This document shows, one piece after another, positions 1 to 64,000 of a stretch of 64,000 nt of DNA. The notes under the pieces were generated by a model. That model worked only from the letters and a program-made list of their open reading frames with translations. It did not search any database and was not told the DNA's origin. Origin of the DNA: Ignavibacteria bacterium (lineage in GTDB: Bacteria > Elusimicrobiota > Endomicrobiia > PHAN01). Within the stretch, counting starts at the first letter, position 1; each line of letters opens with the position of its first letter. The DNA is taken from positions 52,266 to 116,265 of the forward strand of contig JBGFRZ010000082.1 of assembly GCA_041694835.1 (NCBI GenBank), given 5' to 3'. The position numbers were made by a program, and so were the translations under genes.

Positions 1-1511
1 ACAATGCCTTTTTCAATTTTTTCCTTGTTCGCTTCGTAAATTTTGTTCCATTTATCTTTTGTGCCGTAATACCTCTGCGAAATCGACTGCAACGTTTCTC
101 CGGGAAGCACCTTATGCGTTCTTGCGGCAGGTGGCGGCGGTGTTCTTTCAGGACGTCTGCGCATCTCCTCGGAAATAACAGACGGACTGGAGACCTCTAC
201 ATTTAAAATATCGGTAATGTTTTTTTCGGGAGTTTTTGTAAATTCCGCCGGTGAGGGCGGGGTTGATATTAAAACCGGAATAATCTCTTTTTTCTGGACA
301 GGCGCATAAGTGGATATTTCAGCGGTAAACTCCGTTAGAAGTAAGTCACCAGAGGCGGCCGGCCCCGATGAATATAGGGGAACTTCTAACGGGATAAATT
401 GTTTTTCTTGCACGAGAGCGGGTTCAGGCGGTGGTATCGGCAACTTTCTGTGTTCTTCGAATTTGACGGGATGGAATGTTTCCCGCGTTTTAACGACATC
501 TTTTTTTCTTTCACCGAAATAAACCGAAATACCGAACATATGACTCCCCGACATTTCAGACATACCCCCTAAAGGATACAACATCGCATAGTCGAAAGAA
601 ATATTTTTAATGTTCATTCCGAGACCCGCTGTAATCCTCCTGTAATTATTGCTGCCAAAATTGAACCCTGTCCTCAAAACAAGTACTTCGTTTAACAATT
701 TCTTTTCGACTCCCAAATTGACCGTCTGCCGTTCGGACGATATTACATAATCGGCGGCAAGCAGAAAATCTTTTTCCTCGTATGACGCTCCGAATACATT
801 TCCGGCCGGTCTCTTGTATTTTTTATTATCTTCGCTTTCAATCTCCGTGTGATAACCAAATTTTATATTGCCGAACCGCAAAATAACTCCCAATGGAAAA
901 GACATGAAATCTCTGTTATACGGTTCTCTAAATACGGGGTCGACTTTTTGATAATTATCTCGTATGGGAATTCTTATCAAATAATTTTTGACGCCAGCGC
1001 CGACGAAAACAAAATTATGCGGGTTCCACGAAAAGTTGAGCGCATAAATTTCTTCAGAATAATAATCACCGAGGGAAAGACCGCTGTAGCCTGCGCCAAA
1101 ACCGAAATTTCTAAAAGGTATTCCGAAAGAAAAAGAAGCGTTTGATATATTGCTCCTGTCATCTAGACCAATATGCAGTTTGCTGTAGCCAAACGAGAGA
1201 GTCGTATTTCTAAGAGACGAAACGCTCGATGGATTAAAAAACACAACTCCCGCATCCTCCGTCATAGAAGCCGCTGCCATACCGAGAGAACTTATGCGAG
1301 CGAAAGCAGGTTTTTCCTCGAAAGCCGCATAAAGGCAGACAATAGGCAATAGGCAGTGGGCAATAGTAAAATATAGGCAATAGGCAATAGGCAGTAGGCG
1401 GTAGTAGTTGGCGGTTGGCGATTTGTGATATGAATAACGAGCCACAAGCCACGAGCCACGAGCCACCAATAAACTTTTAAACTCTTGAACTATCCTCTGT
1501 CTTTTATTCAT
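1..1511 (-). CDS. FadL/OmpP1/PorV-like outer-membrane beta-barrel with C-terminal LysM domain (3' end runs off window start; start codon uncertain: ATG at 1511 or internal ATG ~1285/1264)
   Basis: Hand translation of the minus strand is open from 1511 to position 1. The N-terminal motif ARISSLGMAAAS..EDAGVVFFNPSSV matches the FadL-family signature SxGLGxA..ADDA...NPA. The same motif occurs in the ORF at 15423-17057. The C-terminus HKVLPGETLQSISQRYYGTKDKWNKIYEANKEKI is a typical LysM. It is not in the ORF track because there is no stop codon inside the window. Confidence 0.5.
   Translation of the reverse strand, partial: MNKRQRIVQEFKSLLVARGSWLVARYSYHKSPTANYYRLLPIAYCLYFTIAHCLLPIVCLYAAFEEKPAFARISSLGMAAASMTEDAGVVFFNPSSVSSLRNTTLSFGYSKLHIGLDDRSNISNASFSFGIPFRNFGFGAGYSGLSLGDYYSEEIYALNFSWNPHNFVFVGAGVKNYLIRIPIRDNYQKVDPVFREPYNRDFMSFPLGVILRFGNIKFGYHTEIESEDNKKYKRPAGNVFGASYEEKDFLLAADYVISSERQTVNLGVEKKLLNEVLVLRTGFNFGSNNYRRITAGLGMNIKNISFDYAMLYPLGGMSEMSGSHMFGISVYFGERKKDVVKTRETFHPVKFEEHRKLPIPPPEPALVQEKQFIPLEVPLYSSGPAASGDLLLTEFTAEISTYAPVQKKEIIPVLISTPPSPAEFTKTPEKNITDILNVEVSSPSVISEEMRRRPERTPPPPAARTHKVLPGETLQSISQRYYGTKDKWNKIYEANKEKIEKGI
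1290..1470. repeat. imperfect 7-8 bp periodic low-complexity repeat (ataggca / ggcaatag units, then agccacg units) overlapping the predicted signal-peptide coding region of the FadL/LysM gene
   Basis: The DNA shows aggcaataggcaataggcagtgggcaatag...ggcaataggcaataggcagtaggcggtag and gagccacaagccacgagccacgagccacc. On the minus strand this reads as a hydrophobic LLPIAYCLYFTIAHCLLPIVCLYAAF stretch. Confidence 0.6.
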
Positions 1512-1529
1512 TTCTATCGCCTGTCTTTT

Positions 1530-4500
1530 TTATCTCGCCACCACGACTGTGCCGTTTTTTATTTTATCTCCGACTTTCAACTGATAGATGTAAACTCCCG
1601 TCGGAAGCGCTCCGCCCGATTGTTCTTTGCCATTCCAAACCACCCATAAATCGCTCTTTTTCTCCATCTCTGCCACTTTATAGCCGCTCAAATCAAAAAT
1701 CTCACCCGTGACACTTTCGGAGAAAGGATTTTCGAAAGTTACATTAAACTCATCGTTTATCCCATCGCCGTTGGGTGTGAAAACTTTCGGCCATGCGTTT
1801 AAAATTTTAAACTCCACCGCTCTTTGAAGAGAGCGAACCCTGAACTCCCCCGAGTATCTCGCATCTGCAATTAAATATGCCCCCAAATATCTCCCGCCAA
1901 GATTGACCCACTCCACTCCGTTAAACCAGAAGACAGCATAACTGGCGACTTCTGAAGGTGTCTTTGAAACTGCGGGCGACGAAGCAGTGAGGTTTTCAAG
2001 TTGAAATTTAAGAGTCAGAGGTTTTTTGAATCCAGTTTTTATCAATGCCCCTTCCCTATCCATTATTTCAACCATATACGAGAGTTTCGTCTTCTGGTCG
2101 TCGGGTGGGTTTTCTTTCTTTGTAATTTTAACGGAATAATCCGGTCTTAAAATTTCGGGTTCAGCAACAATTTGGAATTTGCCGTTTTCCGAATGATGAA
2201 TGTTTTGATTTGGTTCGCCTGCCACCAATACTGCCGATGGCTCGCCAAGGACTCCAAGTGTATTTATTGCTCTAACCATATAATAGATATTAACGTCAGA
2301 GACCAAAGCGAGTGTCAATGTGCTAGAAGATGCGGGGACAAATGCCACATGGTTAGAAGTAAACAAGTCGTCAAATCTATGGGCCACGTAAACCCTGAAG
2401 CCTGCGAGGTTTCCTGGAGAGGAACCATCTGTATTTTTAATGGGCGCAGTCCACGAAAGGACTATATCTTTTGTATTTGGGATATCAAACTTAAAGTTCG
2501 TTGGAGGCAGGGGTCTTGCTGAAGGGTTTGTATAAAAACTCCAGTCAGTTGTTGGCGTAGAGCGACTCGTTTTATCTACTGCATAAACCCGCCAGTAATA
2601 GGTGCTGTCGACCAAGAGGGTCTTATCGAGGGGGACTTGATACGACAAAGAAGCAATATTTGAAACAACTTTTCTTGAAGAAAAATCGGGCGATGTCGAA
2701 TGCCATAACTCATAAACCACAAAGTCTTCAGGGTCTGGGTCAAAAGAAGATGACCACGAGAAATTAGGCATAAGCGTTTCTATAATGGCCCCGTTGGCTG
2801 GGGAAAGCAGAGAAAACGCCGAAGGATTTTCTTCAATTGAATTTACCTTGAAACTTAAAACACTTGACCATCTCTGATTGCCCCATATATCGCAAGCAAC
2901 TGCCCTCCACCAATAAGTTCCGTTCTCTTTAAGTTCCAGGGTTATATATGAAGTGGTTGTAATTCCGACTGAAGACACAAAGACATTGAAATTTTCATAA
3001 GACGAATAATGGACATCATACCAGAATGTATCCGATTCGGGGTCTGAACTTGGTGACCATATTAAAGTTGGCGTTCTAGTCGAAATTATCCCTGATGGAC
3101 TAACAGGAACAAAAGGGTTTGGTGGCAGATTGACTGCAATAAAACTTCGCGATAGTGTATCTGTTGAACCCGTAAGTGTTGAATGCGCCGTAACATACCA
3201 GTAATATGTCGTGTTGTTGGACAGGTCACTTTGAAATGTATATGAGGTAATATATATCGGAGAAATCTGAGTTTTAATGGCAAAAAGCGAATTCGTGGAA
3301 TAAGTCAGAGTGTAATAATACACATAATCATAAGGGTCAGGGTCTGTTGTTTCCTGCCACAAAAGAGTGGGCTTGAGATAACTATAAAAAGAGCCATCCA
3401 GTGGCGAAAGCAGAGAAAAAGCTTTTGGATTTTCTGAAGTTGCATCAACTATAAAAAACCAGGTTGAGGAATGCGTCATGGCATTAAAGGAATCAATAGC
3501 AATAACATACCACCAATATGTAGTGTTTTCATTTAGCGATGTAGTGACCGAAAAAGGTGGGGAACTAATTCCGACTGAAGAGACAAAAATAGAGAAATTT
3601 GAGACGGAAGAATAAAAGATGGAGTAGGTGACGGTGTCCCCATCCGGATCGATTGCACTTTGCCAACTTAAAGACAGCGTCTGGGTTCTAATTATTCCCG
3701 AAGATGCGAGCAAATTGAAACTGCCCGGCGGAAAATTTACCGCTTTTACCGTAAAACTTGAAATTTCCGATTGCGTCGTCAGGTTATCCGGAGACGACCT
3801 TGCGACAACTCTCCACCAATACACCGCATCTTCCTGTAAATCTATCAATTGATAGTAGGTGGTGAGTATATCGAAAATGACTGGCGGGGCTGGAGTGGCT
3901 GTGGTTGAAGAGTAAGAAATTCCGTAATATACAGTATTGCCGGGGTCTAAATCAATAGCGATGCTCCATCGAAGTGTCGGTGATGATGTAAAAATCATTG
4001 TGCCGCCCGTGGGCCAGAGAAGTGAAAATGGCTGAGGCGGTTCATTCACAGTATTTAATCTAAAACTGCCGGTTGACGACGAAACGGTTTCGCGGCCCGT
4101 CGTGTCTCTTGCATGAACCTTCCAGAAATACCTGGCGTTTTCAGTTAAATTCCACCACGGCGACCAGGATAACTGATTAATGCCCGACACTCTGGTAGAA
4201 ACATTTGATTCAAAACTGATAGATGTAGAAATATAAACATTATAAACAACAAAATCTGCAGGGTCAGGGTCGGAAGAAGCGTTCCACCAAAGCGTCGGCT
4301 GAAGGGTACCGGTTTCTATGGTGTCATTTATCGGCTGAATAAGCGAAAAAGCCGTCGGCGATTCGCTCGTCGCATTTACAACAAACTGAGGGGTGCCGGT
4401 TACTCCCAATGAAAGTAGTCCTTCTGAATCCCTCGCATAGACACGCCAGTAGTATGTCGTGTTTTCGTTTAGCGCGGGGGTTGTCCAATTTGTCTGGGTT

Positions 4501-5168
4501 ATATTCTCCACAACGCTTTTTGGCGAAAAATTGCTTGCGGTTGAATACCAAAGGATGTAACTCGTTATACTGTCGCCGTAGATATTGTCTGTGCCGACAG
4601 GAAATCCACCGGCATTTGTCACATCGCCCCATGCCAGAAAGACCAATGAAGAAAAAACAACTGTTGTCGGGGTTCCTGTGTAGTTGTAGCCACTTACATT
4701 CCCAGGTGAGTTGTTCTGAGTCGCCGACTGGGGCTCAGGACTTGAAGTGTCAAGCAGCGACCAGTTGATGTTGTCCGTCGAAGATTTTATCGCAAAAAAA
4801 TATGTTATATTATTTACAAGAGATGAAACGACTCTCATCTCCGAGTTGCTGGAAGAAGTTGAAGTCGAAAATTTTATCCTGTAGGGGTAAGAAATCGATG
4901 TGGAGTTGTTTGTCCAGTCGGCTTCTGCGACTATTACCCGGTAACTCGAAACTCTTACCTCGTACCATTGAGGCGCTCCTTCCGGCCCACCTGGAGCTGT
5001 CCATTGAAGGGTTATGTGTCTGAAGCCGCTTGATCTTATTGAGAGATCGGTGACCTGATTTGGAACAGCGTTCAGGGTCGTTAATCCAAATAAAAAAAGT
5101 ATCGTCGGCCAAAAAAAACGAACGGGGCGAAACTTATCGATATCCGACAGTTTTGTCCGATGTTTCAT
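1530..5168 (-). CDS. large secreted surface protein (1212 aa): signal peptide, >=8 Fn3/Ig-like ~100-aa repeats, C-terminal T9SS type-B sorting domain (gliding-motility-associated CTD)
   Basis: Recurring repeat motifs PTLxWxxxxDPDxDxxxYxxxxSTxxxF appear throughout. The last ~85 aa, FTPNGDGINDEFNVTF...WNGK...GVYIYQLKVGDKIKNGTVVVAR, match the TIGR04131-type FxPNGDGxND CTD. The N-terminus has a hydrophobic signal-like segment. Confidence 0.6.
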   Translation of the reverse strand: MKHRTKLSDIDKFRPVRFFWPTILFLFGLTTLNAVPNQVTDLSIRSSGFRHITLQWTAPGGPEGAPQWYEVRVSSYRVIVAEADWTNNSTSISYPYRIKFSTSTSSSNSEMRVVSSLVNNITYFFAIKSSTDNINWSLLDTSSPEPQSATQNNSPGNVSGYNYTGTPTTVVFSSLVFLAWGDVTNAGGFPVGTDNIYGDSITSYILWYSTASNFSPKSVVENITQTNWTTPALNENTTYYWRVYARDSEGLLSLGVTGTPQFVVNATSESPTAFSLIQPINDTIETGTLQPTLWWNASSDPDPADFVVYNVYISTSISFESNVSTRVSGINQLSWSPWWNLTENARYFWKVHARDTTGRETVSSSTGSFRLNTVNEPPQPFSLLWPTGGTMIFTSSPTLRWSIAIDLDPGNTVYYGISYSSTTATPAPPVIFDILTTYYQLIDLQEDAVYWWRVVARSSPDNLTTQSEISSFTVKAVNFPPGSFNLLASSGIIRTQTLSLSWQSAIDPDGDTVTYSIFYSSVSNFSIFVSSVGISSPPFSVTTSLNENTTYWWYVIAIDSFNAMTHSSTWFFIVDATSENPKAFSLLSPLDGSFYSYLKPTLLWQETTDPDPYDYVYYYTLTYSTNSLFAIKTQISPIYITSYTFQSDLSNNTTYYWYVTAHSTLTGSTDTLSRSFIAVNLPPNPFVPVSPSGIISTRTPTLIWSPSSDPESDTFWYDVHYSSYENFNVFVSSVGITTTSYITLELKENGTYWWRAVACDIWGNQRWSSVLSFKVNSIEENPSAFSLLSPANGAIIETLMPNFSWSSSFDPDPEDFVVYELWHSTSPDFSSRKVVSNIASLSYQVPLDKTLLVDSTYYWRVYAVDKTSRSTPTTDWSFYTNPSARPLPPTNFKFDIPNTKDIVLSWTAPIKNTDGSSPGNLAGFRVYVAHRFDDLFTSNHVAFVPASSSTLTLALVSDVNIYYMVRAINTLGVLGEPSAVLVAGEPNQNIHHSENGKFQIVAEPEILRPDYSVKITKKENPPDDQKTKLSYMVEIMDREGALIKTGFKKPLTLKFQLENLTASSPAVSKTPSEVASYAVFWFNGVEWVNLGGRYLGAYLIADARYSGEFRVRSLQRAVEFKILNAWPKVFTPNGDGINDEFNVTFENPFSESVTGEIFDLSGYKVAEMEKKSDLWVVWNGKEQSGGALPTGVYIYQLKVGDKIKNGTVVVAR

Positions 5169-5716
5169 ATCTTTATATGTGTGTAATTAAGCCATCTTAT
5201 GATTTTTGAGAATACGCTCTTTTTCTCATTCCTCACAATCTTGAGTGATGTGAGTTTAAGGTTTAATCTTCTTATCTCGTCCTCATACTGCTTGAGAGTA
5301 TTTTTATGGCCGCTTATTGCGACCGATTGAGTATCGATAATATCTTCTTTTTTGTGCAGCACAAGCAAGAAATCTTTTCGCCAGTTTGCGAATTCTTTCG
5401 CCTGAACGGAAATCTTCGCCAACTCGTTTTTCAGAGTTTCTATCTCGTCGCGAAGTTTTTCGTTTTCTTCCCTTATGCTGTTTTTCTCATCCTCAAGAAG
5501 TTGCATTTTTTGATTGCCATCCTCCGCCATCCGAGATAAAATCTCATTCTTTTTGTTTAAATCAGATCTCAGTCTTGTGATTTCGCTCATATACAGATTG
5601 TTTTTCTCTCTGAACAAAGATGATTCTGGCATTTCACCACGACAACCGAATTCATCCTCGAGGCGCTCTATCTTTTTAAGAAGCTCTGAAACTTTAGTTG
5701 CTCTTTGGCTTGCCAT
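5165..5716 (-). CDS. coiled-coil protein (183 aa), E/K/L-rich heptads
   Basis: Track ORF. It overlaps the downstream gene by 4 bp (ATGA) and the upstream gene by ~23 bp, suggesting translational coupling within the operon. Confidence 0.4.
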   Translation of the reverse strand: MASQRATKVSELLKKIERLEDEFGCRGEMPESSLFREKNNLYMSEITRLRSDLNKKNEILSRMAEDGNQKMQLLEDEKNSIREENEKLRDEIETLKNELAKISVQAKEFANWRKDFLLVLHKKEDIIDTQSVAISGHKNTLKQYEDEIRRLNLKLTSLKIVRNEKKSVFSKIIRWLNYTHIKI

Positions 5717-8700
5717 CGTTTCTCCTTATCTTGATTATGGGTTCGTTCAGGTTTTCCCAGAACTTCTTAAACGACGATGCCTTCTTTCCTTCTGAAAACT
5801 CTCCCTCGCCCTCTTTATCGACAAATTTCCTAATCGCCTTCTTGAGTTCATTTATTTCCTCGTCCTTAATTGAGATTTCAATCTCACGGGCTTTGTATTT
5901 TTTTGTTATTTCATCTATAATTTCTTTCAGCTCAAATACATCCGAGGTTGCGATTTTGGTCGCTGAATTTTTCAGATTTTCATAAGCGTCCGATATCTCT
6001 CTCTTCTGAGATTCCATCTCCTCAATTTTTCCGCGATACTCGCTATTTAAAAGCGATATATTTTTCTCGAGGTTCTCCGCTCTCGCTTTTAGTACCGCTC
6101 TTTCCTCTTCTTTCGCCTTTAACTCGGAATCTTTCAAAGACAGTTCTTCCTGTGCGGTCTTTATTGAGTGCTCCATTTCGGCTCTTATTTCACTTAACTC
6201 TGAATTCAGGGCGGATTTCATCTGCGATTTTTCTTTTAAAAGGGTTTCAATCTGATTTCTGTATTTCTCCTCCATCTCCCTTTGAATTTCCAATTCCTTC
6301 CGCCTGTAGTCGAGATGAAGCCTCTCGATTTCTCCCTCTTTCGAAATGATATCGGCTTTAAGTCTGTCTTTTTCATCGTACCACTTTGTGAGCATCTGCT
6401 CATAATTTTTTTTAGACTCTTCGACCTCTTTCCTAAGACGTTCGAACTCAAAGGCATTTTCCATCTCCACTTCCCTTCTCACTTCAAGCTCCATCTGCTT
6501 CCATTCGGCATTCATATTTCTTATCTGGTTTTCTTTTAGAACAATATCCTGTTTGATGTTGTTTGCTTCTTTTTGAGCCGATGAAATCTCCTCTCTGAGT
6601 TTAACGGTTTCTATCTGATAGTTCTTCTTCTCTAATTCAAGAGAAGTGATTTTTCTTTCAATCTCGCCTTTCTCAATCCTAGAATTATTCAGAATCTCCT
6701 GCTCTTTCATCAACTGCTCGGCGAGCTTTCTGTTTAACTCTTCCTTCTGTCTGGCGAATTCATTTTGGACTTCCCTGATTCTTGCGTCGGCATCTTTTTC
6801 TCTGAGTAAAATCGCGTGATTCAGATCGGACACCGCTTTTCTTGCATGTTCAAGCTCAAAACGAATGTGCTCCGCCTCTTTTGAGAGCGCATTACAGCGC
6901 GACTCTTCCTTTGAAAAACTCTCTATCAGACGATGAATTTCCCCGTTAAGCTCCGATATTTTGCTTTCATATCCGCCGATAGTTTTTGATTTTTCCCTCT
7001 CAAATTCTTTTGCAAGGTTTGCGACTTCTCTTTCCGCATCTCGCTGAATATTTACAACATCATTCCTGAGCGACGTGATTTTGGCCTCACTTTCGCTCGT
7101 CAACCTTGATATAGTCTCCTGATAATTCTTTTCAATTTCCTTTATCCTGACTTCGGCCTCCCTCTCTTTTAGCTCGATAGCGTGATTGCTCTCCGCTATC
7201 TTATGACTTGCGTTATCGAGCTCAAAAGTTATCGATGCGATTTTCTGCGAGTATGAATCGTTTTTAGATGATAACTCGACTATATGACTTCTAGAGTCGG
7301 TCAGATCTTTCTCCATGATTTTTTTGTCCTGTTCCAACCGCAAACTCCTCATTTCAAACTCTTTCATTCGCGCCGCGTACTGTTGCATCTGATTTTCATA
7401 TAAAGAGTCACTTCTCTGTGCGTCCTGTCTCAGGATAGAAATTTTCTGCTCATACTCCGCTTCTTTCTGTTCAAGCCTCTGCAACCATTGGGCTTCGGCG
7501 ATTCCGAGTTGAGCTTCCTTTGAGCTAAGTTTTGAGTCGTATTCGGCCGAAAGGGTTCTCAATTTTTCTTCGTAATGCCTTTTAATGTTTTCGAGTTCGG
7601 TTTCCTTCAAACGGACGGCGCTATTAAAATCTCTTTCGTGATCGGCGAAATATACCTTCAGAGATTTTATCTCCTCTTCCTTCTTTTGTATCTCAAAACC
7701 AGATTCCTGGATTTTTTTGTTAAGCTGTTCCTTGTAAAATAATATCTCCCTGAGAAGTTTGTCCTGTTCTGTTTTAGTCTTCCCCTGGAAAAGCGCAAAC
7801 TGCGTCTTCAGGAGAAAATACTCCTTCTCTTTCGCTTCGGCACATTTGACGAGTTCGTTTTTCTCGGTTCTCATCTTTTCAATAAGATGGACGAGCTTCT
7901 CGCCCTTTTCTTTCTGCTCCCTTAATTGAACCGAAGACATTGCAATCTGCGCCTTTATCGCAAGAAACTCTCTATCTCTTTCTTCAAGTTGTTTCAGGAG
8001 AATATTTTTTTCTTCCTGATTTTTTGCGACAGATTCCTTCAAGTCCCTCAAAGCGGCGTCTCTGTCGGATTCCATCCTTGAAATCCTGTTTTCAAAGTCG
8101 TCTTTTTGTTCAAGCAGATTTTTCTCGAATGCAAGCTTCAGTTTCGAGAGCTCTTCTTCTTTATTTCTCAGAGATGTGGACCATCCAAGTTTTTCTTCGT
8201 GCCATTTTCTCTCGAGATCTTTTATCTTCAGGGAAAACTGTTCTTCAATCTCTGTCTCCTGGAAGTCCCTCTGCTGCATCTGTGTCTTTAACGTCTGAAC
8301 CCATGTTTCTCTCTCTTGAGAGAGTCTTTCCTCAAGTTCTTTTATCTTCGATTCGGCTTTCGCTTTCGCTTCCTCTATTTCCTGCTCTCTTTTTTCCCGC
8401 CTGAGGCGTTCTTGAATGTCTTTTATAGATTCCTCGACTTTGGAGGCCATCGCTTCTTCTTCCTTAGACTTCATCATCTGTAAGAGAAGTTTTTCCCTTT
8501 CCTGCTGAAGTTGATTCTGAAGTTCTATTATCTGCTGTTGAAGTTTGGTGGCGGACGCGTCGGAGGCGGGGGTGTCCAAGATGGGCAGATGCTGTGCGGG
8601 CGGCTTCAGAGGCAGCCCGGTCCTTTTGGGGAGTACGGGCGAGCCCGAAGATGGTTTCGGGGGCAGCGGTAGATTTGGTTTTCCTCCTGCGTGTTGACCT

Positions 8701-8741
8701 TTCGATGGCAAAGGCGGAAGTTTGGGTTTTTTATCTTCCAT
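5694..8741 (-). CDS. giant coiled-coil protein (1015 aa) with proline-rich N-terminus (PKLPPLPSKG...PLPPKPSSG)
   Basis: Track ORF. The protein is an almost continuous E/K/L/Q heptad coiled coil. It overlaps the upstream 1616-aa gene by 11 bp. Confidence 0.5.
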   Translation of the reverse strand: MEDKKPKLPPLPSKGQHAGGKPNLPLPPKPSSGSPVLPKRTGLPLKPPAQHLPILDTPASDASATKLQQQIIELQNQLQQEREKLLLQMMKSKEEEAMASKVEESIKDIQERLRREKREQEIEEAKAKAESKIKELEERLSQERETWVQTLKTQMQQRDFQETEIEEQFSLKIKDLERKWHEEKLGWSTSLRNKEEELSKLKLAFEKNLLEQKDDFENRISRMESDRDAALRDLKESVAKNQEEKNILLKQLEERDREFLAIKAQIAMSSVQLREQKEKGEKLVHLIEKMRTEKNELVKCAEAKEKEYFLLKTQFALFQGKTKTEQDKLLREILFYKEQLNKKIQESGFEIQKKEEEIKSLKVYFADHERDFNSAVRLKETELENIKRHYEEKLRTLSAEYDSKLSSKEAQLGIAEAQWLQRLEQKEAEYEQKISILRQDAQRSDSLYENQMQQYAARMKEFEMRSLRLEQDKKIMEKDLTDSRSHIVELSSKNDSYSQKIASITFELDNASHKIAESNHAIELKEREAEVRIKEIEKNYQETISRLTSESEAKITSLRNDVVNIQRDAEREVANLAKEFEREKSKTIGGYESKISELNGEIHRLIESFSKEESRCNALSKEAEHIRFELEHARKAVSDLNHAILLREKDADARIREVQNEFARQKEELNRKLAEQLMKEQEILNNSRIEKGEIERKITSLELEKKNYQIETVKLREEISSAQKEANNIKQDIVLKENQIRNMNAEWKQMELEVRREVEMENAFEFERLRKEVEESKKNYEQMLTKWYDEKDRLKADIISKEGEIERLHLDYRRKELEIQREMEEKYRNQIETLLKEKSQMKSALNSELSEIRAEMEHSIKTAQEELSLKDSELKAKEEERAVLKARAENLEKNISLLNSEYRGKIEEMESQKREISDAYENLKNSATKIATSDVFELKEIIDEITKKYKAREIEISIKDEEINELKKAIRKFVDKEGEGEFSEGKKASSFKKFWENLNEPIIKIRRNDGKPKSN

Positions 8742-11700
8742 TTTTCCCTCCTGATTTGTTATTTATCTTGTTTGTTAATTCCTTCTCAAAGCTAATCAGA
8801 TTCTCGTTTTTAGGTTCTATGGATATCGCCTTTTTTATCGCCATAAGAGCGTCATCCAGTTTGTCTGTGTTATAAAAGCATAAGGACATATACTGCTGTG
8901 CTTCCGCGCTGGATGGATTATTCCGAGTGAACTCCCTCAGTATTTCCAAAGACTCGGAGTAACTGCCTTGTTCGCAAAGTTCTACGGCTCTTTTCAAAAG
9001 CATCGGTCTGACTTCTTTTGGTGTCTGTCCATAAGAAACCATCTTTCCCATAAAGTCGTCGGCGAATTTCTTAAGATTTTCCCTCATCTCCCGTCGACGA
9101 ATGCTTTCTGCCATTATTTCTTTTGTAGTCATTTGCATACCGGCCTCGAGCACATCGAGTTGATTCATCTTAAGTTCAAGCAGTTTTGTGAATCTATCTT
9201 TTTCCGACATTATAGAGTTTTCAAGTTCTGATATTTCCCGAACCATAGAGATAAGTTCGGTGTTTTTATCCTCATAAAGCTTTAACTGAGCGGATATCTC
9301 CGGAGAATCCTTCATATAAGAGGCTCCCGCATCCGCAAGCTCTTTTCTTAAATTCTCTATGGCTTGAGATGAGAGTTTATGCTGCGACTTATTCTTATCG
9401 ATTGTCTCTTCCAGAACTCCTTTTAGTTCATCAATATATTTTTGGAGCTCTTCTCCGCGCTTTTTTGTTTCATTTTGCAGACGCTCATTTCTCAACTCAA
9501 GTCGTTTTGAGAGGGTGGTTATCTTTTCTTCTTCCATATAGATTTTGTTTTTAGACTCTGACAAATAATCGTTGTATTTCCTGAGAAGTTCCGTCAAATC
9601 TTTTTCGAGCTTTTTCAAGAGGTTCTTGCTTTTTTTCTCATGCCTCAATCGCGCAGTCTCGAACTCGGACTTCGAAAGTGCCACTTTGAGTTTTCTGGAT
9701 TCTATTTCCTTTTCAATCTCTCCGATTATCTTTGCCGAAGAGTTCTCGCTTTCTTTCAACTTACTTTCCCAAAGATTCACTTCGGCGAGGAGCGTTTCTC
9801 TCTCTTTAAGAAGCTTCGCTTCCTGAAGGACCCATTCGGATTCGAGGCGATTTTTTTCATCGTCATATTTTGCCTCTAGTTCTCTTTGCGTTTTTATTTT
9901 CCCGGAAATCGTTTCCCCGGTTTCCTTCTTTAACTTTTCCATTTCAGACGACAACTTTTCCATCTCTCGCTCGATCTTTTCTTTCTCGGCGAGGTGTTCT
10001 TTCGTTATTCGTTGCTCTTCGTCGGTCACATAGGATTCCCATGTTGTTATTTTGTTTCCGAGCTCTTTCATCTCTTCTTCTTTTTGCGATTTTAAATTGC
10101 TCCAGTAATCGCCTTGCTCTCTGATAGTCTTTTGAAGAGTTGATATCTGCTCTTCAAGTCTTTTATTCGTATCAGTCCAGGTTGTCTCTTTATTCTTTAG
10201 TTCATTTTTTGTCTGTTCAAGAGATGCCTGTGATTTATTGATGAACGCATTCAGCTCGCTCGTCTTGGAGCAAAGCGCGGTTTTGCCCGCATTCTGAACT
10301 TCCAAAAAGTTGTTTTGGAGCATCGTCAGTTCTTCGGCCAGAACTTTTCTCTCGTTTTCATAATTTTCGTTTTGCTTTTTTTCCTCCTCGTGCCATGATT
10401 TTTCTCTTAAAGCCATCTGCGTCTTCAGGACATAAAGTTGCCTGTCCAGAATCCTTACTTCATCGCGATTCGTTCCGACTAGAGCTTTTAGCTTATGTTC
10501 TAACTCATCCCTCTTCCTATCAAGCGAATGTTTCTCGGCGGCATAATTCTGTGATGAGTTTTCAAACTTTGTTTTCATTTCATCTTCCAATACTTTTAGA
10601 TTCTGCTGTCCAACTTTCAGTTTTTCTTCAACTTCGGATAACTCTTGCTCCTGCTTGATTTTTATGGCTTTCATCTGGTTTTCAAGATTTTCTTTCCTTT
10701 TTTCAATTCTTTTGACGAACTGCTCATGCGATTGAAAATATGAATCTCTATTTTTTGTGTAATTATCCTCCTGTTCCTTCAATTTCGCATTTAGTTCCTG
10801 AATCTGCTGCTGCCTTGTGGCAACCATCCCCGGATGTTTTTCTTCCAACTGCGCAAGTTCCATTTCATTCGATGTAATTTTGGAAATCAGCAGTTCTTTG
10901 ACTTTATTAAACTCGCTTTCCATATGATTCAACCTGGCTTTATACTCCTGTTCAAACCTCAAGTGGTCCGACTTAAGCTTTTCAATTTCACGCTTTTTCT
11001 CCGCCAGCAACTCCGCATGGCGGGATTTCATCTCTTCCGATTCATTTTCAATCTTTTCTATTTCCTCATTTATGAGCTTTTTTTCATTTTCATTTTCTAA
11101 CTCAAGAATTTTTATTTCTTTTTCATATTTGTGAATGTTGGTTTCACGAGATGCGTTTAAAAAAGTTATCTTGTTATCGAACTCTATTAAGATATCAGCA
11201 TGTTTTTTTCTTGTTTCATCAAGTTTTTTTGAAGATTCTTCGAGTTTTTTTCTGACCAACTCAAGCTCCGCGCTTATTATGCTCTCCTTTTCTTCTATCT
11301 CATATTTATTTGCCGAAATTAAATCATTCACTTTTTTACTTATCGCTTGTATATGTCTTTCGGACTCCGAAATTTCACTTTCGCATTTTTCTTTAAAAAA
11401 ATTAAACCCGACTTTCGTCCTTTCAAGCGACTCTATCGCTATCTTCTTCTTGCCTTCAAGTTCAAAGCGGGTGGCGTCCAAATTTTTTTGTAACACCGCT
11501 GTCTTTTCCAAAAGAACTTTTTCTAACTGATTGTTCTCATCGTTTTTCGCGCTTACGGTCTCATCAAATCTCTTTTGTTCTGAAATCACCACACTATTCA
11601 ATTCCTCTATTTTAGCCTCAATACTTCCTTTTTCTTCTTTTAGTTTTACATTAAAACTTTCAAGCGCAAGAGAATGATTTTTCTTTTCATCTTCCATCTT

Positions 11701-13581
11701 TTGCATCAAAGACTGATGGACATTTTCAAGTTCCTTCATGTTTTTTGAATGTTCTTTTTCAAGCGATATTTTTTGAGAGTCAATCTCGTCTATGTCGGCC
11801 TTTATTGAATCGATTTCGGCCGAGAGTTTATCGACTGACTGATGGTATCTACTTTCAAGCATATTTTCCTGATGGGCAAAACGTTGCTTCAAACTTAAAT
11901 AATCTCTTTCCTTTTCTGCCATCTTCTGCTTAAAATCCATCTCAAGACGCGCTTTTTTACTTTCAGCGACCTTCAGCTTTTCTTTATAAGGTTCAACTTC
12001 CACAAAAAGTTTCTTTTTAGCGTTCTCAAAAGACCTGGTGCTTTCCAAAAGTTCCGCTTCCACTGAATTTTTTGCGGCTTCAACCTGGGATTTCTTTTGA
12101 GAAAGAAGTGAAGAGTACTCCGTCTTTATTTTCGAAAAATCTTCCTGGAACTTTTGATATTTATCCTCGATGAGTTTTTTCTCCTCGGAAAGAATTTCAA
12201 TTTGATGTTTATGTTGAAGATTCTTCTGTTCCTGGTTCGATTGCCAATCGTTTTTGAACTTTTCCATCTCTTCGTACTTTCCGGAGAGTTCACTTTGATA
12301 TTCTATTTTCTGGTTCAAAACTTCTTTTTCAAGATCAGTACATCTCAAAGAGATTCTCTTTTTTTCATTTTCAATATTTGTTTTGTATTTTTCTATTTCT
12401 GCGTTTTTCTCCCTTATCTTTATTTGAGCCTGGATTTTAATGTCTTCTATATCCTGATCCGCGACTCTTATCATATTCTCCCATTCGGATTTTTCCTGCT
12501 CATATTTCTGATGAAGCTCCTTGAGCTGTTTTTCAGCCAGAGATTTTGCCTCTTTGAACTCGTTGAAACGTTTTTCGCGAGCGGAACTTTCCTGCGTTTC
12601 CTGAAGCATCATGTCAATTTTTAGTTTATTGAAAGCATCTTCCCTCTCTTTCAATAGTTTCTCGTATTTCTCCTTTTCGGAAAGCGACTCCCTTTCCATC
12701 TCACTCATCTGAGCCACTAACTTTTCTTTTAAATCCTTAAGCAATATCTTTTTCGCATTCAGTTCCTGCTCATATATTATCTGACGCTGTTTCAAAGCCG
12801 AGCTGAATGCAAGCAATCCCTCTTTTTTATCGTTATAAATTTTCTGGAAGTTTGCTCTCATTTCGGAAAGATTTTTTTCAACACCATTCAACTGATTATT
12901 GTAATTGCCTTCTAATTCTTTTTTCTCCCGATGAAATTTTTCCTCTTCCTGCCGGGACTGGTTGACTCTGAGGGATATCTGTGCTTTTAATGCCACGATT
13001 TCCTCTTCCCTGCCTTTCAGTCTTGTTACAAATTCCCCTATTTCCTGCTGTGCTTTTTTCTCGAAGGCAAGAAGCTGACTTTCTATCTCTCTTAATTCCT
13101 GAGTGGATGAAATTATCTCTTTTTCATCTTCGGCTTTTTTTTCGTTTTCCCTGGTTTGCAAATTTACTTTTGTTTCGTCTATCTCGGTTATGATAGCTCT
13201 GATTTTTTGACCCCACTCTTTATCCTCTTCTTCTATCTTGCGCTCAACCCTTTGCAGTTCGTCATTCCATTTTTTTCTAAGCGAATTTATCGAGTCCTGA
13301 TGAAGTTGCATGTTGTTTGAAAGTTCGAGTTCAACAAGTTCAAGATGGATGGAAAGTTTTATTTTTTCATCTTCTTTCTCTTTTTCTTTCTTCCTGTAAT
13401 TTTCCCGCTCAACTTCGAGCATCTTTTCTATGTTTTCAAGTTGCTCACGCGCCGTTTTTTTTATGCTTTGTAAATCATGGCTGGCGGTAAGCTCTATCTT
13501 TTTCTCGTCGCACTCAATATCCGATGTCGCTTTTTTTTCGGCGACTGGTTCCTCTTTGTGTTTGATTAGCCACTTCCACAT
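8731..13581 (-). CDS. giant coiled-coil protein (1616 aa) with C-terminal TPR-like repeats
   Basis: Track ORF. It reads as ~1500 aa of SMC/myosin-tail-like coiled coil followed by LEILREFTRNNPSSAEAQQYMSLCFYNTDKLDDALMAIKKAISIEPKN (TPR). Confidence 0.5.
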   Translation of the reverse strand: MWKWLIKHKEEPVAEKKATSDIECDEKKIELTASHDLQSIKKTAREQLENIEKMLEVERENYRKKEKEKEDEKIKLSIHLELVELELSNNMQLHQDSINSLRKKWNDELQRVERKIEEEDKEWGQKIRAIITEIDETKVNLQTRENEKKAEDEKEIISSTQELREIESQLLAFEKKAQQEIGEFVTRLKGREEEIVALKAQISLRVNQSRQEEEKFHREKKELEGNYNNQLNGVEKNLSEMRANFQKIYNDKKEGLLAFSSALKQRQIIYEQELNAKKILLKDLKEKLVAQMSEMERESLSEKEKYEKLLKEREDAFNKLKIDMMLQETQESSAREKRFNEFKEAKSLAEKQLKELHQKYEQEKSEWENMIRVADQDIEDIKIQAQIKIREKNAEIEKYKTNIENEKKRISLRCTDLEKEVLNQKIEYQSELSGKYEEMEKFKNDWQSNQEQKNLQHKHQIEILSEEKKLIEDKYQKFQEDFSKIKTEYSSLLSQKKSQVEAAKNSVEAELLESTRSFENAKKKLFVEVEPYKEKLKVAESKKARLEMDFKQKMAEKERDYLSLKQRFAHQENMLESRYHQSVDKLSAEIDSIKADIDEIDSQKISLEKEHSKNMKELENVHQSLMQKMEDEKKNHSLALESFNVKLKEEKGSIEAKIEELNSVVISEQKRFDETVSAKNDENNQLEKVLLEKTAVLQKNLDATRFELEGKKKIAIESLERTKVGFNFFKEKCESEISESERHIQAISKKVNDLISANKYEIEEKESIISAELELVRKKLEESSKKLDETRKKHADILIEFDNKITFLNASRETNIHKYEKEIKILELENENEKKLINEEIEKIENESEEMKSRHAELLAEKKREIEKLKSDHLRFEQEYKARLNHMESEFNKVKELLISKITSNEMELAQLEEKHPGMVATRQQQIQELNAKLKEQEDNYTKNRDSYFQSHEQFVKRIEKRKENLENQMKAIKIKQEQELSEVEEKLKVGQQNLKVLEDEMKTKFENSSQNYAAEKHSLDRKRDELEHKLKALVGTNRDEVRILDRQLYVLKTQMALREKSWHEEEKKQNENYENERKVLAEELTMLQNNFLEVQNAGKTALCSKTSELNAFINKSQASLEQTKNELKNKETTWTDTNKRLEEQISTLQKTIREQGDYWSNLKSQKEEEMKELGNKITTWESYVTDEEQRITKEHLAEKEKIEREMEKLSSEMEKLKKETGETISGKIKTQRELEAKYDDEKNRLESEWVLQEAKLLKERETLLAEVNLWESKLKESENSSAKIIGEIEKEIESRKLKVALSKSEFETARLRHEKKSKNLLKKLEKDLTELLRKYNDYLSESKNKIYMEEEKITTLSKRLELRNERLQNETKKRGEELQKYIDELKGVLEETIDKNKSQHKLSSQAIENLRKELADAGASYMKDSPEISAQLKLYEDKNTELISMVREISELENSIMSEKDRFTKLLELKMNQLDVLEAGMQMTTKEIMAESIRRREMRENLKKFADDFMGKMVSYGQTPKEVRPMLLKRAVELCEQGSYSESLEILREFTRNNPSSAEAQQYMSLCFYNTDKLDDALMAIKKAISIEPKNENLISFEKELTNKINNKSGGKNGR

Positions 13582-13596
13582 ATTATTCCTCCGCTT

Positions 13597-15411
13597 TTAT
13601 TTTCTTGATGCCTCGAGTTTTATCTGTTCAATAAAGTTTGACAGCTCCGTGTCATTTGGGTTTATGTTTAACACCGCTTCATAATTTGCAATCGCTTCGT
13701 CATATCTTCCGAGAGCATAATATGAAGCGGCAATATAACTGTAGGCGTCGGTCAAAGTGTTGTCGATTGAAAGGACGTACTCAAGATAGCTTATGGCATC
13801 CTCATAGTTTCCCGCTTCATAACTGGAGAGTCCTGCCTGATAGTAATCCGCAGCGTCACCTTCCGAAGGAGCGGCTTCTTCGTCAACAACCTCTTCACCC
13901 TCAAGAGCGCTGCTTTTCGGCTTTTCTCTTATAAAGATTTTACCGTCATCTTCAAGTTTTCTTATGACATCCATTATTTTCTTTCTTCCTTCTTCTGTCT
14001 GTAACGGCGTTACGGATTGGGTGTACTGCATTTCTTCTTGAATAAGTTGGACCGCGTTAGACGACATGTTGGCAAAAAACTTATTTACCACATCCTGAGG
14101 CACTCCTTTGAGTGAGCGGGCAAGAAGTTCCGAATTTTTCAAATCTGGAAAGTTAAGTATTGTCTGCATCGTCTGATCCGTGAAGTTCTTAATGTCATCA
14201 AACTTCAATATAAACTTTCTGACCCTGTCGTAGAGTTCCGGTTTTTCGTTCTGTAGATAATCCAGTATGTTGTCCCTTGTTACGTTGTCAACCTGATCAA
14301 GCACTTTCAAAAGATGCTCTATGCCGCCTATTAGGAAGTCTATCTTTTCTTTTATGTCGTCGTCTATCTTCATTACCTTATCCCTCGTCATCTGTCTTAT
14401 GGTCGCCATCTCTATGGCCACCTGCGACTGAACCTGCGCCGAAAGGCTGAGAAGTATCTCTTTGACATGCTCGGGTTTAAGATAACTTATTACGAGAGCT
14501 ATTATTCTTGCGCTTTCTTTCCTTATTAAATATATAAGTCTTTTAAGATTTTCGTCATCTACATAGTGAAACGGTTTGTACTTTTTTTTCTCCTCTTCCA
14601 GCGCTTCAAGCTCAGCCGCAGAAAGAGCGCCGCCTCCGCCTCCTCCTTCACCGCCTTCTGGCTCCCCCTCGGGGTTTTCGAATTTTGAATCCACGGTAAC
14701 TTCTGTTCCGCCCTTTTCCCTCATCGTTTTTACATATGCACGGAAAAAGCCAGCAAGAGGACCGAAAAGAAAAAATAAAAGAAGAAATGCTATAACAAGA
14801 GGTATCAAAACAAGCGGCTTCAGCAGCTCTTCAAAAAATCCCGTCGTGAATTTTGTTTTCTTAAAATCTATCCGGTCACCGCGCTTTTGATCTATTCTGA
14901 GAGCGGAAGTAATAGCATCTTTTACGGCTTCAAGTTTCGACTCGGGAACTTTTTCATCGTGCAAAACAGTCACTATCTGTTTTTTCAGAGCAATTTTGAC
15001 CTCGACAGTTATTTTTTCCTGCTGGCCGGCCTCTTCTTTCGATTCGCCGACTTGATCCGCTTGAGAAACCGCTCTGGGCGCCGGAACACCCGGCAGCAGA
15101 TACTCCACCTCGCCTATCGGCTTCTTTTTTTCGGCCTTTCTTTCCCTGACGAAGGTTTTTCTGGTTATCGTATCAAGACCGAATTCGACATCGACTATGG
15201 CTATCGCTTTATCCGGTCCAAGTATCCTGTCAAGGATGTCTTTCTGAACGTACTCCGTCTTTTCTTTTTCGTACTTGAGTTCATGTTCTATCAGTGAGAT
15301 TTCCGCAGACTGCGGGGTCATCTGTCCATAAAGATAAACAAAAGAAGAAAGAGCCAGTAAAAGTGCCACCGCGCTTTGTTTCAAATTTTTAAGCTGTTTT
15401 AATTTTTTCAT
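13597..15411 (-). CDS. membrane protein fusing FliF/YscJ-like periplasmic ring-building motif, TM helix, FliG-like middle+C-terminal domains and C-terminal TPR repeats (604 aa)
   Basis: N-terminal signal/TM anchor MKKLKQLKNLKQSAVALLLALSSF. The periplasmic segments AIAIVDVEFGLDTITRKTFVRERK and ITVEVKIALKKQIVTVLHDEKVPESKLEAVKDAITSALRIDQKRGDRIDF resemble FliF ring-building regions (compare SARVHLAMPKPSLFVREQK and VTVTLEPG...VVHLVSSAVAGL). A second TM helix is PLVLIPLVIAFLLLFFLFGPLAGFF, followed by a Gly-rich linker. Then ESARIIALVISYLKPEHVKEILLSLSAQVQSQVAIEMATI ... DIKNFTDQTMQTILNFPDLKNSELLARSLKGVPQDVVNKFFANMSSNAVQLIQEEMQY..EEGRKKIMDVIRKLEDDGKIFI follows the FliG/MgtE-N fold pattern. TPR repeats lie at the C-terminus. 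Confidence 0.5.
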   Translation of the reverse strand: MKKLKQLKNLKQSAVALLLALSSFVYLYGQMTPQSAEISLIEHELKYEKEKTEYVQKDILDRILGPDKAIAIVDVEFGLDTITRKTFVRERKAEKKKPIGEVEYLLPGVPAPRAVSQADQVGESKEEAGQQEKITVEVKIALKKQIVTVLHDEKVPESKLEAVKDAITSALRIDQKRGDRIDFKKTKFTTGFFEELLKPLVLIPLVIAFLLLFFLFGPLAGFFRAYVKTMREKGGTEVTVDSKFENPEGEPEGGEGGGGGGALSAAELEALEEEKKKYKPFHYVDDENLKRLIYLIRKESARIIALVISYLKPEHVKEILLSLSAQVQSQVAIEMATIRQMTRDKVMKIDDDIKEKIDFLIGGIEHLLKVLDQVDNVTRDNILDYLQNEKPELYDRVRKFILKFDDIKNFTDQTMQTILNFPDLKNSELLARSLKGVPQDVVNKFFANMSSNAVQLIQEEMQYTQSVTPLQTEEGRKKIMDVIRKLEDDGKIFIREKPKSSALEGEEVVDEEAAPSEGDAADYYQAGLSSYEAGNYEDAISYLEYVLSIDNTLTDAYSYIAASYYALGRYDEAIANYEAVLNINPNDTELSNFIEQIKLEASRK

Positions 15412-15422
15412 ATATTTACCCT

Positions 15423-17057
15423 TTATCTAAGTTGGTTCAGGAACTGCGGAACCACTCTGTTTGTTGGATCTATTTCGAGCACCCGCATCCAGACCTCTTT
15501 TGCTTTTTCCGGCTGATCCATCATAAAGAAAGCGCTTCCCATAATTTCGTAAGCTGTCACATGGTTCGGTTCAAGATTCAGCACTTCCTGGGCTTTAATA
15601 AGGGCTTTGTCATATTTGCCGTCTATTATGGCTTGTCTTGCGTCGAAGATCTTCTGATCTATTATAGTAAATCCTGCGATTGTTTCCTTGAATGCTTCCG
15701 TAGGCGGGATGCCCATTTCTTTTTCAATCCTGTTCAACAAAGCAAGTAGCTTCATGTTCTCGGGTTTTTTGTAATAAGCATATCTGAAAGAGTTTATGGC
15801 GCCCGTGTCGTCGCCTTCTATATATGCTACAATCCCTTTTCTTGTCGCTACGGCATCTTCAGTATCTCCTACCACAGTGTCTATGTGACCTATTATTACC
15901 TGTAGTTTTTTGGACATATTCTGTGCATCTTTATTGGCCGGGTCTATATCAAGAAGTTTTTCAAGTCGATTGTGGGAAAGAAGCATGTCTCCTTTTCTGT
16001 AGGATTCTATAGCTTCTTTCATAAGACGCACCACTATAGCCGCTCTGTTAGCGCTTACCGATTCCCCTATTTTCCACGAACCGGATATTCTATGTGAAAG
16101 TCCGAGCTCATGCAAAGCAAACGCATAATCAAGCCCGTAATCTTTATATTTGAAACCAAAACCAGCGGTTGTCTCTCTTATTCTACCTTCGCCCTCGAAT
16201 CCGAGACGCATGGCAAGATAATTCATAAGCCAGTATTCTGTCCCTATGTGCCAGCCGAGATTTGCGTTAAGCGATTTTTCAATATCAAACGCCAGTAAAA
16301 ACTTTTTTTTCATAAACGGATGGGCCGCGCCGACTCTGAATATCATAGGAAGTTTGTCTTCCGTATCGCCAAAGCTCGTAGAAATTATGTTCCTGACACC
16401 GAAAGCAATTTTTATATCGGGCAACGTGTCATTTACTCCTTCAAGGAGCAGCGCAAGATCGAATGTTAGGGCTCCGCTTATAGAATCGGCCAGAGCATGG
16501 TTCATGTACTTCCCAGAAAGACCTATGGAGAGATTTTCTCTTATTCTTCTGCCGTATGCTGCCATTAAAGCCAGACGGGAATCTTCAAATGTGCCTAAAT
16601 TTTCAATCTTAACTATGTCCTGTGTAGTTGGGTCTATGTTTATCGCTATTTTTTCAAAACCGCCCGAGTGGAGACGGACGATGTTTGCTCCGAAAACTCC
16701 CAACTTTGCGGTTGGATGCACATACGACAGAAAGTTATAGTTGGTATCGGCAAAAAGCGTGGCATGGAGAGCCATAACTTCTTTCCTGTCAAGCTGGGTC
16801 AGAGCTGCCGGATTCCAGTAAGTAGCGGAGGCATCGTCGGAAACCGCGAAAAACGCTTTTCCCATACCAAGTGATTTAGCGCCAGCACCCCATGAAAGGA
16901 ACTGCCCAGGCTGGCCGCCGGTGGCAGCGGCAAAGACAGAGGATAGCGGCGAGAGACAAGAGACGAGAGAACAAATAAAAACAAAAGCCATCCCTGACAA
17001 AGTTTTTGCGACTTTGTTCGCTAGTTTTGTCGAGAGTTTTGTTTTTGAATTTTTCAT
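15423..17057 (-). CDS. FadL/OmpP1/PorV-like outer-membrane beta-barrel with C-terminal TPR domain (544 aa)
   Basis: A signal peptide is followed by GAKSLGMGKAFFAVSDDASATYWNPAAL, the FadL-family N-terminal signature. The body is beta-strand-rich. The C-terminal ~200 aa are TPR repeats. Confidence 0.55.
   Translation of the reverse strand: MKNSKTKLSTKLANKVAKTLSGMAFVFICSLVSCLSPLSSVFAAATGGQPGQFLSWGAGAKSLGMGKAFFAVSDDASATYWNPAALTQLDRKEVMALHATLFADTNYNFLSYVHPTAKLGVFGANIVRLHSGGFEKIAINIDPTTQDIVKIENLGTFEDSRLALMAAYGRRIRENLSIGLSGKYMNHALADSISGALTFDLALLLEGVNDTLPDIKIAFGVRNIISTSFGDTEDKLPMIFRVGAAHPFMKKKFLLAFDIEKSLNANLGWHIGTEYWLMNYLAMRLGFEGEGRIRETTAGFGFKYKDYGLDYAFALHELGLSHRISGSWKIGESVSANRAAIVVRLMKEAIESYRKGDMLLSHNRLEKLLDIDPANKDAQNMSKKLQVIIGHIDTVVGDTEDAVATRKGIVAYIEGDDTGAINSFRYAYYKKPENMKLLALLNRIEKEMGIPPTEAFKETIAGFTIIDQKIFDARQAIIDGKYDKALIKAQEVLNLEPNHVTAYEIMGSAFFMMDQPEKAKEVWMRVLEIDPTNRVVPQFLNQLR
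16911..16991. repeat. pyrimidine/purine-skewed low-complexity tract (ggcagcggcaaagacagaggatagcggcgagagacaagagacgagagaacaaa) encoding the signal-peptide h-region MAFVFICSLVSCLSPLSSVFAAATGG
   Basis: Direct reading of the DNA and its minus-strand translation. Confidence 0.55.
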
Positions 17058-17093
17058 TTCATCAAACCCTGTCCTCTACTCTCTCCTCCGCTT

Positions 17094-17462
17094 TTAATGT
17101 ATGACTCCAATTTTTCTTAAAGCCACTATCTTCCCGCCATCGACGGAAACCACACAGATATATCCGCCCTTGGCGACGTAATGACCGTTTTCGTCGCGAC
17201 CGTCCCACAGGATTGTATCTCCAAAAAATTCGAGATGCTTGACGGGGCGGCCAAAAAGATCGAAAATTTTTACCGCAATTCCAACGTCGGTCTGATTTGA
17301 TTTTTTTACAAGGATGCTTGTGGAAGTTTTTCTCGAATCGAACGGATTGGGATAGTTTGAAAGAAATATGTCAGAAGATGATGCGACGGATGCCGTCAAC
17401 AAAAGAATTGATGAGGCGAAAGGGATAAGTAAAAGATAATTTAAAAAGTTGATGTGCTTCAT
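17094..17462 (-). CDS. small secreted protein consisting of a signal peptide plus T9SS type-A C-terminal sorting domain (FlgD-Ig-like CTD) only (122 aa)
   Basis: LSNYPNPFDS...VKIFDLFGRPV..L....ILWDGRDENGHYVAKGGYICVV...KIVALRKIGVIH matches the TIGR04183/PF13860 CTD pattern. It is the first gene of the operon. Confidence 0.5.
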   Translation of the reverse strand: MKHINFLNYLLLIPFASSILLLTASVASSSDIFLSNYPNPFDSRKTSTSILVKKSNQTDVGIAVKIFDLFGRPVKHLEFFGDTILWDGRDENGHYVAKGGYICVVSVDGGKIVALRKIGVIH

Positions 17463-17971
17463 AAATTGCCTTCGGTAACCCGGCCGCCATAATCTCGCAT
17501 TTTGCTTGATGTTAGGCCCGTATCCTGACCTATAGTCAGAATGACCCGATTCAACATCGGGATCGGCTTTGCGTCCTCCGGTTTCCCGGAGTTTGCCATT
17601 TATCGGACAATCCTTACGTTTCCATCTCCGCCACGGCGGAAGGGGGCTATCAAAATAAAAATGCTACCGAACTTCCGCCCGGTAGCATAAAGATAGGGGG
17701 TCCTAAAACTTGTTGCAAACCACTACAACCGCAACCGCTAACAAATTAAACTTACTACACCTTCTCTCGGTAGCCCGGCCAGCTCCCCCGACATTATGTC
17801 GGGGGCATCGCTCCGATTTCCCGAAACGATTTTGATAGCCCCCTATCTTTAGCTCCGCGGCTTTGCGTCCTCCGGTTTCCCGAAGTTTGCCTTTATCGCA
17901 ATATATATATAATAAAATTTATGACATTTGTCAAGGTTTTTTTAACAGCCGAAATTCTGCCAAAAATTGCA
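17463..17971. other. structured 510-bp non-coding leader/element: two 41-bp direct repeats (17565-17605, 17859-17899) flanking ~250 bp with perfect hairpins and a 15-bp inverted repeat
   Basis: The direct repeat ggctttgcgtcctccggtttcccg(g/a)agtttgcc(a)tttatcg occurs twice. gggggctatcaaaat at 17641 pairs with attttgatagccccc at 17826. The hairpin cccccgacattatgtcggggg has a 9-bp stem and gctaccgaacttccgcccggtagc a 7-bp stem. No ORF >=60 aa lies in this region. Confidence 0.5.
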
Positions 17972-18817
17972 CTAAACATTGTCTATCAGCCTTGTCCTGC
18001 CAACCTTGGCGGCTATCAGGATTCTTAAATTATTTTTCAGCGATATTCTCCCCTCAATATTCGTTAACGTTTTCGGATCGACAATTTCTACATATTCAAG
18101 ATTTATCCCGGAGATTTTTGAAACCGCTTTAGTTATATATTTTTTTACCGATACAATGTCTTTAAGATACCCCTCTGAAATTTTGACTTTCGCGTCCGAT
18201 ATCGCTTTATAAATTAATGCCGAATCTAATTTTTGACCCGTCGAAAGATATTTATTTCTGCTTGAAAACGCCAGTCCGAATTTTTCTCTTATAGTCGGAC
18301 ACGAAATGATTTTCACGGGGATATTTAAATCATCTACCATTTTTTCTATGATTTTCAGTTGTTGAAAATCCTTCGTGCCGAAATACGCTCTTGTCGGTTG
18401 GATAATGTTAAACAGTTTTAAGACGACGGTTGTAACTCCGCGAAAATGTCCCGGGCGGAATTTTCCGCAAAGTATGTCTGAAAGATTTTTCACTTCAACA
18501 AAAGTCAGATGCTCTTGTTTATAGATATCGTTTGTGGAAGGATAGAAAATTATGTCGACGCCAGTTTGTCGACAAATTTTTTTGTCTTGGCGAAATGTGC
18601 GTGGATATTTTTCAAAATCCTCGTTTTTGCCGAACTGCGCGGGATTTATAAATATCGAAACGACAACGAGAGCATTTTCTTTGCGAGCCCTTTTTATCAA
18701 AGAGAGATGTCCTTCGTGGAGCGCCCCCATCGTAGGGACAAAGCCGATTGTTTTGCCACACTTTTTAAGCTTTACAAAATATCTTTGGGCAACAACGGGT
18801 GAAGTGATTATCTTCAT
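17972..18817 (-). CDS. panC: pantoate--beta-alanine ligase (pantothenate synthetase)
   Basis: MKIITSPVVAQRY...GFVPTMGALHEGHLSLI (HxGH motif) ... FGKNEDFEKYPRT. Length and motif order are typical of PanC. The track ORF starts 19 codons upstream, but MKIITSP is the likely start. Confidence 0.85.
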   Translation of the reverse strand: MKIITSPVVAQRYFVKLKKCGKTIGFVPTMGALHEGHLSLIKRARKENALVVVSIFINPAQFGKNEDFEKYPRTFRQDKKICRQTGVDIIFYPSTNDIYKQEHLTFVEVKNLSDILCGKFRPGHFRGVTTVVLKLFNIIQPTRAYFGTKDFQQLKIIEKMVDDLNIPVKIISCPTIREKFGLAFSSRNKYLSTGQKLDSALIYKAISDAKVKISEGYLKDIVSVKKYITKAVSKISGINLEYVEIVDPKTLTNIEGRISLKNNLRILIAAKVGRTRLIDNV

Positions 18818-19018
18818 TTTGAAACCGCTGAAAAACCTGTCAATAGTCCACAGTCCGCAGATTCTGTCGACCATCGACTATCGACTAAATTCTTTTGGGT
18901 GTCAGAAGGCCTTTTTCAATACCCTCATTTTACAAATGTTCGATGCTTCAGACGATAAAAATCGACAATATTTAACAATGCTCCGACGATAAATTCGAAC
19001 AAATGTTCGAATTTTCAG

Positions 19019-19891
19019 TCAGAGATTTTTGCTAAAAAATCTCGTTATTGTTTTCTTATACTCATCCGTATGCTCTATATAAGCTGTGCCATGGCCGTGC
19101 GAATCGAAAACGACCAGTTCCTTGGGTTCCTCCGCTTTTTCATAAACCCTTTTTACCGCTTCAACCGGAATGTTTTCATCGCCAGAAGTAGCCAACAAAA
19201 GAACCGCTGTCGGCGAAACTTTCGATATATTTCGCATCGGAGAGTATCTCTCGGGCGAATGACCCAGGCGGATTATCGCACCCAGAATCGTAAGAACAAC
19301 AAGTGGGTGCCGCGGGAGATTAAGAAAAAGTTTCGCATGGTGGGCTGTAATTTCGTTGAAAGAATCAAAAGGGCTTTCGGCCACAACTGCGTTTATTCTT
19401 TTGTCTTTGGAAGCAGCGTATATTGCAGCGACACCACCCATAGAAAATCCGAAAACGCCTATCTTCGCCGACAGAGAAGGTTTTTCCTCTTTGAGATATT
19501 TCACGGCTGAGAGCATGTCCTCAGATTCATATTTTCCCATGGAGGTTTTATTTCCGCCACTTTCTCCGTGATTCGTAAAATCGAAATATAGAAGATTGTA
19601 ATGCTGATGGAGAAAAAATGTCGAATATAAAACATCGCCTTTAGAAGCGCCCCATCCGTGACAAATTATTATAGTTTTGGAAGTATTTTTCTGCGAAGTT
19701 ATAAACCAACCTGATATTTTTCGTCTGCCGGATTTAAACTCTATTTTTTCAAAAGGAATTTTTAAGTTGTCCGGCGTTACATAATCTCTTATGCGAGGTG
19801 CATTTAAAATTAAACGAGACGAAAACCATGCCCAAATTAAACAAGTGGTTAGAAAAATAAGTGCCCAAAAAACCGCAGGGTTGAGTTTCAA
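19019..19891 (-). CDS. alpha/beta-hydrolase fold protein with N-terminal TM anchor
   Basis: HGWGASKGD...FDFTNHGESGG and nucleophile elbow GFSMGG. C-terminal His/Asp follow. Confidence 0.6.
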   Translation of the reverse strand: MKLNPAVFWALIFLTTCLIWAWFSSRLILNAPRIRDYVTPDNLKIPFEKIEFKSGRRKISGWFITSQKNTSKTIIICHGWGASKGDVLYSTFFLHQHYNLLYFDFTNHGESGGNKTSMGKYESEDMLSAVKYLKEEKPSLSAKIGVFGFSMGGVAAIYAASKDKRINAVVAESPFDSFNEITAHHAKLFLNLPRHPLVVLTILGAIIRLGHSPERYSPMRNISKVSPTAVLLLATSGDENIPVEAVKRVYEKAEEPKELVVFDSHGHGTAYIEHTDEYKKTITRFFSKNL

Positions 19892-19892
19892 T

Positions 19893-21317
19893 CTATATCT
19901 TCCCCCATGGTTTTCTTTTTACAAATCGCCCGTGTCCGACGGTGCCGGTAAATTTTCCGTCTTTCGCTACGATTTTTCCGCGAGAGATTGTAACGGCGGG
20001 GTAACCTTTTAATTTCATACCCTGGAAAGGCGACCAGTCGCATCTGGTCTGCATATTATTAAAATCAATAACAACCCGTTTATTTGGGTCAAAGACGCAG
20101 ATATCGGCGTCGGAGCCGACTTTGATTGTTCCTTTCTGAGGGTATAGTCCGAAAATTTTGGCGGGGTTCGTTGAGACGACTTCCACGAATCTGTTGAGCG
20201 AGAGTTTTTTCTTGTTAACACCCGCGGTAAATATCGTCGGAACCATCGTCTCAAGCCCCGGTATACCGAATGGAATTTTTGTAAAATCCCCCTGCCACAT
20301 CGCTTTTTGTTTTGTGTCAAATGTGCAGGTGTCGGTTCCTATGGTGTCAATGTATCCTTTTTTCAATCCTTCCCAAAGACCCAGCTGGTCGTGTTTCTTT
20401 TTTACCTGCGGACAAATGCCGTAAAGGTGTCCCGTTTCCCTGGATTTATAAACATCGTCGGTCAAAAGGAGATAAGTCGGACAGGTCTCCGCCCATATTT
20501 TTACGCCGTCTCTTTTCGCCTCGCGCACAATCTCGGCGCTTTCCGACGCCGACATATGGACGATAAAAAGCCGTCCGCCCGTTTCTTTTGCCCAAGTCGC
20601 CGCGCGGCGGACCGCCTCGTATTCTGTATAACAAGGACGAGCCATCGCGTGAAGATAGGCGCCGTATTTATTCATCATCTCCTGCGTGTGGTATCTCTCA
20701 ATAAGGAGGTCCAGGACAATCGCACTCTCGGCGTGGACAAGGATTAGTCCTCCGTGTTTTGCCGTTTCCTCAAGCCCTTGAAAAAGTATTCCGTCGTCAG
20801 CCATCCAGCCCTGAGAGCGATAAATCATAAACATCTTAAAAGAGGTCACACCGTCCTTTACGAGGTCGCTCATATCTCTTCTCACATTCTCGTTCCACTT
20901 GGTTATTCCGCCGTGAAGAGCGTAATCCACGCACACTTTTCCGTCGGCTTCTTTCTTCCTCGCCTCAACGGTTTCAATAAGAGAACCCCCTTTGTCCTGT
21001 ATGGCTATGGCGAAATCAATAACGGTGGTCACGCCGCCGCATGCCGCGGCTTTCGTGCCATTTTCAAAATCGTCGCATGAAACCGTTCCGCAAAAAGGCA
21101 GCTGCAAATGCACATGGGCATCAATCGCGCCGGGAAAAACAAGCAATCCCCTGGCATCGAGCATATGGGCGCCATCTGCTCTGATGTCTTTTTTGACCGA
21201 GACGACTTTCTCTCCTTTGATGGCGATGTCGGCAACAAATGTCTTTTCGGCAAGAACGATTTTTCCGCCTTTAACGACTAAATCAAATGACATAAAACCT
21301 CCTCTTAATATAGGCAA
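19893..21317 (-). CDS. dihydropyrimidinase / D-hydantoinase (cyclic amidohydrolase)
   Basis: GAIDAHVHLQLPFCGTVSCDDFENGTKAAACGGVTTVIDFA parallels the dihydropyrimidinase metal-binding N-terminus (GGIDPHTHLQMPFMGT..DDF..GTKAAL.GGTT). Confidence 0.8.
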   Translation of the reverse strand: MPILRGGFMSFDLVVKGGKIVLAEKTFVADIAIKGEKVVSVKKDIRADGAHMLDARGLLVFPGAIDAHVHLQLPFCGTVSCDDFENGTKAAACGGVTTVIDFAIAIQDKGGSLIETVEARKKEADGKVCVDYALHGGITKWNENVRRDMSDLVKDGVTSFKMFMIYRSQGWMADDGILFQGLEETAKHGGLILVHAESAIVLDLLIERYHTQEMMNKYGAYLHAMARPCYTEYEAVRRAATWAKETGGRLFIVHMSASESAEIVREAKRDGVKIWAETCPTYLLLTDDVYKSRETGHLYGICPQVKKKHDQLGLWEGLKKGYIDTIGTDTCTFDTKQKAMWQGDFTKIPFGIPGLETMVPTIFTAGVNKKKLSLNRFVEVVSTNPAKIFGLYPQKGTIKVGSDADICVFDPNKRVVIDFNNMQTRCDWSPFQGMKLKGYPAVTISRGKIVAKDGKFTGTVGHGRFVKRKPWGKI

Positions 21318-21321
21318 AGAA

Positions 21322-21600
21322 AAATAGGAAATAGGGAACGATGGAAAGAACGGTGCCAGATGTCAGATGCAGGTTAAAACGACAGATACACGTTGTAGCG
21401 GCACCGCCTTGCAGTGCAAATAATTGGCATCGTAAAGCTTGTCCTCGCAGGGGAACGATGCATCTACCTGTATTCTGTATTTGCTTTTCCTTTATCCTGC
21501 ATCCTGTATCTGTTTTTTGGTATCCGGGATCCGGTATCCGCTATCGCTTTTGTCTGTTCTACTGCTCCGACCTCTGACCTCTCATCTCTGACCTCTGTTT
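21322..21600. repeat. long imperfect hairpin-like intergenic element: purine-rich arm (aggcaaagaaaaataggaaatagggaacgatgg...cagatgtcagatgcagg) then pyrimidine-rich arm (ttcctttatcctgcatcctgtatctg...gacctctgacctctcatctctgacctctg)
   Basis: Word-level reverse complementarity between the two halves, e.g. gatgcagg versus cctgcatc and cagata versus tatctg. No ORF is present. Confidence 0.45.
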
Positions 21601-22072
21601 ATTCCAGCATATATTCTTCAAAAGGAATTCCTTTCTTAATCAATTCTTCGCGCCAGAGTTGTTTTGCCTTCGGCATTTTTTCGCGTGAGCGTCTCACCCA
21701 TTTTGATTCGGGCGGCGAAAAGAGTTCCGCCGCCGTCTGATACCATACATATGCATATTTTATTGACGATTCTTCTCGTTCTCTTTTATTGTTAAACTCA
21801 ATGATTTCTGTTTGTATTTCGTATTCTTTCTGTGAGATTTTTTTTGAATCCAACTTCTTTTGAAGTGATGTTTTTTCTTTGGAGAGTTTTTCGTCAAAAA
21901 ACTTCTCTTTTAATTGAGGGTTTTCGTGCCATGCCCAAAACTTTTCGCCTTCAAGATACGCCGAGCGAGCACGCATTACAACATCAACATAAATGAGCGC
22001 ATAAACTGCAATTATGGTAGCAACGACCGAGGCGGCAATTCTTTGCCATTTTTTAGGAAATAATTTATTCAT
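21599..22072 (-). CDS. hypothetical membrane-anchored protein (157 aa)
   Basis: Track ORF with an N-terminal TM segment (IAASVVATIIAVYALIYV). No recognisable motif. Confidence 0.3.
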   Translation of the reverse strand: MNKLFPKKWQRIAASVVATIIAVYALIYVDVVMRARSAYLEGEKFWAWHENPQLKEKFFDEKLSKEKTSLQKKLDSKKISQKEYEIQTEIIEFNNKREREESSIKYAYVWYQTAAELFSPPESKWVRRSREKMPKAKQLWREELIKKGIPFEEYMLE

Positions 22073-22469
22073 CTTTGTTTTTTATCTTTTTATGTCTTTA
22101 ATGTCGTGCGTCCGATAAAAATGTTCTTTTAATCTCTATAATCGTTTTCAACCTGCTCTTCTTTTTCCACAAACTCTTTTATCTACCTGCGATGATTCGG
22201 TTACTCCAAAAAATTTTCGTCTTGTTTTTCTCATTTGAGCGAGCACATTAAGAGAGGTTTAAAAATTTTTCTTCGTTGAGCGATTCTGCTTCTTCGTAAC
22301 TTCCCTGTCTCCAATAGATTTTTCTTCCATCTGATATTTTTTTCTAATTTTCATAATAGTGTTCCGGACAATGTTTTCATTGGTTTATTTCGCACAGAGG
22401 ATTTTTAATTGAGACCCGTCTCCAATTCCATCCAATTCCAAATTCTGACAATTTACCACTGCTTTTATT

Positions 22470-23474
22470 CTAAACAGATAGTAATTTTAATTGATGAATA
22501 TGTTGATACCGATAATGATTACGTTTAATCAAAGAATGCTTTTTTTCAATGTCAACTTCTTTCAATCTTCGAATAGCAATTTTTACATATTCACTATTAG
22601 AATCAATTCCAATGTATTTCTTTTCTAATATCTTGGCAGCGACTGTCGTGGTAGCGCTCCCAACAAAAGGGTCTAATATAATGGCATTTTTAGAAAAAGC
22701 CGATAACTGAATCAAATATTCACAGATCGCTAATGGTTTCACTGTTTTATGTAGATTATAATCTCCTTTTTCTTTCTTTGATGGTTTGGGCAACAGGAAC
22801 ACTTTATCAATCTCAGTGTTTATGTTTTCAGTGGTAATTACATTTGCTGGATACATATTTTTACCCAATCTAATATTCGTATTTACCAAACCAACTTTGT
22901 ATTTCAACATGTTGTTTAGATAAGTAGTGTCTGTCGGTTTTTGCGCCACAGCAATAGGTTCAAAACAAGATTTAATCTGCGGGGTCTTCCATCCGTGCAA
23001 TCTTTCTCTAATAATATTTTTTTGGTCATTGCCAGCTCCCATCTTATCAATAAAATGATTAAGCCCCATTGCCTTTGCCTGATTTTGAGTATAGAGCCAC
23101 ATGAAAACATCTCTGATCTCAAATCCCGCATCGTCCAATGCTGATGCCATTCTATGATATAGGCGAGGACTAGAAAATGAAAAGAAAAATCCACCGGGTT
23201 TCAATAATCTGATAATTTCCTTTGATATTTTTAAATACCAACTATAAAATCTGACGCCTTGTTCTCTCTCAAATTTCATTCCAGCTGGCAATGACTTTAT
23301 GATGTAGTGATTGCGTGTATTAGTTACTACTTCATGATTCCATTGGTTGTCCAGTTTATCTAAAAAATACGGGGGGTCAGTTATAACAAGATCTATTGAA
23401 TTGCTTTCAATTTGCGGAAGCACGTTTAATGCATTATCACATATAATTTTATTCAAAAATTTTTTGTTTTTCAT
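22470..23474 (-). CDS. DNA methyltransferase, N6-adenine/N4-cytosine (PF01555-type, DPPY motif)
   Basis: LVITDPPYF is motif IV. ILDPFVGSATTTVAAKILEKKYIGIDSNSEYVKIAIRRL is the C-terminal AdoMet motif I. The gene is visibly AT-richer than its flanks. Confidence 0.8.
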   Translation of the reverse strand: MKNKKFLNKIICDNALNVLPQIESNSIDLVITDPPYFLDKLDNQWNHEVVTNTRNHYIIKSLPAGMKFEREQGVRFYSWYLKISKEIIRLLKPGGFFFSFSSPRLYHRMASALDDAGFEIRDVFMWLYTQNQAKAMGLNHFIDKMGAGNDQKNIIRERLHGWKTPQIKSCFEPIAVAQKPTDTTYLNNMLKYKVGLVNTNIRLGKNMYPANVITTENINTEIDKVFLLPKPSKKEKGDYNLHKTVKPLAICEYLIQLSAFSKNAIILDPFVGSATTTVAAKILEKKYIGIDSNSEYVKIAIRRLKEVDIEKKHSLIKRNHYRYQHIHQLKLLSV

Positions 23475-23477
23475 ACT

Positions 23478-23972
23478 CTATTTTATTTCGGAAGGTTTTT
23501 TACCGTCAAACTTATCATATAGAATTTTGTAAATTTTTATTTTTATCTCTCTATCGCAAGTTCTTACCACATTTGAATCGGCAACTTTTATTACTCTGCC
23601 TTTTTCGTCATAAACCCATCTATTCCTATCTCCACGATTACACTTTTGACATTGAGGAATAATATTATCCGCAACTAATGGTTTACGAGGATTCATATGA
23701 GCTTTTTGTAATTTTGTTTTTGTGGCAGGCCAATGCAAATGAGGCAGTCCTTCTTCGGAACCACATGTGGCGCATCTAAAATGATATTTTTCTTTCATCT
23801 TACTCCAATCGTCCGTATCACTAATTCTATGTCCTTTTTTAAAAGATGGGTAGGGCTTTTCTAATGTGTATAATTGATACTCCCCCCTTTTAAGATTCAA
23901 GACGATATTATCTCTGCCCCCTGCCACAATCCACCAACCTTTTTGTGCTCCTAAATGCCTGGCCTGTTGCAC
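23478..23972 (-). CDS. HNH endonuclease (probable restriction-endonuclease partner; 5' part appears frameshifted, with a protein-like reading continuing to ~24190 in two frames)
   Basis: FRCATCGSEEG...NIIPQCQKCNRGDRNR is an HNH/Zn-finger motif. The track ORF begins at a GTG. Upstream, the same frame continues protein-like (..LVYLAQNYPYTNKVTKEELTRFIREFDPDVND) up to a TAA. A 45-codon ATG ORF (MDKNEIYRIYHTIIKECHAKHLEKYGVGLPRLHDASGNFKRMRLF) sits in another frame. Confidence 0.45.
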   Translation of the reverse strand: MQQARHLGAQKGWWIVAGGRDNIVLNLKRGEYQLYTLEKPYPSFKKGHRISDTDDWSKMKEKYHFRCATCGSEEGLPHLHWPATKTKLQKAHMNPRKPLVADNIIPQCQKCNRGDRNRWVYDEKGRVIKVADSNVVRTCDREIKIKIYKILYDKFDGKKPSEIK

Positions 23973-24205
23973 ATCATTGACATCAGGGTCAAACTCTCGA
24001 ATAAATCTCGTTAGTTCTTCTTTAGTAACTTTATTCGTATATGGATAGTTCTGAGCTAAATAAACTAAAACAAGCGCATCCTTTTAAAATTGCCAGAAGC
24101 ATCATGAAGTCTAGGTAAACCAACCCCATATTTTTCCAAATGTTTTGCATGACACTCTTTAATAATAGTGTGATAAATTCTATATATTTCGTTCTTATCC
24201 ATATT

Positions 24206-25414
24206 TTATGTTTTCATTTCGAGTGTCACGCAGGATTCTACGGGGCAAATCACGGCGCAGAGGCCGCATCCGACGCATTTTTCTTCGTCGACCGACGGCA
24301 AACGGTTGCTGTCAAGGGTAATCGCTTGATGTCCCCCGTCGGAACATCCAAGATAACAAAGGTCACATTTCTCGCAGGTTTCTTTGTCGATTTTGCTGAC
24401 CGGCTTTTTTTCTCTTGAAAGAGCGACGTGCGAAGAGATTTTTTGTGCAGAAACGCCGACCATGTCGGATATTTTTGCAAAGCCCTTGTCGTCCATGAAG
24501 TTTGAAAGTCCGTCTTTGAGGTCCTCGACGATTCTATAGCCGTAATGCATTGCCGCTGTACAGACCTGAAGTCCCGACGCTCCCATAAGTAAAAACTCGG
24601 CAGCGTCCCGCCAAGTGGTTATTCCGCCCATTCCCGATATCGGAAGACCCAGACGTTCGTCGAGATAAAGTTCGGTAATGAATCTGAGCGCAATCGGTTT
24701 TACGGCGGGACCTGACAATCCTCCGAGAGCGGATTTTCCGTTTACCGTTGGGAGCGGAATCAGTGTTTCAAGGTCAACACCAATTACCGCCTGAACGGTG
24801 TTTATCGCGGCTATGGCATCCGCTCCGCCGTTTTTTGCGGCAAGAGCGGGCTCTCTCATATCTGTGATATTAGGTGTGAGTTTTGCAAGAACAGGCATTT
24901 TGCCCGCGGCTTTTTTTACCCATCCGCAGACCTTCTCGACGTTTGAAGGCGATTTCCCCGTCGCAGAGCCCATTCCTTTTTCAGGCATTCCGTGGGGACA
25001 TCCGAAGTTTAATTCAAGTCCGTCGACGCCGCAGTCAAGCACTTTTTTCGTTATTTCCGTCCACGACTCTTCGTCGTTTGCAACCATTAGCGACGCTACT
25101 ACGACATTTTTTGGATATTTTTTTTTCGTCTCGCGGATTTCTTTTAAGTTTACTTCAAGGGTTCTGTCGGTTATCATCTCTATGTTTTCAAGCGCGATGA
25201 GTTTTTTGTCCTCGTAGTCAAGTCCGGCAAGGCGCGGGCTGACGTTGACAATCGGAGTTTTTTCTTCCAATCCGAGAGTTTTCCAGACGGCGCCGCCCCA
25301 GCCGGCGTCAAACGCCCTCTGAATCATCTCGCCGGTATTTGTCACCGGACTTGAAGCCAACCAGAACGGATTTTGGGATTTGATACCACAAAAATCAATC
25401 GAAATGTCCGCCAT
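24206..25414 (-). CDS. preA: NAD-dependent dihydropyrimidine dehydrogenase subunit PreA-like (DHOD-like TIM barrel + two 4Fe-4S ferredoxin motifs)
   Basis: The N-terminus MADISIDFCGIKSQNPFWLASSPVT and the NFGCPHGMPEKGMG motif are PreA/DPD-like. The C-terminus CEKCDLCYLGCSDGGHQAI...CVGCGLCAVICP carries 2x[4Fe-4S] motifs. Length is 402 aa. Confidence 0.75.
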   Translation of the reverse strand: MADISIDFCGIKSQNPFWLASSPVTNTGEMIQRAFDAGWGGAVWKTLGLEEKTPIVNVSPRLAGLDYEDKKLIALENIEMITDRTLEVNLKEIRETKKKYPKNVVVASLMVANDEESWTEITKKVLDCGVDGLELNFGCPHGMPEKGMGSATGKSPSNVEKVCGWVKKAAGKMPVLAKLTPNITDMREPALAAKNGGADAIAAINTVQAVIGVDLETLIPLPTVNGKSALGGLSGPAVKPIALRFITELYLDERLGLPISGMGGITTWRDAAEFLLMGASGLQVCTAAMHYGYRIVEDLKDGLSNFMDDKGFAKISDMVGVSAQKISSHVALSREKKPVSKIDKETCEKCDLCYLGCSDGGHQAITLDSNRLPSVDEEKCVGCGLCAVICPVESCVTLEMKT

Positions 25415-25430
25415 AAAACCTCCTGACTCC

Positions 25431-25545
25431 GCTATAGCGGGAAGTTAAAGGTCAAAGGATAAAGGGTAAAGGTCAAAATATTTAGATTTTATACCTTTAA
25501 TTTTAACCTTTCACCTTAAATTTTAACCTTTATATTCTTCTTATC
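25431..25545. repeat. purine-arm/pyrimidine-arm imperfect hairpin element (aaaggtcaaaggataaagggtaaaggtcaaaat ... tacctttaattttaacctttcaccttaaattttaaccttt)
   Basis: The two arms are reverse complements at word level. The element is intergenic between the M20 amidase and preA. Confidence 0.45.
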
Positions 25546-26757
25546 AATCTCCAAAACTGTGTTTAGTAAAACATTTATGCCTTTGCAACAGTCATCAAGT
25601 GATGTAAATTCTAACTCGCAATGACTGTGTCCGTCTTTAGACGGAACAAAAATCATCGTGGCGGGAATTATATCGGCGACATACTGAGCGTCGTGACCTG
25701 CTCCGCTGTACATCTTTTTGCTTGTGTATCCGAAGGCGTCCGCACTTTTTTGGACAAGAGCGACTAATTCTTCGTTGAATCTGACCGTTTTGCGCGACCA
25801 TGCCTCTTCGCATTTCACTTCGCACTTGTCAAATTCTTTTGGAATGTTTTTGATTATTTCCACAACTTGTTTTATGACTTCCGGTTCCTTGTGTCTTGCG
25901 TCCAATGAAAAATCCACATAGTCGGGTATGACGGTATGGATATTCGGATGGCAGATTATATTACCCGTCGTATAGACAAGAGCGCTGTCAAGTTTGTCAA
26001 GTTCCCGGTGAAGATATTTAATCGCGGAAGCCGCGGCCAATAGAGCGTCTCGTCTGAACTTCATCGGCGTTGTTCCCGCGTGGTCGGACTGCCCATAAGT
26101 TCTTATTCTGTAATTTACCATTCCCAAAACACCTTCTACAACACCGATTTCTTTTTTTTCGGCTTCAAGCACGGGGCCTTGTTCAATATGCAACTCCAAC
26201 ATCGCTATGTAATCTTTCGGATTGAGCCGGTTCGATTGAGCGCCGACGTATCCACTCTCTTTTAGCGCTTCGCCGAATGTTTTTCCGTCGGGGCTTTTTG
26301 ACGAGAGTATTTTTTCTTTTTCAAACTTGCCGCAGACGACGCCTGATGAGAGCATCGCCGGAGGATAGAGTGAGCCCTCTTCGTTGGTCCAGATCATAGC
26401 GGTAACAGGGTGATTGTGGGGAATTTTTTGCGTAGCGAGTGTTTCCACTACTTCAAGAGCCGCAATGACTCCCAAAATGCCGTCGTAGTTGCCACCGTTT
26501 CTTACGGAATCGCAGTGGGAAGCAATCACAATTTTCGGAAGGCCTTTTTCGGGACCGGGGTGCGTCGCATACATATTTGCCATGTCGTCGGTTACGGTTT
26601 TTGCGCCTACTGAATTCATTCTTTTGACAAACTCGGCTCTTGCCTGAAGGTCTTCTTTCGACAGCGAAAATCTCGTTATTCCGCCGCGGGCCGTAGCGCC
26701 GAATTTCGCGAAAGTTTCGATTTTATTTTTTACTCTTTCTTTGTTGCAAGTCAGCAT
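25516..26757 (-). CDS. M20-family hydantoinase/carbamoylase-type amidase (N-carbamoyl-beta-alanine / N-carbamoyl-amino-acid amidohydrolase, beta-ureidopropionase-like)
   Basis: ASHCDSVRNGGNYDGILGVIAALEV and the HIEQGPVLE motif are typical of the allantoate amidohydrolase/AmaB family. Confidence 0.7.
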   Translation of the reverse strand: MLTCNKERVKNKIETFAKFGATARGGITRFSLSKEDLQARAEFVKRMNSVGAKTVTDDMANMYATHPGPEKGLPKIVIASHCDSVRNGGNYDGILGVIAALEVVETLATQKIPHNHPVTAMIWTNEEGSLYPPAMLSSGVVCGKFEKEKILSSKSPDGKTFGEALKESGYVGAQSNRLNPKDYIAMLELHIEQGPVLEAEKKEIGVVEGVLGMVNYRIRTYGQSDHAGTTPMKFRRDALLAAASAIKYLHRELDKLDSALVYTTGNIICHPNIHTVIPDYVDFSLDARHKEPEVIKQVVEIIKNIPKEFDKCEVKCEEAWSRKTVRFNEELVALVQKSADAFGYTSKKMYSGAGHDAQYVADIIPATMIFVPSKDGHSHCELEFTSLDDCCKGINVLLNTVLEIDKKNIKVKI

Positions 26758-26769
26758 ATTCTATACCCC

Positions 26770-26900
26770 GGCGACATAGCGACGCATCGACTCAGCGACA
26801 TAATAGCAGAGCAACAGAGCAGTAGCGAGTAGCGGGTAGATAGTAGATAGGGGGAACAACCCTCGCTACTCGCTACCATCTACTATCTACTATTCGCTAT
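26770..26900. repeat. purine-arm/pyrimidine-arm imperfect hairpin element (cagagcagtagcgagtagcgggtagatagtagatag-ggggaacaacc-ctcgctactcgctaccatctactatctactattcgc)
   Basis: Sub-words are exact reverse complements: tagcgagtagcg pairs with cgctactcgcta, and gtagatagtagatag pairs with ctatctactatctac. The element is intergenic. Confidence 0.5.
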
Positions 26901-26903
26901 TTG

Positions 26904-28742
26904 CTATCTACCATCCAACTCCAGTTCTTTCAACTTTTCCTGCTTCGGTATTCCTTCTTCATCCCATCCGCGATGGACATAATACTCCATAACCATTTTT
27001 GCGACATTCGGGACCACGCCTTTCGCTTTTCCTTCTTTTTTCGGATATACGGTAATTCTCGACGGTTCCAGGTCATCTTTTCTTGAAATGCCGAGGCGCG
27101 TGTTGTAGAGCCGTTTTAAATCGAACAATCGCTCGCCTGTTTTCATATAGTCGTCGAGTGTCCAGTCCCATCCACAAACGGCGTTGACCCAGTTTGAAAT
27201 CTGCGACGGACCCACACGGGCGTGAAACAGAAATTTACAGAGTCCGAGCGGATTAAATAATGATATAAAATTTTGCATCTCAAAAACAATTTTCGGTTTG
27301 TCGGTTTCTTCAAACTGGTTCGGCGGGGCGGTGATTCCCAGATCTTTGCAAGGGACGCCCCTATCAAGAAAGTATGTGAGACCTTCAAGATGACACGCAC
27401 CTCTTGCGGCGGTCGCGTAGTTGATTGCCATAGAGACATGTCCTCTCGGGTCGTGGGCGGGAAAGTCAAGTCCTTTGTTGTGAGAAACATACTCGATAGT
27501 ATTTTTGCCGATGGCTTTTGCCGCATCTCTGACACCTTTTGCAAGGAGAACACCGATGTTTTTTTTGTAAGCGGTCATCTTAATTATTTCAACGAGAGTC
27601 TTCGCGTCGCCCCATTTGAACTCAACGTCTCCAGTGTCTGCTCTTGTGATTTTTCCTTTCTCGTAACACTCAATCGCAAACGCGGCGACAGAGCCCATGG
27701 AAATCGTATCCATACCGAGCTTATTTGTGAGTTCGTTTATATACGCCAATACATAGAGGTCGTTATTTAAAACATTTGAGCCGAGCATCGCGACGGTCTC
27801 ATACTCGGGATAGTGGCCACAGAAACTTCCGAAGTTCTTTAACTCGCCCTTGACGAGCTTGCCGCAGCCGATGGGACATGCCCAGCAAGCGTAGTGCTTG
27901 ACCCAGATTTTTTCTCTCATCGCCTGTCCCGAAATTTTTACAATATCGGGATACGTTCCAATGGCGTAATTTTTTATCGGAAGGTCGCCGAACGACTCAA
28001 CTGCAGGAGAGCCGCCGGCAGTACCAAATTCTCCGAGGGCTTTTGCATTTTCTTTTATCGCGGGTATTTCTTCTTTAAGCAGTGCTCTTAATTTTTCGGG
28101 GTCTGCGACGGCGACTCTTTTCCCCTGACCTTTTACGACGATAGCTTTAAGGTTTTTTGAGCCCATGTTGGCACCGATGCCCGAGCGCGCCGCAAAACGG
28201 GAATTGGGCGGGTCAAAACAAATTGCGGCTATACTGACAAGATTTTCTCCAGCAGGGCCTATCGCGGCGACGAGATGCTTCTCATGTCTCTTTGAGAGAA
28301 TTTCACCGGTTTCGTAGGTATCCTTTCCCCACAAATCACTGGCATCCTGTATCCTGCATCCTGCATCTATTATTAGATAAACCGGCTTATTGGATTTTCC
28401 CGTTATTAAAATTCCGTCATATCCGAGCATCCTGAATTCCGTCGGCCAATGGCCGCCCACGGTCGCTTCGTTCCAAATGCCCGTAAGCGGCGATTTTGCG
28501 CAGACGGACATTTTGCAGGCAGTCGGCACGACTGTCCCGGTTAAAAGCCCCGACAAAAACAAAATTGGATTTTCTTCTGAAAGTGGCGCGAGGTTAACAG
28601 GGGCTTCGTTGTAAAGAATCTTTGCGGCAAGACCCGAGCCGAGCGTATATTTTTTGACATCCGTCTCATTGATTGGTTTCTCGCCGATTTTTCCCGACGA
28701 CAAATCAACGGTTAAAATTTTCCCATGAAATCCGTTCGGCAT
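26904..28742 (-). CDS. aldehyde:ferredoxin oxidoreductase (tungsten-containing AOR family)
   Basis: The N-terminus MPNGFHGKILTVDLSSGKIGEKPINETDVKKYTLGSGLAAKILY matches the AOR N-terminus pattern (M.G..GKILRVDL..G.I). Length is 612 aa. Confidence 0.8.
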   Translation of the reverse strand: MPNGFHGKILTVDLSSGKIGEKPINETDVKKYTLGSGLAAKILYNEAPVNLAPLSEENPILFLSGLLTGTVVPTACKMSVCAKSPLTGIWNEATVGGHWPTEFRMLGYDGILITGKSNKPVYLIIDAGCRIQDASDLWGKDTYETGEILSKRHEKHLVAAIGPAGENLVSIAAICFDPPNSRFAARSGIGANMGSKNLKAIVVKGQGKRVAVADPEKLRALLKEEIPAIKENAKALGEFGTAGGSPAVESFGDLPIKNYAIGTYPDIVKISGQAMREKIWVKHYACWACPIGCGKLVKGELKNFGSFCGHYPEYETVAMLGSNVLNNDLYVLAYINELTNKLGMDTISMGSVAAFAIECYEKGKITRADTGDVEFKWGDAKTLVEIIKMTAYKKNIGVLLAKGVRDAAKAIGKNTIEYVSHNKGLDFPAHDPRGHVSMAINYATAARGACHLEGLTYFLDRGVPCKDLGITAPPNQFEETDKPKIVFEMQNFISLFNPLGLCKFLFHARVGPSQISNWVNAVCGWDWTLDDYMKTGERLFDLKRLYNTRLGISRKDDLEPSRITVYPKKEGKAKGVVPNVAKMVMEYYVHRGWDEEGIPKQEKLKELELDGR

Positions 28743-28763
28743 ACTTCCTCCGAAGTCATTAAC

Positions 28764-28955
28764 TTATGTACCAGTTTTAATAAAGTCAATAGCACAATCA
28801 TCACATAAAGGCGCCCATGCCTGTTCAGTATAAAAAGCATCGTATTGGTTATTGTCTTTTTTCTTTGCTTCATCTTCGTCAATATAACCGAATCTTACTT
28901 CAACCGCCATTGTCTCGTTATCAAATATTTCTTCACATTTTTCACATTTCCACAT
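28764..28955 (-). CDS. small C4 zinc-ribbon protein (63 aa), AT-rich, possibly part of the adjacent R-M island
   Basis: CEKCEEIF ... CDDCAIDF. No further support. Confidence 0.25.
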   Translation of the reverse strand: MWKCEKCEEIFDNETMAVEVRFGYIDEDEAKKKDNNQYDAFYTEQAWAPLCDDCAIDFIKTGT

Positions 28956-29027
28956 AAATTCTCTTAAATCGAAACAGAAACCTTCGTGCCGAAATTAAAT
29001 CGAAAGCATATTTGTAATAAGGAGCAA

Positions 29028-29816
29028 CTATTTCAAAAAATCACAGATAGACCCAACTAAACCAGAAAAATTGCCAATACCGTCAAGATGGTCGTAATTA
29101 TTCAAAACAAACAATCCCCCTCCAAGTTTAATATCATCAATAATCAGTTGCACTTCTGTCTGTTTTACTGTTTTTCTGGTTTTTCCACTTTCATTATATT
29201 TATCAAAATCCCTATATCTTGCCCAATCAAGAGTAATAAAACCATATTTGATTTGTAAATTTTCTTTTGTAAAAATGACCGTATATTTATCTTTACCATA
29301 TTTTGCATTTAATACATCTTGATCCATCAAAAATAAATGAGATAAAAATTGTCCGATTCTTTCTCTTGTTGTACCTTTTGCCGATAATATAAAAGCCTTT
29401 TTTATTTTTTCAAAATTATCTTTAACAACTACAATATCACTATCAAATTTCTTGATGTGACTTGTATTTTTTCTCACAAGACACAGAGAATTGGTAACAT
29501 AAGAAATAATATCGTTATAAGTTTTGTGGTTTGTTGCCAAATAATTTAATTTATTTTCCTTGAAGTAAGCATTGAGTAAATATACTATACTTTCTTCTAC
29601 CAATTTTCCAAGAACCGAATCTTTGCTTGATTTTTCTTGCCTTGCTTCGTCCTCTGTTTTCTTCTTATCAAATTGCGAAGCATATTTTTTAGCATATTTA
29701 TTTGCATCTGAAAAAATGAAGTATTTATTCAAGTTTACCCCAACATTTAAACTACCTTTGTCTTTTATCACTTTGCCTAATTTTCCTTCTAAATAACTTT
29801 TGTGAACTAAATCCAT
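29028..29816 (-). CDS. hypothetical protein, candidate type II restriction endonuclease (partner of adjacent methyltransferase)
   Basis: Immediately downstream (18-bp gap) of the MTase gene. It is AT-rich with no recognisable family motif. The call rests on gene context only. Confidence 0.35.
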   Translation of the reverse strand: MDLVHKSYLEGKLGKVIKDKGSLNVGVNLNKYFIFSDANKYAKKYASQFDKKKTEDEARQEKSSKDSVLGKLVEESIVYLLNAYFKENKLNYLATNHKTYNDIISYVTNSLCLVRKNTSHIKKFDSDIVVVKDNFEKIKKAFILSAKGTTRERIGQFLSHLFLMDQDVLNAKYGKDKYTVIFTKENLQIKYGFITLDWARYRDFDKYNESGKTRKTVKQTEVQLIIDDIKLGGGLFVLNNYDHLDGIGNFSGLVGSICDFLK

Positions 29817-29833
29817 AATAAACCCTCTTTCCT

Positions 29834-30706
29834 TTATAAAAGTTTAGGTTGTCTTGCAACAATCTTTATATTTTTTTCTGCTATTTCACAATATTCTCGG
29901 CAATTATCTATATAAATATATTTTCTTTCAGTTTTTACACTAACAACTGGAACTGTTCCAGTTCCCCCAAAAGGGTCTAAAACTATATTATCAATGTATG
30001 AATAAAATTTAACTAAACGATATATAAGTTTTTCTGGAAAGGGTGCCGGATGTCCTTTTGGTTGAGTTTGAGGTTTTATGTCCCAAAATGAATTTGAAAA
30101 TTCTATAAATTCCTCTTTTGTAATATCTATCTTTTTAGGTTCTCCCTCTAATTTTTTTTCTTCTTTACTAAACACTAATACGAATTCATACGGTTGAACA
30201 ACATAAGGATTTGATGGAGATTTCCAAGAACCCCAAGCAGTTCTTTTCGAAATTGCTTGTTTATACCACAATATATCACCTCTCATAATATAGCCAATTT
30301 TTCTCATTTGATTAACGACATCTACAAAAAGTGGTTGATATTGTCCGTCAGCCGTCACACTTGGTACATTTATGCAAATTCTACCTCCTTTAATTAAAAC
30401 ACGATAGCATTCAAACCAAACTTTTTCAAGCCAATCTAGATATTCCTTGTAAGGCATATTATCATAATGGTTCTTGTATGGTTTTCCTACATTATATGGT
30501 GGGGATGTAATTATAAGATGAATAAAATTTTCCGGCATTAATTTCATAACTTCTACACAATCACCACAAATAACTTGATTTATAAACCTATTTTCCGATT
30601 GAACAAGAATTTCTTTTTGAGTAATTGTGTGATATGGTATTACCGTTTCTTCCAACAAATTATTCTTTGTTACTTTCTTTTTTTTATATTCCATTGATTT
30701 ATCCAA
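29834..30706 (-). CDS. DNA methyltransferase, N6-adenine/N4-cytosine (PF01555-type, SPPY motif)
   Basis: ITSPPYNVGKPY is motif IV. VLDPFGGTGTVPVVSVKTERKYIYIDNCREYCEIAEKNI is motif I. The gene is AT-rich. Confidence 0.8.
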   Translation of the reverse strand: MDKSMEYKKKKVTKNNLLEETVIPYHTITQKEILVQSENRFINQVICGDCVEVMKLMPENFIHLIITSPPYNVGKPYKNHYDNMPYKEYLDWLEKVWFECYRVLIKGGRICINVPSVTADGQYQPLFVDVVNQMRKIGYIMRGDILWYKQAISKRTAWGSWKSPSNPYVVQPYEFVLVFSKEEKKLEGEPKKIDITKEEFIEFSNSFWDIKPQTQPKGHPAPFPEKLIYRLVKFYSYIDNIVLDPFGGTGTVPVVSVKTERKYIYIDNCREYCEIAEKNIKIVARQPKLL

Positions 30707-30822
30707 AATCGATAAGTACTGTTCATCGGTTACTACTTATACTTACCATATTCTTTTAGTATTTCTTTTGCGGGAAACAATTTATAAAAGTTTGCTGCGA
30801 CTTAAAGAATGTCGTTCACATC

Positions 30823-31959
30823 CTAAATGTTTGACATTATCTCATCGGTGTGTTCGCCAAGAAGAGGGGCGGGCTTAAAATGTTTGTCGTCGCATCCGTC
30901 TATTTTTATCGGGGTGCCGGCGACTTTGATTTTTCCTATTTTTTTCTGATTCAATTCTACTATCATGTTCCTGTGGATTATCTGCGGATGTTTACAAACG
31001 CGGGATATGTCGTTCACAGGCCCGCAGGGAACGCCATGTCTGTTGAGGTTGTTTAAAAGTTCCTTTATCGTGTGCGCTTTTGTATATCTCTCGATTATCG
31101 ATTTCAGTTTTTTCTCGTTTTTCAAACGCTTTTCATTGTTTTCGAAGTGTTTGTTGTGTATCAAATCTTCGCGGCTTATCGCCAGGCAAAACTCCATCCA
31201 GAGATCCTCGTTTCCGCAGGCTATCGCCAAAAATCCGTCTTTTGCCTTAAATATGTCGAACGGGCAGAGAGACGGATGAAGCGAGCCTATGCGCTCGGGA
31301 GTTTTATTAGTAGCGTTATATCTTACTATGGCATTTTCAAGAACCGCTACGATGGAATCGACCATTGATATGTCAATACGGCAGCCCAATCCTGTTTTTT
31401 CTCTTCCGTAAAGGGCTGTAGTTATGCCGTAAGCCGCAAACATGCCGGCAAGTACATCTGCCATTGAAGTTCCGACTCTCGTCGGAGGCGTGTCGGGATA
31501 ACCTGTGATGCTCATTATTCCGCCGACAGCTTGGGCGATAACGTCGTATCCGGCGTATTGCGAAAGCGGCCCCGTCTGGCCGTATCCGGTTATCGAAGCA
31601 TAAATGAGTTTTGGATATTTTTTTTTGAGCGAGTCATAATCAAGACCTAATTTTTTCATTGTTCCCGGACGAAAGTTTTCAAGAAGAATGTCAGTATTTT
31701 TAAGCAATCGCTTAATAATTTTTATTGACTCTTTATTTTTTAAATCCAAAACAACGCTTTTTTTTCCGCGGTTTACGCTTATAAAATATCCGCTCTGTCC
31801 GTCGATAAACGGTCCGAAGAGTCTTGAATCGTCGCCGGTCTTCGCTCTTTCAATCTTTATGACCTCGGCCCCCATGTCGGCAAGCATCATAGAGCAATAT
31901 GGGCCGGAAAGCACCCTTGTAAAATCAATGACTTTCACGCCTTTAAGCGGTTTTTTCAT
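30823..31959 (-). CDS. CoA-transferase family III (CaiB/BaiF-type)
   Basis: GVKVIDFTRVLSGPYCSMMLADMGAEVIKIE is the family III N-terminal signature. Confidence 0.8.
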   Translation of the reverse strand: MKKPLKGVKVIDFTRVLSGPYCSMMLADMGAEVIKIERAKTGDDSRLFGPFIDGQSGYFISVNRGKKSVVLDLKNKESIKIIKRLLKNTDILLENFRPGTMKKLGLDYDSLKKKYPKLIYASITGYGQTGPLSQYAGYDVIAQAVGGIMSITGYPDTPPTRVGTSMADVLAGMFAAYGITTALYGREKTGLGCRIDISMVDSIVAVLENAIVRYNATNKTPERIGSLHPSLCPFDIFKAKDGFLAIACGNEDLWMEFCLAISREDLIHNKHFENNEKRLKNEKKLKSIIERYTKAHTIKELLNNLNRHGVPCGPVNDISRVCKHPQIIHRNMIVELNQKKIGKIKVAGTPIKIDGCDDKHFKPAPLLGEHTDEIMSNI

Positions 31960-31998
31960 ATATCAACTCTTCGTCCAATGTAACCTGGGGCACTGCAC

Positions 31999-32049
31999 TA
32001 TTTTTCTATCCCCTATTTTCTATCCCCTATTTTCTATCCTCTATTCTTT
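31999..32049. repeat. 3 tandem copies of a ~14-bp unit (tattttctatcccc)
   Basis: The DNA reads ctatttttctatcccctattttctatcccctattttctatcctctattc, intergenic between the biotin-carrier and CoA-transferase genes. Confidence 0.6.
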
Positions 32050-32337
32050 GACCTTAACAAGTATATCATTTTTTCCAACTTTATTGCCAACTTTCACGAA
32101 AATCTTCTCTATTTTCCCTTTAACTTCTGAAATTATCTCGTTTTCCATTTTCATCGCTTCCAGAATTATAATCGTTTCTCCCGACGATACGGCATCCGTT
32201 TCTTTTTTTTTGACTTCAATTATAACGCCGGGGATAGGCGAAGCGATAAGATAAGGATTATTGGCCTTTTCTGCACGGATTTTTTTGTCCGGAAATTCGG
32301 TAATATACTCTCCGTCTTCAAGAATCAGTTTGTCCAT
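32041..32337 (-). CDS. biotin carboxyl carrier / biotin-lipoyl attachment domain protein
   Basis: EAMKMENEI carries the AMKM biotinyl-lysine motif. The start was chosen at MDKLILEDGEY, because the track ORF's extra 21 N-terminal codons are read through a low-complexity hairpin element (32338-32449). Confidence 0.7.
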   Translation of the reverse strand: MDKLILEDGEYITEFPDKKIRAEKANNPYLIASPIPGVIIEVKKKETDAVSSGETIIILEAMKMENEIISEVKGKIEKIFVKVGNKVGKNDILVKVKE

Positions 32338-32449
32338 AATCAGAGACAAGAGAACAGAGGTGAGAGGACAGAGGTCAGGGAAAAACCTCTCACCTCTCAT
32401 CTCTCTCCTCTATTCGCTATTCGCTGTCCACTATTCTCTATTCCCCAAT
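32338..32449. repeat. purine-arm/pyrimidine-arm imperfect hairpin element (cagagacaagagaacagaggtgagaggacagaggtcaggg-aaaaac-ctctcacctctcatctctctcctctattcgc...)
   Basis: Direct reading of the DNA. It has the same architecture as the elements at 21322, 25431 and 26770. Confidence 0.45.
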
Positions 32450-33985
32450 TTACAGCGGAATGTTGCCGTGTTTTCTGTCGGGTTTTTTTGAACGTTTGTT
32501 TTTCATAACGGAAAGCGCTGAAACAATTTTAAGACGCGTTTCTTCGGGCAGAATAACATCGTCGATATAGCCGAACGACGCCGCAATGTAAGGCGAAGCG
32601 AATTTTTCGGTGTATTCTTTCATCTTGTCCTGTCTTGTTTTTTCGGGTTGGGACGAGGACTCTATCTCTTTCTTGAAAATTATGTTTGCCGCGCCAAGCG
32701 GACCCATAACAGCTATCTCGGCCGAAGGCCATGCGAACACAAAGTCGGCCCCGAGATGGCGGCTGCACATCGCTATGTATCCACCACCGTAGGCCTTCCT
32801 CAATATCACGGTAAGTTTCGGAACGGTCGCCTCAGAATATGCATAAAGCATCTTCGCTCCGTGCCTGATGACGCCCGAATGCTCCTGCTCAATGCCGGGG
32901 AGATATCCCGGGATATCGGCGAAAGTTACGATAGGTATGTTAAATGAATCGCAAAATCTTATGAATCTTGCAGCCTTGTTGGAAGAATCTACGTCAAGAA
33001 CGCCGGCGAGAAACTTGGGCTGATTGGCGATTATACCGACGGATTCCCCGTCGAGATGTGCAAAACCTACGACTATATTTTTCGCGTGCATCGCCTGGAC
33101 TTCAAAAAAATCTCCGTCATCGAAAACGGCTTTTATGACGTCCCTGACATCATACGGTTTTTTGGGGTCGGAGGGAACAATCGAATTTAAGTCGGCAGAA
33201 GGTGGGGGGCGCCGCTCGGCGAGGGGTGGTTTTTGTGCGTTATTATCTGGCAAGTAAGAAAGCAAAGTTTTAATCTGTTCAATACACTCCTTTTCACTTT
33301 CGGCATAAAAATGCGCATTGCCGGTTATTTCGTTATGAACCCTTGCGCCGCCGAGATCTTCCATACTTATTTCCTCTCCAAGAACGGTCTTTATAACCTC
33401 CGGGCCGGTGATAAACATCTTCGATATTTTGTCAACCGTAAAAACAAAGTCAGTCAGAGCGGGGGAGTAAACCGCTCCTCCGGCACAAGGCCCGAGTATG
33501 ACCGAAATCTGCGGGATTACCCCGGAAGAAAGGGTGTTTCTGTAAAATATTTCTCCGTAACCGGCGAGAGCGTTGATGCCTTCCTGTATCCTCGCTCCAC
33601 CTGAGTCGTTTATGCCTACTAGCGGGATACCTGAACTTAACGCGAAATCCATTATTTTAGTAATCTTCCTGGCGTGCATCTCTCCCAGAGAACCTCCGGC
33701 GGACGTGAAGTCTTGAGAAAATACAGCGAGACACCTCTCGTTAACTTTTCCATGACCAACAATTACGCCATCGGCCGGAATTTCTTTTTTGTCAAGTCCG
33801 AAATTGGATGAGCGGTGTTTAACGAAAGGGTCTATCTCGACGAAGCTTCCCTTGTCAAACAGCAAATCAAGCCTTTCCCTTGCTGTAAGCTTGCCGGAGT
33901 CGTGCTGTTTTTTAACAGCGACGCTGCCGCCGAGAGAAATTAGATTCCCGCGACTTTTGCCGAGTTCTTCGTTTTTATCCGTCAT
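32450..33985 (-). CDS. acyl-CoA carboxyltransferase (methylmalonyl-CoA decarboxylase alpha / propionyl-CoA carboxylase beta family)
   Basis: GINDSGGARIQEG and the two-domain carboxyltransferase layout. Length is 511 aa. Confidence 0.85.
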   Translation of the reverse strand: MTDKNEELGKSRGNLISLGGSVAVKKQHDSGKLTARERLDLLFDKGSFVEIDPFVKHRSSNFGLDKKEIPADGVIVGHGKVNERCLAVFSQDFTSAGGSLGEMHARKITKIMDFALSSGIPLVGINDSGGARIQEGINALAGYGEIFYRNTLSSGVIPQISVILGPCAGGAVYSPALTDFVFTVDKISKMFITGPEVIKTVLGEEISMEDLGGARVHNEITGNAHFYAESEKECIEQIKTLLSYLPDNNAQKPPLAERRPPPSADLNSIVPSDPKKPYDVRDVIKAVFDDGDFFEVQAMHAKNIVVGFAHLDGESVGIIANQPKFLAGVLDVDSSNKAARFIRFCDSFNIPIVTFADIPGYLPGIEQEHSGVIRHGAKMLYAYSEATVPKLTVILRKAYGGGYIAMCSRHLGADFVFAWPSAEIAVMGPLGAANIIFKKEIESSSQPEKTRQDKMKEYTEKFASPYIAASFGYIDDVILPEETRLKIVSALSVMKNKRSKKPDRKHGNIPL

Positions 33986-33988
33986 AAT

Positions 33989-35197
33989 TCACTTCCTCTC
34001 AGAGATATTTTTTATAGACCTCAAAGCGGACGGCGGATGCCTGTAGATTTTGCCATTCTCAGAAGCGCTCCAAAAATGCTTTCCATCGCTCCCGAAGGCG
34101 ATGAGCCTGTAATCCTTTTTTTCGTATTCGGGAAAAACATAGATTTTTTCGAGAATTAAATCTTCGGGAGACATCTTGAAAATCCTGTTGGTCTTTGAAT
34201 CCGCCAAATAAAAATGCTTCTTGTATTTTGTGAAACCACATGGATTTTCAACAGGTATATCGTATGAAGTTATCACAACAAGAAGATTATCTATCTTTTG
34301 TTTGTATATTTTTTTCGTATGAATGTCGTATGACCATATGATATCGCCGTCCAGATAAACACCCGTGGGCGAAGGGCCGGGGGATTTATGCTCCTTTTTA
34401 AATGTTACTTGCGGCAAGGTCTTTTTCTCTCGGGACTTGAGAAAATGAAAGAAGAATCCCTGAAGAGAATCCGCTATCCAAAAATTTTCCGCATCGACGG
34501 CTACGGCCGTCGGCTGGGCTTTATCCTGATTGAGCGCGTCTATCAGCTTAAAATTATTTTTATCATAAACATATATGCCATAATCCATCCAGTCGGAGAC
34601 ATAAACGGCATCGGAATTTATACAGATGTAAGATATATTTTTCGACCGGAAATCGAACGATGCGCCGCTATCGCGAAAGAGTCTCGACTTTATGAGGAAA
34701 ACCAACGATGAGAGAACGGCAAGAGTAAAAAAAATGAGAATGTAAGAGTAGCGGGAAGTTTTCCCAATTGACGGGGCTTTTGCTTTTTTGGCTTCCTTTT
34801 TAACCTGTTGCATGTTTTCCGTCGTGGGTATGGTTTTTTCAACGGCTTTTCTCAATTCTTCCATTCTGAAAGGTTTTGAAATTTTGGATGAGGCGCCCGA
34901 TTTCATCGCGCTCTCAAGCAAAGTTTCGTCGCTGCCTATGCCTTCCATCACGACCACATTCGAGTTCGGACTCGCTTTTTTAAGATCCGCGACAGCTCCC
35001 CGAACCGCATTGACTTCGGATATTTCAGGGAGTTGTATGTCGATGAAAATAATCTCCGGTTTCTCCTTTTGAGCGAGTTCCACGGAAGATTTCATCTCTT
35101 CTGATTCAATAAACTCCGTCTCGCATAAAGAAGAAAGGGAGTTCATCAGAACTTGTCTCATTGTTTTATCGTCGTCGATAATCAAAATTTTTGTCAT
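33989..35197 (-). CDS. response-regulator receiver domain protein with TM helix and C-terminal beta-propeller-like (NHL/YVTN-like) domain
   Basis: MTKILIIDDDKTMRQ....IIFIDIQLP (REC) ... KPFRMEEL; TM YSYILIFFTLAVLSSLVFLI; then repeated Y/W-rich beta-strand blocks. The start was moved to MTKIL, giving a 4-bp overlap with the fumarase-alpha gene. Confidence 0.5.
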   Translation of the reverse strand: MTKILIIDDDKTMRQVLMNSLSSLCETEFIESEEMKSSVELAQKEKPEIIFIDIQLPEISEVNAVRGAVADLKKASPNSNVVVMEGIGSDETLLESAMKSGASSKISKPFRMEELRKAVEKTIPTTENMQQVKKEAKKAKAPSIGKTSRYSYILIFFTLAVLSSLVFLIKSRLFRDSGASFDFRSKNISYICINSDAVYVSDWMDYGIYVYDKNNFKLIDALNQDKAQPTAVAVDAENFWIADSLQGFFFHFLKSREKKTLPQVTFKKEHKSPGPSPTGVYLDGDIIWSYDIHTKKIYKQKIDNLLVVITSYDIPVENPCGFTKYKKHFYLADSKTNRIFKMSPEDLILEKIYVFPEYEKKDYRLIAFGSDGKHFWSASENGKIYRHPPSALRSIKNISERK

Positions 35198-36036
35198 ATA
35201 GTGACTTCTCCGCGCCGCAAGCTGTGGCACTGTATGCTTATCGCACACGGGAGCGAAGCGATGTGTACCGGGAGCGCGGTTATATAAACCGCCAAAGCCG
35301 TCGTTTTGCCGCCGGTGCCCATCGGCCCGATGCCGGTCAGATTTATCAGATGCAGGAGTCTTTTTTCTTTTAAATCGTAAAATTTATCTGGATTTTTCGC
35401 TCCTATATTTCTAAAAAGCGCCTTTTTTGCAGCGGCCGGGGCTGATGAAAAATTTCCACCCACCGCCACGCTGACAACCACCGGTGGACACGAATAGAGA
35501 GCTTTTTGATATACGTTTTCGAGTATATATCCCTCCAAAGAATCCCAAGAGACGTTGGGGGTAAAGAAATTGATTGAACTTGAATTTTCTGAGCCGGCGC
35601 CTTTTAGAAGAACTTTCAATTTTATATTATCGCCTTCGCTCGTTTCGACATAAACCGAGGCAGGGGTGTTGTCTTTTGTATTTTCTCTTTTGAATGGATC
35701 CCTTACGATTGATTTTCTGAATTTTTCATTCAGGTAGGCCGCAGAAACGCCTTCGTTAACAGCATCTTCCAGTCGTCCGCCAATTATCTTTACAGAGCGT
35801 CCGAGTCTGGCAAAAACCTCGACGGCGCCTGTGTCCTGACAAAGCGGGCTCTCGTTTTTTTCGGCGATCCGGAGATTCTCCATTATCTGAAACAGGGTAT
35901 TTCTTGCCAGAAGGTTTTTCTCCCTCTTTCTCGCTTTTTTAAGGGCGGCGGAAACGTCTCCAGGAAGGACATAATTTATTTTTATACAAAGTTTTTTTAC
36001 GGCATCTGCGATTTTTTTATATTCTATTTTGCTCAT
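35194..36036 (-). CDS. class I fumarate hydratase / L(+)-tartrate dehydratase alpha subunit (Fe-S hydro-lyase)
   Basis: KIEYKKIADAVKKLCIKINYVLPGDV...CQDTGAVEVFARLG is typical of the FumA/TtdA N-terminal catalytic domain. No beta subunit is adjacent. Confidence 0.65.
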   Translation of the reverse strand: MSKIEYKKIADAVKKLCIKINYVLPGDVSAALKKARKREKNLLARNTLFQIMENLRIAEKNESPLCQDTGAVEVFARLGRSVKIIGGRLEDAVNEGVSAAYLNEKFRKSIVRDPFKRENTKDNTPASVYVETSEGDNIKLKVLLKGAGSENSSSINFFTPNVSWDSLEGYILENVYQKALYSCPPVVVSVAVGGNFSSAPAAAKKALFRNIGAKNPDKFYDLKEKRLLHLINLTGIGPMGTGGKTTALAVYITALPVHIASLPCAISIQCHSLRRGEVTI

Positions 36037-36060
36037 CGGAGGAGGGTTTGACGCTTTGTA

Positions 36061-37125
36061 CTATTGTCCGGCGATTTCAGATATGTAGACATCCACTATT
36101 TTAGGATCGAATCTGATTTCTTTTCCCATGGCAAGCATTTTGTTAACCGTAGCATCATCCATTCCGTTTGCCTTCATCTCGTCTATAGTTTCCGCCACAT
36201 ATAAAATTCTTGATGCAAGCGGTATCTGTTCACCCGAAAGTCCGTCCGGGAATCCCGTCCCGTCGTAATTTTCGTGATGATGCTTTATTATGACAGCGGC
36301 CCCCTTCAAAAGATTTATGGGTTCAAGCATGCTGGCCCCGATAGACGGATGCTTCGTGTCGATGTCGATATCGGAGCCGGATGTGATAAATATTCCTTCG
36401 GTTATCACTTTGTTTCCTTTTACAAAAAGTCTCCCTATGTCGTGAAGCATTGCACCGTAATAAAGGTCTTTGTATTCTTTGCCTGTAAGCCCCATGTGTC
36501 TGCCTATCATGGTAGTCAGCTGCGTGACTCTGGTGTGATGACCAAGGAGTTTGTTGTCCTGCGCCTCTATGGCAGCCACAAGAACTTCGAGCATGTTTAC
36601 AAAAAAGTTTCTCTGGTCTTCAGATAACTTTGCGTTGTGGATGCTTACAGCCGCAAGATCGGCCAAGGTCGCCAGAATCTCCTGGTCATCCAGGGTGTAT
36701 TGTCCTTCTTTCTTATTAAGAACCTCGACGATGCCGATGAGTTCGTTTTCTATGAGCATCGGGACGCAGAGAATCATCCTCGTCATAAATCCGCTAGATT
36801 TATCAAGCACGCCCGTAAACCTCGGGTCCATCGATACATCGTTTACAATCGTTGGTTTTTTGTTTTCTGCAACCCACCCCGCTATTCCATGACCAACCGG
36901 AACTTTCATTCTCTGGATGATGCCGCCTTTCGTTCCACTGGCCACCTTAAACGAAAGATTTTTTTTATCTTCGTCAAGAAGCATTATGGAAGACGCCTCC
37001 GAACTGAGATGCTCTTCGGCAAGTGCGCTTATCTTTTTGAGCAGTATATCAACATCAAGCGTCGTGGCTATGTTTTTGGCTATCAAAAAAATACTCTTAA
37101 AAATCTCTCTGGTTTTTGGATCCAT
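36061..37125 (-). CDS. GAF-domain HD-GYP phosphodiesterase (c-di-GMP)
   Basis: GHHTRVTQLTTMIGRHMGL is the HD motif. HHENYDGTGFPDGLSGEQIPLASRI is the HD-GYP motif. The N-terminal half is GAF-like. Confidence 0.75.
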   Translation of the reverse strand: MDPKTREIFKSIFLIAKNIATTLDVDILLKKISALAEEHLSSEASSIMLLDEDKKNLSFKVASGTKGGIIQRMKVPVGHGIAGWVAENKKPTIVNDVSMDPRFTGVLDKSSGFMTRMILCVPMLIENELIGIVEVLNKKEGQYTLDDQEILATLADLAAVSIHNAKLSEDQRNFFVNMLEVLVAAIEAQDNKLLGHHTRVTQLTTMIGRHMGLTGKEYKDLYYGAMLHDIGRLFVKGNKVITEGIFITSGSDIDIDTKHPSIGASMLEPINLLKGAAVIIKHHHENYDGTGFPDGLSGEQIPLASRILYVAETIDEMKANGMDDATVNKMLAMGKEIRFDPKIVDVYISEIAGQ

Positions 37126-37133
37126 GCATTCCT

Positions 37134-38849
37134 CTATTGTGCCGAAGACAGAAGCTCTTCGACTGTGCTTAAACCCTGGGCTACCTTAATGAGACCGTCA
37201 GCAAAAAGCAACCTCATTCCTCTTTTTACAGCCAAATCCCTTATCGGCCCTGCTGCTATTTCCGTAAGTAAAAGCCTCCTTATCTCCTCATCCATAATGA
37301 GCAATTCGTGTATGCCCAACCGCCCCTTATAGCCGGAGCCCCTGCAGGTTTTGCATCCGACCGCTTGATAAAACTTTGTGCCTTTCATGTCTATCCCATA
37401 TTTTTTATATAACTCTATATACTTATCCTCCAAAGGAGCCGGCTGCTTGCATTCGCCGCAAAGTCGTCTTATCAAACGTTGAGCCAAAACCCCTTCTATG
37501 GACGAAGCTATCAAAAAAGATGGAATGCCCATCTCATGAAGCCTCGCTACGGCGGAAGGGGCATCGTTCGTGTGAATAGTCGAAAAAACAAGATGGCCCG
37601 TCATGGCGGCCTCCATGCCGATCTGCGCCGTCTCCTTGTCTCTTATTTCTCCGACCATTATTATGTCCGGGTCCTGTCTCAAAAATGCCCTCAGGGCAGC
37701 GGCGAAATCAAATCCTATTTCCTGAATCACGTTCACCTGCATTATTCCGGCAAGATTGTACTCAACTGGATTTTCCGCCGTGAGTATTTTTACATCAGGG
37801 GTGTTAATGGAGTTCAAAGCGGCATAAAGCGTCGTAGATTTTCCGGAGCCCGTTGGACCACAAACGAGTATAAGTCCGTACGGTTTTTCAAGCAAGGTCT
37901 GAAATTTACCAAATGTATCGGGAAGAAAACCGAGTTTTTGAAGATCGACCTGCACGGAAGCCCTATCCAAAACCCTCATTACGCAAGATTCGCCGAAAGC
38001 CGTAGGGATTATATTTACCCTAAACTCTATTGGATTCCCCTTGGCGATGACCTGTATCCTTCCGTCCTGTGGTCTCCTGCGCTCGGTTATATCCATCTGG
38101 TTAGTCATGATTTTCAACTTGGCTATGAGGGCGTTTTTGAACGCCGGCGGCACGGGATGTCGCCATTCGTTGAGGACGCCGTCAACCCTGAATCTTACGA
38201 TGAATTTTTTCTCGAGCGGCTCCATGTGTATATCAGATGCCTTCATTGAAATAGCGTCGAGTATGATGGCGTTTACAAGTTTCTCAACCTCGGGGGCGCT
38301 TGCGTCAAGCTCCGTGATATCGGTCGGTTCTTGTGGCGCAGCCGCGGCGAGTTCGATGCCTTCCGTGTCTCTCTTTTCAATATCGCTTAGAAGTTTATCT
38401 ACCACTTCCGTTCCACCTATCCCGTAAGCCTTGTCGAGACATTTTGTTATATCGTCGGACATAGCCAAAAAAGGCTGAACGTTTATATTCGTTCTAAGAT
38501 GTATGTCCTCGACGGCAAAAATGTCTTTTGGGTCGGCCATAGCGACGTAGAGGTAGTCCTCTTCTTTCGCGAAAGGAACCGTTCTGTGACGGCGGGCAAG
38601 CGCTTCCGGGATGATTTTTACTATCTCCGGATCTATCTCGATGGCATCCAGATCCATCGACTTTACACCCCACTCCACCGAAAGAAGTTTCAGCAAAGCG
38701 AGTCTGTCAATTAATCCGAGTTTTATTATTGTTTGTTCAAGCGGCTGGTTCGTCCTTCTTGTCTCCGAAAGGGCGTGGTTAAACTGCTCATCAGATATGA
38801 GTTTTTTTTCGGTCAGAATTTCTTTTACCGTTTTTCTTCTGCCGGCCAT
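37134..38849 (-). CDS. type II secretion / type IV pilus assembly ATPase (GspE/PilB family) with N-terminal T2SSE_N-like domain
   Basis: Walker A GPTGSGKSTTLYAAL. Asp/His boxes and a tetracysteine CGEC..C.TCRGSGYKGR are present. Length is 571 aa. Confidence 0.85.
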   Translation of the reverse strand: MAGRRKTVKEILTEKKLISDEQFNHALSETRRTNQPLEQTIIKLGLIDRLALLKLLSVEWGVKSMDLDAIEIDPEIVKIIPEALARRHRTVPFAKEEDYLYVAMADPKDIFAVEDIHLRTNINVQPFLAMSDDITKCLDKAYGIGGTEVVDKLLSDIEKRDTEGIELAAAAPQEPTDITELDASAPEVEKLVNAIILDAISMKASDIHMEPLEKKFIVRFRVDGVLNEWRHPVPPAFKNALIAKLKIMTNQMDITERRRPQDGRIQVIAKGNPIEFRVNIIPTAFGESCVMRVLDRASVQVDLQKLGFLPDTFGKFQTLLEKPYGLILVCGPTGSGKSTTLYAALNSINTPDVKILTAENPVEYNLAGIMQVNVIQEIGFDFAAALRAFLRQDPDIIMVGEIRDKETAQIGMEAAMTGHLVFSTIHTNDAPSAVARLHEMGIPSFLIASSIEGVLAQRLIRRLCGECKQPAPLEDKYIELYKKYGIDMKGTKFYQAVGCKTCRGSGYKGRLGIHELLIMDEEIRRLLLTEIAAGPIRDLAVKRGMRLLFADGLIKVAQGLSTVEELLSSAQ

Positions 38850-38882
38850 AGTTGTTTATTAAACAAAATAATTAAAATAAAG

Positions 38883-39893
38883 TCAAACATCGGAGACGGT
38901 AGTTCTGTTTCTCCCGAGCTGTTTTGATTTGTACAGCGCCTCGTCGGCGTTTTTTATCAGTTTCAGAGCGTCCATTTTGATTGAAGAGCCCGCGACGCCA
39001 GCCGATATCGTCACTTTAAGAACCCTGCCCTCATGGTTGAACATCGTCTCCGCTATACTTTCCCTAAGACGTTCGGCCCCTTGATGGGCGTCCGATATAT
39101 GTGTCTGGGGCATTATGACCGCGAACTCCTCGCCGCCGTAGCGCGATTTTACATCTGAAAAACGGAAAGCGTCTTTCAGGAGCCTTGCTATTTCTTTTAT
39201 TACAAAGTCGCCCGCGAGATGGCCGTAGCTGTCGTTGAACCTCTTGAAAAAATCTATGTCAAAAATCATAAGCGACAAATCCAATCCGTATTTTTGGGAA
39301 AGATTCAGCTCGTCGGCGAGTCTCTTTTTGAAATAATTCTGATTGTAAAGTCCCGTCATCGGCTCGCTCACGGTGACTTTTTCAAGCACAGCGTTTTTGA
39401 GTGACTTAGAGGCAAGAGCAGCCATTATCCTAAGCGTCTCTTTTTCAAAATTCGCAACATCATGGAGACTTAAAACCCCGAGATGTTCCTGGCGATGTGT
39501 CAGAGGTATTACAAGCAAAGAACCACCCTTAAGAGGCTTCGTCTGCTCCTGAAAGAATCTTTTGTATCTGCTATCGCTCGATACTTCGTGGATAAATACT
39601 ATATCGTTTACCTTAAGCGCCTCTCCCACAACTCCCTGCGACGGAGAAAGTCTGACCGTTTTCCATGCCGCGGGGGAAAGCCCGGATGCCGCCCTTACGC
39701 TTAAAAGTCCGTCTTCGTCCGGAACCATCAGAGATGCCTTTTTCGTTTTCGTAAACTCCATGAAACTCTCCACGATGGCTCCGACAAGACGCTCGTAGCA
39801 TTTTGCGTTCCCTATCTTTTTTACAGCGTCAGAAAGCTCCTTATTGCCTTGAGAATCTTTCCGAAATAATCCTATTGATTTCAACATTATCAA
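38883..39893 (-). CDS. GAF-domain diguanylate cyclase (GGDEF)
   Basis: RYGGEEFAVIM is the GGDEF motif. There is an N-terminal GAF-like region. The track start overlaps the phoA 3' end by ~50 bp, so the true start may be a downstream ATG. Confidence 0.7.
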   Translation of the reverse strand: MIMLKSIGLFRKDSQGNKELSDAVKKIGNAKCYERLVGAIVESFMEFTKTKKASLMVPDEDGLLSVRAASGLSPAAWKTVRLSPSQGVVGEALKVNDIVFIHEVSSDSRYKRFFQEQTKPLKGGSLLVIPLTHRQEHLGVLSLHDVANFEKETLRIMAALASKSLKNAVLEKVTVSEPMTGLYNQNYFKKRLADELNLSQKYGLDLSLMIFDIDFFKRFNDSYGHLAGDFVIKEIARLLKDAFRFSDVKSRYGGEEFAVIMPQTHISDAHQGAERLRESIAETMFNHEGRVLKVTISAGVAGSSIKMDALKLIKNADEALYKSKQLGRNRTTVSDV

Positions 39894-40953
39894 TAAATCC
39901 TTTTATGTCGTCGGTCTTTGTGTCCGACACCGCCATTATCACGGGAATAGACGTATGCTGTCTGCTGACCCAATAAATGCCTTTTAAATTTTTCAACTCT
40001 TCAATCGTTGGATACCCGTAATCCTTCGATTTCTGAGTTATAGCAACTCCTCCTGTGTCGTGATCGGCGGTGACTATTACAACCGTTTCGGGATTTTTCT
40101 TTTTGTATTCAAGAACAACCCCTATAGCGTCGTCGAACTCCAGAAAATCCTCTATAATGTCTTCCGCCGAGTTTGCATGACCGGCGTGGTCTATCCTGCC
40201 GCCTTCGACCATTAGGAAAAAACCGTCCTTTGACTTTGAAAGAAAATCGAGCGCCGATTTCGTCATCTCCGGAAGCGAAGGCTCGGTGGGTCTTCTGTCC
40301 TTGTAGTAACTCATCTCGTTCTGGTTGAAAAAACCGAGGACGTAATTGGATTTCATAGACGGAAGTTTCTTGAGTTCTTTCTTTGCGTAAATTGTGGCGT
40401 ACCCTTTTGATTTTGAAGTTGCTTCGTCGAAGTATTTAGCGCCTCCGCCGAAAATAAGATTTACTTTTTTTTCAAGTTGCTGGATGGCTATCTCTTCCTT
40501 GTTCGCCCTCGCCGTAACGTTCGCGGAAAAAGCGGCGGGGGTGGCGTCTACGACCTCGCAGGTCGTCACAAGCCCCGTCATCATTTTTCTTTCATGGGCC
40601 AAATCCAATAGCGAGCGAAGCGGGTTTCCTTTTTCGTCGACTCCCACCGCTGTGTTATATGTTTTTTTGCCGCAGGCGATGGATGTGGCCGCAGCGGCGG
40701 AATCAGTAATAAGATGTGAGGCGGAATAAGTTGTAACGAGAGAAATTTTAGTGTCGGCTCTATTCATAAAATTTACTATGTTCATTTCAGATTTTCCAAG
40801 AACAAAGTCGTTGTAGTATTTGGCAAGACCTATAACTCCAGGCCCCATCCCGTCGCCTATCATCAGTATTATCTTCGGAGATTGAGCGAATAAAAGTGAA
40901 GCAAATAGCAAGCAATAAGTGCTAAGTAACAAGAAACGATGCGATTTTTTCAT
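39841..40953 (-). CDS. alkaline phosphatase (PhoA family), secreted
   Basis: IGDGMG is the N-terminal motif. TDSAAAATS carries the active-site Ser. A signal peptide is present. Confidence 0.8.
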   Translation of the reverse strand: MKKSHRFLLLSTYCLLFASLLFAQSPKIILMIGDGMGPGVIGLAKYYNDFVLGKSEMNIVNFMNRADTKISLVTTYSASHLITDSAAAATSIACGKKTYNTAVGVDEKGNPLRSLLDLAHERKMMTGLVTTCEVVDATPAAFSANVTARANKEEIAIQQLEKKVNLIFGGGAKYFDEATSKSKGYATIYAKKELKKLPSMKSNYVLGFFNQNEMSYYKDRRPTEPSLPEMTKSALDFLSKSKDGFFLMVEGGRIDHAGHANSAEDIIEDFLEFDDAIGVVLEYKKKNPETVVIVTADHDTGGVAITQKSKDYGYPTIEELKNLKGIYWVSRQHTSIPVIMAVSDTKTDDIKGFIDNVEINRIISERFSRQ

Positions 40954-40977
40954 AAATCCTCCAAATAGATAATAAAT

Positions 40978-42888
40978 TTATTTTCTGAAAACTTCCGGAA
41001 GTTTGCCGGGCAGTTTTTCGCCAATCTTTTTTTTCAGCTCTTCTTCGGCTTTCTTTTTTTCTATCTCAACATATTCTTTAATGCGGTTTTCAATCTCTTC
41101 AACTTTCGCTTTTGATTCGTCTATCCTGGAGCGAACTTCCTTCTGCTTGTCGATGTATTGTTTTTGTACAGATTCTTTTTTGGAGTTGAATTCTTTCATC
41201 ACCTCGTTTTTCTTCTCGTTAGTTAGACGAACTATTTCGGCTCTGATTTTCTTGTGAAATTCGGCGATTTTTTCTCCGAAAAGCGCTTTCAATCTTTTGG
41301 AAAATATCTTTTCGATATTTGAATTGACCGAAACTTTCAGGTTGTCCGACGGGCCGAGAACTCTTGCGTCGATATTTATGGCATCCATTCCCGACCAGAG
41401 GTTTTTCACAATTTCTTTGACCTCGTCGTCTTCTGGCGCTCGCGCTGAAACTTCGTCCATTGTGAGATTTAATCCACAGTCAATGATGTCGCCGTCCTTC
41501 ACGAACTTGGCGGAGATTCTCGAATTGCTTTTCTCAAAAGATGGCAGATAATCCGAAGACGGCAATCCAAGAGATTTTGATTCCAATCCAATGTAACTTA
41601 TATTCAGGGAGTCGTAAGGCGTTGATTGTGTGTGATCCAACTTGGCTGAAATTTCAATCTTTTTTTTGCCTTTATATCCTTTTATGTCCACAAGCATCGG
41701 ACGGCCTAAAAGAACGGGTTCTGAAGTTATGTCGGTCACCTCCCCTATAAATCCAAGAGGTTCTTCCTGACCAAATGCACCCGAGAGCGAGATTTTTTTT
41801 ATCAGGAAATCTGGCGATGTACCCTTTTTAGGGAAGATGACATCCGTACCCCTTAGACGTTTCCTGACGACTTTTTCCTCCTTTTTCCTGGCGGGCATGT
41901 ATTTTCGGGCAAGATGAATGTAGTACATTACATTATTGACCCTTTCAATCCATACCCTTCCGAAAATCGCCTCGGAGATGTTGCCAAAAGAAACCGGGGG
42001 AAGTTTCAACTTGTCGGCGAAAGCCCTGTAATCTTTCTCTTTAAGTTCGTTTAACCTGCCAAGTAAATTTTTTTCCGATCCGAAGTCGACGGAGATACTA
42101 TCCGATATTTGCATAATTTCCAAATACGATTTTTCGAGCTCCTGTTTCGAGCGGTTCAGTTCGTTTATGACCTGCTTTGCATTTTCGATGTCTTTTGCAT
42201 CCTGTATTTTTATTTGTCTTGCCATCTGCAGGGCGCTCTCGGCCGCTGCAAGTTGAGGGCTGAGCTTTAAATCCGAGAGTTTTGTTTCATAGTGAGAGTA
42301 TTTCTGCGAGTAGCTTTCTTTAAGTGCGTCCATCTCCTTGACCGAGCCAAGCTCGTCGAACTTTACAACTTTGTCAATCGATATTTCCTTGATTTCTTTC
42401 TCATATGATTTTATCTTAGAAAGAGCGGGGAGGGATGCTATCTCGCTCTCCGCTTTCTTTTTCAGTTTTCCGTAAAGCTCAGATGTCAGCCCCTGTTTTT
42501 TCTTCTTTTTCTCTATCTGCACCACCTTTTTCGGCGCAAGAGCGCCTGAAGTTTTACGAGGTGTTCCGGTTTTTATGCCTTCGACGGACATCTCCTCAAT
42601 TATGAATTTTTTCGAAAGAAGCGGGACGGGCTTCACGGCGAATCTGATATCGGATATCTCAAATAAATTCTTCCATGGGTCGTTTTTATCGGCAACTTGC
42701 AGATTTGATATCCCGACAGAGAGGTTTCTGAATTTTGTTTTAAGTGAACCAACATCGACTTTAGCACCGAATATCATCTCTCCCGAAGCCACCAGCGATT
42801 TCTTGAGCAGAATATCCAGCAAAAGGATATTAAAAAGCGTGATAAGAAAAATTATTGCCAACGCTGGAAGTAAAAATTTCCATCTCAT
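40978..42888 (-). CDS. membrane-anchored hypothetical protein (636 aa), possibly AsmA-like
   Basis: It has an N-terminal TM helix and a long coiled-coil middle. There is only weak resemblance to an AsmA N-terminus. Confidence 0.3.
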   Translation of the reverse strand: MRWKFLLPALAIIFLITLFNILLLDILLKKSLVASGEMIFGAKVDVGSLKTKFRNLSVGISNLQVADKNDPWKNLFEISDIRFAVKPVPLLSKKFIIEEMSVEGIKTGTPRKTSGALAPKKVVQIEKKKKKQGLTSELYGKLKKKAESEIASLPALSKIKSYEKEIKEISIDKVVKFDELGSVKEMDALKESYSQKYSHYETKLSDLKLSPQLAAAESALQMARQIKIQDAKDIENAKQVINELNRSKQELEKSYLEIMQISDSISVDFGSEKNLLGRLNELKEKDYRAFADKLKLPPVSFGNISEAIFGRVWIERVNNVMYYIHLARKYMPARKKEEKVVRKRLRGTDVIFPKKGTSPDFLIKKISLSGAFGQEEPLGFIGEVTDITSEPVLLGRPMLVDIKGYKGKKKIEISAKLDHTQSTPYDSLNISYIGLESKSLGLPSSDYLPSFEKSNSRISAKFVKDGDIIDCGLNLTMDEVSARAPEDDEVKEIVKNLWSGMDAINIDARVLGPSDNLKVSVNSNIEKIFSKRLKALFGEKIAEFHKKIRAEIVRLTNEKKNEVMKEFNSKKESVQKQYIDKQKEVRSRIDESKAKVEEIENRIKEYVEIEKKKAEEELKKKIGEKLPGKLPEVFRK

Positions 42889-42918
42889 AATTTTTCTCCT
42901 GTGAAATCCTTCGGATTT

Positions 42919-43431
42919 CTATTTCAGTTTGTCGTATATCCCGTAAATTTTCGTAAGTTTAAGCACCTTCACTATTTTCAACTTTTCCACTTTCGTTTTC
43001 AGATTGGTGCGGTAGTAAATTATGAATTTTTTGGCGAGCAGATATACAGGAACAAAAAGTATAATCGAAATCAAAATGCTACCGAGAACAACGGTGTTGT
43101 TGAATCTAGTGAAAGGAACAATGGGCAGGTTGTAAAGATAACTCCAAAAAGGAGCAAGTAAGCGGGCATCCACAAGCAGAGCGTAGCCGAAGATATCGGC
43201 CAGCGGATCCGCAAAATAGGCCACGAGCTTGAACAAAAGCGCCGAAAATAAAGCTGCTCCTATGTTCACCTTAAGCAAGAATATCAACAGAAATACGAAG
43301 ATGCCGAGAACTAAGCTTAAAGGCACAAGACCAAGTATTACACCGAAAGCCACTCCGGCGGCGATCTCGGACGGAGAAATTTCACTGTGTAACAACCTTA
43401 TGATTTTCTGAATTATCTTTAGCCAAAACAT
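42919..43431 (-). CDS. DUF2062-family membrane protein
   Basis: SPSEIAAGVAFGVILGLVPL..L..FVFLLIFLLKVNIGAALFSALLF is the typical DUF2062 pattern. The gene is flanked by two copies of the palindrome gaaatccttcggatttc (42903 and 43448). Confidence 0.45.
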   Translation of the reverse strand: MFWLKIIQKIIRLLHSEISPSEIAAGVAFGVILGLVPLSLVLGIFVFLLIFLLKVNIGAALFSALLFKLVAYFADPLADIFGYALLVDARLLAPFWSYLYNLPIVPFTRFNNTVVLGSILISIILFVPVYLLAKKFIIYYRTNLKTKVEKLKIVKVLKLTKIYGIYDKLK

Positions 43432-43701
43432 CGATTCCCTCCCATGAAATCCTTCGGATTTCTACATGAGTGTGTATCAGTGCCGACTTAGGCATTCGCT
43501 TCCTGCAAACATTATAGTAATTATTTTTGGTTTTTCAAAAGGTGCTACACTCAAATGTACTGCGGGGGTTGACCCCGTTAGAAATTATAGCGCTCTTAAG
43601 AGGAAATTAAAAGTTTCCCTGAACTCCTCAAATCATCAGAGATTTCTAACGGGGTTGACTAAAAAATTCGTATTTGATAGAATAACTCGCATATAATTTG
43701 A

Positions 43702-43787
43702 CGCCGGGGTGGCGGAACTGGCAGACGCAAGGGACTTAAAATCCCTCGGGGGGCAACCTCCATGTGGGTTCGATTCCCACCCTCGGC
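43702..43787 (+). tRNA. tRNA-Leu (anticodon UAA), long variable arm
   Basis: GCCGGGGTGGCGGAACTGGCAGACGC-AAGGGACTTAAAATCCCTC-GGGGGGCAACCTCCATGT-GGGTTCGATTCCCACCCTCGGCA gives a cloverleaf with a 7-bp acceptor stem, an anticodon loop CTTAAAA and a T-arm GGGTTCGATTCCC. A TATAAT lies 6 bp upstream. Confidence 0.8.
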
Positions 43788-43799
43788 AAAAGGAGAATT

Positions 43800-43940
43800 T
43801 ATGGTAAAAAGGACATTCCAGCCGAAGGTTAGGAGGAGGAACAAAAGAATCGGTTTTCGTTCAAGGATGAAAACAAGCGGCGGGCGAAAAACCATATCCC
43901 GACGAAGAAAAACCGGAAGAAAGAGACTTTCCGTCGCCTG
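43800..43940 (+). CDS. rpmH: 50S ribosomal protein L34
   Basis: Hand translation gives [46 protein letters not shown] (46 aa). This is below the track cutoff. An RBS aaaggag lies upstream. Confidence 0.85.
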
Positions 43941-44294
43941 ATGCCCCATAAATTCTACTACTCCGAAAGACTTCACGGCAAGAAGGAGTTTGGCGTTGTA
44001 CTCAACGGCGGGTCTTACATAAACTCTGATTTTCTAACTATCATCTTTTACAAAAATCCTTTGCATAAAATCGTCCGTCTCGGATTGATCACAAAAAAGT
44101 CTGTGGGTCAAGCCGTTGAAAGAAACAGGGCCAAAAGAAGGCTGAGAGAAATCTTCAGGCTAAACAAAGACCGCCTTCTTAAGGGGCTTGACATCGTATT
44201 TATGCTCAAGCCGCCAATAATAAAGATGAGTTACGGTGAAATAGAAACAAAAGCGATGGAGATGCTCGCCAAAAAAAACCTCATATTAAAGTGA
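43941..44294 (+). CDS. rnpA: ribonuclease P protein component
   Basis: SERL....EF......G....N..F...F...........R.G..V.KK.G.AV.RNR.KRR.RE is the RnpA pattern. The start overlaps the rpmH stop (ATGA-type coupling). My hand count puts it 1 nt lower than the track. Confidence 0.85.
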   Translation: MPHKFYYSERLHGKKEFGVVLNGGSYINSDFLTIIFYKNPLHKIVRLGLITKKSVGQAVERNRAKRRLREIFRLNKDRLLKGLDIVFMLKPPIIKMSYGEIETKAMEMLAKKNLILK

Positions 44295-44434
44295 GCCCCG
44301 TCAGAAATTACCGGGATTCTATGAAAAATAAAAAAGTTCGGCTCTTCTCCAAATGTTTTTATACGCACAACAAAAAATGGCGAAGACCCGAAAGTTTTAA
44401 CAAACCTTACAAATATCGGAAAGTTTCTTGTAGT

Positions 44435-44641
44435 ATGAAAAAGATAGTTTTTTTTATCATCGATTTCGTAAAAATGTTTCGCTTAATACCGGGTGCGGCT
44501 TGCCGTTTTCATCCATCCTGCTCCGTTTACACCAAGGAGGCCGTGGAGAAATACGGAATAACGCGAGGAATTTTGATGGGAGCGATGAGGGTTCTTAGAT
44601 GCCACCCTTTTTCAAAAGGTGGCTATGCTCCTTTAAAGTGA
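44435..44641 (+). CDS. yidD: membrane protein insertion efficiency factor YidD
   Basis: CRFHPSCSVYTKEAVEKYGITRGILMGAMRVLRCHPFSKGGYAPL. The start was chosen at MKKIVFF, because the track's GTG-initiated 48-codon extension looks non-genuine. Confidence 0.7.
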   Translation: MKKIVFFIIDFVKMFRLIPGAACRFHPSCSVYTKEAVEKYGITRGILMGAMRVLRCHPFSKGGYAPLK

Positions 44642-44842
44642 ATTCGCGAACCCGCTTTGCGATTTTCATATAACTCTATCACTTTACTACCCTGTTATTT
44701 TTTACCGCTCTGCGACAGAAACCGATAAACCCTGCAAACGGGGTAAATCGGCGACTACATATATCAATTATCCGTGGCGCAGAACATCACTCGTTGTCTC
44801 TGCGGGCTTTGTAGTCGGAGTTTATTACATAGGAGGAAAAAA

Positions 44843-46351
44843 ATGAAAAAAAACACAATAATTGCTGTGATTTTATCGATTGCTTTTCTGATACTTTGGA
44901 CGCGTTTTTATCAAGTCCCGAAGCAAAAAGAGAAAGTCGCTTTTCAGGAGACGACGCCGCCTCAAAATCAGAGGCAGGAAATCGTTGAACCACCCAAAGA
45001 AGCCGCCAAAATGCGGGCGCCCGAAGAAAAAACGAGCACGATGGATAGGGTTAAATCAAAAATCACTTTCACAAGCAATGGCGGCGCCGTAAAAAAATAC
45101 GAGGTGAAAGAAAAAGACAAGATTACGGATATAGTTTTTAAGGGAAGTGAATTTTTCTCGACTTATCCCGATACGTCGGCAAAAATAACGACAACGAAAA
45201 ACGCTGTCATATCAAGGCAGGAAATAGACGGACTCGTAATTCAAAAGACATACCTCTTGAACGACGACAGCATAGAGAAGTTGAAGATAGAGCTCGCAAA
45301 CCAGCGAAGGGTGAAGGTTTCCTCGGAGTTTAAGATGAAAGTCTCCGGCGGGCTCGCTTCAGATTCTCCCGATGAAAAAGAAAACATAGACTTGAATAAA
45401 GTGCACATCTACTCTCAAAAAAAACCGCAGGTTGTCAAATCCGGAAAAAGAAGCCTTGAAAACGTGAAGTGGTTTACAAACGACAACAGATACTTCCTGC
45501 TTGCACTGATGCCCGTAAAATACCAAAAAGAAGAAATAGAGGTAGTGCCGAAGACAAAAACCTCGCCACCTGTGGTCTATTTGACCACAAACATTTCTCT
45601 GGAGGCGGGAGAAAAAAAATCGCTTGAATACGGTGTATACATAGGCGGCAAATCATATTTTGAACTGACTAAAACAAACACGGGCCTTGAAAAAACCATT
45701 GCTCTCGGTCTCCTCGACGGGATGGCTAAATTCTTCCTTAAAGCGCTCTCTGCCATAAACAAAATTTTGGGAAACTACGGTTGGGCGATAATAATCCTCT
45801 CCCTTGGAATACAACTTATAACATCTCCACTTTCCATAAAATCCATAAAAGCGGCAGCCGATATGAAGCGGCTTCAGCCTCATCTTAAAGAAATACAGCA
45901 GAAGTTCAAGAACGACCCAAAAAGACTCAACGTCGAGGTAATGAATCTTTACAAAACTCACCGCGTGAACCCTTTGAGCGGTTGCTTGCCGATGCTTCTT
46001 CAAATGCCAATATTTTGGGCACTTTTTTCGACACTGCAAAACGCTTACGAACTAAGACATGCCCCGTGGATTTTATGGATAAAAGACCTCTCCTCTCACG
46101 ACCCTTATTATGTTCTTCCCCTTCTAATGGGTGCGGGAATGTTCGCTCAGCAGATAATGTCCGGAACAACGCACGATCCACAGAATAAGATGATGAGTTA
46201 TATCTTCCCGGCGGTTTTTACGTTTATGTTTTTGAAATTCCCGTCGGGGGTAGTTCTCTACTGGCTGATGAACTCGGTCCTCACGATAATTTTGCAGTTG
46301 CTCTTTTTGGAGAAAGAAGTGATAAAAGAACACCATATTGTTAAACGTTAA
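44843..46351 (+). CDS. yidC: membrane protein insertase YidC
   Basis: The C-terminal core LPLLMGAGMFAQQIMSGT...FPSGVVLYWLMNSVLTIILQLLF is present. The start was chosen at MKKNTIIAVIL, which has an aggagg RBS. Confidence 0.85.
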   Translation: MKKNTIIAVILSIAFLILWTRFYQVPKQKEKVAFQETTPPQNQRQEIVEPPKEAAKMRAPEEKTSTMDRVKSKITFTSNGGAVKKYEVKEKDKITDIVFKGSEFFSTYPDTSAKITTTKNAVISRQEIDGLVIQKTYLLNDDSIEKLKIELANQRRVKVSSEFKMKVSGGLASDSPDEKENIDLNKVHIYSQKKPQVVKSGKRSLENVKWFTNDNRYFLLALMPVKYQKEEIEVVPKTKTSPPVVYLTTNISLEAGEKKSLEYGVYIGGKSYFELTKTNTGLEKTIALGLLDGMAKFFLKALSAINKILGNYGWAIIILSLGIQLITSPLSIKSIKAAADMKRLQPHLKEIQQKFKNDPKRLNVEVMNLYKTHRVNPLSGCLPMLLQMPIFWALFSTLQNAYELRHAPWILWIKDLSSHDPYYVLPLLMGAGMFAQQIMSGTTHDPQNKMMSYIFPAVFTFMFLKFPSGVVLYWLMNSVLTIILQLLFLEKEVIKEHHIVKR

Positions 46352-46412
46352 TAGTTCAAGAGTTTATTGGTGGTTCGTGATTCGTTTCCTCCAGCCACCA
46401 GCCACTTTTTTT

Positions 46413-47051
46413 ATGAACTACGAATTCAGGGGAAAAAGCGTCAAAGAGGCCCTTCAGAAATCCCTCAAAAAACTTTCGCTTGCCGAAGACGAGGTGGAAG
46501 TAACAATCCTTGACGAGGGAAAAAGGGGCCTTTTTTCGCTTGAAGGAAAGCAACAGGCGGTTATTCTCGTAAAACCCAGAAAAACGCAACTAACCGCAGC
46601 AGACTTTATAGAAATCCAAAAAAAAATCAAAAAGCATCTTTCCGAAATCCTGAGGTGCGCGGGGATTCCGTTTAAAAAGATAAATACGACTATGATGACT
46701 GGAAGGATATTCATCAATATCATCTGCGGCAAAAACCCGATGGACGAAGATTTCTTGTTCGCCCTTGAATCAATCATTTACGAAATCATAAATAAAGACA
46801 AAACTTCCTCCCTGAAAATACACCTCGATTCAAACTTCATAATTAAAAAAATGGAAGAAAATCTCAGAGAGAAAACCATAAAGATAGCTCATATCGTTAA
46901 AAAAACCGGAAAACCGCATAAATTTAGCGAGCCTTTGAGATTTTTTTTCAGAAAAATAGTCCATGACGCCGTAAGGGAAGTGCCGGGAACAACATCCGTC
47001 TCACACGGAAGCGGGGAAGAGAAAACGGTCGAGATATACCCGAAGCCGTAG
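46413..47051 (+). CDS. jag: Jag/KhpB-like RNA-binding protein (Jag_N + KH/R3H-like)
   Basis: Position between yidC and mnmE. The Jag-N-like start MNYEFRGKSVKEALQKSLKKLSL is present. Confidence 0.55.
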   Translation: MNYEFRGKSVKEALQKSLKKLSLAEDEVEVTILDEGKRGLFSLEGKQQAVILVKPRKTQLTAADFIEIQKKIKKHLSEILRCAGIPFKKINTTMMTGRIFINIICGKNPMDEDFLFALESIIYEIINKDKTSSLKIHLDSNFIIKKMEENLREKTIKIAHIVKKTGKPHKFSEPLRFFFRKIVHDAVREVPGTTSVSHGSGEEKTVEIYPKP

Positions 47052-48433
47052 TGAATAAAATGTATAGCGCAACCGAAACCATAACTGCAATCTCCACGCC
47101 CCCTCAGCTTTCTGCCATAGCGATAATACGTATAAGCGGGAAAAAATCTCATGAGATACTCTCACGGATATTCAGACCAGCCGCCGGCAAAATCATTCCA
47201 AGAATGGCGTTGACGGGAAGCATCTTTGACGGTCAAAAACAGATAGACGAGGTCATAGCGATTCAATTCAACGGCCCCAACTCATACACAGGCGAGGACA
47301 TGGCCGAAATCCACTGTCACGGAAGCCCCTTCGTCGTCCAGAAGATACTGAAACTCATATATAGTTTCGAAGGAACAAGACTCGCCGAAAGGGGGGAGTT
47401 TACATACAGGGCTTTCCTCAACGGTAAAATGGACCTTACTCAGGCAGAAGCGGTGGTTAAGATCATAGAGTCAAAATCGGAGCTTTCGCTAAAAAGTGGG
47501 TTGGGGCAGCTCAAAGGCAGACTCTCCGGGAAAGCAAAAGAATGGAAATCAGAGCTTGTGGGCATTTTGTCCACAATAGAGGCGTCTATAGAAGATTATG
47601 AGGACACGGAGACCCCAAATACCGGAAATATCACAGAAAAAATAAATAATTTGGTTGACGACATGGAAAAAGTTCTCGAAAAAACCGGCGAGTTCCTTTC
47701 AACGGACATACCGGTTGTTATAGTGGGTAAGCCCAACGCAGGAAAATCTTCGGTTTTTAACGCCCTGGCCGGCGAAGAAAGGGTGATAGTTACCCCCATA
47801 GCCGGGACCACGACCGACATCGTCTCGGAGACGCTCCAGTGGGACGGGCTTTCATGGAAGCTCCACGACACAGCCGGAATAGGAAGCAATCCTACCGACA
47901 TAATCGAAGAGATTGGTCAGAGCAAAACCCACCGCAAACTAAAAGAATCCGAGGTTATACTCTTTGTCCTGGATTCGTCGGTCCCCATGGACGCGATAGA
48001 CACTGAGATTATGAAAAAGATAGAACTGGTCGAAAACAAACTGCTCGTTTTTGTGCTTAACAAATCGGACAAATCCAGCGTGGTAAAAAAAGCCGACATT
48101 GAAGCTTTTTTCAAAAAAGAGGGAATAATCGCCGTCGAGCTGTCGGCAAAAACAGGCTTCGGAATAAGAACGTTAAAGGAAACTATGACAAAACTTTGTG
48201 GCGGCGACGTTGAAAACTCCGAGGAGATAGTGGTGGGTTCGATGAGACAGAAAAATGCCATAAAAAACTCTGCCAACATCCTTAAAAAAGCAGTTTCGGA
48301 ACCAGGAGACGACGAAGAGGTTTTGGCTCACCACATAAAACTCGCAATCGACCAGATAAGGGAGCTTTTGGGCGAGATAACCGCTGACGATGTCCTTGAT
48401 GAAATATTTTCAAGATTCTGTGTCGGGAAATAA
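47051..48433 (+). CDS. mnmE: tRNA modification GTPase MnmE
   Basis: AISTPPQLSAIAIIRISG is the N-terminal motif. The G domain is VVIVGKPNAGKSSVFNAL ... DTAG. The C-terminus is CVGK. The start overlaps the jag stop. Confidence 0.9.
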   Translation: MNKMYSATETITAISTPPQLSAIAIIRISGKKSHEILSRIFRPAAGKIIPRMALTGSIFDGQKQIDEVIAIQFNGPNSYTGEDMAEIHCHGSPFVVQKILKLIYSFEGTRLAERGEFTYRAFLNGKMDLTQAEAVVKIIESKSELSLKSGLGQLKGRLSGKAKEWKSELVGILSTIEASIEDYEDTETPNTGNITEKINNLVDDMEKVLEKTGEFLSTDIPVVIVGKPNAGKSSVFNALAGEERVIVTPIAGTTTDIVSETLQWDGLSWKLHDTAGIGSNPTDIIEEIGQSKTHRKLKESEVILFVLDSSVPMDAIDTEIMKKIELVENKLLVFVLNKSDKSSVVKKADIEAFFKKEGIIAVELSAKTGFGIRTLKETMTKLCGGDVENSEEIVVGSMRQKNAIKNSANILKKAVSEPGDDEEVLAHHIKLAIDQIRELLGEITADDVLDEIFSRFCVGK

Positions 48434-48674
48434 TGTAGGGGCTTTCTAATGCTCTGTGCCATAAATAATTGACATTTTATCACAGAGACGCGGAGAAAAG
48501 TGAAAGTATCACAAAGAAATTACCAACGGAGATTTGAACTCTGTGTTTTTTCTCTGTGTTCTTTGTGCCTCTGTGGTAAGGCTTTTCAGTTCTGTGTTAT
48601 TAAAACCCTTAACCACGAAGACACGAAAACGCGAAAAATATCGTTCTCTTTTTGTAAATCCCCCTGCTTCGCTT

Positions 48675-48710
48675 CCCCCTTTACAAAAGGGGGTTAGAGG
48701 GGGATTTTCC
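48675..48710 (+). terminator. candidate intrinsic terminator hairpin ccccctttacaaaaggggg followed by ttagagggggatttt
   Basis: A perfect 8-bp G/C-rich stem with a U-tract nearby. It lies 240 bp downstream of mnmE, in a repeat-rich spacer. Confidence 0.3.
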
Positions 48711-48893
48711 ATGATTTCTAACTTTCGCGCTTTCGTGGTAAAGTTTTTTCTCTGTGTTCTCCTTGCCCCGTTAGATGCTTGCTATCTAACGGAGTGAATG
48801 TCTCTGTGGTGAATTTTAGCGAAGCGCCAGTGAACCCTAAATATCATCTGTGGGCGGCGCCTTATATGACTTTCGGCAGGAGCTATTGACTTT

Positions 48894-49691
48894 ATGTCTA
48901 CAAAATACGGACAAAACTTTCTCATCGACAAAAACATAGCGCTCAAAATAGCCGAAGCCGCGGAAATTTCCGCTTCCGACACAGTCATAGAAATAGGCCC
49001 TGGCAAAGGGATAATAACCGAACATCTACATGAGAGGGCGAAAAAAGTCATTGCAGTTGAAATAGATAAAAATCTCGCCGGACTTCTGAGCGAAAAATTT
49101 AAACACGGAAGAATTGATGTAATAAACGAAGATGTACTGAAAGTTGACCTTGCAAAACTCGCCGGAGCTGACAAAATAACGTTCGTAGGCAACCTCCCTT
49201 ACTACATATCAACTCCGATATTGCATAAGATAATGACGGGAGAATACTGGAAGACCGCCATATTCACCTTCCAGAAAGAGGTCGCCGAAAGAATTGTGGC
49301 TAAACCATCTAAAAAGAATCCTAAAAATTATGGCTATCTTTCAGTAATCTGCACTCTCTACTCCGAGTCAAACATAATAATGAAAATACCACCCGAGGCT
49401 TTTTTTCCGAGACCAAAAGTAATGTCGGCTGTCGTTAAGTTCAAGCCCATTTTTCCGAAAATAATAAAAGACGCCGATACGGAAAGACTCTTTTTTAAGA
49501 CAGTCGGGACGGCTTTCGCTCAAAGAAGAAAAAAAATTTCGAACTCCATAGCGGCTGCGAGCGAAATTGAAAAAGAAAAAATAATAGAGATTCTGAAGCA
49601 ATCCGGAATACCTTCCGACTCCAGGGCCGAAGAGCTCGGTTTGAGCGACTTCCTAAATTTGACTTACCACTTTAAAAATAGTATAATCTGA
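48894..49691 (+). CDS. rsmA: 16S rRNA (adenine1518/1519-N6)-dimethyltransferase
   Basis: GQNFLIDKNIALKIAE...VIEIGPGKGIITEHL is the KsgA signature. Confidence 0.85.
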   Translation: MSTKYGQNFLIDKNIALKIAEAAEISASDTVIEIGPGKGIITEHLHERAKKVIAVEIDKNLAGLLSEKFKHGRIDVINEDVLKVDLAKLAGADKITFVGNLPYYISTPILHKIMTGEYWKTAIFTFQKEVAERIVAKPSKKNPKNYGYLSVICTLYSESNIIMKIPPEAFFPRPKVMSAVVKFKPIFPKIIKDADTERLFFKTVGTAFAQRRKKISNSIAAASEIEKEKIIEILKQSGIPSDSRAEELGLSDFLNLTYHFKNSII

Positions 49692-49776
49692 TATCTAAAA
49701 ATCCGCTTCTATTTAAGGTTATATCAACTATTACATCTGTCTAAATAACAAAATATGACATTAAAAGGCAAAAAAA

Positions 49777-49826
49777 GATATCAACAAAAAGATATCAACA
49801 AGTGTTGATAATTTTGTGGATAACAT
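49777..49826 (+). promoter_or_regulatory. DnaA-box cluster upstream of dnaA: perfect box tgtggataa (49815-49823), 1-mismatch box tgttgataa (49803-49811), two copies of agatatcaaca
   Basis: The consensus TTATCCACA is read on the complementary strand. The perfect box is 13-21 bp before the dnaA ATG. Confidence 0.6.
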
Positions 49827-49835
49827 AAGTTTGAA

Positions 49836-51236
49836 ATGGAAAACATTCAAGACATCTGGAAAAAGATAATAGAGGGGCTTAAAGGAAGGTTAACATCAGA
49901 AGTTGTGGAGCTCTGGCTGGGCCCGGTTAAACTCCTAAAAAAAGAGGGTGCCGGCGAGTTATCTTTTGTTATAAAGGTGCCGAACAAATTCTTCAAAAAT
50001 TGGATTGAAGAAAATCGCATAGTTGATGAGATAAAAAGGGCAATATCCGAAAAATACTCGCTCCACGACGATTCGTCCATATCCATAGAATACCTGGAAC
50101 TTCAGGATTTGTCGGCCTCAAAATCGGAAGGATTTTCCGCCGGCTTCAAACTTCAGAAAAGCGAGACGCAAGTAACAACCCGCCAGGAACAGGCCGTGGT
50201 TTCTTCGACGATTTTTAATCCCAAACTCACATTTTCAAGGTTCATAGTGGGAAAACAAAATCAATTCGCATATTCCGGGGCATGGGCGGTGGCTAATGAT
50301 CCCGGAAAACAGTACAATCCTCTTTTCATATGGGGAGGAGTAGGGCTTGGTAAAACCCATCTTTTGCATGCCATAGGCAATCGGATAAAAGAAAAATCCC
50401 CGTCTTTAAAAACGCTCTATATCCAAACCGAAACCTTCATAAATGACTTTATAGATTCTCTCAGGTTCGATAAACCCGCTTCCTTCAGAAACAAATATCG
50501 CTCGGTTGAATGCCTGCTTATCGACGACATACAATTTCTTGCTGGAAAAACAAGCTGTCAGGAAGAGTTCTTCTACACATTCAACGCCATATACGACTTC
50601 AAAAAACAGATAGTCCTCACTTCAGACAAACCCCCCAAAGACATTGAAGGTCTTGAGGAAAGACTAATATCCCGTTTTGTTTGGGGGCTCGTTGTTCCCA
50701 TGGACCCGCCGGATCTTGAAACAAGGATAGCTATCTTGCGCTCAAAAGCCGAAGAAGAAAGGGTGTATGTTTCTGAGGACATAATACTCTATCTCGCCAA
50801 CGAGATAAAAACGAACATAAGGGTCCTCGAGGGGGCTCTAACAAAAGTTGTCGCCACCGCCGCCCTGCTTGATACCCCGTTAACTCTTGATGTCGCCAAA
50901 AAGATGCTCAGCGACATAATAACAAAAGAAAATGTTGGCGTTCCAATAAACATAGAAAGAATACAGAAAATCGTGGCGGAACATTACAACATAAAGGTTT
51001 CGGATTTAAAGTCGAAGAAAAGAACGGAGATGCTCGCCATGCCCCGACAGATAGCGATGTATCTGTCGAGAGAGATGACGAGCGAATCTCACACCTCTAT
51101 AGGTGACGCCTTCGGAGGGAAAGATCACAGTACGGTCATCCACGCAATAAACAAAATAAAATCGAAGGTTGTGGCAGATCCTTTTTTCAGCGCTGAAATA
51201 AACAAAATAGCTAAAAAAATAACTTTCAGCGAGTGA
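49836..51236 (+). CDS. dnaA: chromosomal replication initiator DnaA
   Basis: NPLFIWGGVGLGKTHLLHAIGN is the Walker A. LLIDDIQFL, the sensor motifs and a C-terminal DNA-binding domain are present. Confidence 0.95.
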   Translation: MENIQDIWKKIIEGLKGRLTSEVVELWLGPVKLLKKEGAGELSFVIKVPNKFFKNWIEENRIVDEIKRAISEKYSLHDDSSISIEYLELQDLSASKSEGFSAGFKLQKSETQVTTRQEQAVVSSTIFNPKLTFSRFIVGKQNQFAYSGAWAVANDPGKQYNPLFIWGGVGLGKTHLLHAIGNRIKEKSPSLKTLYIQTETFINDFIDSLRFDKPASFRNKYRSVECLLIDDIQFLAGKTSCQEEFFYTFNAIYDFKKQIVLTSDKPPKDIEGLEERLISRFVWGLVVPMDPPDLETRIAILRSKAEEERVYVSEDIILYLANEIKTNIRVLEGALTKVVATAALLDTPLTLDVAKKMLSDIITKENVGVPINIERIQKIVAEHYNIKVSDLKSKKRTEMLAMPRQIAMYLSREMTSESHTSIGDAFGGKDHSTVIHAINKIKSKVVADPFFSAEINKIAKKITFSE

Positions 51237-51484
51237 ATCTGTGTTGAATGAGTGTTGGGATTTTGTTAATAACTCTTTAAAACCGTAGATAATTTCAAAA
51301 ACCGTTGAAAAAAAGAAGTTATCAGAAAAATTTCAACTTAAAGATAAACTTTAAACATCCGCTAAAAGGTGATATTTTTACTGATAAAAAAACGGCTTTC
51401 GAAAATTTTCAACAGAATTAACATCGCTAATACTACTAACACTAAATTAAAGATATAGTATTAAATCAACATTAAGGAGGATTT
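51237..51484. promoter_or_regulatory. AT-rich dnaA-dnaN spacer (candidate oriC/DUE region)
   Basis: About 248 bp that are strongly AT-rich with A-tracts. Only weak DnaA-box-like words (ttatcagaa) are present. Confidence 0.3.
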
Positions 51485-52636
51485 ATGTTTATCAAAGCGC
51501 CGAAGGAAAAATTTGTATCTATGCTAAATGTAATACAAAATGCCGTATCCCAAAAGACGACGATGCAGATACTGAACAACTTCTACATAGGCATAAAAGG
51601 AAAGAAGGTCCATCTTTCCGCCACGGACCTCGAGATATATGTTGAAGGAGAATTCGACATTGACGATGGGACGAAATCCGAAAAAGAGAAAATAGAGCTT
51701 AAGGATGGCGAGTGCGCTATTCCAGCCAAGAGGTTCATAGATATGCTCAAAGAACAAGAGTCCGGAAAGATGCTTTCGGTTGAGATTGGAGAGTCAAACA
51801 GGGTGGATGTGAAATGCGGAAGGTCGCACTTTAATCTGCCCGGGTTTTCGGCGAAAGACTATCCCGAACCCCTTGAGTTTCCGAAACAGAAAGTCATCGC
51901 GGTTTCGTCAGTTCTTATGAAAGACATAATAGAAAAAACACTCTTCGCTGTATCGGCCGAGGACATAAGATATGCCCTCAACGGCGTTTATTTTATAGTT
52001 GAAAAAGATACTCTGAAGCTGGTTTCAACCGACTCTCGCCGCCTTGCTTTTGTAAGCGGGGATATAGACGGCTCCAAATTCACCCACAGCGCTATAGTTC
52101 CGCAGAAAGCCCTAAACGAACTTCTTCGTCTTATAGACTTACTGCAGCCGACGTCGATTAAAATAGGATTTTCGGACAATCAGGTTTCTTTCGAGTTGAA
52201 CGAGGTTACTTTGAGCTCCAGAATTATCGACGGCGAGTTTCCGAACTACGAAAGGGTGATTCCAAAAACATCCGCCATATCTGCCAAGATAAAGGCTAAA
52301 GATCTTCTTTCAGGTCTCAGGCAGTTGCAGTTTCTGTCACAGGACAAATCCAGTGCGGTGAAGTTTTCGTTCAAAAAAGGAGTCCTCACGCTTGTGGCGT
52401 CTGCACAGGGCATAGGGCAGGGGGAGGTGGAGCTCGACATAGATTACAGCGACAAGCCGCTCGATATAATCTTCAATATGAATTATCTTTTCGATTTTTT
52501 AAAAGTTGTAAAAGAAAGCGAACTCAAGATTGAGCTGAATTCCGGGGTAAACCCGGCCATATTTTCACTGGCTTCGGAAATGATGCCGAACGTGAAGAAA
52601 TATCTTTACATCGTCATGCCGATAAGAACGGAATAA
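51485..52636 (+). CDS. dnaN: DNA polymerase III beta sliding clamp
   Basis: LKLVSTDSRRLAF and the three-domain length (383 aa). An RBS aaggagg lies upstream. Confidence 0.9.
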   Translation: MFIKAPKEKFVSMLNVIQNAVSQKTTMQILNNFYIGIKGKKVHLSATDLEIYVEGEFDIDDGTKSEKEKIELKDGECAIPAKRFIDMLKEQESGKMLSVEIGESNRVDVKCGRSHFNLPGFSAKDYPEPLEFPKQKVIAVSSVLMKDIIEKTLFAVSAEDIRYALNGVYFIVEKDTLKLVSTDSRRLAFVSGDIDGSKFTHSAIVPQKALNELLRLIDLLQPTSIKIGFSDNQVSFELNEVTLSSRIIDGEFPNYERVIPKTSAISAKIKAKDLLSGLRQLQFLSQDKSSAVKFSFKKGVLTLVASAQGIGQGEVELDIDYSDKPLDIIFNMNYLFDFLKVVKESELKIELNSGVNPAIFSLASEMMPNVKKYLYIVMPIRTE

Positions 52637-52641
52637 TAAGC

Positions 52642-52920
52642 GTGGTAACGAAGGCGAAGGATATAGTCGAGCTTGTATTCAAGAAATTTGGTTTTTCTTC
52701 GAGAACTCAGGATATTTTTGAAGCGTGGGCTAGCCTCGATAGAGCCATAACGCTTGATTCGGAGCTTTGTGAGGTTTGCCGCGGAGTTCTTTATGTTAAA
52801 GTGAGGTCTCCGATGGCATTTAATAGCTTGTACTACAACAAACGTAAGATAATACACTCGCTTAATGCGAGGCTCAAAGAAAAGGTTGTAAAAGATATAA
52901 AATTTGAAATGGCTCTTTAG
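52642..52920 (+). CDS. DUF721-family (DciA-like) small protein between dnaN and gyrB
   Basis: IFEAWASL....L..VCRGVLYVKVRSPMAFNSLYYNKRKIIHSLN fits the DUF721 pattern (W...G.L.V.V.S..W..EL......I...LN). No recF is present. Confidence 0.5.
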   Translation: MVTKAKDIVELVFKKFGFSSRTQDIFEAWASLDRAITLDSELCEVCRGVLYVKVRSPMAFNSLYYNKRKIIHSLNARLKEKVVKDIKFEMAL

Positions 52921-52969
52921 AGCATTCGTATAGAATATACAACGGCGAAAAGAGAGTTTCTTCCGTTAG

Positions 52970-55450
<2,481 letters not shown>

Positions 55451-55467
55451 AATCGTAAAAAAGTAGA

Positions 55468-56484
55468 ATGAAAACAAAGGTAAAATGTAAACAAAGAGAG
55501 AACAAACAATCGTTTGTAAGAGAGAACGTAACCTCATCACTTTCTTATCGGATAACTATACCAAATTTTGAATATGGTGCTATTTGGGAAGACCCGATTA
55601 GCGGACATAAAATTGGCTGCCTTGATGTATCAAAAAAGGAAGATGTTGAAAGGCTGATGCAGGGCAAAAAAGCAATCTTAGCGGTTCAAGACCCGCCGTA
55701 TAATGTTGATATAAATGACGAGTTTGGAAACTTGCCTTTGGAAAAATACATTAACTGGAGCGAAAAGTGGGTTGATAATACAATAGATATTCTTGATAAA
55801 AATTCCTCTCTTTATATTTGGCTTGGTGCAGATATTAGAAATGCCTTGCAACCACTACCAGATTTTATGATTATGATGAGAAACAAACCCGTTCAAATTA
55901 GAAACTTTATTACAATGAGAAATCAACGGGGGTACGGAACTCAGAAAAACTGGATGGCAATACGGCAAGAATTGCTTTACTACATAAAAGGCGAGCCGAT
56001 TTTTAATGTTCAAGCCGAATATACAGACATACTAAAAAAAACAAAGGGATACTATAAAGAAGTAAACGGAAAAGTTACGGAAAATTTTGAGAGAAGCAAA
56101 TCCTTAACTATCAGAGCAGGAAATGTTTGGCACGATATACAACAGGTTTTCTATTTAATGCATGAGAATGTAGAGGGTTGTTTTGCTCAAAAACCACTTA
56201 AATCAGTAAAAAGAATTATTGAAGCAAGTAGTAATAAGGGCGACATTGTCATAGATTTTTTCGGCCATTCCGGTTCTACTTTGTTGCAAACGGAATTAAG
56301 TAAAAGAAAATGTTATACGATGGATATAAATCCCGCATATTGCAAAATAATGGCCGCCCGCCTGCTCCATTATCGCCGAACAGGCGAAACTGGCTGGGGC
56401 AGGACAAAAATTTTAAAGGATGGGAAAATTTTAGTGCAGGACGAACAATTATTAGGCACACCAACCTTATTAGATTTAATTTAA
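55468..56484 (+). CDS. DNA methyltransferase, N6-adenine/N4-cytosine (PF01555-type, DPPY motif), inserted between gyrB and gyrA
   Basis: AVQDPPYNVDI is motif IV. IDFFGHSGSTLLQTELSKRKCYTMDINPAYCKIMAARL is motif I. The gene is AT-rich. Confidence 0.8.
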   Translation: MKTKVKCKQRENKQSFVRENVTSSLSYRITIPNFEYGAIWEDPISGHKIGCLDVSKKEDVERLMQGKKAILAVQDPPYNVDINDEFGNLPLEKYINWSEKWVDNTIDILDKNSSLYIWLGADIRNALQPLPDFMIMMRNKPVQIRNFITMRNQRGYGTQKNWMAIRQELLYYIKGEPIFNVQAEYTDILKKTKGYYKEVNGKVTENFERSKSLTIRAGNVWHDIQQVFYLMHENVEGCFAQKPLKSVKRIIEASSNKGDIVIDFFGHSGSTLLQTELSKRKCYTMDINPAYCKIMAARLLHYRRTGETGWGRTKILKDGKILVQDEQLLGTPTLLDLI

Positions 56485-56489
56485 ACAAT

Positions 56490-57221
56490 ATGGACAAAAG
56501 GAATTTAGACAAAAAACTGGAAGAATGGATTAAAGAATTACCACAGGAAAGTAAGAAATCTTTACTGGCTCGTTTAAGCGGTTTGAAATCTATTTATCCG
56601 TTCAATGAATACGAATATCGTTTGATGTATCTTTTGGATAAGAAAATTATTACTTTCCGAGAGTATGAGGATTTGAGAAATTCCTATGTTAATGCCAATC
56701 CTTATCTGAATCTCTATAGTATTTCGCCGCGAGTGTTTGGTGAAATTTGGGCCCAACAGCATTTAGTTGATATTGATGCAAGATTTAAGAAACCGTCAAA
56801 AAAAATTGATAAAAAGTATTCCGGCGATTATGACCTTTATCTTGAAAACGAAAAGAAAATAATAAAAGTTGAAGTTAAGGCATGTCGGGCAATCAATACA
56901 AAACTTCGTGGCGGACTGGAAACCAAAGCGTTAAGCTTTGAATCAGACGAGCCGTATTGGATGAATTTTCAGCAGATTAAATTGGACATAGCGGATGTTT
57001 TCGTTTTTGTCGGCGTTTGGGTAGATAAAATTCTTTATTGGGTTTTAACGAATAAAGAGGTTAAGAAACACCCAACCAGAAGTCATCAACACAGAGGCGG
57101 TATTGAATACCAAATTGGCATTACAGAAAAGAATATAAAGGAATTTAAGAAATTTTTAGTTAAACCAAATCGATTAGTTGATAATATAAAATCAAACTTG
57201 CTAAAGGATGGAATTACTTAA
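56490..57221 (+). CDS. candidate type II restriction endonuclease with PD-(D/E)xK-like motif
   Basis: [19 protein letters not shown] has the D...E-V-K spacing. It lies immediately downstream of the MTase and is AT-rich. The start was chosen at MDKRNLDKK, because the track ORF overlaps the MTase by 175 bp. Confidence 0.4.
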
Positions 57222-57223
57222 TT

Positions 57224-59746
57224 ATGACGGAACAGAATGAAAAAAATTTAGAAAAAAATCAAAAACAAGAAATCTTACCGACGGGCATAACCCCCAGAAA
57301 CATTGAAGACGAGATGAAGTCGTCATTCATTGATTATTCGATGAGCGTTATAATGAGCCGCGCTCTTCCCGATATTCGCGACGGTTTGAAACCCGTTCAT
57401 CGAAGAATTTTATTCACAATGAAAGAAATGGGTCTTCGACATAACGTTGCATATAAAAAGTCAGCCCGCGTCGTCGGTGATTGCCTTGGAAAGTATCATC
57501 CGCACGGCGACACCGCCGTCTATGATTCAATGGTCAGAATGGCTCAGGATTTTTCGCTCAGATACCCGCTTGTCGACGGACAAGGCAATTTCGGCTCAGT
57601 CGACGGCGATAGCCCTGCCGCTATGAGATACACGGAAGTAAGAATGAAGACCATAGCCGACGAACTCTTGTCAGACCTTGACAAAGAAACGGTGGATTTT
57701 GTCCCGAACTACGACGGTTCACTTGAAGAGCCGTCCATACTTCCAGCAAAACTTCCCAATCTTTTAATCAACGGCTCGTCGGGCATTGCCGTCGGTATGG
57801 CAACGAACATACCGCCGCATAACCTGTCTGAGGTTATAGACGGAACGCTCGCCGTCATCGATGACCCTGAAATAACGGTTCAGGGGATTTCAAAAATCGT
57901 CAAAGGCCCAGATTTTCCGACGGCAGGAATAATTCAAGGAAAATCCGGAATAAAGAGTTATCTTGAAACCGGTCGCGGCTCCGTCAAGATGCGCGCCAAA
58001 GCCGAGCTCGAGGAGATGAAGGGCAACCGCGAGGCGATAATAATAAACGAGCTCCCCTACCAAGTGAACAAAGCGTCCCTGCTTGAAGCCATAGCCGACC
58101 TTGTAAAGGACAAAAAACTCGACGGTATATCAGATCTCAGAGATGAGTCCGACAGAAAAGGGATGAGGGTGGTCATAGAGCTCAAGCGCGACGCAAACGC
58201 TCAGATAGTTTTGAACCAACTGTTCAAGCACACCCAGATGGAGAGTTCGTTCGGCGTAATAATGCTTGCAATCGTCGACGGCAAACCGCGAATATTGAAC
58301 ATAAAACAACTCCTTGAAAACTATATCGAGCACAGAAAAGTAATCGTCATAAGGCGGACAAAATATGAATTAAAAAAAGCCGAGGCTCGCGCCCATATCC
58401 TTGAAGGATTGAAAATCGCTCTCGACCATCTCGACGCCGTCATAAAGACGATAAGAGAATCAAAGGATGTTGAGTCGGCTCGCGAACGTCTGATAGAAAA
58501 ATTCAAACTCACAAAAATTCAGGCGCAGGCGATACTGGAAATGAAACTCCAGCAATTGACAAATCTCGAAAGAAAGAAAATCGACGACGAATATCTTGAG
58601 TTGATAAAGTTGATTGATAAATTGAAATCAATTCTGGCAGATACCCGAAAGGTATTGAACGTCATCAGGACGGAACTGGAAGAACTGAAAGAAAAACACG
58701 GCGACGCCCGCCGCACAAGGATTGTTGCCCAGATGGTCGAACTCGACGAGGAAGATTTGATTCAGCATGAAGAAGTCGCGGTAACGCTTTCGCATACCGG
58801 CTACATTAAAAGGATACCACTCTCTACTTACAGAGCTCAGGGTCGCGGTGGTAGGGGCGTTACGGGAATGACAACGAAAGACGAGGACTTCGTCGAACAT
58901 CTCTTTACGACCGACACTCATGCGTATCTCTTGCTTTTCACGAATAAAGGACGATGTCACTGGCTCAGGGTCTATGAAATTCCCGAAGGAACTCGCGCGG
59001 CGAAAGGCAAGGCGGCGGTTAATTTTATTCAGATCAGCTCCAATGAAAAAATAACGGCGGCCATACCCATCAAGTCATTTGAGGAAGAAAAAGAATCGTA
59101 TCTTCTGATGGCGACAAAAACGGGAACGATAAAGAAGACACCCCTTTCCGAATATTCAAACCCTAGAAAAGGCGGAATAATAGCGCTCAATCTTGAAACC
59201 GGAGATGAACTCATAGATGTCAAGCATACCGACGGCGAATCCGAAGTGCTCATGGCCACCAGAGACGGCATAGCCATAAGATTCAAGGAGACGGATGTCA
59301 GACCGATCGGCCGCGCAGGAAAAGGCGTAAGAGGTATAAAACTTGAAAAAAACGACTCTGTCGTAGGCATGGAAGCCGTCAGAAAAGACGACATATTTCT
59401 TACCGCCACCGAGAACGGCTACGGAAAAAGAACAGAGGTCGGCAAATATCGTCTTCAATCGCGTAGCGGAAAAGGCGTCAAAAATATGAAAACGACCGAT
59501 AGAAACGGAAGAGTCGTAGGGATAAAGAAAGCGATCGATACAGACGACCTTATGCTTATGACTCAAAAAGGCGTGACTATACGGCTTGCGTGTCAGTCAG
59601 TTGGTATAATAGGAAGAAATGTGCAAGGCGTTCGACTTGTGCGTCTTGATGAAGGCGATAAACTTTCTGCCATAGCGACCGTCGTTAAAGAAGAAAACGG
59701 CGACTCGGCCGCTAACCCCGAGAAATCGGAGAAATCTCAGCAGTGA
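57224..59746 (+). CDS. gyrA: DNA gyrase subunit A
   Basis: AMRYTE carries the active-site Tyr region. The QRDR-like region and the C-terminal beta-pinwheel repeats are present. Confidence 0.95.
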
Positions 59747-59812
59747 TAAATTTCTCAGACGAGAAATTCGAACAAATGTTCGAAAGTTCCGACGAGAGAA
59801 TTCGGGGGTTTA

Positions 59813-60232
59813 ATGGAAGGCTTCAAGCTAATAAACCACACCGCCGATACAGGGATAGAAGTCGCAGGTCATACCCTTGAAGAGCTTTTTGTAAATTCGG
59901 CTCGCGGCTTATATTGCATACTTCTTGGCGAAAAAGTTGAATCCCGCCTCAAAAAAAAACTTCCCCAAAAAAGCAATATCTCCCTCGATGCCCCGGATAT
60001 AGAAACCCTAATAGTTGAATGGCTTAATGAGATTCTTTTTTTTGCCGTAAATAAAAACAAGTATTTTGATAAAATAGAGTTAAAGATATCTGGCAACGCG
60101 CTGAAAGCGTCGCTTGCCGGCGGCATATTTGAAGGCGGTTTCCGTCACGAGGTAAAATCGACGACATATCACGACTTAAAAATCGAAAAAACAAAAAAAG
60201 GTTACAGAACAAAAATAATATTCGACATCTGA
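59813..60232 (+). CDS. archease
   Basis: MEGFKLINHTADTGIEV and length (139 aa). It lies upstream of rtcB, as is typical. Confidence 0.8.
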   Translation: MEGFKLINHTADTGIEVAGHTLEELFVNSARGLYCILLGEKVESRLKKKLPQKSNISLDAPDIETLIVEWLNEILFFAVNKNKYFDKIELKISGNALKASLAGGIFEGGFRHEVKSTTYHDLKIEKTKKGYRTKIIFDI

Positions 60233-60254
60233 AGCAGCGAAGCGAATAAAAATC

Positions 60255-61706
60255 ATGGAACTTTCACTTACTAAAGTTGATAGCTACAGGTGGAAAATCG
60301 AAAAAAGTGTTCCAATGAGAGTCGAAGGCTTGATTTTCGCCTCAGAGAAGATGATTCCTCATATACGTTCACAGAAAGCGGTCCAGCAGGTCTCAAATGT
60401 GGCTACGCTTCCTGGAATTGTTGGTATGTCCCTGGCTATGCCGGACATCCACTGGGGATACGGCTTTCCGATAGGTGGCGTGGCTGCTTTCGACGTAAAT
60501 ACAGGAATAATTTCTCCCGGAGGAGTCGGCTACGATATTAATTGTGGAGTGAGGCTTCTGAGAACAAATCTGAAAAAGCAAGACATAAAAATTCCCCCCC
60601 TTGTTGAAGAGCTTTTCAGAAATATCCCCTCGGGCGTGGGCTCGACCGGAAAACTGACACTGACGCAAACAGAAGTAAAAAATGTTTTGGTGGAAGGCGC
60701 CAAGTGGGCGGTAAAAAAAGGATTTGGTTTTCTTGAGGATATTAAACGCACGGAGGAAGGGGGAGCCATGGCCGGCGCCGACTATGATGATGTTTCGGCT
60801 AGGGCGATAGAGAGAGGAAAACCTCAACTCGGAACGCTTGGGGCCGGAAATCACTTTCTCGAGATTCAGGAGCTCGTCGAGATTTACGACGAAAAAGCGG
60901 CGGCGGTTCTCGGAGTATTCAAGGGACAGATAATGATAATGATTCATACCGGTTCCCGCGGGCTCGGGTATCAGGTCTGCGATGACTACCTTAAAATGCT
61001 ACAGCATGCGATTCAAAAATACAACATTTTCCTTCCCGACAGGCAGCTAGCCTGCGCCCCGGTTGATTCGCCCGAAGGCAAGAAATACTTCTCGGCTATG
61101 GCCGCCGCTGCAAACTACGCATGGGCCAACAGGCAACTCATAACCCACTGGACGAGGGAATCATTCATAAGAGCGCTTTCAAAATCAATTTCGGATATCG
61201 GGCTTGAGGTCGTCTATGATGTCGCCCACAACATAGCGAAGTTTGAAGAGCATATCGTTTCCGATGACAATGCCCAAGAAGGCCGTCGGCGACGGCTTCT
61301 TATTCACAGAAAGGGCGCCACGCGTTCTTTTCCCGCGAAGCATCCCGACATTCCGAAAGATTACATAACCGTAGGACAACCCGTGATAGTACCGGGAACG
61401 ATGGGAACCGAGAGCTATCTCCTTATAGGGACAGAATACGCGATGAAAGAAACATGGGGCTCCACTTGCCATGGGGCGGGCCGAATGATGAGCCGCTCCC
61501 AGATTTTAAGACAGGTGAGGGGGGAAGAGTTGAAGAATCGCTTACGCGATCAGGGCATCAGTGTCTTGTCCGAATCATGGAAGACGCTTGCCGAGGAAGC
61601 GCCCGAGGCGTATAAGGATGTCACAGAAGTTGTCGATGTCTGCCACAATGCCGGGATTTCGAAAAAAGTTGCCAAGATGAAACCCCTTGGCGTTATAAAA
61701 GGGTGA
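60255..61706 (+). CDS. rtcB: RNA-splicing ligase RtcB
   Basis: PDIHWGYGFPIGGV, GAGNHFLEIQ and CHGAGR are the conserved RtcB metal- and GTP-binding motifs. Confidence 0.9.
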   Translation: MELSLTKVDSYRWKIEKSVPMRVEGLIFASEKMIPHIRSQKAVQQVSNVATLPGIVGMSLAMPDIHWGYGFPIGGVAAFDVNTGIISPGGVGYDINCGVRLLRTNLKKQDIKIPPLVEELFRNIPSGVGSTGKLTLTQTEVKNVLVEGAKWAVKKGFGFLEDIKRTEEGGAMAGADYDDVSARAIERGKPQLGTLGAGNHFLEIQELVEIYDEKAAAVLGVFKGQIMIMIHTGSRGLGYQVCDDYLKMLQHAIQKYNIFLPDRQLACAPVDSPEGKKYFSAMAAAANYAWANRQLITHWTRESFIRALSKSISDIGLEVVYDVAHNIAKFEEHIVSDDNAQEGRRRRLLIHRKGATRSFPAKHPDIPKDYITVGQPVIVPGTMGTESYLLIGTEYAMKETWGSTCHGAGRMMSRSQILRQVRGEELKNRLRDQGISVLSESWKTLAEEAPEAYKDVTEVVDVCHNAGISKKVAKMKPLGVIKG

Positions 61707-61780
61707 CGCAACTTTATTAAAAATATATTATTTTTTTGTATAATGAGCTCGTTGAAAAACCTTAATCTTTTGAACGATTT

Positions 61781-61885
61781 GGCAGTTTTAGGTTAAAAGT
61801 TGAAATCGTTTAGACCGCAATGTCCGACGAGCAAAGCGAGGAGTTTTGCGGTCTGATTGAAACTTTTAACCGTTAAGAAACTGCC
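61781..61885 (+). ncRNA. candidate cis-regulatory RNA: ~105-nt extended imperfect stem-loop in the leader of the COG1900 homocysteine-synthesis operon
   Basis: ggcagtttt/aaactgcc, ggttaaaagtt/aacttttaacc and agaccgcaa/ttgcggtct are nested complementary pairs around the loop tgtccgacgagcaaagcgaggagt. Confidence 0.35.
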
Positions 61886-61933
61886 CTTTAAGTGAAAAAG
61901 ATGGGTTTTTCAATAATCTCATAATATCTTGCT

Positions 61934-63097
61934 ATGAAGCAAATACGTTCTTATGCAGAAATTAACGAGAAGATAAAAAATGGGAGAGCGGTGGTTCTCA
62001 CCGCCGAAGAATTCATAAAACTCTCAAAAAAAGAAGGGCTCAAATCCGCTGCTAAAAAAGTGGACATAGTCACAACCGCCACTTTCGGTCCGATGTGCTC
62101 TTCGGGCATTATCCTCAACTTCGGACACTCTGATCCGCCAATAAAAATGCAGAGCGTCTGGCTCAACGACGTTCCCACCCACGCGGGTCTTGCCGCCGTG
62201 GACATATATCTCGGCGCGACAGAAATTTCGACGACGAAAGGGATGGAATATGGTGGTGCTCATGTAATAGAAGATCTTATCAGGCGCAATAAAGTAACGC
62301 TCAAGGCCGTTGCCTACGGAACCGACTGCTATCCGAGGAAAGACATAAAAACAAAGTTCACGCTTGATTCAATAAATCAGGCGATAATGCTCAATCCTCG
62401 CAATGCGTACCAGAATTACTCCGTCGCAGTTAACTCGTCAAACAGGACGCTTTACACATACATGGGTGTGCTTCTTCCCAATCTTGGGAACGCTACTTAC
62501 TGTAACGCAAGCCAACTTTCGCCGATGATAAAAGATCCCCTTTACAGAACTATCGGCGTTGGAACGAGGATTTTCTTCGGCGGCGCCGTCGGATATGTAG
62601 CGTGGGAAGGAACTCAACACAATCCAACAAATGAGCGCGATCCGAATACGAAGATACCTTACACTCCATCTGGAACACTCTGTCTCATCGGCGATCTAAA
62701 AAATATGTCGACCGATTTTATCAGGGCCGCTTTGTTTCATAAATATGGAACGACTCTTTATGTCGGCGTTGGTATTCCTATACCTGTTCTGGATGAGGAT
62801 ATGGCAAGACATCTCGCTGTGACCGACGACAAAATTTTCGCTACGATAATCGACTACAGCGTCCCGAAGAGGGCGAAGCCGAAACTAGGAAGGGTTTCGT
62901 ATGCCGAGCTCCGTTCGGGTTACATAGAGATAGAAGGAAAAAAAGTTCCGACGGCTCCACTTTCAAGTTACGCCAAGGCGAGAGAGATTTCCTCAATACT
63001 TAAAAAGTGGATTGAAAGCGGCAAGTTCCCGATCACACAGCCCCTGGAAAGACTTTCCCTTGAAAGCACCTTCAAGCCGCTCGATGTGATGGAGTAA
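61934..63097 (+). CDS. COG1900/DUF39 homocysteine biosynthesis protein (sulfide-dependent, methanogen-type)
   Basis: MKQIRSYAEINEKIKNGRAVVLTAEEF and the overall DUF39 pattern. It is paired with a NIL-ferredoxin gene directly downstream. Confidence 0.7.
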   Translation: MKQIRSYAEINEKIKNGRAVVLTAEEFIKLSKKEGLKSAAKKVDIVTTATFGPMCSSGIILNFGHSDPPIKMQSVWLNDVPTHAGLAAVDIYLGATEISTTKGMEYGGAHVIEDLIRRNKVTLKAVAYGTDCYPRKDIKTKFTLDSINQAIMLNPRNAYQNYSVAVNSSNRTLYTYMGVLLPNLGNATYCNASQLSPMIKDPLYRTIGVGTRIFFGGAVGYVAWEGTQHNPTNERDPNTKIPYTPSGTLCLIGDLKNMSTDFIRAALFHKYGTTLYVGVGIPIPVLDEDMARHLAVTDDKIFATIIDYSVPKRAKPKLGRVSYAELRSGYIEIEGKKVPTAPLSSYAKAREISSILKKWIESGKFPITQPLERLSLESTFKPLDVME

Positions 63098-63099
63098 CT

Positions 63100-63507
63100 A
63101 TGGCGGTTAAACGAATTGTTTTATATTTTCCTCAGAAACTGATAGACAAGCCGATAATCTACCATCTTGTGAAGGATTACGCCCTCGTCACGAATATATT
63201 GAGGGCGAACGTTGAACCTGACGAAGCGGGGAGGATGGTTATCGAGATTTCCGGGACACCTTCGGGTATAAGCAAGGGGATAAAATTTTTAAAGAAGCAA
63301 AAAATAGAGATAGAGTATCTTGCGAGAGAGATTTCTGTAGATGTCAAATCCTGTGTTGACTGCGGTGCCTGCACTGCCGTCTGCCCTCAGGACGCTTTGG
63401 ATATAGGGGAGCCCGACTGGAGGCTTAAATTCGACAAAAACAAATGCATACTCTGTGGTTTATGCGTCCCCGCCTGCCCGGTCGGAGCCATAAAAATAAA
63501 AGTGTAA
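63100..63507 (+). CDS. NIL-domain + 2x[4Fe-4S] ferredoxin partner of COG1900 protein
   Basis: CVDCGACTAVCPQDAL and CILCGLCVPACPVGAI. The N-terminal ~75 aa is NIL-like. Confidence 0.7.
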   Translation: MAVKRIVLYFPQKLIDKPIIYHLVKDYALVTNILRANVEPDEAGRMVIEISGTPSGISKGIKFLKKQKIEIEYLAREISVDVKSCVDCGACTAVCPQDALDIGEPDWRLKFDKNKCILCGLCVPACPVGAIKIKV

Positions 63508-63641
63508 TTTAGAACAAAGGACCGCTCAACAAAAACCAACAAGTATTTTCGCTCTTTTTCTCTCTCCACCAAGTCGTGTCGCCCTGAAGTTTTCCACCTC
63601 CAAAATAGCGGGGATGAATCTTTGTTCTCAAGAGTTTTTCA

Positions 63642-64000
63642 GTGAAACATAAATTCTGGGATGTAAGGTCCTACAGAAACTTTTCCGAAAAAGACAAAAA
63701 CGAAAATAGACTTAAATACTTCAACGCGACCGTAGAAGAATCTGACATTTTTTTCCTCGCCGAGAGGGATCTTTCAGAAAATGCAATTAAACTCATAAGG
63801 CGTTTCAGGAAAGATATTGAAAGTTATATCGTAATTCATCCCAATTTTTTGAGAGCATTTACTTCCATCAAAGCGATTGGAAATCCGCCCGATATCGTAA
63901 AAGATATGATTCATTTTTCGAAAATCGCTAATGTCGGCCCGATGGCGGGCGTCGCCGGAGCGATAGCGGAATATGTCGGCAGGGAGCTTTTGAAGTTGAG
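63642..64000 (+). CDS. hypothetical protein, 5' partial at window end (GTG start)
   Basis: The reading frame is open from 63642 to the window end, ending ANVGPMAGVAGAIAEYVGRELLKL. It is not in the track because there is no stop codon. Confidence 0.3.
   Translation, partial: MKHKFWDVRSYRNFSEKDKNENRLKYFNATVEESDIFFLAERDLSENAIKLIRRFRKDIESYIVIHPNFLRAFTSIKAIGNPPDIVKDMIHFSKIANVGPMAGVAGAIAEYVGRELLKL

Follow-up and report, generated by a model that had tools for sequence, protein, structure and literature searches.

An Elusimicrobiota operon that may join flagellar-rotor-like parts to T9SS-like outer-membrane anchors under putative c-di-GMP riboswitch control

What is the function of a C-terminal sorting domain (CTD) that follows a signal peptide directly, with no cargo between them, and whose gene stands at the head of a string that also encodes a large, repeat-rich putative surface protein with a CTD of another type? 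An earlier note on the 64-kb stretch of DNA analysed here (the window) described these two open reading frames, of 122 and 1212 aa, and read them as parts of a T9SS. Both exist as described. The source of the window is an Elusimicrobiota genome, and we propose with moderate confidence that the locus is an operon of this phylum joining flagellar-rotor-like parts to T9SS-like outer-membrane anchors, under putative c-di-GMP riboswitch control. No earlier description of such an operon was found in the literature.

Eight tightly packed genes, g1 to g8, run co-directionally on the (-) strand, with successive gaps of 36, 11 and 15 nt, overlaps of 11, 23 and 4 nt and a gap of 18 nt, until g8 is truncated by the window start. 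Tandem c-di-GMP-I aptamers precede the mini-CTD gene g1, the PorV/PorQ-like barrel-TPR gene g2 and g3, a FliF(RBM3-collar)-TM-FliG(MC)-TPR fusion; these are followed by the cytoplasmic coiled-coil/TPR genes g4 to g6, the Fn3-repeat gene g7 with its type-B CTD and the PorP/SprF-like barrel-LysM gene g8. The 122-aa gene, g1, does head the string as had been stated, and the 1212-aa gene, g7, is seventh of the eight. From the sequence, we infer that all eight are co-transcribed as one operon. The earlier account was incomplete in that it overlooked the two aptamers, the FliF-FliG fusion, the giant coiled-coil proteins, the second barrel g8 and the taxonomy. The window also encodes c-di-GMP enzymes (GGDEF and HD-GYP-like) and an MshEN ATPase.

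The leader, likewise on the (-) strand, begins with a promoter-like site (17900..17934; TTGACA at ~17934-17929 and, immediately 5' of aptamer 1, an A/T-rich -10), read from the sequence by consensus match only; a consensus scan adds a weaker overlapping site at 17927-17900. Aptamer 1 (17765..17900), of the c-di-GMP-I clan, matches Rfam RF03167 at 60 bits (gathering score 59, E 1e-11) and carries a ~56-nt insertion within its second hairpin; its GACGCAAAGCC agrees with the canonical RF01051 consensus. Aptamer 2 (17471..17607) matches RF01051 itself at 45.2 bits (gathering score 35) and ends 8 nt 5' of the start codon. With a purpose-built covariance model, R1, the two score 50.9 and 41.2 bits, respectively. 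Between them lies an intrinsic terminator (17661..17688; 12-bp stem and T-run), stronger than any other terminator-like site in 18 kb and the proposed expression platform of aptamer 1. Folding predicts an antiterminator, AAAGAUAGGGGG/CCCCCUAUCUUU, built in part from the 5' strand of aptamer 1's second hairpin and reaching into the terminator's 5' arm, and in the MFE fold GAUUGUC (17612-17606) pairs with GGCAAUU (17470-17464), covering the SD-AUG spacer. Because of this alternative antiterminator/terminator pairing and the sequestration of the start region, the predicted polarity is OFF, that is, c-di-GMP bound to the aptamers would most likely turn the operon off.

The leader recurs with the operon. 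Rfam matches exceed the gathering score in 11 of 11 loci tested, and R1 returns 77 matches in 1.4 Mb, from 68 of 78 sources, all of them on the operon strand directly 5' of the first gene and none elsewhere. Tandem c-di-GMP-I aptamers are known from other phyla (PMC12452182). The two aptamers resemble c-di-GMP-I (GEMM-I) riboswitches in their above-gathering scores and tandem arrangement, but differ in their large second-hairpin insertions, in a mixed design that combines aptamer 1 and an intrinsic terminator with an aptamer 2 abutting the start codon, and in their predicted control of a kind of operon not previously linked to such riboswitches in the literature searched.

The barrel gene g2 (15423..17057, -; 544 aa) encodes a PorV/PorQ-family outer-membrane barrel (~50-330) with a C-terminal TPR region (TPR_2, 37 bits). 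Only the broad PorV/PorQ subfamily model is passed (NF033709 PorV_fam, 140.5 bits, cut-off 90); the PorV, PorQ and PorV2 equivalogs all score far under their cut-offs, and this failure of the PorV and PorQ equivalogs, together with the TPR extension, distinguishes g2 from the barrels of the T9SS attachment complex. Its neighbour g3 (13597..15411, -; 604 aa) comprises TM1, a periplasmic FliF RBM3/beta-collar-like domain, TM2, the FliG middle and C domains and a TPR region, with a TM segment at 191-227. FliG_C and FliG_M match at 86 and 50 bits, and YscJ_FliF_C scores 23.6 bits, just under its cut-off of 23.8. A g3 profile searched against the PDB finds T. maritima FliG MC (E 7e-60), and Foldseek with the AF2 model of g3 finds FliG (E 5e-10) and the FliF S-ring/RBM3-collar (E 3e-5 to 1e-4, TM 0.5-0.58).

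Relative to the flagellar rotor, g3 retains the RBM3/beta-collar-like domain between two TM helices and FliG MC, but is a natural single-chain fusion that lacks FliF RBM1/2 and FliG_N and bears a TPR tail. Four of the five torque-helix charges are not conserved in its family; the one conserved is the D288 equivalent, a Glu in 81/81. No export gate, rod, hook, filament or FliM/N occurs at any locus, and the partners of g3 are instead a PorV-like barrel and CTD proteins. FliF-FliG fusions made by engineering form rings (PMC10941966, PMC11481574). We propose that g3 may assemble into an MS-ring-like inner-membrane ring. The FliG face of this ring would contact the coiled-coil/TPR proteins and also, where they are co-encoded, as in most other lineages, FlbD-MotA-MotB.

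Three coiled-coil genes follow. The largest, g4 (8731..13581, -; 1616 aa), is a K/E-rich coiled coil with 46% charged residues and a TPR-like C-terminus that gives only a weak TPR_16 match; no signal peptide, TM or hydrophobic segment was found in it, and its orthologues (1546-2103 aa) hold the same position in relatives. A Pro-rich N-terminus and a coiled coil make up g5 (5694..8741, -; 1015 aa), the orthologue of a protein that precedes FlbD in relatives or, at locus L003, is fused to it (phmmer E 2.7e-25 between g5 and the L003 protein). The coiled coil of g6 (5165..5716, -; 183 aa) matches coiled-coil families weakly only.

This core of aptamer, barrel, FliF/FliG and coiled-coil genes is conserved across the phylum and is seen in ~80 Elusimicrobiota species genomes. 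Full-length g3 homologues number 108, and every taxon-named one belongs to the Elusimicrobia/Endomicrobiales, a few records carrying only the label 'bacterium'; GTDB species genomes hold 311 relatives, and among the best 80 of these all taxon-named ones are Elusimicrobiota. Directly 5' of g3 lies a PorV-like gene in 67/70 loci with sufficient flank; MotA is found downstream in 39/55 and a giant CTD protein upstream in 24/52. Most relatives add FlbD-MotA-MotB right 3' of the coiled-coil gene, and many carry a CTD protein of 2,300-2,800 aa. The relatives' MotA scores 215 bits to MotP/MotA models, and their MotB combines a plug with OmpA. The window, in contrast to these relatives, is without a stator: a six-frame HMM search finds neither MotA nor FlbD in it, both are absent from every mini-CTD-bearing locus, and no locus has both the mini-CTD and MotA.

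The best explanation of the whole, to which we give roughly even chances, is a surface-protein-anchoring, envelope-spanning apparatus that c-di-GMP probably turns off and that is not a canonical T9SS. Each CTD protein would dock on its neighbouring barrel (g1 on g2, g7 on g8), and the apparatus would hold the CTD-anchored surface proteins and, where stators exist, move them. A rather unlikely alternative makes the whole a rotary, ion-driven machine, in which MotAB turns the FliF-FliG ring and propels or tensions CTD-anchored adhesins, for gliding-like movement or surface sensing, the source lineage using stators encoded elsewhere. Such a motor would account for the FlbD, MotA and MotB genes right after the coiled-coil gene in most of the phylum and for the coiled-coil-FlbD fusion, and a c-di-GMP OFF switch would suit motility; against it stand the poorly conserved torque-helix residues, the failure to identify a track, rod or outer-membrane-spanning shaft, and the missing stator genes. 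Since the window and the mini-CTD loci lack MotA and FlbD, rotation in the source lineage is unsupported.

Known gliding machineries include GldLM/SprB of Bacteroidetes and Agl-Glt of Myxococcus, with the coiled-coil AglZ and TPR proteins. Their parts lists and that of the present operon both combine TPR proteins, outer-membrane barrels, very long cytoplasmic coiled coils and large adhesin-like surface proteins with a homologue of an ion motor, which in the case of the operon is encoded in relatives. However, the operon's products share no sequence homology with Gld or Glt proteins, its motor is of the MotAB/FliG type and not of the GldLM or TolQR type, and it is not known to confer motility.

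The predicted surface protein proper is g7 (1530..5168, -; 1212 aa, ATG start), in which a signal peptide is followed by Fn3, seven Ig/Fn3-like repeats, Fn3, a ~140-aa region and a CHU_C (type-B) CTD. Its description as a multi-Fn3/Ig protein with a type-B CTD is borne out: Pfam CHU_C matches residues 1127-1201 at 45.1 bits (cut-off 27), TIGR04131 scores 34.6 bits (cut-off 35; E 1.5e-8), and fn3 and Ig_Rha78A_N reach 59 bits (cut-off 25) and 62.9 bits (cut-off 27.4). Residues 193-881 resolve, in a self-profile search, into seven tandem repeats of ~100 aa (iE <= 2e-18 for each); with a terminal Fn3-like pair (~43-150 and 888-979) this gives nine Fn3/Ig-like domains in all. The C-terminus reads KVFTPNGDGINDEF...VVWNGKEQSGGALPTGVYIYQLKVG, matching the earlier quotation. 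Next to it, g8 (3..1511, -) encodes a PorP/SprF- or PorV-superfamily barrel with a C-terminal LysM (PorP_SprF 21.9 bits against a cut-off of 22.3, profile positions 17-271 of 273; PorV_fam 44.6 bits) and heptamer repeats in the 5' coding region. Orthologues of g7 stand at the operon end in L001, L002, L004, L007 (its N-terminal part only, where the locus ends), L008, L033 and L084, and in L084 a g8 homologue with LysM follows the Fn3/CHU_C gene, repeating the pair. The g7/g8 module is restricted to close relatives (4/48 loci, the window and L084) and is accessory, not core. At L001, a third pair, of a barrel and a CTD-protease, adjoins the operon.

CTD-barrel docking has precedent in the PorP-PG1035-PorE and SprF-SprB complexes (PMC9143113). 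By analogy, g7 would leave via Sec, reach the cell surface and be held there by docking of its CHU_C domain on the peptidoglycan-tethered barrel g8. As in SprB-SprF of Flavobacterium johnsoniae and PG1035-PorP-PorE of Porphyromonas gingivalis, the CTD is CHU_C/type-B with FTPNGDGxND and a PorP/SprF-like barrel gene lies directly 3'; g7 is, like SprB, a large, repeat-rich, predicted surface protein, and the LysM of g8 parallels the OmpA-like peptidoglycan tether of PorE, but is fused to the barrel, with no separate PorE. Differences from these systems are the Elusimicrobiota host, the PorP_SprF and TIGR04131 scores slightly under cut-off, the lack of SprA, GldK/L/M/N or PorU nearby, and the FliF/FliG-like and coiled-coil genes that share the operon.

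Could the locus, then, simply serve a canonical T9SS encoded elsewhere in the genome, with g7 an ordinary type-B substrate beside its PorP-like partner, g2 a PorV/PorQ paralogue, g1 its decoy or regulator, and the FliF/FliG and coiled-coil genes merely co-resident? The CTD and barrel families do fit T9SS models, and genes for type-B CTD proteins classically stand beside a PorP-like gene (PMC9143113). We nonetheless judge this quite improbable. The T9SS is treated in the literature as restricted to the FCB group/Bacteroidetes (PMC12398890, PMC4793230), a range that excludes an Elusimicrobiota host, and the linkage of barrel and FliF/FliG in nearly all loci is too consistent for chance. HMM scans of the 64-kb window, covering all but four of its ORFs of at least 150 aa, find no SprA/Sov, PorK/L/M/N or PorU, and no T9SS core gene was recognised in the examined relatives' loci (Pfam on annotated loci, homology to operon genes elsewhere). 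The absence of an outer-membrane translocon (SprA/Sov) from the window also weighs against our own reading, in which CTD proteins would have to cross the outer membrane. The locus is not a canonical T9SS, and the T9SS label given to it previously is not justified because the host is an Elusimicrobiota, the window holds no core gene and g2 fails the equivalogs.

There remains the mini-CTD itself, g1 (17094..17462, -; 122 aa). A hydrophobic N-terminal segment (4-29) precedes NYPNPFDSR...IFDLFGRPV...WDGRDENGHYVAKGGY...RKIGVIH, and no domain was found besides the signal peptide and the lone PorU/PorZ-like (FlgD-Ig/type-A-like) CTD. The models that the earlier note had named for a check (TIGR04131, TIGR04183 and PF13860) do return CTD matches, also in g1 homologues, but g1 itself lies below the curated cut-offs (TIGR04183 21.9 bits, cut-off 23; PF13860 17.1 bits, cut-off 27). 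Its best model matches are the CTD portions of PorU and PorZ (E ~1.4e-6), and among its homologues TIGR04183 matches 28/31, the PorU CTD 31/31 and the PorZ CTD 29/31, with FlgD models fitting nearly as well as those of PorZ and PorU. The type-A call, sub-threshold for the single sequence, thus holds at family level. The AF2 model (pLDDT 80) is a 7-strand sandwich whose closest PDB fold is PorZ (5m11). A sorting or anchoring role is not proven by fold alone, because FlgD_ig is a huge family, with 192,664 representatives at E <= 1e-3, whose domain in many cases occurs as an internal repeat.

That a CTD without cargo is odd was a sound observation, but it is no quirk of one genome. The family comprises >150 clusters (98-205 aa) sharing NYPNPF.SR...W.G...GGY...KIGV.H, with 22 invariant columns over 31 sequences at 34-61% identity and dN/dS of ~0.09-0.4 (0.09 against L001) at saturated synonymous sites. 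The gene is present in 15/69 loci, invariably placed 3' of the riboswitch and 5' of g2, with which it shares 4 nt in five relatives; the same type of CTD also ends the giant upstream proteins of other lineages, and L005, L008 and L015 have both genes. That g1 is a functionless, decaying relic of a large CTD protein or of FlgD, as the shared CTD of giant proteins at the equivalent position and the JGI label FlgD on its homologues might suggest, is scarcely credible against its own signal peptide, its many clusters of similar length, its invariant columns and low dN/dS, its coexistence with the giant gene and its fixed place.

The mini-CTD is a conserved family and not a remnant. We suggest that g1 is a small, dedicated subunit whose CTD docks on the neighbouring barrel g2 and fills the site that sister lineages would give to the CTD ending their 2,300-2,800-aa surface proteins, so that it would act as a cap or adaptor rather than being a broken gene. 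We infer that the decoy or adaptor role proposed before probably narrows to that of a ligand of the adjacent PorV-like barrel. Among the components of the T9SS attachment complex (PorU-PorV, PorZ-PorQ), the retained, barrel-bound CTDs of PorU and PorZ resemble g1 most, by both sequence and fold, and g1 is encoded beside a PorV/PorQ-family barrel. The mini-protein differs in having no catalytic or carrier domain and in its strictly conserved C-terminal RKIGVIH, which is specific to Elusimicrobiota CTDs.

Eight co-directional minus-strand genes (g1 to g8) run from position 17462 to past position 1 of the window, spaced in order by gaps of 36, 11 and 15 nt, overlaps of 11, 23 and 4 nt and a gap of 18 nt. 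At the head of this tightly spaced operon, where the earlier note had placed it, g1 (17094..17462, minus) encodes a 122-aa protein that indeed comprises a signal peptide and a C-terminal sorting domain (CTD) only: a hydrophobic leader (residues 4-29) is followed solely by NYPNPFDSR...IFDLFGRPV...WDGRDENGHYVAKGGY...RKIGVIH. The assignment of this domain to type A falls short for the single sequence, which scores 21.9 against a TIGR04183 cut-off of 23; in the family, 28 of 31 members match TIGR04183 at E <= 0.01 (best 3.7e-7); the suggested PF13860 check fails on g1 itself (17.1 bits, cut-off 27). Of all models, g1 best matches those of PorU and PorZ, over their CTD segments (E ~1.4e-6); the two matches recur in 31 and 29 of the 31 members, respectively. 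Homologues of g1 form more than 150 clusters (98-205 aa), almost all of them with a PF13860 match, and 22 columns are invariant across the 31 diverse members (34-61% identity), the N-terminal leader being variable. The AlphaFold2 (AF2) model of g1 (pLDDT 80) is a seven-stranded sandwich, closest among PDB structures to PorZ (5m11, E 3.6e-3, 26% identity). Relative to L001, the locus of the closest named relative (HGW-Elusimicrobia-1), dN/dS is 0.09, with synonymous sites saturated and the protein conserved. By these measures the mini-CTD is a genuine protein that has been conserved. A 4-nt overlap of g1 with g2 in five relatives suggests translational coupling.

The JGI annotation instead names g1 as FlgD, and FlgD models match the g1 family about equally well. 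A profile search with the CTD against 1.84 billion representatives places the FlgD-Ig fold family at 192,664 representatives, frequently as an internal repeat; the fold is generic, and the search is no help in delimiting the g1 family. Because this fold is so large and often internal, and because FlgD models match, the case for a barrel-docking role of g1 rests on other features, namely its signal peptide, the barrel encoded next to it, its similarity to the PorU and PorZ CTDs, and the C-terminal position of the same domain in giant proteins. The giant proteins encoded upstream end in the domain of g1, including its phylum-specific terminal RKIGVIH. The Sec-type signal peptide and this C-terminal placement rule out FlgD, against which the PorV-like neighbour and the lack of flagellar export genes also count. 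The conservation and the dN/dS value make a pseudogene remnant very unlikely. PorU and PorZ keep their CTDs, which bind PorV and PorQ. The g1-g2 pair resembles that PorU-PorV/PorZ-PorQ layout stripped of all but the CTD.

The neighbouring g2 (15423-17057, minus) encodes a barrel of the PorV/PorQ family with TPR repeats at its end. It scores 140.5 bits on the NF033709 PorV/PorQ subfamily model (cut-off 90) and lies under the equivalog cut-offs for PorV (51 vs 250), PorQ (53 vs 220) and PorV2 (75.5 vs 325). Next, g3 (13597-15411, minus) carries FliG_M and FliG_C domains (PF14841, 50 bits; PF01706, 86 bits), and its family profile matches Thermotoga maritima FliG-MC (1lkv) at E 7e-60. The AF2 model of g3 (mean pLDDT 82, domains above 90) is ordered as TM1, an alpha / long-beta / loop / long-beta / alpha / beta domain, TM2, FliG-MC and TPR. 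Foldseek matches it to FliG (E 5e-10) and to the FliF RBM3/beta-collar S-ring structures 8z5v, 8z4g and 6sd1 (E 3e-5 to 1e-4, TM 0.5-0.58), and PF08345 scores 23.6 against 23.8. Since the FliG domain scores and the FliG and FliF structural matches fall in a single chain, g3 appears to be a natural FliF(RBM3)-FliG(MC)-TPR fusion; no YscJ/RBM1-2 match is found in g3, leaving the RBM3/beta-collar-like domain alone. The three coiled-coil proteins that follow, g4 (1616 aa), g5 (1015 aa) and g6 (183 aa), have 41-47% charged residues and lack any hydrophobic segment; their matches to coiled-coil families are weak, and the end of g4 contains a TPR-like region.

The penultimate gene, g7 (1530..5168, minus, ATG start), encodes the 1212-aa multi-Fn3 protein with a type-B CTD described in the earlier note. 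The ~85 residues at its C-terminus, KVFTPNGDGINDEF...VVWNGKEQSGGALPTGVYIYQLKVG, agree with the quotation there, and residues 1127-1201 match CHU_C (PF13585) at 45.1 bits (cut-off 27). The proposed TIGR04131 check gives a match, but at 34.6 bits it sits 0.4 under the cut-off of 35. An FTPNGDGIND motif is also found. Both fn3 (59 bits) and Ig_Rha78A_N (62.9 bits) score above threshold, and a self-profile search resolves residues 193-881 into seven tandem repeats of ~100 aa, each closed by a T-Y-[YW]-W-x-V motif and together flanked by Fn3-like domains at ~43-150 and 888-979.

Directly downstream, g8 (3-1511, minus, running off the window) resembles a PorP/SprF-type barrel. The window-truncated protein scores 21.9 bits on PorP_SprF (PF11751, cut-off 22.3), a match that spans positions 17-271 of the 273 in the profile. 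It also reaches 44.6 bits on PorV_fam and has a LysM domain at its end. As a truncated query it returns four homologues only, one of which can be placed in its gene context: in that locus (L084) the g7-g8 pair recurs as a 1199-aa Fn3/CHU_C protein followed by a 564-aa barrel-LysM protein. By analogy with PorP and PorE, g8 would unite the PorP barrel and the peptidoglycan-binding role of PorE in a single chain. A further barrel/CTD pair stands directly upstream of the operon in L001 (2593-5861), where a PorV-family-like/TraF_2 barrel (529 aa) precedes an M6 metalloprotease with a CTD above the TIGR04183 cut-off (23.8 vs 23). Within the N-terminal, signal-peptide-like coding part of g8 lie two heptanucleotide tandem tracts, ~8 imperfect copies of CCTATTG at 1340-1404 and 4.3 copies of GGCTCGT at 1437-1466. 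As the unit is 7 nt, a change in copy number would shift the reading frame, making phase variation of g8 possible; the opa genes of Neisseria are an example of such repeat-based variation. The heptamer repeat is absent from the L084 homologue.

About 80 species-level genomes conserve this combination of parts, in a phylum of which few members are cultured. Among GTDB species genomes, g3 has 311 relatives, and the best 80 loci are all from Elusimicrobiota or unnamed. Homology mapping of neighbours defines a conserved core of aptamer, PorV-like barrel-TPR protein, FliF/FliG fusion and coiled-coil protein, and in 67 of 70 loci the barrel gene immediately precedes g3. Two variants build upon this core. 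Variant B, found in most of the phylum and in the complete genome CP096137, adds FlbD, MotA (215 bits to MotP/MotA models), MotB (MotB_plug plus OmpA) and a conserved lipoprotein of ~240-280 aa, which follows MotB and ends in DLFKGFGFGQ. In one such locus (L003, 12335-17000) the coiled-coil protein is fused to FlbD, otherwise a protein of 74 aa, and the stator set is present in ~39 other loci as well (e.g., L034, L058 and L016). No other flagellar genes lie near the stator sets of these relatives. Variant A, an Endomicrobiia-like clade that includes the window, has the mini-CTD gene and an extra coiled-coil protein of ~1,600-2,100 aa and lacks the stator; the Fn3/CHU_C gene is limited to the closest relatives within it. 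The mini-CTD and MotA never occur in one locus. A protein of 2,300-2,800 aa is encoded just upstream in 24 of 52 loci, and in the three loci with both, the giant protein precedes the riboswitch and the mini-CTD follows it. We found no description of this operon in the literature searched, and exact-sequence look-ups of g3, g7 and P0239 returned nothing on record.

Ahead of g1 lie two tandem aptamers of the c-di-GMP-I riboswitch clan (Rfam CL00126) on the operon strand. Aptamer 1 (17765-17900) is preceded by a TTGACA/-10-like promoter, by sequence match, and scores 60 bits on Rfam RF03167 (gathering threshold 59); aptamer 2 (17471-17607) scores 45.2 bits on RF01051 (35) and ends 8 nt before the ATG. 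Between them is an intrinsic-terminator-like site (17688-17661) with a 12-bp stem and a T-run, the strongest in the 18-kb region. Folding predicts a 12-bp antiterminator, AAAGAUAGGGGG/CCCCCUAUCUUU, that uses the 5' strand of the second hairpin of aptamer 1 and reaches into the 5' arm of the terminator, and a helix closing aptamer 2 that covers the SD-AUG spacer. Given this antiterminator/terminator pairing and start-region helix, ligand would favor termination and occlusion of the start site, and by this structural logic both aptamers would be OFF switches. Aptamer 1 is not assigned to the GGC variant in particular, as it carries the canonical A at the site that distinguishes the two Rfam consensus sequences.

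The association of the riboswitch with the operon is nearly universal. Most variant-B aptamers, which read GGCGC rather than GACGC, escape a strict regular expression for the core, and Rfam scans and a covariance model of our own were used in its place. Rfam-positive aptamers occur in 11 of 11 loci, and orthologous aptamers are present in 67 related loci. The covariance model yields 77 matches in 1.4 Mb, distributed over 68 of 78 sources; every match has the orientation of the operon and immediately precedes its first gene, and none lies elsewhere. Five of the ten sources without a match have no upstream sequence (four are cut at the 5' end and one is without the operon start), and five are genuine misses. 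In four loci from AT-rich Endomicrobia (L009, L011, L012 and L014) no aptamer is detected upstream of the mini-CTD gene by this model at E <= 0.01; their sister loci L010 and L013 are aptamer-positive, and in the four the aptamers are divergent or lost.

The CTDs and barrels invite the T9SS reading advanced in the earlier note, which the search for core genes in the window does not sustain. No SprA/Sov, PorK/L/M/N (GldK/L/M/N) or PorU is found among the ORFs scanned across the 64 kb, a set that includes nearly all of at least 150 aa (those left out of the Pfam scan are 31688-32254, 56310-57221, 60255-61706 and 61934-63097), and no T9SS core genes are present in the related loci inspected with Pfam annotation. 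The T9SS is described as confined to the FCB superphylum/Bacteroidetes (PMC12398890, PMC4793230). The host phylum lies outside this range, the homologues and related loci all being from Elusimicrobiota; by taxon-level name, homologues of g3 and g1 are all Elusimicrobia/Endomicrobiales, apart from a few called just 'bacterium'. With the core machinery absent from the window, g2 failing the PorV and PorQ equivalogs, and the phylum being the wrong one, the locus is not a member of the T9SS.

Nor is it a flagellar motor, despite the FliG and FliF domains of g3: an export gate, axial parts and FliM/N are all missing, and FliF is incomplete. Genes for export or axial components are not recognized in the related loci whose downstream genes were inspected, and neither MotA nor FlbD is detected in the window by HMM search of the six-frame translation. 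At the five torque-helix positions (E. coli K264, R281, D288, D289 and R297) the window g3 has K, N, E, E and T; among 81 homologues the D288 equivalent (Glu) is the sole invariant, the R281 position being Gly in 73 of the 81 and the R297 position Thr or Ser. Rotation is thus unsupported in the lineage of the window, which combines a lack of stator genes with one invariant of the five torque-helix charges. The locus instead reuses parts of both systems.

In what we take to be the most likely mechanism, g7 and g1 would be exported by Sec and docked on g8 and g2, respectively, and g3 would form an MS-ring-like ring in the inner membrane whose FliG and TPR face would bind the coiled-coil/TPR proteins of the cytoplasm. 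Links between the membranes and the wall would be made by the periplasmic collar of g3 together with the barrels' TPR and LysM domains, c-di-GMP would shut the operon off, and MotAB may drive the ring in stator-bearing lineages. A more novel proposal, which we hold to be rather less than probable, is that Elusimicrobiota have a previously undescribed envelope-spanning nanomachine derived from flagellar rotor/stator parts: a single-chain FliF-FliG ring (mostly with FlbD-MotAB), PorV/PorP-type barrels with CTD proteins, and a scaffold of giant coiled-coil/TPR proteins, switched OFF by c-di-GMP riboswitches. As a machine to move or tension surface adhesins it would be the third to have evolved independently, with the stand-alone CTD as a minimal barrel cap. 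Every part is akin to a known component (CTD cargo, PorV/PorP barrels, FliF, FliG, MotAB and the GEMM-I riboswitch). New in the features reported, in our judgment, are the putative CTD/barrel anchoring outside the FCB group and the CTD-only family; that the operon-level reading is categorically new is possible but less likely than not. Were the nanomachine reading true, the locus would specify a gliding-like or surface-sensing device, and CTD/PorV-type sorting would work without a canonical T9SS. If the individual links hold, CTD/PorV-type surface anchoring would extend beyond the FCB group, possibly without SprA, a natural FliF-FliG fusion without a flagellum would bear on the evolution and reuse of the flagellar rotor/stator module, and a riboswitch would couple cytoplasmic c-di-GMP directly to the display of surface proteins. 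The mini-CTD would also offer a simple handle on CTD recognition by PorV-family barrels.

Elsewhere in the window, a c-di-GMP cluster (36061-39893, minus) lies 18-22 kb from the riboswitch-controlled operon and encodes a GAF plus HD_5 (HD-GYP-like) protein, a MshEN T2SS/T4P ATPase, MshEN being the c-di-GMP-binding N-domain of the ATPase, and a GAF-GGDEF diguanylate cyclase. A replication-origin region (~43400-51300) contains yidC, jag, trmE, rsmA, dnaA (49836-51236), dnaN, gyrB and gyrA, together with a tRNA-Leu gene (43703-43788); coding strand and AT skew change near 43.5-44.7 kb. Restriction-modification and metabolic genes occupy other parts. Three N6/N4 DNA methyltransferase genes are present (22470-23474, 29028-30706 and 55468-56484), one adjoining a BsaWI-like restriction endonuclease and one situated between gyrB and gyrA. 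Finally, a near-perfect 14-nt tandem repeat, TTTTCTATCCCCTA, occurs in 3.1 copies at 32002-32045, in the intergenic region between a CoA-transferase gene and a carboxyl-transferase gene.

Follow-up and report, generated by a model that had tools for sequence, protein, structure and literature searches.

Giant coiled-coil proteins encoded beside a FliF-FliG fusion and T9SS-like genes in Elusimicrobiota: candidate scaffold of an envelope-spanning adhesin machine

The systems closest to the locus described here are the Scy/FilP coiled coils of Streptomyces, the flagellar rotor with its stators, the T9SS/gliding apparatus of Bacteroidota, and the Myxococcus Agl-Glt focal-adhesion gliding complex. 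Agl-Glt includes the coiled coil AglZ, which has a receiver domain, the TPR-rich GltI, and the MotAB-like AglRQS, whose partner is not FliG; its logic is that of a cytoplasmic coiled-coil/TPR platform, an envelope link to an outer-membrane adhesin, and a MotAB-family motor. To our knowledge, no flagellar C-ring includes a giant coiled-coil protein, and Elusimicrobiota lie outside the group in which T9SS is known. Scy and FilP serve as scaffolds on which a multiprotein assembly forms, and the Scy rod has a 51-residue, 14-turn repeat, as given in the part of PMC3718342 that cites Walshaw et al. 2010. In T9SS, type-B sorting-domain proteins pair with PorP-like barrels (PMC9143113). Cultured Elusimicrobiota have been described as non-motile, and the orphan fliG and motAB genes of their non-flagellated members have been noted as lacking an explanation (bioRxiv 10.1101/2022.07.08.499144).

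The gene cluster analyzed here lies on one strand of a 64-kb window (the whole stretch of DNA under study), near oriC among chromosomal housekeeping genes, and its genes are tightly spaced or overlapping from end to end (Table 1). An earlier note had described three ORFs within it; their lengths and coordinates stand, and all three are on the minus strand. These ORFs, which we call CC1, CC2, and CC3, are real, distinct genes for giant alpha-helical fibrous proteins. Beyond what that note covered, the cluster features a 61/244-residue architecture in CC1, a motif in CC2 and CC3, a FliF-FliG fusion, and T9SS-like outer-membrane parts.

Table 1. Positions of the cluster genes and of features within CC1-CC3, in window coordinates.
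Feature	Position	Strand	Description
PorP/SprF- or PorV-like outer-membrane barrel, LysM-like C-terminus	3..1511	-	ORF runs off window start
1212-aa adhesin, fn3/Ig repeats and CHU_C (T9SS type-B) C-terminal sorting domain	1530..5168	-	
CC3	5165..5716	-	183 aa; short, roughly heptad coil; variable third member of set
CC3 C-terminal motif FSKIIRWLNYTH	5177..5212	-	degenerate copy of CC2 motif
CC2	5694..8741	-	1015 aa; heptad/hendecad coil without 61-residue period
CC2 C-terminal motif FKKFWENLNEPI	5736..5771	-	
CC2 residues 90-420	7482..8474	-	best-conserved block of CC1-CC3
CC2 residues 1-64	8550..8741	-	conserved MEDKKPK-PPLP start, then Pro-rich segment, predicted disordered
CC1	8731..13581	-	1616-aa cytoplasmic rod protein, without signal peptide
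CC1 C-terminal module, residues 1527-1605	8767..9003	-	two TPRs and capping helix
CC1 repeat region, residues 52-1270	9772..13428	-	about 20 contiguous indel-free 61-residue units
FliF(RBM3)-FliG(MC)-TPR fusion	13597..15411	-	upstream partner of CC1
PorV/PorQ-family outer-membrane barrel, C-terminal TPR extension	15423..17057	-	PorV_fam 140.5 bits vs cutoff 90
Small secreted protein	17094..17462	-	signal peptide and T9SS type-A sorting-domain-like (FlgD_ig-like) domain

The three proteins are as rich in E, K, L, and Q as had been claimed (48% of residues in CC1, 46% in CC2, and 40% in CC3), with a P+G content of 2.3-3.7%, and their amphipathic helical periodicity far exceeds that of shuffled controls (z = 27, 21, and 10.5, respectively). 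The repeats are helical, as proposed, but the term "heptad" holds only approximately for CC3: the hydrophobic period peaks at 3.55-3.6 residues per turn in CC1 (z = 27 vs 11 at 3.5) and in CC2 (z = 21 vs 9 at 3.5), while only CC3 has its maximum close to 3.5 (z about 10 at 3.55 and 3.5). Autocorrelation of the coils peaks at lags 7, 11, 18, and 25, pointing to mixed heptads and hendecads. Judged by its periodicity, CC1 is not described by a plain heptad coil.

A single 61-residue register runs through the whole CC1 rod. One unit corresponds to four heptads plus three hendecads, or 17 helical turns. Both the CC1 of the window and every ortholog show similarity-autocorrelation maxima at lags 61, 122, 183, and 244. 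Over residues 62-916, a run of 15 consecutive units free of indels, 14 units have an aromatic residue or His in one fixed column, and an aromatic column, mostly Trp, recurs every 61 residues in all CC1 orthologs. These orthologs share 22-30% identity, align over ~1,160 rod residues without net indels, fall into length classes separated by exactly 244 (4 x 61) or 488 aa, and have a conserved N-terminus, M-x-(I/F/W)-(F/W)-x-K. Assuming 0.1485 nm per residue, the repeat region would be ~180 nm long and the protein ~215 nm overall. Like Scy and FilP, CC1 is a very long coiled coil whose rod follows a regular long-period repeat in which heptads alternate with hendecads instead of standing alone. 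However, the period is 61 residues/17 turns in CC1 vs 51/14 in the Streptomyces proteins, which have no sequence relationship to those described here and lack the 244-residue super-period, quantized length, aromatic in most units, and terminal TPR of CC1. They also come from a different phylum and a polarisome context, as opposed to a FliG/PorV cluster.

The TPR repeats previously noticed at the end of the largest protein are borne out. The single sequence gives a weak match (TPR_16, 16.8 bits), phmmer relates the C-terminus to a consensus TPR at E = 3e-10, and a profile of ortholog C-termini matches consensus TPR structures at E = 2e-75. The terminal two-TPR modules of CC1 and of the upstream FliG-TPR protein are of the same type, with the qualification that profile similarity is expected between any TPRs. 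CC1 usually, not invariably, ends in such a FliG-TPR-type module.

CC2 does begin with a Pro-rich segment, as had been described, and this start is conserved in orthologs. Its best-conserved block, 330 residues long, is 40-49% identical where the CC1 of the same relatives is 24-27% identical. AlphaFold2 run on CC2 alone gives a low-confidence model (pLDDT 62) in which residues 65-927 form long helices. CC2 and CC3 have FWxxLNxP(V/I) in common near the extreme C-terminus; 27 of the 31 matches to the motif regex lie at most 18 residues from the C-terminus of a coil ORF, with ~5 expected by chance anywhere. Many relatives are without CC3.

The partner protein encoded upstream of CC1 consists of a TM helix, a FliF RBM3/beta-collar-like periplasmic domain, a second TM helix, FliG middle and C-terminal domains, and two TPRs. 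Pfam detects FliG_C at 86 bits and FliG_M at 50, each exceeding its cutoff, and the protein matches 1lkv at E = 2.7e-30; its score with the FliG equivalog TIGR00207, 115.6 bits, is below the cutoff of 226.7. Foldseek relates the AlphaFold2 model (pLDDT 83) to FliG MC (E = 1.6e-10) and to FliF RBM3/S-ring (E about 1e-4, target TM-score about 0.5), and in this model the FliG MC and TPR domains are predicted to lie on the cytoplasmic side of TM2. In joining FliF and FliG domains, the partner is like engineered FliF-FliG fusions. Unlike flagellar FliG, it is TPR-extended and has lost two of the four conserved torque-helix charges: relative to E. coli, K264 is kept and D288/D289 are E/E, but R281 is replaced by N and R297 by T. 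Also unlike a flagellar system, the cluster, the 64-kb window, and the flanks of related loci contain no FliM/FliN, export gate or other export apparatus, rod, hook, or filament genes.

The FliG-like proteins of related loci fall into two kinds, this type-1 FliG and a type-2 paralog. TPR and downstream coil genes accompany nine of ten type-1 proteins tested, the L028 protein having no TPR match, and none of eight type-2 proteins. Directly downstream of seven of the eight type-2 genes are MotA and MotB (plug and OmpA type), an arrangement reminiscent of the flagellar rotor with its stators. There are no MotA/MotB genes in the 64-kb window.

The outer-membrane and surface proteins of the cluster resemble the Bacteroidota T9SS and gliding apparatus in two respects: a PorV/PorQ-family barrel occurs together with a type-A sorting-domain-like protein, and, as with SprB-type adhesins, an fn3 adhesin with a CHU_C/type-B domain adjoins a PorP/SprF-like barrel. 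The CHU_C score of the adhesin is 45.1 (cutoff 27); scores for the type-A sorting domain (21.9 vs 23) and the NCBIfam type-B domain (34.6 vs 35) are borderline. In several relatives, the small secreted protein is replaced by a giant surface protein with a FlgD_ig-like end (695 to >2,800 aa, several of them truncated where the locus ends). The differences from Bacteroidota are that the annotated genes of the window and loci include no homologs of the core PorK/L/M/N (GldK/L/M/N) or of the Sov/SprA translocon, that the barrels bear TPR or LysM extensions, and that the inner-membrane partner is FliF/FliG-like instead of GldLM.

Homologs in related genomes, which the earlier note had suggested looking for, were found: the coil genes are kept split in more than 20 Elusimicrobiota genomes, and no relative has a CC1-CC2 fusion. 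A 61-periodic CC1 is present in 20 loci (1553-2103 aa, z 11-26, one cut by a contig end) and CC2 with its C-terminal motif in about 21. The coil gene(s) come straight after the FliG-TPR gene in 31/31 independent type-1 loci with sequence beyond; as an exception, L028 has one 268-aa gene in between. In the loci examined, coil genes occur solely downstream of the type-1 gene and are absent beside the TPR-less paralog, and the closest relatives also have the fn3 adhesin and PorP/SprF-like barrel in the cluster. Because the same gene order recurs in type-1 loci, it is no accident that the coils are linked with the FliG-like and adhesin genes. When 1.84 billion representative proteins were searched exhaustively with HMMER, there were 24 matches, most of them CC1-like and none SMC or myosin. 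By these searches, the cassette is found almost only in Elusimicrobiota; no cultured member is among the loci recovered with one peptide pattern.

Since the genes encode fibrous proteins in this non-accidental linkage, a scaffold, track, or spacer, as first proposed for them, is the most reasonable class of function. The links among the cluster parts are all genomic. We think it reasonably probable that CC1-CC3 make up the cytoplasmic scaffold of a rotor-like adhesin machine that spans the envelope and is so far undescribed. The FliF/FliG fusion would assemble an MS-ring-like ring in the inner membrane, and the coil proteins would dock on its cytoplasmic face, plausibly by TPR-peptide contacts, building a fiber or scaffold of defined length. 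This scaffold may position, space, or mechanically couple rings that reach, through the periplasm, PorV-like barrels holding sorting-domain adhesins on the surface. The docking scheme appears partly dispensable, because the closest relative (L003) has neither the CC1 TPR nor CC3 and certain lineages have a single, shorter coil gene. Further points against this reading are the absence of MotA/MotB from the window, the two lost torque-helix charges, and the described non-motility of cultured Elusimicrobiota. More speculatively, MotAB-type stators, whose genes adjoin that of the FliG-like paralog in other Elusimicrobiota, could turn or load the ring, and the whole assembly could either move surface adhesins, as in gliding, or serve as a force-bearing adhesion apparatus. 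Such a machine would follow a logic similar to that of Agl-Glt, to which we detect no homology; the coil proteins, unlike AglZ, have no receiver domain.

A bolder version, which we hold only tentatively, is a new kind of machine in which a FliF-RBM3/FliG rotor, driven by MotAB-type stators, would connect outward to T9SS-like adhesin barrels and inward to a ruler-like CC1-CC3 lattice. The rotor would be a stripped-down flagellar one, with stators encoded elsewhere or beside the paralog. The lattice, to which CC1 would contribute units of 9 nm and a super-period of 36 nm, would determine how the complexes are spaced or the track they follow. If true, this would be a third, independent route from a MotAB/FliG-type motor to surface gliding or adhesin transport and a previously unrecognized kind of machine in non-flagellated Elusimicrobiota.

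The coil proteins might instead constitute an independent cytoskeleton of the intermediate-filament-like kind, comparable to crescentin, FilP, or Scy, governing cell shape or polarity and merely sharing an operon with FliG/PorV. They are long and almost all helical, their long-period non-heptad repeat is reminiscent of the Scy CC51 domain (PMC3718342), and Pfam and NCBIfam scans find no enzymatic or membrane domains in them. We nevertheless consider this improbable, given that coil genes follow type-1 FliG only, where all but one of the tested proteins carry TPR, and are missing beside the TPR-less paralog, that the CC1 terminal TPR module is of FliG-TPR type, that spacing is tight across the whole cluster, and that the exhaustive search revealed no family beyond a few dozen proteins.

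It is less probable still that the coil proteins are exported as a surface or periplasmic fibril layer, like M proteins or S-layer stalks, that works with the adhesin. Bacterial surfaces commonly bear fibrous coiled coils, and the coil genes do sit between those for envelope proteins and the adhesin. However, signal peptides are present on all true envelope proteins encoded in the cluster, whereas CC1-CC3 have no signal peptide, TM helix, or T9SS-type sorting domain; the cluster lacks type III export gate genes, and the partner domains, TPR and FliG MC, are modeled as cytoplasmic.

A relationship to SMC, Smc5/6, or JetC chromosome or defense proteins is very hard to sustain. The likeness to SMC and myosin claimed earlier holds for composition only, and weak matches exist (SMC_prok_B, 23.7 bits; JetC, 15.7 bits), but the NCBIfam SMC_prok_B scores (23.7 and 19.1 bits vs a cutoff of 567) cover coil regions only, the proteins lack a Walker A/B head, a signature motif, and a hinge (Pfam gives neither SMC_N nor SMC_hinge, and the CC1 rod stays in one 61-residue register throughout), and no kleisin/KITE partners are among the scanned cluster genes. 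CC1-CC3 have no relatives in Pfam, PHROGs, PADLOC, or PDB. Two further candidates were rejected: a phage structural protein, including the tail-fiber family raised previously (0 PHROGs families for all three proteins; housekeeping neighbors near oriC), and a known anti-phage defense system (two sub-threshold PADLOC coil matches, both CC3).

That one giant gene was split into the three ORFs by frameshift errors in sequencing or assembly, as overlapping ends and uniform composition across the junctions might suggest, has a negligible chance of being correct: a strong Shine-Dalgarno site (GGAGG/AGGAG/GGAGGG) lies ~5 nt 5' of each coil ATG, independent assemblies from many samples keep the boundaries and the conserved terminal motifs, the repeat architectures of CC1-CC3 differ, and the coil genes contain no DNA-level tandem repeats able to cause misassembly. 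The overlaps are where the earlier note placed them, but one was misassigned: CC1 stop and CC2 start share 11 nt, CC2 stop and CC3 start share 23 nt, and the 4-nt ATGA at 5165-5168 joins the CC3 stop to the start of the downstream adhesin gene, not two coil genes. The coil genes are probably translationally coupled, as had been proposed; the adhesin gene start has only a weak Shine-Dalgarno sequence.

Translation of the window placed the three coiled-coil ORFs, CC1, CC2, and CC3, on the minus strand, each at exactly the coordinates first proposed from the DNA alone. That proposal had all three ends overlapping: the stop of CC1 overlaps the start of CC2 by 11 nt (8731-8741) and the stop of CC2 overlaps the start of CC3 by 23 nt (5694-5716), but the third overlap (5165-5168, a 4-nt ATGA) joins CC3 to the adhesin gene rather than one coil gene to another. 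Each coil ORF has GGAGG, GGAGGG, or AGGAG ~5 nt 5' of its ATG, and at the start of the adhesin gene the ribosome-binding site is weak. The sequence signs of the translational coupling claimed for CC1, CC2, and CC3 are therefore present, and from the overlapping ends and the ribosome-binding site at each start we infer that the three may be coupled. Glu, Lys, Leu, and Gln make up 48% of residues in CC1, 46% in CC2, and 40% in CC3, with just 2.3-3.7% Pro plus Gly, and none of the three has a signal peptide or transmembrane segment.

Coordinates of the coil genes and their neighbors in the window
Feature	Position	Strand	Length	Remarks
FliG-TPR, natural single-chain FliF-FliG fusion	13597-15411	-		AlphaFold2 + Foldseek
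CC1	8731-13581	-	1616 aa	
CC2	5694-8741	-	1015 aa	
CC3	5165-5716	-	183 aa	
Adhesin, fn3/Ig, CHU_C (type-B) sorting domain	1530-5168	-	1212 aa	downstream of CC3
PorP/SprF- or PorV-like barrel, LysM-like tail	3-1511	-		after adhesin; runs off window

Because composition alone scores high, a crude heptad score hardly separates the coils from their own shuffles, and Fourier and autocorrelation tests were used in its place. Relative to same-sequence shuffles, hydrophobic residues give a helical-amphipathic Fourier signal in CC1 (z = 27), CC2 (z = 21), and CC3 (z = 10.5); the same test gives none in the FliG-like protein or the adhesin. The earlier note had described these proteins as almost uninterrupted heptads. 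Strong helical periodicity is indeed found in all three, but the spectral peak of CC1 and CC2 lies at 3.55-3.6 residues, not 3.5, and autocorrelation peaks at lags 7, 11, 14, 18, 25, 29, 36, and 54 indicate mixed heptads and hendecads. An AlphaFold2 model of CC2 from its single sequence has low confidence (pLDDT 62), so we took only secondary structure from it: residues 1-64 are disordered, helices of 54-192 residues extend to residue 927, and a C-terminal motif lies inside a short helix. No interpretable stagger emerged from the charge periodicity of the rod.

In CC1, similarity autocorrelation peaks at lags of 61, 122, 183, and 244 residues (z = 11-14.5), and when residues 62-916 are written in rows of 61, one column reads Y,W,F,F,Y,W,Y,Y,F,H,F,C,H,H,H with zero indels. 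Sixty-one residues correspond to four heptads plus three hendecads, or 17 turns at 3.588 residues per turn, which accounts for the CC1 spectral peak. The DNA of the coil genes has a single tandem repeat, a probably insignificant stretch at window 11190-11253 (three copies of a 21-nt unit, 69% matches), and the CC1 gene is otherwise free of them; the 61-residue units are thus old and diverged, and misassembly is unlikely. The same lags recur in every CC1 ortholog examined (z = 12-22) at only 22-30% identity to the window CC1, as does an aromatic-enriched column (mostly Trp) at 61-residue spacing, which in one locus (L004) reads KWWWWWWWW.... The rods align without net indel across ~1,160 residues, and the lengths of full-length members cluster at about 1556-1558, 1601-1647, 1851-1861, and 2103 aa. 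By phmmer offsets, members of the longer classes have exactly 244 or 488 residues more than the 1616-aa form, with the insertion placed between about CC1 residues 635 and 900, so the rod is built, and its length altered, in modules of 4 x 61 = 244 residues. Its periodicity (61 residues, 17 turns) and length (244-residue steps) are far more strictly conserved than its sequence, a pattern that is rare among bacterial fibrous proteins and typical of molecular rulers and of proteins matching a periodic partner. Altogether, these comparisons point to a ruler-like architecture for CC1, graduated in 61 and 244 residues. At a helix rise of 0.1485 nm per residue, the predicted lengths are ~9 nm for the unit, ~36 nm for the module, ~181 nm for the 20-unit region, and ~215 nm for the whole helical part. 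An HMM of the window's own 61-residue units, which is circular for CC1, gave only weak, non-periodic matches in CC2 and CC3, so we do not claim 61-residue units for CC2.

The ends of the coil proteins are also conserved. TPR repeats had been read at the end of the largest ORF, and this was borne out: the CC1 C-terminus consists of two TPRs plus a capping helix, weak from the single sequence, and a 21-ortholog profile matches consensus TPR at E = 2e-75. This module aligns with the one at the C-terminus of FliG-like family members over 85 columns (hhalign probability 99.5%), as is partly expected for any TPR pair. The Pro-rich start noted for the middle ORF is likewise kept in CC2 orthologs, which begin M-x-(D/E)-E-KKPK-x-PPPLP followed by 60-100 Pro-rich residues; the CC2 block at ~90-420 is 40-49% identical in genomes where CC1 reaches only 24-27%. 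The C-terminal motif ~(F/I)x(K/R)(F/I)WxxLNxP(V/I)(I/L)x(I/V) is common to CC2, CC3, and the coil protein of some lineages that have just one coil gene. Among 431 ORFs, 27 of 31 regex matches sit in coil ORFs downstream of a FliG gene, <=18 residues from the C-terminus, against a chance expectation of ~5 matches anywhere; as the regex was derived from these sequences, its positional specificity alone is independent evidence. Together, these comparisons show terminal modules and motifs common to the cluster proteins.

Word-indexed homology search returned only four matches for CC1 and two for the conserved block of CC2, because low-complexity words swamp the candidate list, and homologs were found instead by exhaustive HMMER search and by synteny via the FliG-TPR gene. 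No recorded contig matched the window's own proteins exactly. CC1 residues 1-1200 searched by HMMER against 1.84 billion representative proteins matched 24 at E <= 1e-3, by appearance all CC1 relatives or fragments bar one unrelated repeat protein. Against a frameshift artefact, in which the three ORFs would be one larger gene broken by errors, stand the gene split kept across relatives, a ribosome-binding site per ORF, and the fact that CC1 and CC2 are never fused in the loci compared. The suggested likeness to SMC or myosin-tail proteins had to be abandoned, as SMC matches cover the coil only and fall far below cutoff, with no such family above threshold. A defence system fares no better: nothing exceeds the PADLOC threshold, and the JetC match is coil-only and far under cutoff. 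A phage protein is dismissed by the lack of any PHROGs match above threshold. Across Pfam, NCBIfam, PHROGs, and PADLOC, TPR alone exceeded threshold for CC1-CC3, and a PDB sequence search matched CC1 to TPRs alone and gave no match for CC2. None of the alternatives that the earlier note had raised against itself (frameshift artefact, SMC, phage tail fibre) agrees with these results.

Scanning one genome per species yielded 41 related loci, of which 40 are in MAGs labelled, or by their matches indicated, as Elusimicrobiota (a few named 'bacterium' only) and one is in a Clostridia MAG. Homologs in related MAGs, which had been suggested as a check, were found: coil gene(s) come right after FliG-TPR in every one of the 31 independent loci with sequence beyond it, with one small gene between in L028. 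L001, a JGI metagenome contig with a CC1 identity of only 26%, shares all seven genes in unchanged order, by the gene calls of an independent pipeline. A 61-periodic CC1 of 1553-2103 aa occurs in 20 loci (one truncated by a contig end), and CC2 with the C-terminal motif in about 21. The window, L001, L005, L015, and L025 have a third, motif-bearing coil gene (degenerate in L006 and L021); in L003 and L007, CC2 is directly followed by the adhesin. The closest relative, L003 (Endomicrobiia MAG Yes70-21, 5037-12919), has a 71% identical FliG-TPR, a 1558-aa CC1 without the terminal TPR, and no CC3, so both the CC1 TPR and CC3 are dispensable. By these comparisons, CC1-CC3 represent three separate conserved families of predicted cytoplasmic helical proteins, with an obligate genomic association with the FliF/FliG-TPR protein and T9SS-like outer-membrane parts.

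FliG is considered a rotor protein specific to the flagellum. The FliG-like protein of the cluster has 111 homologs at E <= 1e-10, the named ones nearly all from Elusimicrobia or Endomicrobiales. In its AlphaFold2 model (pLDDT 83), TM1 is followed by a periplasmic alpha-beta-beta-alpha-beta domain that has a long hairpin; after TM2 come a Gly-rich, disordered linker, the middle and C-terminal domains of FliG, and a two-TPR module. The domain between the two TM helices is FliF RBM3/beta-collar-like: Foldseek matched the model to FliG MC structures (E = 1.6e-10) and to the FliF RBM3/S-ring (8z5v, 6sd1, 8z4g; E ~1e-4). Compared with the residue pairs listed in PMC12505986, the torque helix keeps Lys and the acidic pair (E/E for D288/D289), and N and T stand for E. 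coli R281 and R297.

A paralogous, type-2 cassette is found in other Elusimicrobiota, four times in the same genome as the FliG-TPR cassette. Besides a histidine kinase, these loci (L034-L041; e.g. L040 7723-13564) encode a small sorting-domain-only protein, a PorV-like barrel that carries TPR and LysM, and a FliG-like protein that lacks the TPR; seven of the eight FliG-like proteins close with the conserved tail TETREERLA(K/R)IKE(R/K)LK(K/R)ERGG. MotA, MotB (plug plus OmpA), and a second MotB-like gene directly follow the FliG-like gene in 7/8. None of the eight has coil genes; the FliG TPR and the coil genes, both missing here, are thus present or absent together. Judging from these neighborhoods, the FliG-like family is genetically tied to flagellar-type stators, and no flagellar genes were seen in the related loci. 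A 2022 preprint reported many motAB and fliG homologs in non-flagellated free-living Elusimicrobiota and left their role unexplained (10.1101/2022.07.08.499144). For these orphan genes, the cluster supplies concrete, conserved, testable partners.

Upstream of FliG-TPR lies a gene for a barrel of the PorV/PorQ family (140 bits; cutoff 90) that is extended by a TPR tail, and beyond it one for a 122-aa protein with a signal peptide and a type-A sorting-domain-like domain. To our knowledge, Elusimicrobiota is not a phylum known to have a T9SS. The adhesin and its adjacent barrel resemble the SprB/SprF pairing in style and mirror the arrangement in Bacteroidota, where PorP-like barrels anchor type-B sorting-domain proteins (PMC9143113). 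At the position of the 122-aa protein, six loci (L004, L007, L015, L027, L028, L029) have giant surface proteins of 1,800 to >2,800 aa (most of them truncated where the locus stops) that are low in charged residues and end in the same FlgD_ig/type-A sorting-domain-like domain; the small sorting-domain protein is kept beside the giant in L004, L007, and L015.

The cluster mixes parts of three machines, namely the flagellar rotor, T9SS attachment/gliding modules, and coiled-coil cytoskeletons, and is possibly a new kind of machine. The FliF/FliG fusion would form a ring in the inner membrane, and CC1-3 would dock on its cytoplasmic face via TPR-peptide contacts, building a defined-length scaffold that positions or couples rings; the rings may in turn reach through the periplasm to PorV-like barrels holding the adhesins. 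The dispensability of the CC1 TPR and CC3 in some lineages is a caveat for such docking. It is more speculative, and somewhat doubtful, that MotAB stators drive the ring and that the assembly as a whole is a machine for gliding or adhesin transport: the 64-kb window contains no MotAB gene, the torque-helix charges are retained only in part, and cultured Elusimicrobiota are described as non-motile (10.1101/2022.07.08.499144). If true, a motor-adhesin machine would be relevant to how other envelope machines recruited flagellar parts or gave rise to them, and to the movement or attachment of uncultured free-living Elusimicrobiota. In protein architecture, the nearest analogue of CC1 is the CC51 coiled coil of Streptomyces Scy/FilP, with 51 residues in 14 turns (PMC3718342); CC1 differs in its period of 61 residues and 17 turns, is unrelated in sequence, and has in addition a super-period, a quantised length, and a terminal TPR. 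We found no description of this combination, the cluster, or the coil proteins in the literature on FliG outside flagella, FliG in Endomicrobia, Elusimicrobiota T9SS, and 61-residue repeats.

Elsewhere in the window, ~16.5 kb from the cassette, a response regulator (33989-35248, minus strand) with a receiver domain, TM segment, and beta-propeller-like domain has full-length homology (26-29% identity) to the regulator that directly precedes the cassette in L001, L005, and L033. A c-di-GMP-related cluster (36061-39893, minus strand) encodes a GAF-HD-GYP-type phosphodiesterase, an MshEN-domain T2SSE/PilB-like ATPase, and a GAF-GGDEF cyclase. The chromosomal origin region (43500-59746) shows a flip in AT skew and in the orientation of genes near 43.5-44.7 kb, and yidC, jag, mnmE, ksgA, dnaA, dnaN, gyrB, and gyrA come after the switch; a DNA methylase (55468-56484) and a 303-aa ORF (56310-57221) lie between gyrB and gyrA. 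Two more restriction-modification-like pairs, an N6/N4 methylase with a 164-aa ORF and a BsaWI-like endonuclease with a methylase, are found among metabolic genes (22470-23972 and 29028-30706, minus strand).

Follow-up and report, generated by a model that had tools for sequence, protein, structure and literature searches.

A FliF-FliG-TPR fusion protein in a conserved gene cluster of Elusimicrobiota, candidate rotor of a non-flagellar envelope machine

Domain architecture of the fusion protein

The window (the whole 64-kb stretch of DNA that was analysed) carries, on the minus strand like every feature described below, a gene with an ATG start (13597..15411) for a 604-aa FliF(RBM3)-FliG(M,C)-TPR fusion protein. 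In order, the protein comprises a signal peptide or anchor, a FliF RBM3/S-ring domain, a transmembrane (TM) helix, a Gly-rich linker, the middle and C-terminal domains of FliG (FliG-M and FliG-C) and 2.5 TPRs. The assignment of its three parts to FliF, FliG and TPR is confirmed by the agreement of sequence, profile and fold searches, and the first-pass annotation, which had read the gene as a single FliF/FliG/TPR fusion, is borne out by the open reading frame (ORF), by Pfam and NCBIfam, by a match to the T. maritima FliG-MC structure (1lkv) and by Foldseek.

At only about 16 residues, the N-terminal hydrophobic stretch resembles a signal peptide more than TM1 of FliF. A signal or TM segment followed by a second TM segment had been proposed; the second is strong by hydropathy (residues ~199-227) and belongs to a TM helix region (14710..14817; residues ~199-234; Kyte-Doolittle 19-residue window peak 2.81) that AF2, applied to the monomer, models as helices at 199-216 and 218-234. 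Between the two hydrophobic segments lies the periplasmic FliF RBM3/S-ring-like domain (14824..15312; residues 34-196), which has an alpha-beta-beta-alpha-beta layout with two strands of ~19 residues and a disordered K/E-rich loop with an invariant LPGVPxP motif. This domain matched YscJ_FliF_C (PF08345) at 7.6e-5 over residues 60-188, with 23.6 bits, just below the Pfam cutoff of 23.8; the family profile matched FliF (3.5e-4) and SpoIIIAG (1.4e-3) among PDB sequences; an exhaustive profile search matched genuine FliF at the position of RBM3 (E ~1e-12 to 1e-10); and the region is collinear in alignment with residues 225-450 of E. coli FliF, GVP and KRGD motifs included. In isolation the periplasmic domain was modelled by AF2 with moderate confidence only (pLDDT 64.7). 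The periplasmic part is confirmed as FliF RBM3 with its collar. Of the YscJ/FliF-like ring-building region initially proposed, the FliF RBM3 portion (PF08345 type) stands and the YscJ-like RBM1/2 portion does not, the RBM1/2 family PF01514 having no Pfam match in the fusion at E <=1. The periplasmic part is as short as had been noticed (~165 aa), and in place of the C-terminal FliG-binding tail of FliF there is a linker fused to FliG-M; RBM1, RBM2 and the tail are all missing. The predicted Gly-rich linker is indeed found directly after the TM segment (ENPEGEPEGGEGGGGGG) as a cytoplasmic, flexible, Gly/Glu-rich stretch (14581..14709; residues 235-277) with pLDDT <50 over residues 235-263; FliG alignments start only past it, at residue 278, and it occupies the place of the C-tail in FliF and of the N domain in FliG.

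The FliG middle domain (14326..14580; residues 278-362) ends in a conserved Gly-Gly hinge that is present in 64 of 65 family members, and matched FliG_M (PF14841) at 3.9e-13 over residues 291-357, with 49.9 bits against a cutoff of 25. The FliG C-terminal domain (13921..14322; residues 364-497) matched FliG_C (PF01706) at 2.2e-24 over residues 385-494, with 86.2 bits against a cutoff of 23.3. The NCBIfam model TIGR00207 (fliG) aligned with residues 268-495 at 2.9e-33, over model positions 99-329 only, and at 115.6 bits the full-length equivalog cutoff of 226.7 is not reached. The sequence match to 1lkv covers residues 278-495 (E=2.7e-30; ~30% identity), and comparison of the FliG-C fold gave a TM-score of 0.93 with 1qc7 and 1.3e-11 with 1lkv. 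A Foldseek check ranked FliG structures 1 to 13, with FliF RBM3 next, and the FliG middle and C-terminal domains suspected from the sequence are thereby upheld. The sole match to FliG_N (PF14842; 28.3 bits against a cutoff of 25) covers residues 304-387, which belong to the M/C region, and so does not represent a separate N-terminal FliF-binding domain.

The equivalent of the torque helix (14023..14070; residues 448-463, NMSSNAVQLIQEEMQY) places E459 at the position of D288 of E. coli FliG, where 64 of 65 members have E in the alignment. The other classical charge positions vary: that of D289 is S, I or E across the family and E in the window clade (E460); that of K264 is mostly Q or A, and K or R in the window clade (K435); that of R281 is G or N (N452 in the window protein); and that of R297 is T or S (T468). 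Four of the five residues (K264, R281, D288, D289, R297) are not conserved family-wide, and the torque-helix pattern that had been claimed for the window protein holds at E459, E460 and K435 and fails at N452 and T468. The FliM-binding EHPQR motif (E125-H-P-Q plus R160 in E. coli) has become (E/D)(E/D)PW plus E in 62 of 65 members and E-S-A-R plus E in the window protein; changed in 62-64 of the 65 members, it is lost. The C-terminal TPR domain (13600..13863; residues 517-604) has five helices, or ~2.5 repeats, modelled at pLDDT >90; as anticipated, Pfam TPR families (TPR_1, TPR_2, TPR_19) span residues 518-600, and the helices also match designed TPR proteins.

Leader, cluster partners and stators

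The leader of the cluster begins with a weak sigma-70-like promoter match (17900..17927; 9/12 in a consensus scan) just 5' of a c-di-GMP-I-class aptamer (17765..17900), for which the best model is c-di-GMP-I-GGC (RF03167; 60 bits against 59, E=1.2e-11). A second, c-di-GMP-I aptamer (17471..17607; 45.2 bits with RF01051, gathering score 35) has its 3' end 9 nt before the start codon of the first gene. Between the two lies an intrinsic-terminator-like hairpin (17651..17688), with a 12-bp stem containing 6 GC pairs and followed by a T-run (TTTTATTTTG), that may be the expression platform of aptamer 1. Tandem aptamers occupy the same position in loci L001, L005, L006, L007 and L008, and c-di-GMP-I aptamers precede the cluster in all 13 loci tested across deep clades, the relatives scoring 43-92 bits. 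By covariance models of the c-di-GMP-I clan (CL00126) with Rfam gathering thresholds, the conserved leader is predicted to be a c-di-GMP riboswitch. GGDEF and HD-GYP-like proteins are also encoded in the window.

The first gene (17094..17462) encodes a secreted protein of 122 aa with an N-terminal hydrophobic segment and barely more than a T9SS-type CTD/FlgD-Ig-like domain, which scored 21.9 bits against a cutoff of 23 for TIGR04183 (Por_Secre_tail), matches the C-termini of PorU and PorZ, and at other loci ends the giant proteins encoded upstream. Next is a 544-aa outer-membrane beta-barrel of the PorV/PorQ family with a C-terminal TPR extension (15423..17057), which scored 140.5 bits against a cutoff of 90 for the family model (NCBIfam NF033709) and matched UPF0164 and TPR in Pfam. 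Orthology with PorV or PorQ is ruled out by equivalog scores far below the cutoffs (PorV, 51.2 against 250; PorQ, 53.3 against 220), and the PorV2 equivalog is likewise missed (75.5 against 325).

Downstream of the fusion gene are genes for two cytoplasmic coiled-coil proteins without TM segments. One, of 1616 aa (8731..13581), has an E+K+Q+R+L fraction of 0.53, a C-terminal TPR with weak matches at residues 1528-1592, and orthologues in all six window-clade loci. The other, of 1015 aa (5694..8741), is orthologous to a ~750-aa coiled-coil protein that precedes FlbD-MotAB in other Elusimicrobiota, with jackhmmer reciprocal matches to L4_800 (2e-155) and L3_779. Several lineages encode this coiled-coil protein as a FlbD fusion (in L003, Pfam FlbD lies at residues 705-761), and such fusions appear to tie it to the stator. 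A 183-aa coiled-coil protein (5165..5716), identified from the ORF list and its composition, has a frame that overlaps both neighbouring genes; it matched no family, no homologue turned up at the other loci, and in L091 a 251-aa gene occupies its position. There follow a secreted Ig/fn3-repeat protein of 1212 aa with a C-terminal domain of the CHU_C (T9SS type B) kind (1530..5168; Pfam CHU_C, 45.1 bits, cutoff 27; also Ig_Rha78A_N and fn3), conserved in L001, L005, L008 and L091, and a PorP/SprF-like outer-membrane protein with LysM (1..1511), whose 3' end lies beyond the window and whose Pfam matches are borderline (PorP_SprF, 21.9 against 22.3 bits; LysM, 17.6 against 20.9). This gene order recurs in L091 and seems to mirror the pairing of SprB with SprF.

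About 108 full-length homologues of the fusion were found, with orthologues in ~70 Elusimicrobiota species genomes at 70 non-redundant loci; no labelled family member comes from outside Elusimicrobiota, and 15 residues are invariant among members down to ~30% identity. The cluster typically runs from a c-di-GMP riboswitch through a giant or small CTD-bearing secreted protein, the PorV/PorQ-like barrel with TPR and the fusion to long coiled-coil proteins, and beyond the window's clade it continues with FlbD-MotA-MotB and a lipoprotein. The PorV-like gene lies upstream of the fusion in 58/58 loci with room for it (52/52 plus 6/6), a coiled-coil gene lies downstream in 67 of 70, and FlbD-MotA-MotB lies downstream in all 43 loci outside the window clade whose sequence extends 4.5 kb or more on that side. 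Many loci encode giant secreted proteins (14,000-17,000 aa) upstream, and the giant CTD gene is absent from about half (22/46). Gene order suggests that the putative ring is linked to the PorV-like, coiled-coil and CTD proteins. As had been stated of the window, Pfam found no other flagellar gene there among essentially all ORFs of at least 110 aa; the flanks of the ~70 loci hold no genes for an export gate, rod, hook, filament, FliM or FliN, and no PorK/N, Sov or other translocon gene and no ATPase gene was seen in the clusters examined. The cluster is conserved phylum-wide in Elusimicrobiota without other flagellar parts, and domain searches and comparative genomics together support the original view of a repurposed rotor or ring module in a non-flagellar context. 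The literature describes free-living Elusimicrobiota that carry motAB, flbD and fliG without structural flagellar genes, and flagellar genes as absent from Elusimicrobia; it goes no further than to remark on the puzzling motAB/flbD/fliG genes of these non-flagellated bacteria.

The stators that adjoin family members look functional, since their catalytic residues are kept: K/R90, E150, P173 and P222 of MotA in 47/47, and D32 of MotB in 43/44, together with an OmpA peptidoglycan-binding motif and a plug. Their best NCBIfam matches are to the flagellar MotP, PomA and MotA models (1e-60 to 1e-78), and K/R at MotA position 90 occurs together with E at FliG position 288 in 42/42 paired loci. PADLOC returned nothing for the cluster's MotA, fusion, PorV-like and coiled-coil proteins beyond generic MotB/ZorB similarity, and so neither a ZorA-like subunit nor the ZorC/D partners of Zorya-type anti-phage systems were found. 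The search for MotA, ExbB or TolQ paralogs that the first-pass annotation had suggested found none in the 64-kb window (Pfam, ORFs of at least 110 aa), and FlbD, MotA and MotB are absent within 10 kb of the fusion in the window and its five closest relatives (6/6 window-clade loci). The stators of the window lineage are presumably supplied in trans. One metagenome-assembled genome of the window clade, that of L007, has at a second locus (L093) a TPR-less FliF-FliG paralogue beside MotAB, in the order FliFG478-MotA-MotB-MotB.

A proposed rotor and the alternatives

The fusion is probably a non-flagellar rotor that works with MotAB-type stators and is coupled to surface/CTD proteins, in gliding-like movement of adhesins or in secretion. 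A fuller model, which we put forward tentatively and with rather less than even confidence, is that the one-protein rotor, MotAB/FlbD and the coiled-coil scaffold constitute an undescribed envelope-spanning rotary machine of Elusimicrobiota, controlled by c-di-GMP and coupled through the PorV-like barrel to giant CTD adhesins, for gliding-type motility or for their deployment. Equally tentative is the joint claim that such a machine would be the first natural flagellar rotor-stator couple without a type III export apparatus or axial structure; if so, its origin could lie in exaptation, or it could have survived from a pre-flagellar stage.

In a non-flagellar envelope machine, the fusion would serve as the rotor subunit, with its S-ring domain (RBM3 plus collar) in the periplasm, joined through the single TM helix and the Gly-rich linker to cytoplasmic FliG-M/C, and the covalent fusion would replace the non-covalent joint between the FliF tail and FliG-N, fixing the ratio of the two at 1:1. 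Copies of the fusion would assemble as a ring in the inner membrane, as FliF does with about 33-34 subunits, peptidoglycan-anchored stators of the MotA5B2 type would push on the FliG-C torque helix through MotA K90 and the equivalent of FliG residue 288 (E), and the ring would rotate or undergo cyclic strain. Work may be transferred on the cytoplasmic side by the TPR domain and the coiled-coil scaffold, in place of FliM/FliN, and on the periplasmic side by the collar loop of RBM3, the lipoprotein and the TPR-bearing arm of the PorV-like protein; if these periplasmic partners tie the ring to the outer membrane or peptidoglycan, it could not turn freely. The output would be movement of giant CTD-anchored adhesins (gliding-type, as by GldLM-SprB) or assistance in their export or anchoring, and c-di-GMP would determine when the machine is produced. 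In the window lineage the cluster has two enlarged coiled-coil proteins and the type-B-CTD/PorP-like pair, and no stator genes.

That a PorV/PorQ-family barrel and CTD-bearing proteins are constant members of the cluster, that at many loci the latter are secreted proteins of 14,000-17,000 aa, and that in the window a type-B CTD protein is paired with a PorP-like gene would also be expected of a static FliF-FliG scaffold in a T9SS-like pathway, in which MotAB would only power the export or attachment of CTD proteins, as PorLM does, with neither sustained rotation nor a role in motility. We consider this unlikely: genes for a translocon, an ATPase or PorK/N/Sov-like proteins were not seen in the clusters, the giant CTD gene is missing from about half of the loci, and the best-kept part of FliG is the torque-receiving domain, kept together with its MotA K90-type partner, which is hard to explain without a force-transmitting contact. 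The c-di-GMP riboswitches bear instead on signalling or mechanosensing, in which the ring-stator pair would sense load or surface contact for c-di-GMP or two-component pathways and do no mechanical work on the envelope. A relative, P0309, is joined to a histidine kinase (HisKA-HATPase-FliF_C-FliG_M-FliG_C), response-regulator or FecR-like genes adjoin some clusters, and the GGDEF and HD-GYP-like proteins of the window would fit as well; but the riboswitch puts the cluster downstream of c-di-GMP rather than upstream, neither the 604-aa protein nor its conserved neighbours has a signalling output domain, and the structural investment in coiled-coil proteins of 1000-2100 aa, a barrel and giant surface proteins fits a machine better, so that a purely sensory role is quite improbable.

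A genuine if unusual flagellar motor, with its remaining genes elsewhere in the genome, would account for the flagellar type of the stators, and it has precedents in engineered FliF-FliG fusions that function in flagella, one of which has been solved (8z4d), and in literature predictions that some groups of Elusimicrobiota are flagellated. It is nevertheless highly improbable, given the absence of FliG-N and of RBM1/2, which house the export gate, the altered EHPQR motif, ~70 flanks that hold PorV-like, CTD and coiled-coil genes in place of flagellar ones, and the reported lack of structural flagellar genes in the free-living species with motAB/flbD/fliG. Non-motile lineages commonly lose most flagellar parts, and Chlamydiae retain a few such genes, as a decaying, functionless relic of a lost flagellum would imply; yet intact reading frames in ~70 species, invariant residues persisting at ~30% identity, conserved synteny with non-flagellar partners, the gain of a TPR domain and a conserved, dedicated riboswitch make decay extremely improbable.

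To our knowledge, FliG and MotAB have been found working together as rotor and stator in flagella only. Were a phylum-wide system to employ this couple without other flagellar parts, the torque core would be a separable module whose outputs can be rewired, which bears on the origin of the flagellar motor and on whether rotation and secretion were ever independent. A non-flagellar rotor of this kind would offer a minimal natural model, with a single-gene rotor and FliF and FliG at 1:1, and would explain the presence of motAB, flbD and fliG in Elusimicrobiota without flagella, among them magnetotactic members, which must be able to move in some way; it would also connect c-di-GMP riboswitches with a novel type of surface machinery, in a phylum that has received little study.

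Relation to known systems

The closest likeness in parts is to the core of the flagellar MS-ring and C-ring, with which the fusion shares RBM3 and its collar, FliG-M and FliG-C, the Gly-Gly hinge and the torque helix, and to flagellar MotAB, since FlbD-MotA-MotB with intact proton-path and peptidoglycan-anchor residues adjoins most family members. The fusion differs in being one polypeptide without RBM1/RBM2, FliG-N or EHPQR and with TPR added; just one classical rotor-stator charge pair is kept in the family, no export apparatus, rod, hook, filament, FliM or FliN was seen at the loci, and the partners are instead a PorV-like barrel, CTD proteins and giant coiled-coil proteins. The SpoIIIAG ring of sporulation shows weaker similarity than FliF and has neither a cytoplasmic FliG part nor a stator. 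A natural, shortened FliF-FliG fusion in organisms without flagella has been described in Chlamydiaceae; it is ~330 aa long and has an RBM2-like region, no SpoIIIAG-like RBM3 and a FliG-M-like domain only (Bergeron 2016, PMC4768692). The Elusimicrobiota protein, in contrast, has RBM3 only, FliG-M and FliG-C with the torque helix, TPR and linkage to MotAB, and the injectisome that Chlamydiae possess has no counterpart at its cluster.

The T9SS/gliding machinery of Bacteroidota (GldLM/PorLM, PorV, SprB, SprF) seems to be resembled in the predicted PMF-driven motor of 5:2 type, in the genetic tie to a PorV/PorQ-family barrel, in the giant CTD-like surface proteins and in the apparent succession of a type-B-CTD protein and a PorP/SprF-like gene. 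It differs in having GldLM where MotAB would act on a FliG ring here; the clusters have no gene for a PorK/N ring or Sov, and the barrel fails the PorV, PorQ and PorV2 models and carries TPR. Elusimicrobiota also lie outside the FCB group, in which T9SS is known. Gliding of Myxococcus by the Agl-Glt system involves a MotAB/TolQR-like motor, TPR proteins, outer-membrane barrels and an AglZ-like cytoplasmic coiled-coil scaffold. Agl-Glt has no FliF or FliG components, and the only search signal toward it was a weak match to GltE (E=0.029), with homology apparent in the TPR alone; what the two systems appear to share is a logic, in which a motor is combined with an envelope-spanning set of proteins and a coiled-coil scaffold.

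Architecture of the FliF-FliG-TPR fusion

The open reading frame at 13597..15411 (minus strand) begins at an ATG and codes for a protein of 604 aa, in which the first-pass annotation had read a ring domain, a transmembrane segment, a Gly-rich linker, FliG middle and C-terminal domains and TPR repeats; Pfam, NCBIfam, AF2 and Foldseek agree on this composition. Pfam places FliG_M at residues 291-357 (3.9e-13), FliG_C at residues 385-494 (2.2e-24) and several TPR families at residues 518-600, and the NCBIfam fliG equivalog aligns only over model positions 99-329, with a score below its cutoff. The best solved relative of the FliG part is T. maritima FliG-MC (1lkv; E=2.7e-30, residues 278-495). 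The AF2 model, made with 34 homologues (mean pLDDT 77.6), opens with an N-terminal helix, followed by an alpha-beta-beta-alpha-beta domain in which two strands measure ~19 residues and one loop is disordered, and then by a transmembrane helix; after a Gly-rich linker that is disordered come a FliG-like part made up of helices only and the five helices of the TPR. A Foldseek comparison of this model with the PDB put FliG structures at ranks 1-13 (1.3e-11 to 4.4e-7), then FliF RBM3 rings (2e-4), then TPR proteins. Hydropathy reveals a single strong transmembrane segment (residues ~199-227); the N-terminal hydrophobic stretch comprises only ~16 residues, which brings it closer in appearance to a signal peptide than to the TM1 of FliF.

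The periplasmic region, a YscJ/FliF-like ring domain in the first reading and its least secure assignment, was therefore put to four tests. Homology to FliF holds, specifically to RBM3, the ring-building domain that with the collar forms the S-ring part (PF08345), but PF01514 has no Pfam match on the 604-aa fusion and the domains it represents, RBM1 and RBM2, are absent. PF08345 (YscJ_FliF_C) itself matches residues 60-188 (7.6e-5; 23.6 bits, just under the 23.8 cutoff). Among PDB sequences, a profile of 26 periplasmic homologues matches FliF (3.5e-4) and SpoIIIAG (1.4e-3), and also matches Vibrio and Salmonella FliF at RBM3 positions. Run exhaustively against 1.84 billion representative proteins, the periplasmic profile finds FliF-length proteins at residues 236-412 (E ~1e-12 to 1e-10), one of which, P0319, was checked with Pfam and is a genuine FliF (PF01514 and PF08345). 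The region aligns collinearly with residues 225-450 of E. coli FliF, with which it has in common the helix-1 motif RIQ..IL.PI.G, the GVP of the collar loop (part of LPGVPxP, which is invariant across the fusion family) and KRGD before the last strand. By these sequence comparisons, the periplasmic domain of the fusion is FliF RBM3.

The FliG part was compared with E. coli FliG in an alignment of 65 non-redundant family members, for which E. coli fliF, fliG, motA and motB were retrieved. The Gly-Gly hinge is kept in 64/65 members, including the window protein. The FliM-binding signature is lost, since EHPQ is replaced by (E/D)(E/D)PW in the family and by E-S-A-R in the window protein, and R160 by E in 62/65 members, the window protein among them. 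Residue 301 (codon 14509-14511), the former EHPQ proline, is P in 64/65 members and A in the window protein only. The torque-helix pattern attributed to the C-terminal block is present in outline, but the alignment of charged residues that had been called for found just one acidic position to be truly conserved: that of D288, which is E in 64/65 members (E459 in the window protein). The positions of D289 (S, I or E; E460 in the window protein), K264 (mostly Q or A, with K/R in the window's clade only; K435), R281 (G in 58/65, N in the window's clade; N452) and R297 (T or S; T468) are changed in much or all of the family.

Conserved gene order, stators and a second fusion family

About 108 full-length homologues have the same architecture, all labelled Elusimicrobia, Endomicrobiales or unclassified. 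Genomes, one for each species, were searched with an 8-sequence alignment of the fusion, which yielded 70 non-redundant Elusimicrobiota loci and, outside this phylum, no fusion, only ordinary FliG of ~340 aa. Three of the loci (L034, L043 and L065) are from Elusimicrobiaceae and suggest that relatives of Elusimicrobium have the cluster; one complete genome with the cluster is CP096137.1. A 609-aa second FliF-FliG-like match, upstream of the main cluster of locus L008, is a PMT_2 glycosyltransferase-TPR protein matched via its TPR alone and not a rotor paralogue. For synteny, every ORF of the loci was compared by jackhmmer, for which the window and two divergent loci supplied the seeds. The gene order is giant secreted protein, PorV-like barrel, fusion, ~750-aa coiled-coil protein, FlbD, MotA, MotB and 230-aa lipoprotein-like protein. 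Where there is room, the giant protein lies upstream in 22/46 loci (its C-terminal domain resembles the 122-aa ORF of the window), and the PorV/PorQ-like barrel with TPR in 52/52 loci outside the window's clade and 6/6 within it; outside this clade, MotA occurs in every one of the 43 loci whose downstream sequence extends for 4.5 kb or more. Several lineages have a coiled-coil protein with FlbD fused at its C-terminus.

The giant upstream proteins include those at L001 1-5490 (gene call of 17,339 aa), L004 1-7823 (14,454 aa) and more than 20 other loci; their last ~940-1000 aa (3' parts) have no Pfam match except FlgD-Ig/CTD-like at the L001 C-terminus, and the gene-call tables list none. The protein that invariably comes after MotB (~230-250 aa; L003 16274-16981 and ~42 other loci) has a lipoprotein-type signal, with Cys after a hydrophobic segment, ends in DDLFKGFGFGQ, and matches nothing in Pfam or NCBIfam.

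Among 47 cluster MotA sequences, position 90 is K in 46 and R in one, E150, P173 and P222 are invariant, and the position of E98 is Q in 30 and E in 15. MotB keeps D32 in 43/44 sequences, together with the OmpA-like peptidoglycan-binding motif, and Pfam records MotB_plug. Every NCBIfam match of cluster MotA is to a flagellar model (MotP, PomA or MotA; 1e-60 to 1e-78), and none reaches the equivalog cutoff. All 42 loci that have both genes combine a basic residue at MotA-90 with an acidic one at FliG-288; the other classical pair, E98/R281, is decayed in both MotA and the FliG part. Covariation of variable MotA/FliG interface residues follows lineage and is uninformative. In a MotA profile search for stators of window-clade genomes, the best 120 of 1448 matches belong without exception to the Elusimicrobia type; the two loci inspected have the standard cluster. 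A Zorya-type defence system was ruled out with PADLOC, which called no ZorA for cluster MotA. In class UBA5214 (L004 15680-17051) the cluster includes a tandem pair of MotB paralogues, of which the first has G replacing the proton-binding Asp (D32).

The window protein is 52-71% identical to those of its five nearest relatives (L001, L005-L008). The variant cluster of this clade consists of a small CTD protein (T9SS-type C-terminal sorting domain), the PorV-like barrel, the fusion and two large coiled-coil proteins (1558-2103 aa and ~1000-1250 aa), and the window's version has a 183-aa coiled-coil protein. An Ig/fn3 protein ending in CHU_C is present in 4/6 clade loci, the remaining two ending sooner. 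A PorP/SprF-like outer-membrane protein with LysM (borderline match) is found in the window and at L091; three homologues of the PorP-like ORF were found, and L091, walked downstream past this gene, ends after a 694-aa gene without a stator. The eight cluster genes of the window are spaced by -23 to +36 nt and so very likely form one operon. FlbD, MotA and MotB are absent within 10 kb in the six clade loci and from the 64-kb window, and the post-MotB lipoprotein-like gene is missing from the clade along with the stators.

The exhaustive RBM3 profile search also found a second fusion family, FliF(RBM3)-FliG(MC) without TPR (~480-540 aa), several members of which score above the PF08345 cutoff. 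One member (L093, JAFGGC010000035.1) is in the same MAG as L007 of the window's clade (JAFGGC010000027.1), in the order FecR-like, FliFG478, MotA, MotB, MotB, TPR protein. Because this MAG carries FliFG478-MotA-MotB-MotB, stators of the flagellar type can be encoded in genomes of the window's clade, but beside a paralogous rotor. The TPR-less loci (L092 1699-6363, L093 8944-16646) begin with a FecR-like or REC gene, after which come the fusion, MotA, a pair of MotB paralogues, a separately encoded TPR protein and a protein of 643 aa; upstream in L093 is a ~3000-aa protein with fn3 and CarboxypepD_reg domains. In P0309 (847 aa; JGI/Logan, contig of 211,595 bp), a histidine kinase (HisKA and HATPase_c) is fused N-terminally to FliF_C, FliG_M and FliG_C, which links a signalling enzyme to this rotor module.

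Riboswitch leader and other genes of the window

The 510-nt leader of the window operon contains two c-di-GMP-I-class aptamers on the minus strand, at 17765-17900 (RF03167, 60 bits against 59) and 17471-17607 (RF01051, 45.2 bits against 35), with a terminator-like hairpin between them and a weak promoter match upstream. Targets of c-di-GMP riboswitches are usually motility, pili and adhesins. The 3' end of the second aptamer is 9 nt from the start codon and adjoins a GAAGG Shine-Dalgarno-like sequence, which it may overlap; this adjacency suggests translational control. Tandem aptamers occupy the same site in all five close relatives (L001 7372-7749, L005 487-947, L006 6971-7388, L007 7491-7816, L008 7236-7629), single aptamers precede the PorV-like gene at L004 (8041-8136), L017, L022, L023, L047, L055 and L088, and in total aptamers lie ahead of the cluster in 13/13 loci tested. 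For some aptamers the c-di-GMP-I-GGC variant is the best-scoring model, and the two aptamers may therefore differ in ligand. A search for sigma-54 promoters gave matches no commoner than by chance.

The remainder of the 64-kb window contains housekeeping genes and the dnaA-dnaN-gyrB origin region. Three adjacent c-di-GMP-related genes at 36061-39893 (minus strand) form a c-di-GMP module beside a pilus-type ATPase: GAF with HD_5 (HD-GYP-type), a PilB-like T2SSE ATPase whose MshEN domain is of a kind known to bind c-di-GMP, and a diguanylate cyclase with GAF and GGDEF domains. The chromosomal origin-type region at 43941-59746 (plus strand) contains rnpA, yidD, yidC, jag, mnmE, rsmA, dnaA, dnaN, gyrB and gyrA; the coding strand switches near 43.4-43.9 kb, and GC and AT skews change sign at ~43-46 kb. 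Of three N6/N4 DNA methyltransferase genes (22470-23474, 29028-30706, 55468-56484), one adjoins a BsaWI-like restriction endonuclease and one sits between gyrB and gyrA.

A candidate non-flagellar rotor and known systems

The proposal of a repurposed rotor/ring module in a non-flagellar context is supported, and is extended by the conserved non-flagellar synteny: the fusion cluster can be described as the rotor-stator core of the flagellum, rewired to form an envelope system that is not a flagellum. It is reasonably probable that this core works as a stator-driven non-flagellar rotor; any specific output is assigned with less confidence. We infer that RBM3 oligomers would form an inner-membrane ring displaying one FliG-MC per subunit, and that MotAB, anchored to peptidoglycan, would act on the helix of FliG-C. 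In the cytoplasm, the place of FliM/FliN would be taken by the coiled-coil proteins together with the TPR domain, which would also tie in FlbD and the stators. In the periplasm, the ring would be connected to CTD-anchored surface proteins through its collar loop, through the lipoprotein and through the TPR arm that the PorV-like barrel carries, and the most likely output would be that giant adhesins are moved, as in gliding, or exported and anchored.

By their sequences, the cluster stators look functional and of the flagellar type, and their residues, with the MotA-90/FliG-288 pair retained and the E98/R281 pair lost, are as expected for a rotor-stator contact that is simplified but still real. 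Among the rival readings, a static secretion platform is unlikely. That the cluster serves as a signalling device is decidedly improbable. The first-pass annotation had noted no further flagellar genes in the window, and the flanks of the loci likewise contain none beyond the FliF-FliG fusion, FlbD, MotA and MotB; a true flagellar motor is very improbable. It is scarcely credible that the cluster is a relic.

A preprint on magnetotactic Elusimicrobiota reports free-living members without structural flagellar genes, yet with motAB, flbD and fliG in an 'unclear' role, and another paper reports that flagellar genes are absent in Elusimicrobia. The passing remark in the preprint is the sole prior mention found in the literature searched, which contained no description of the FliF-FliG fusion, the PorV/CTD/coiled-coil synteny, the two paralogous systems or riboswitch control. 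There is a substantial, though less than even, chance that the system is a distinct, undescribed machine. The flagellar FliF/FliG/MotAB core is homologous, but the fusion system is without its N-terminal modules, its FliM motif and all its partner systems. The FliF-FliG fusion of Chlamydiaceae differs in keeping another part of FliF and a FliG-M-like region only. The T9SS/gliding machinery of Bacteroidota is an analogy, with PorV-family, CTD and SprB-SprF-like elements common to both and a different motor; the Elusimicrobiota are not known to have type IX secretion. The SprB-SprF arrangement of Bacteroidota is resembled by the CHU_C (type B CTD) Ig/fn3 gene followed directly by the borderline PorP/SprF-like gene (window 1530-5168 and 1-1511, minus strand; L091 6371-11695).
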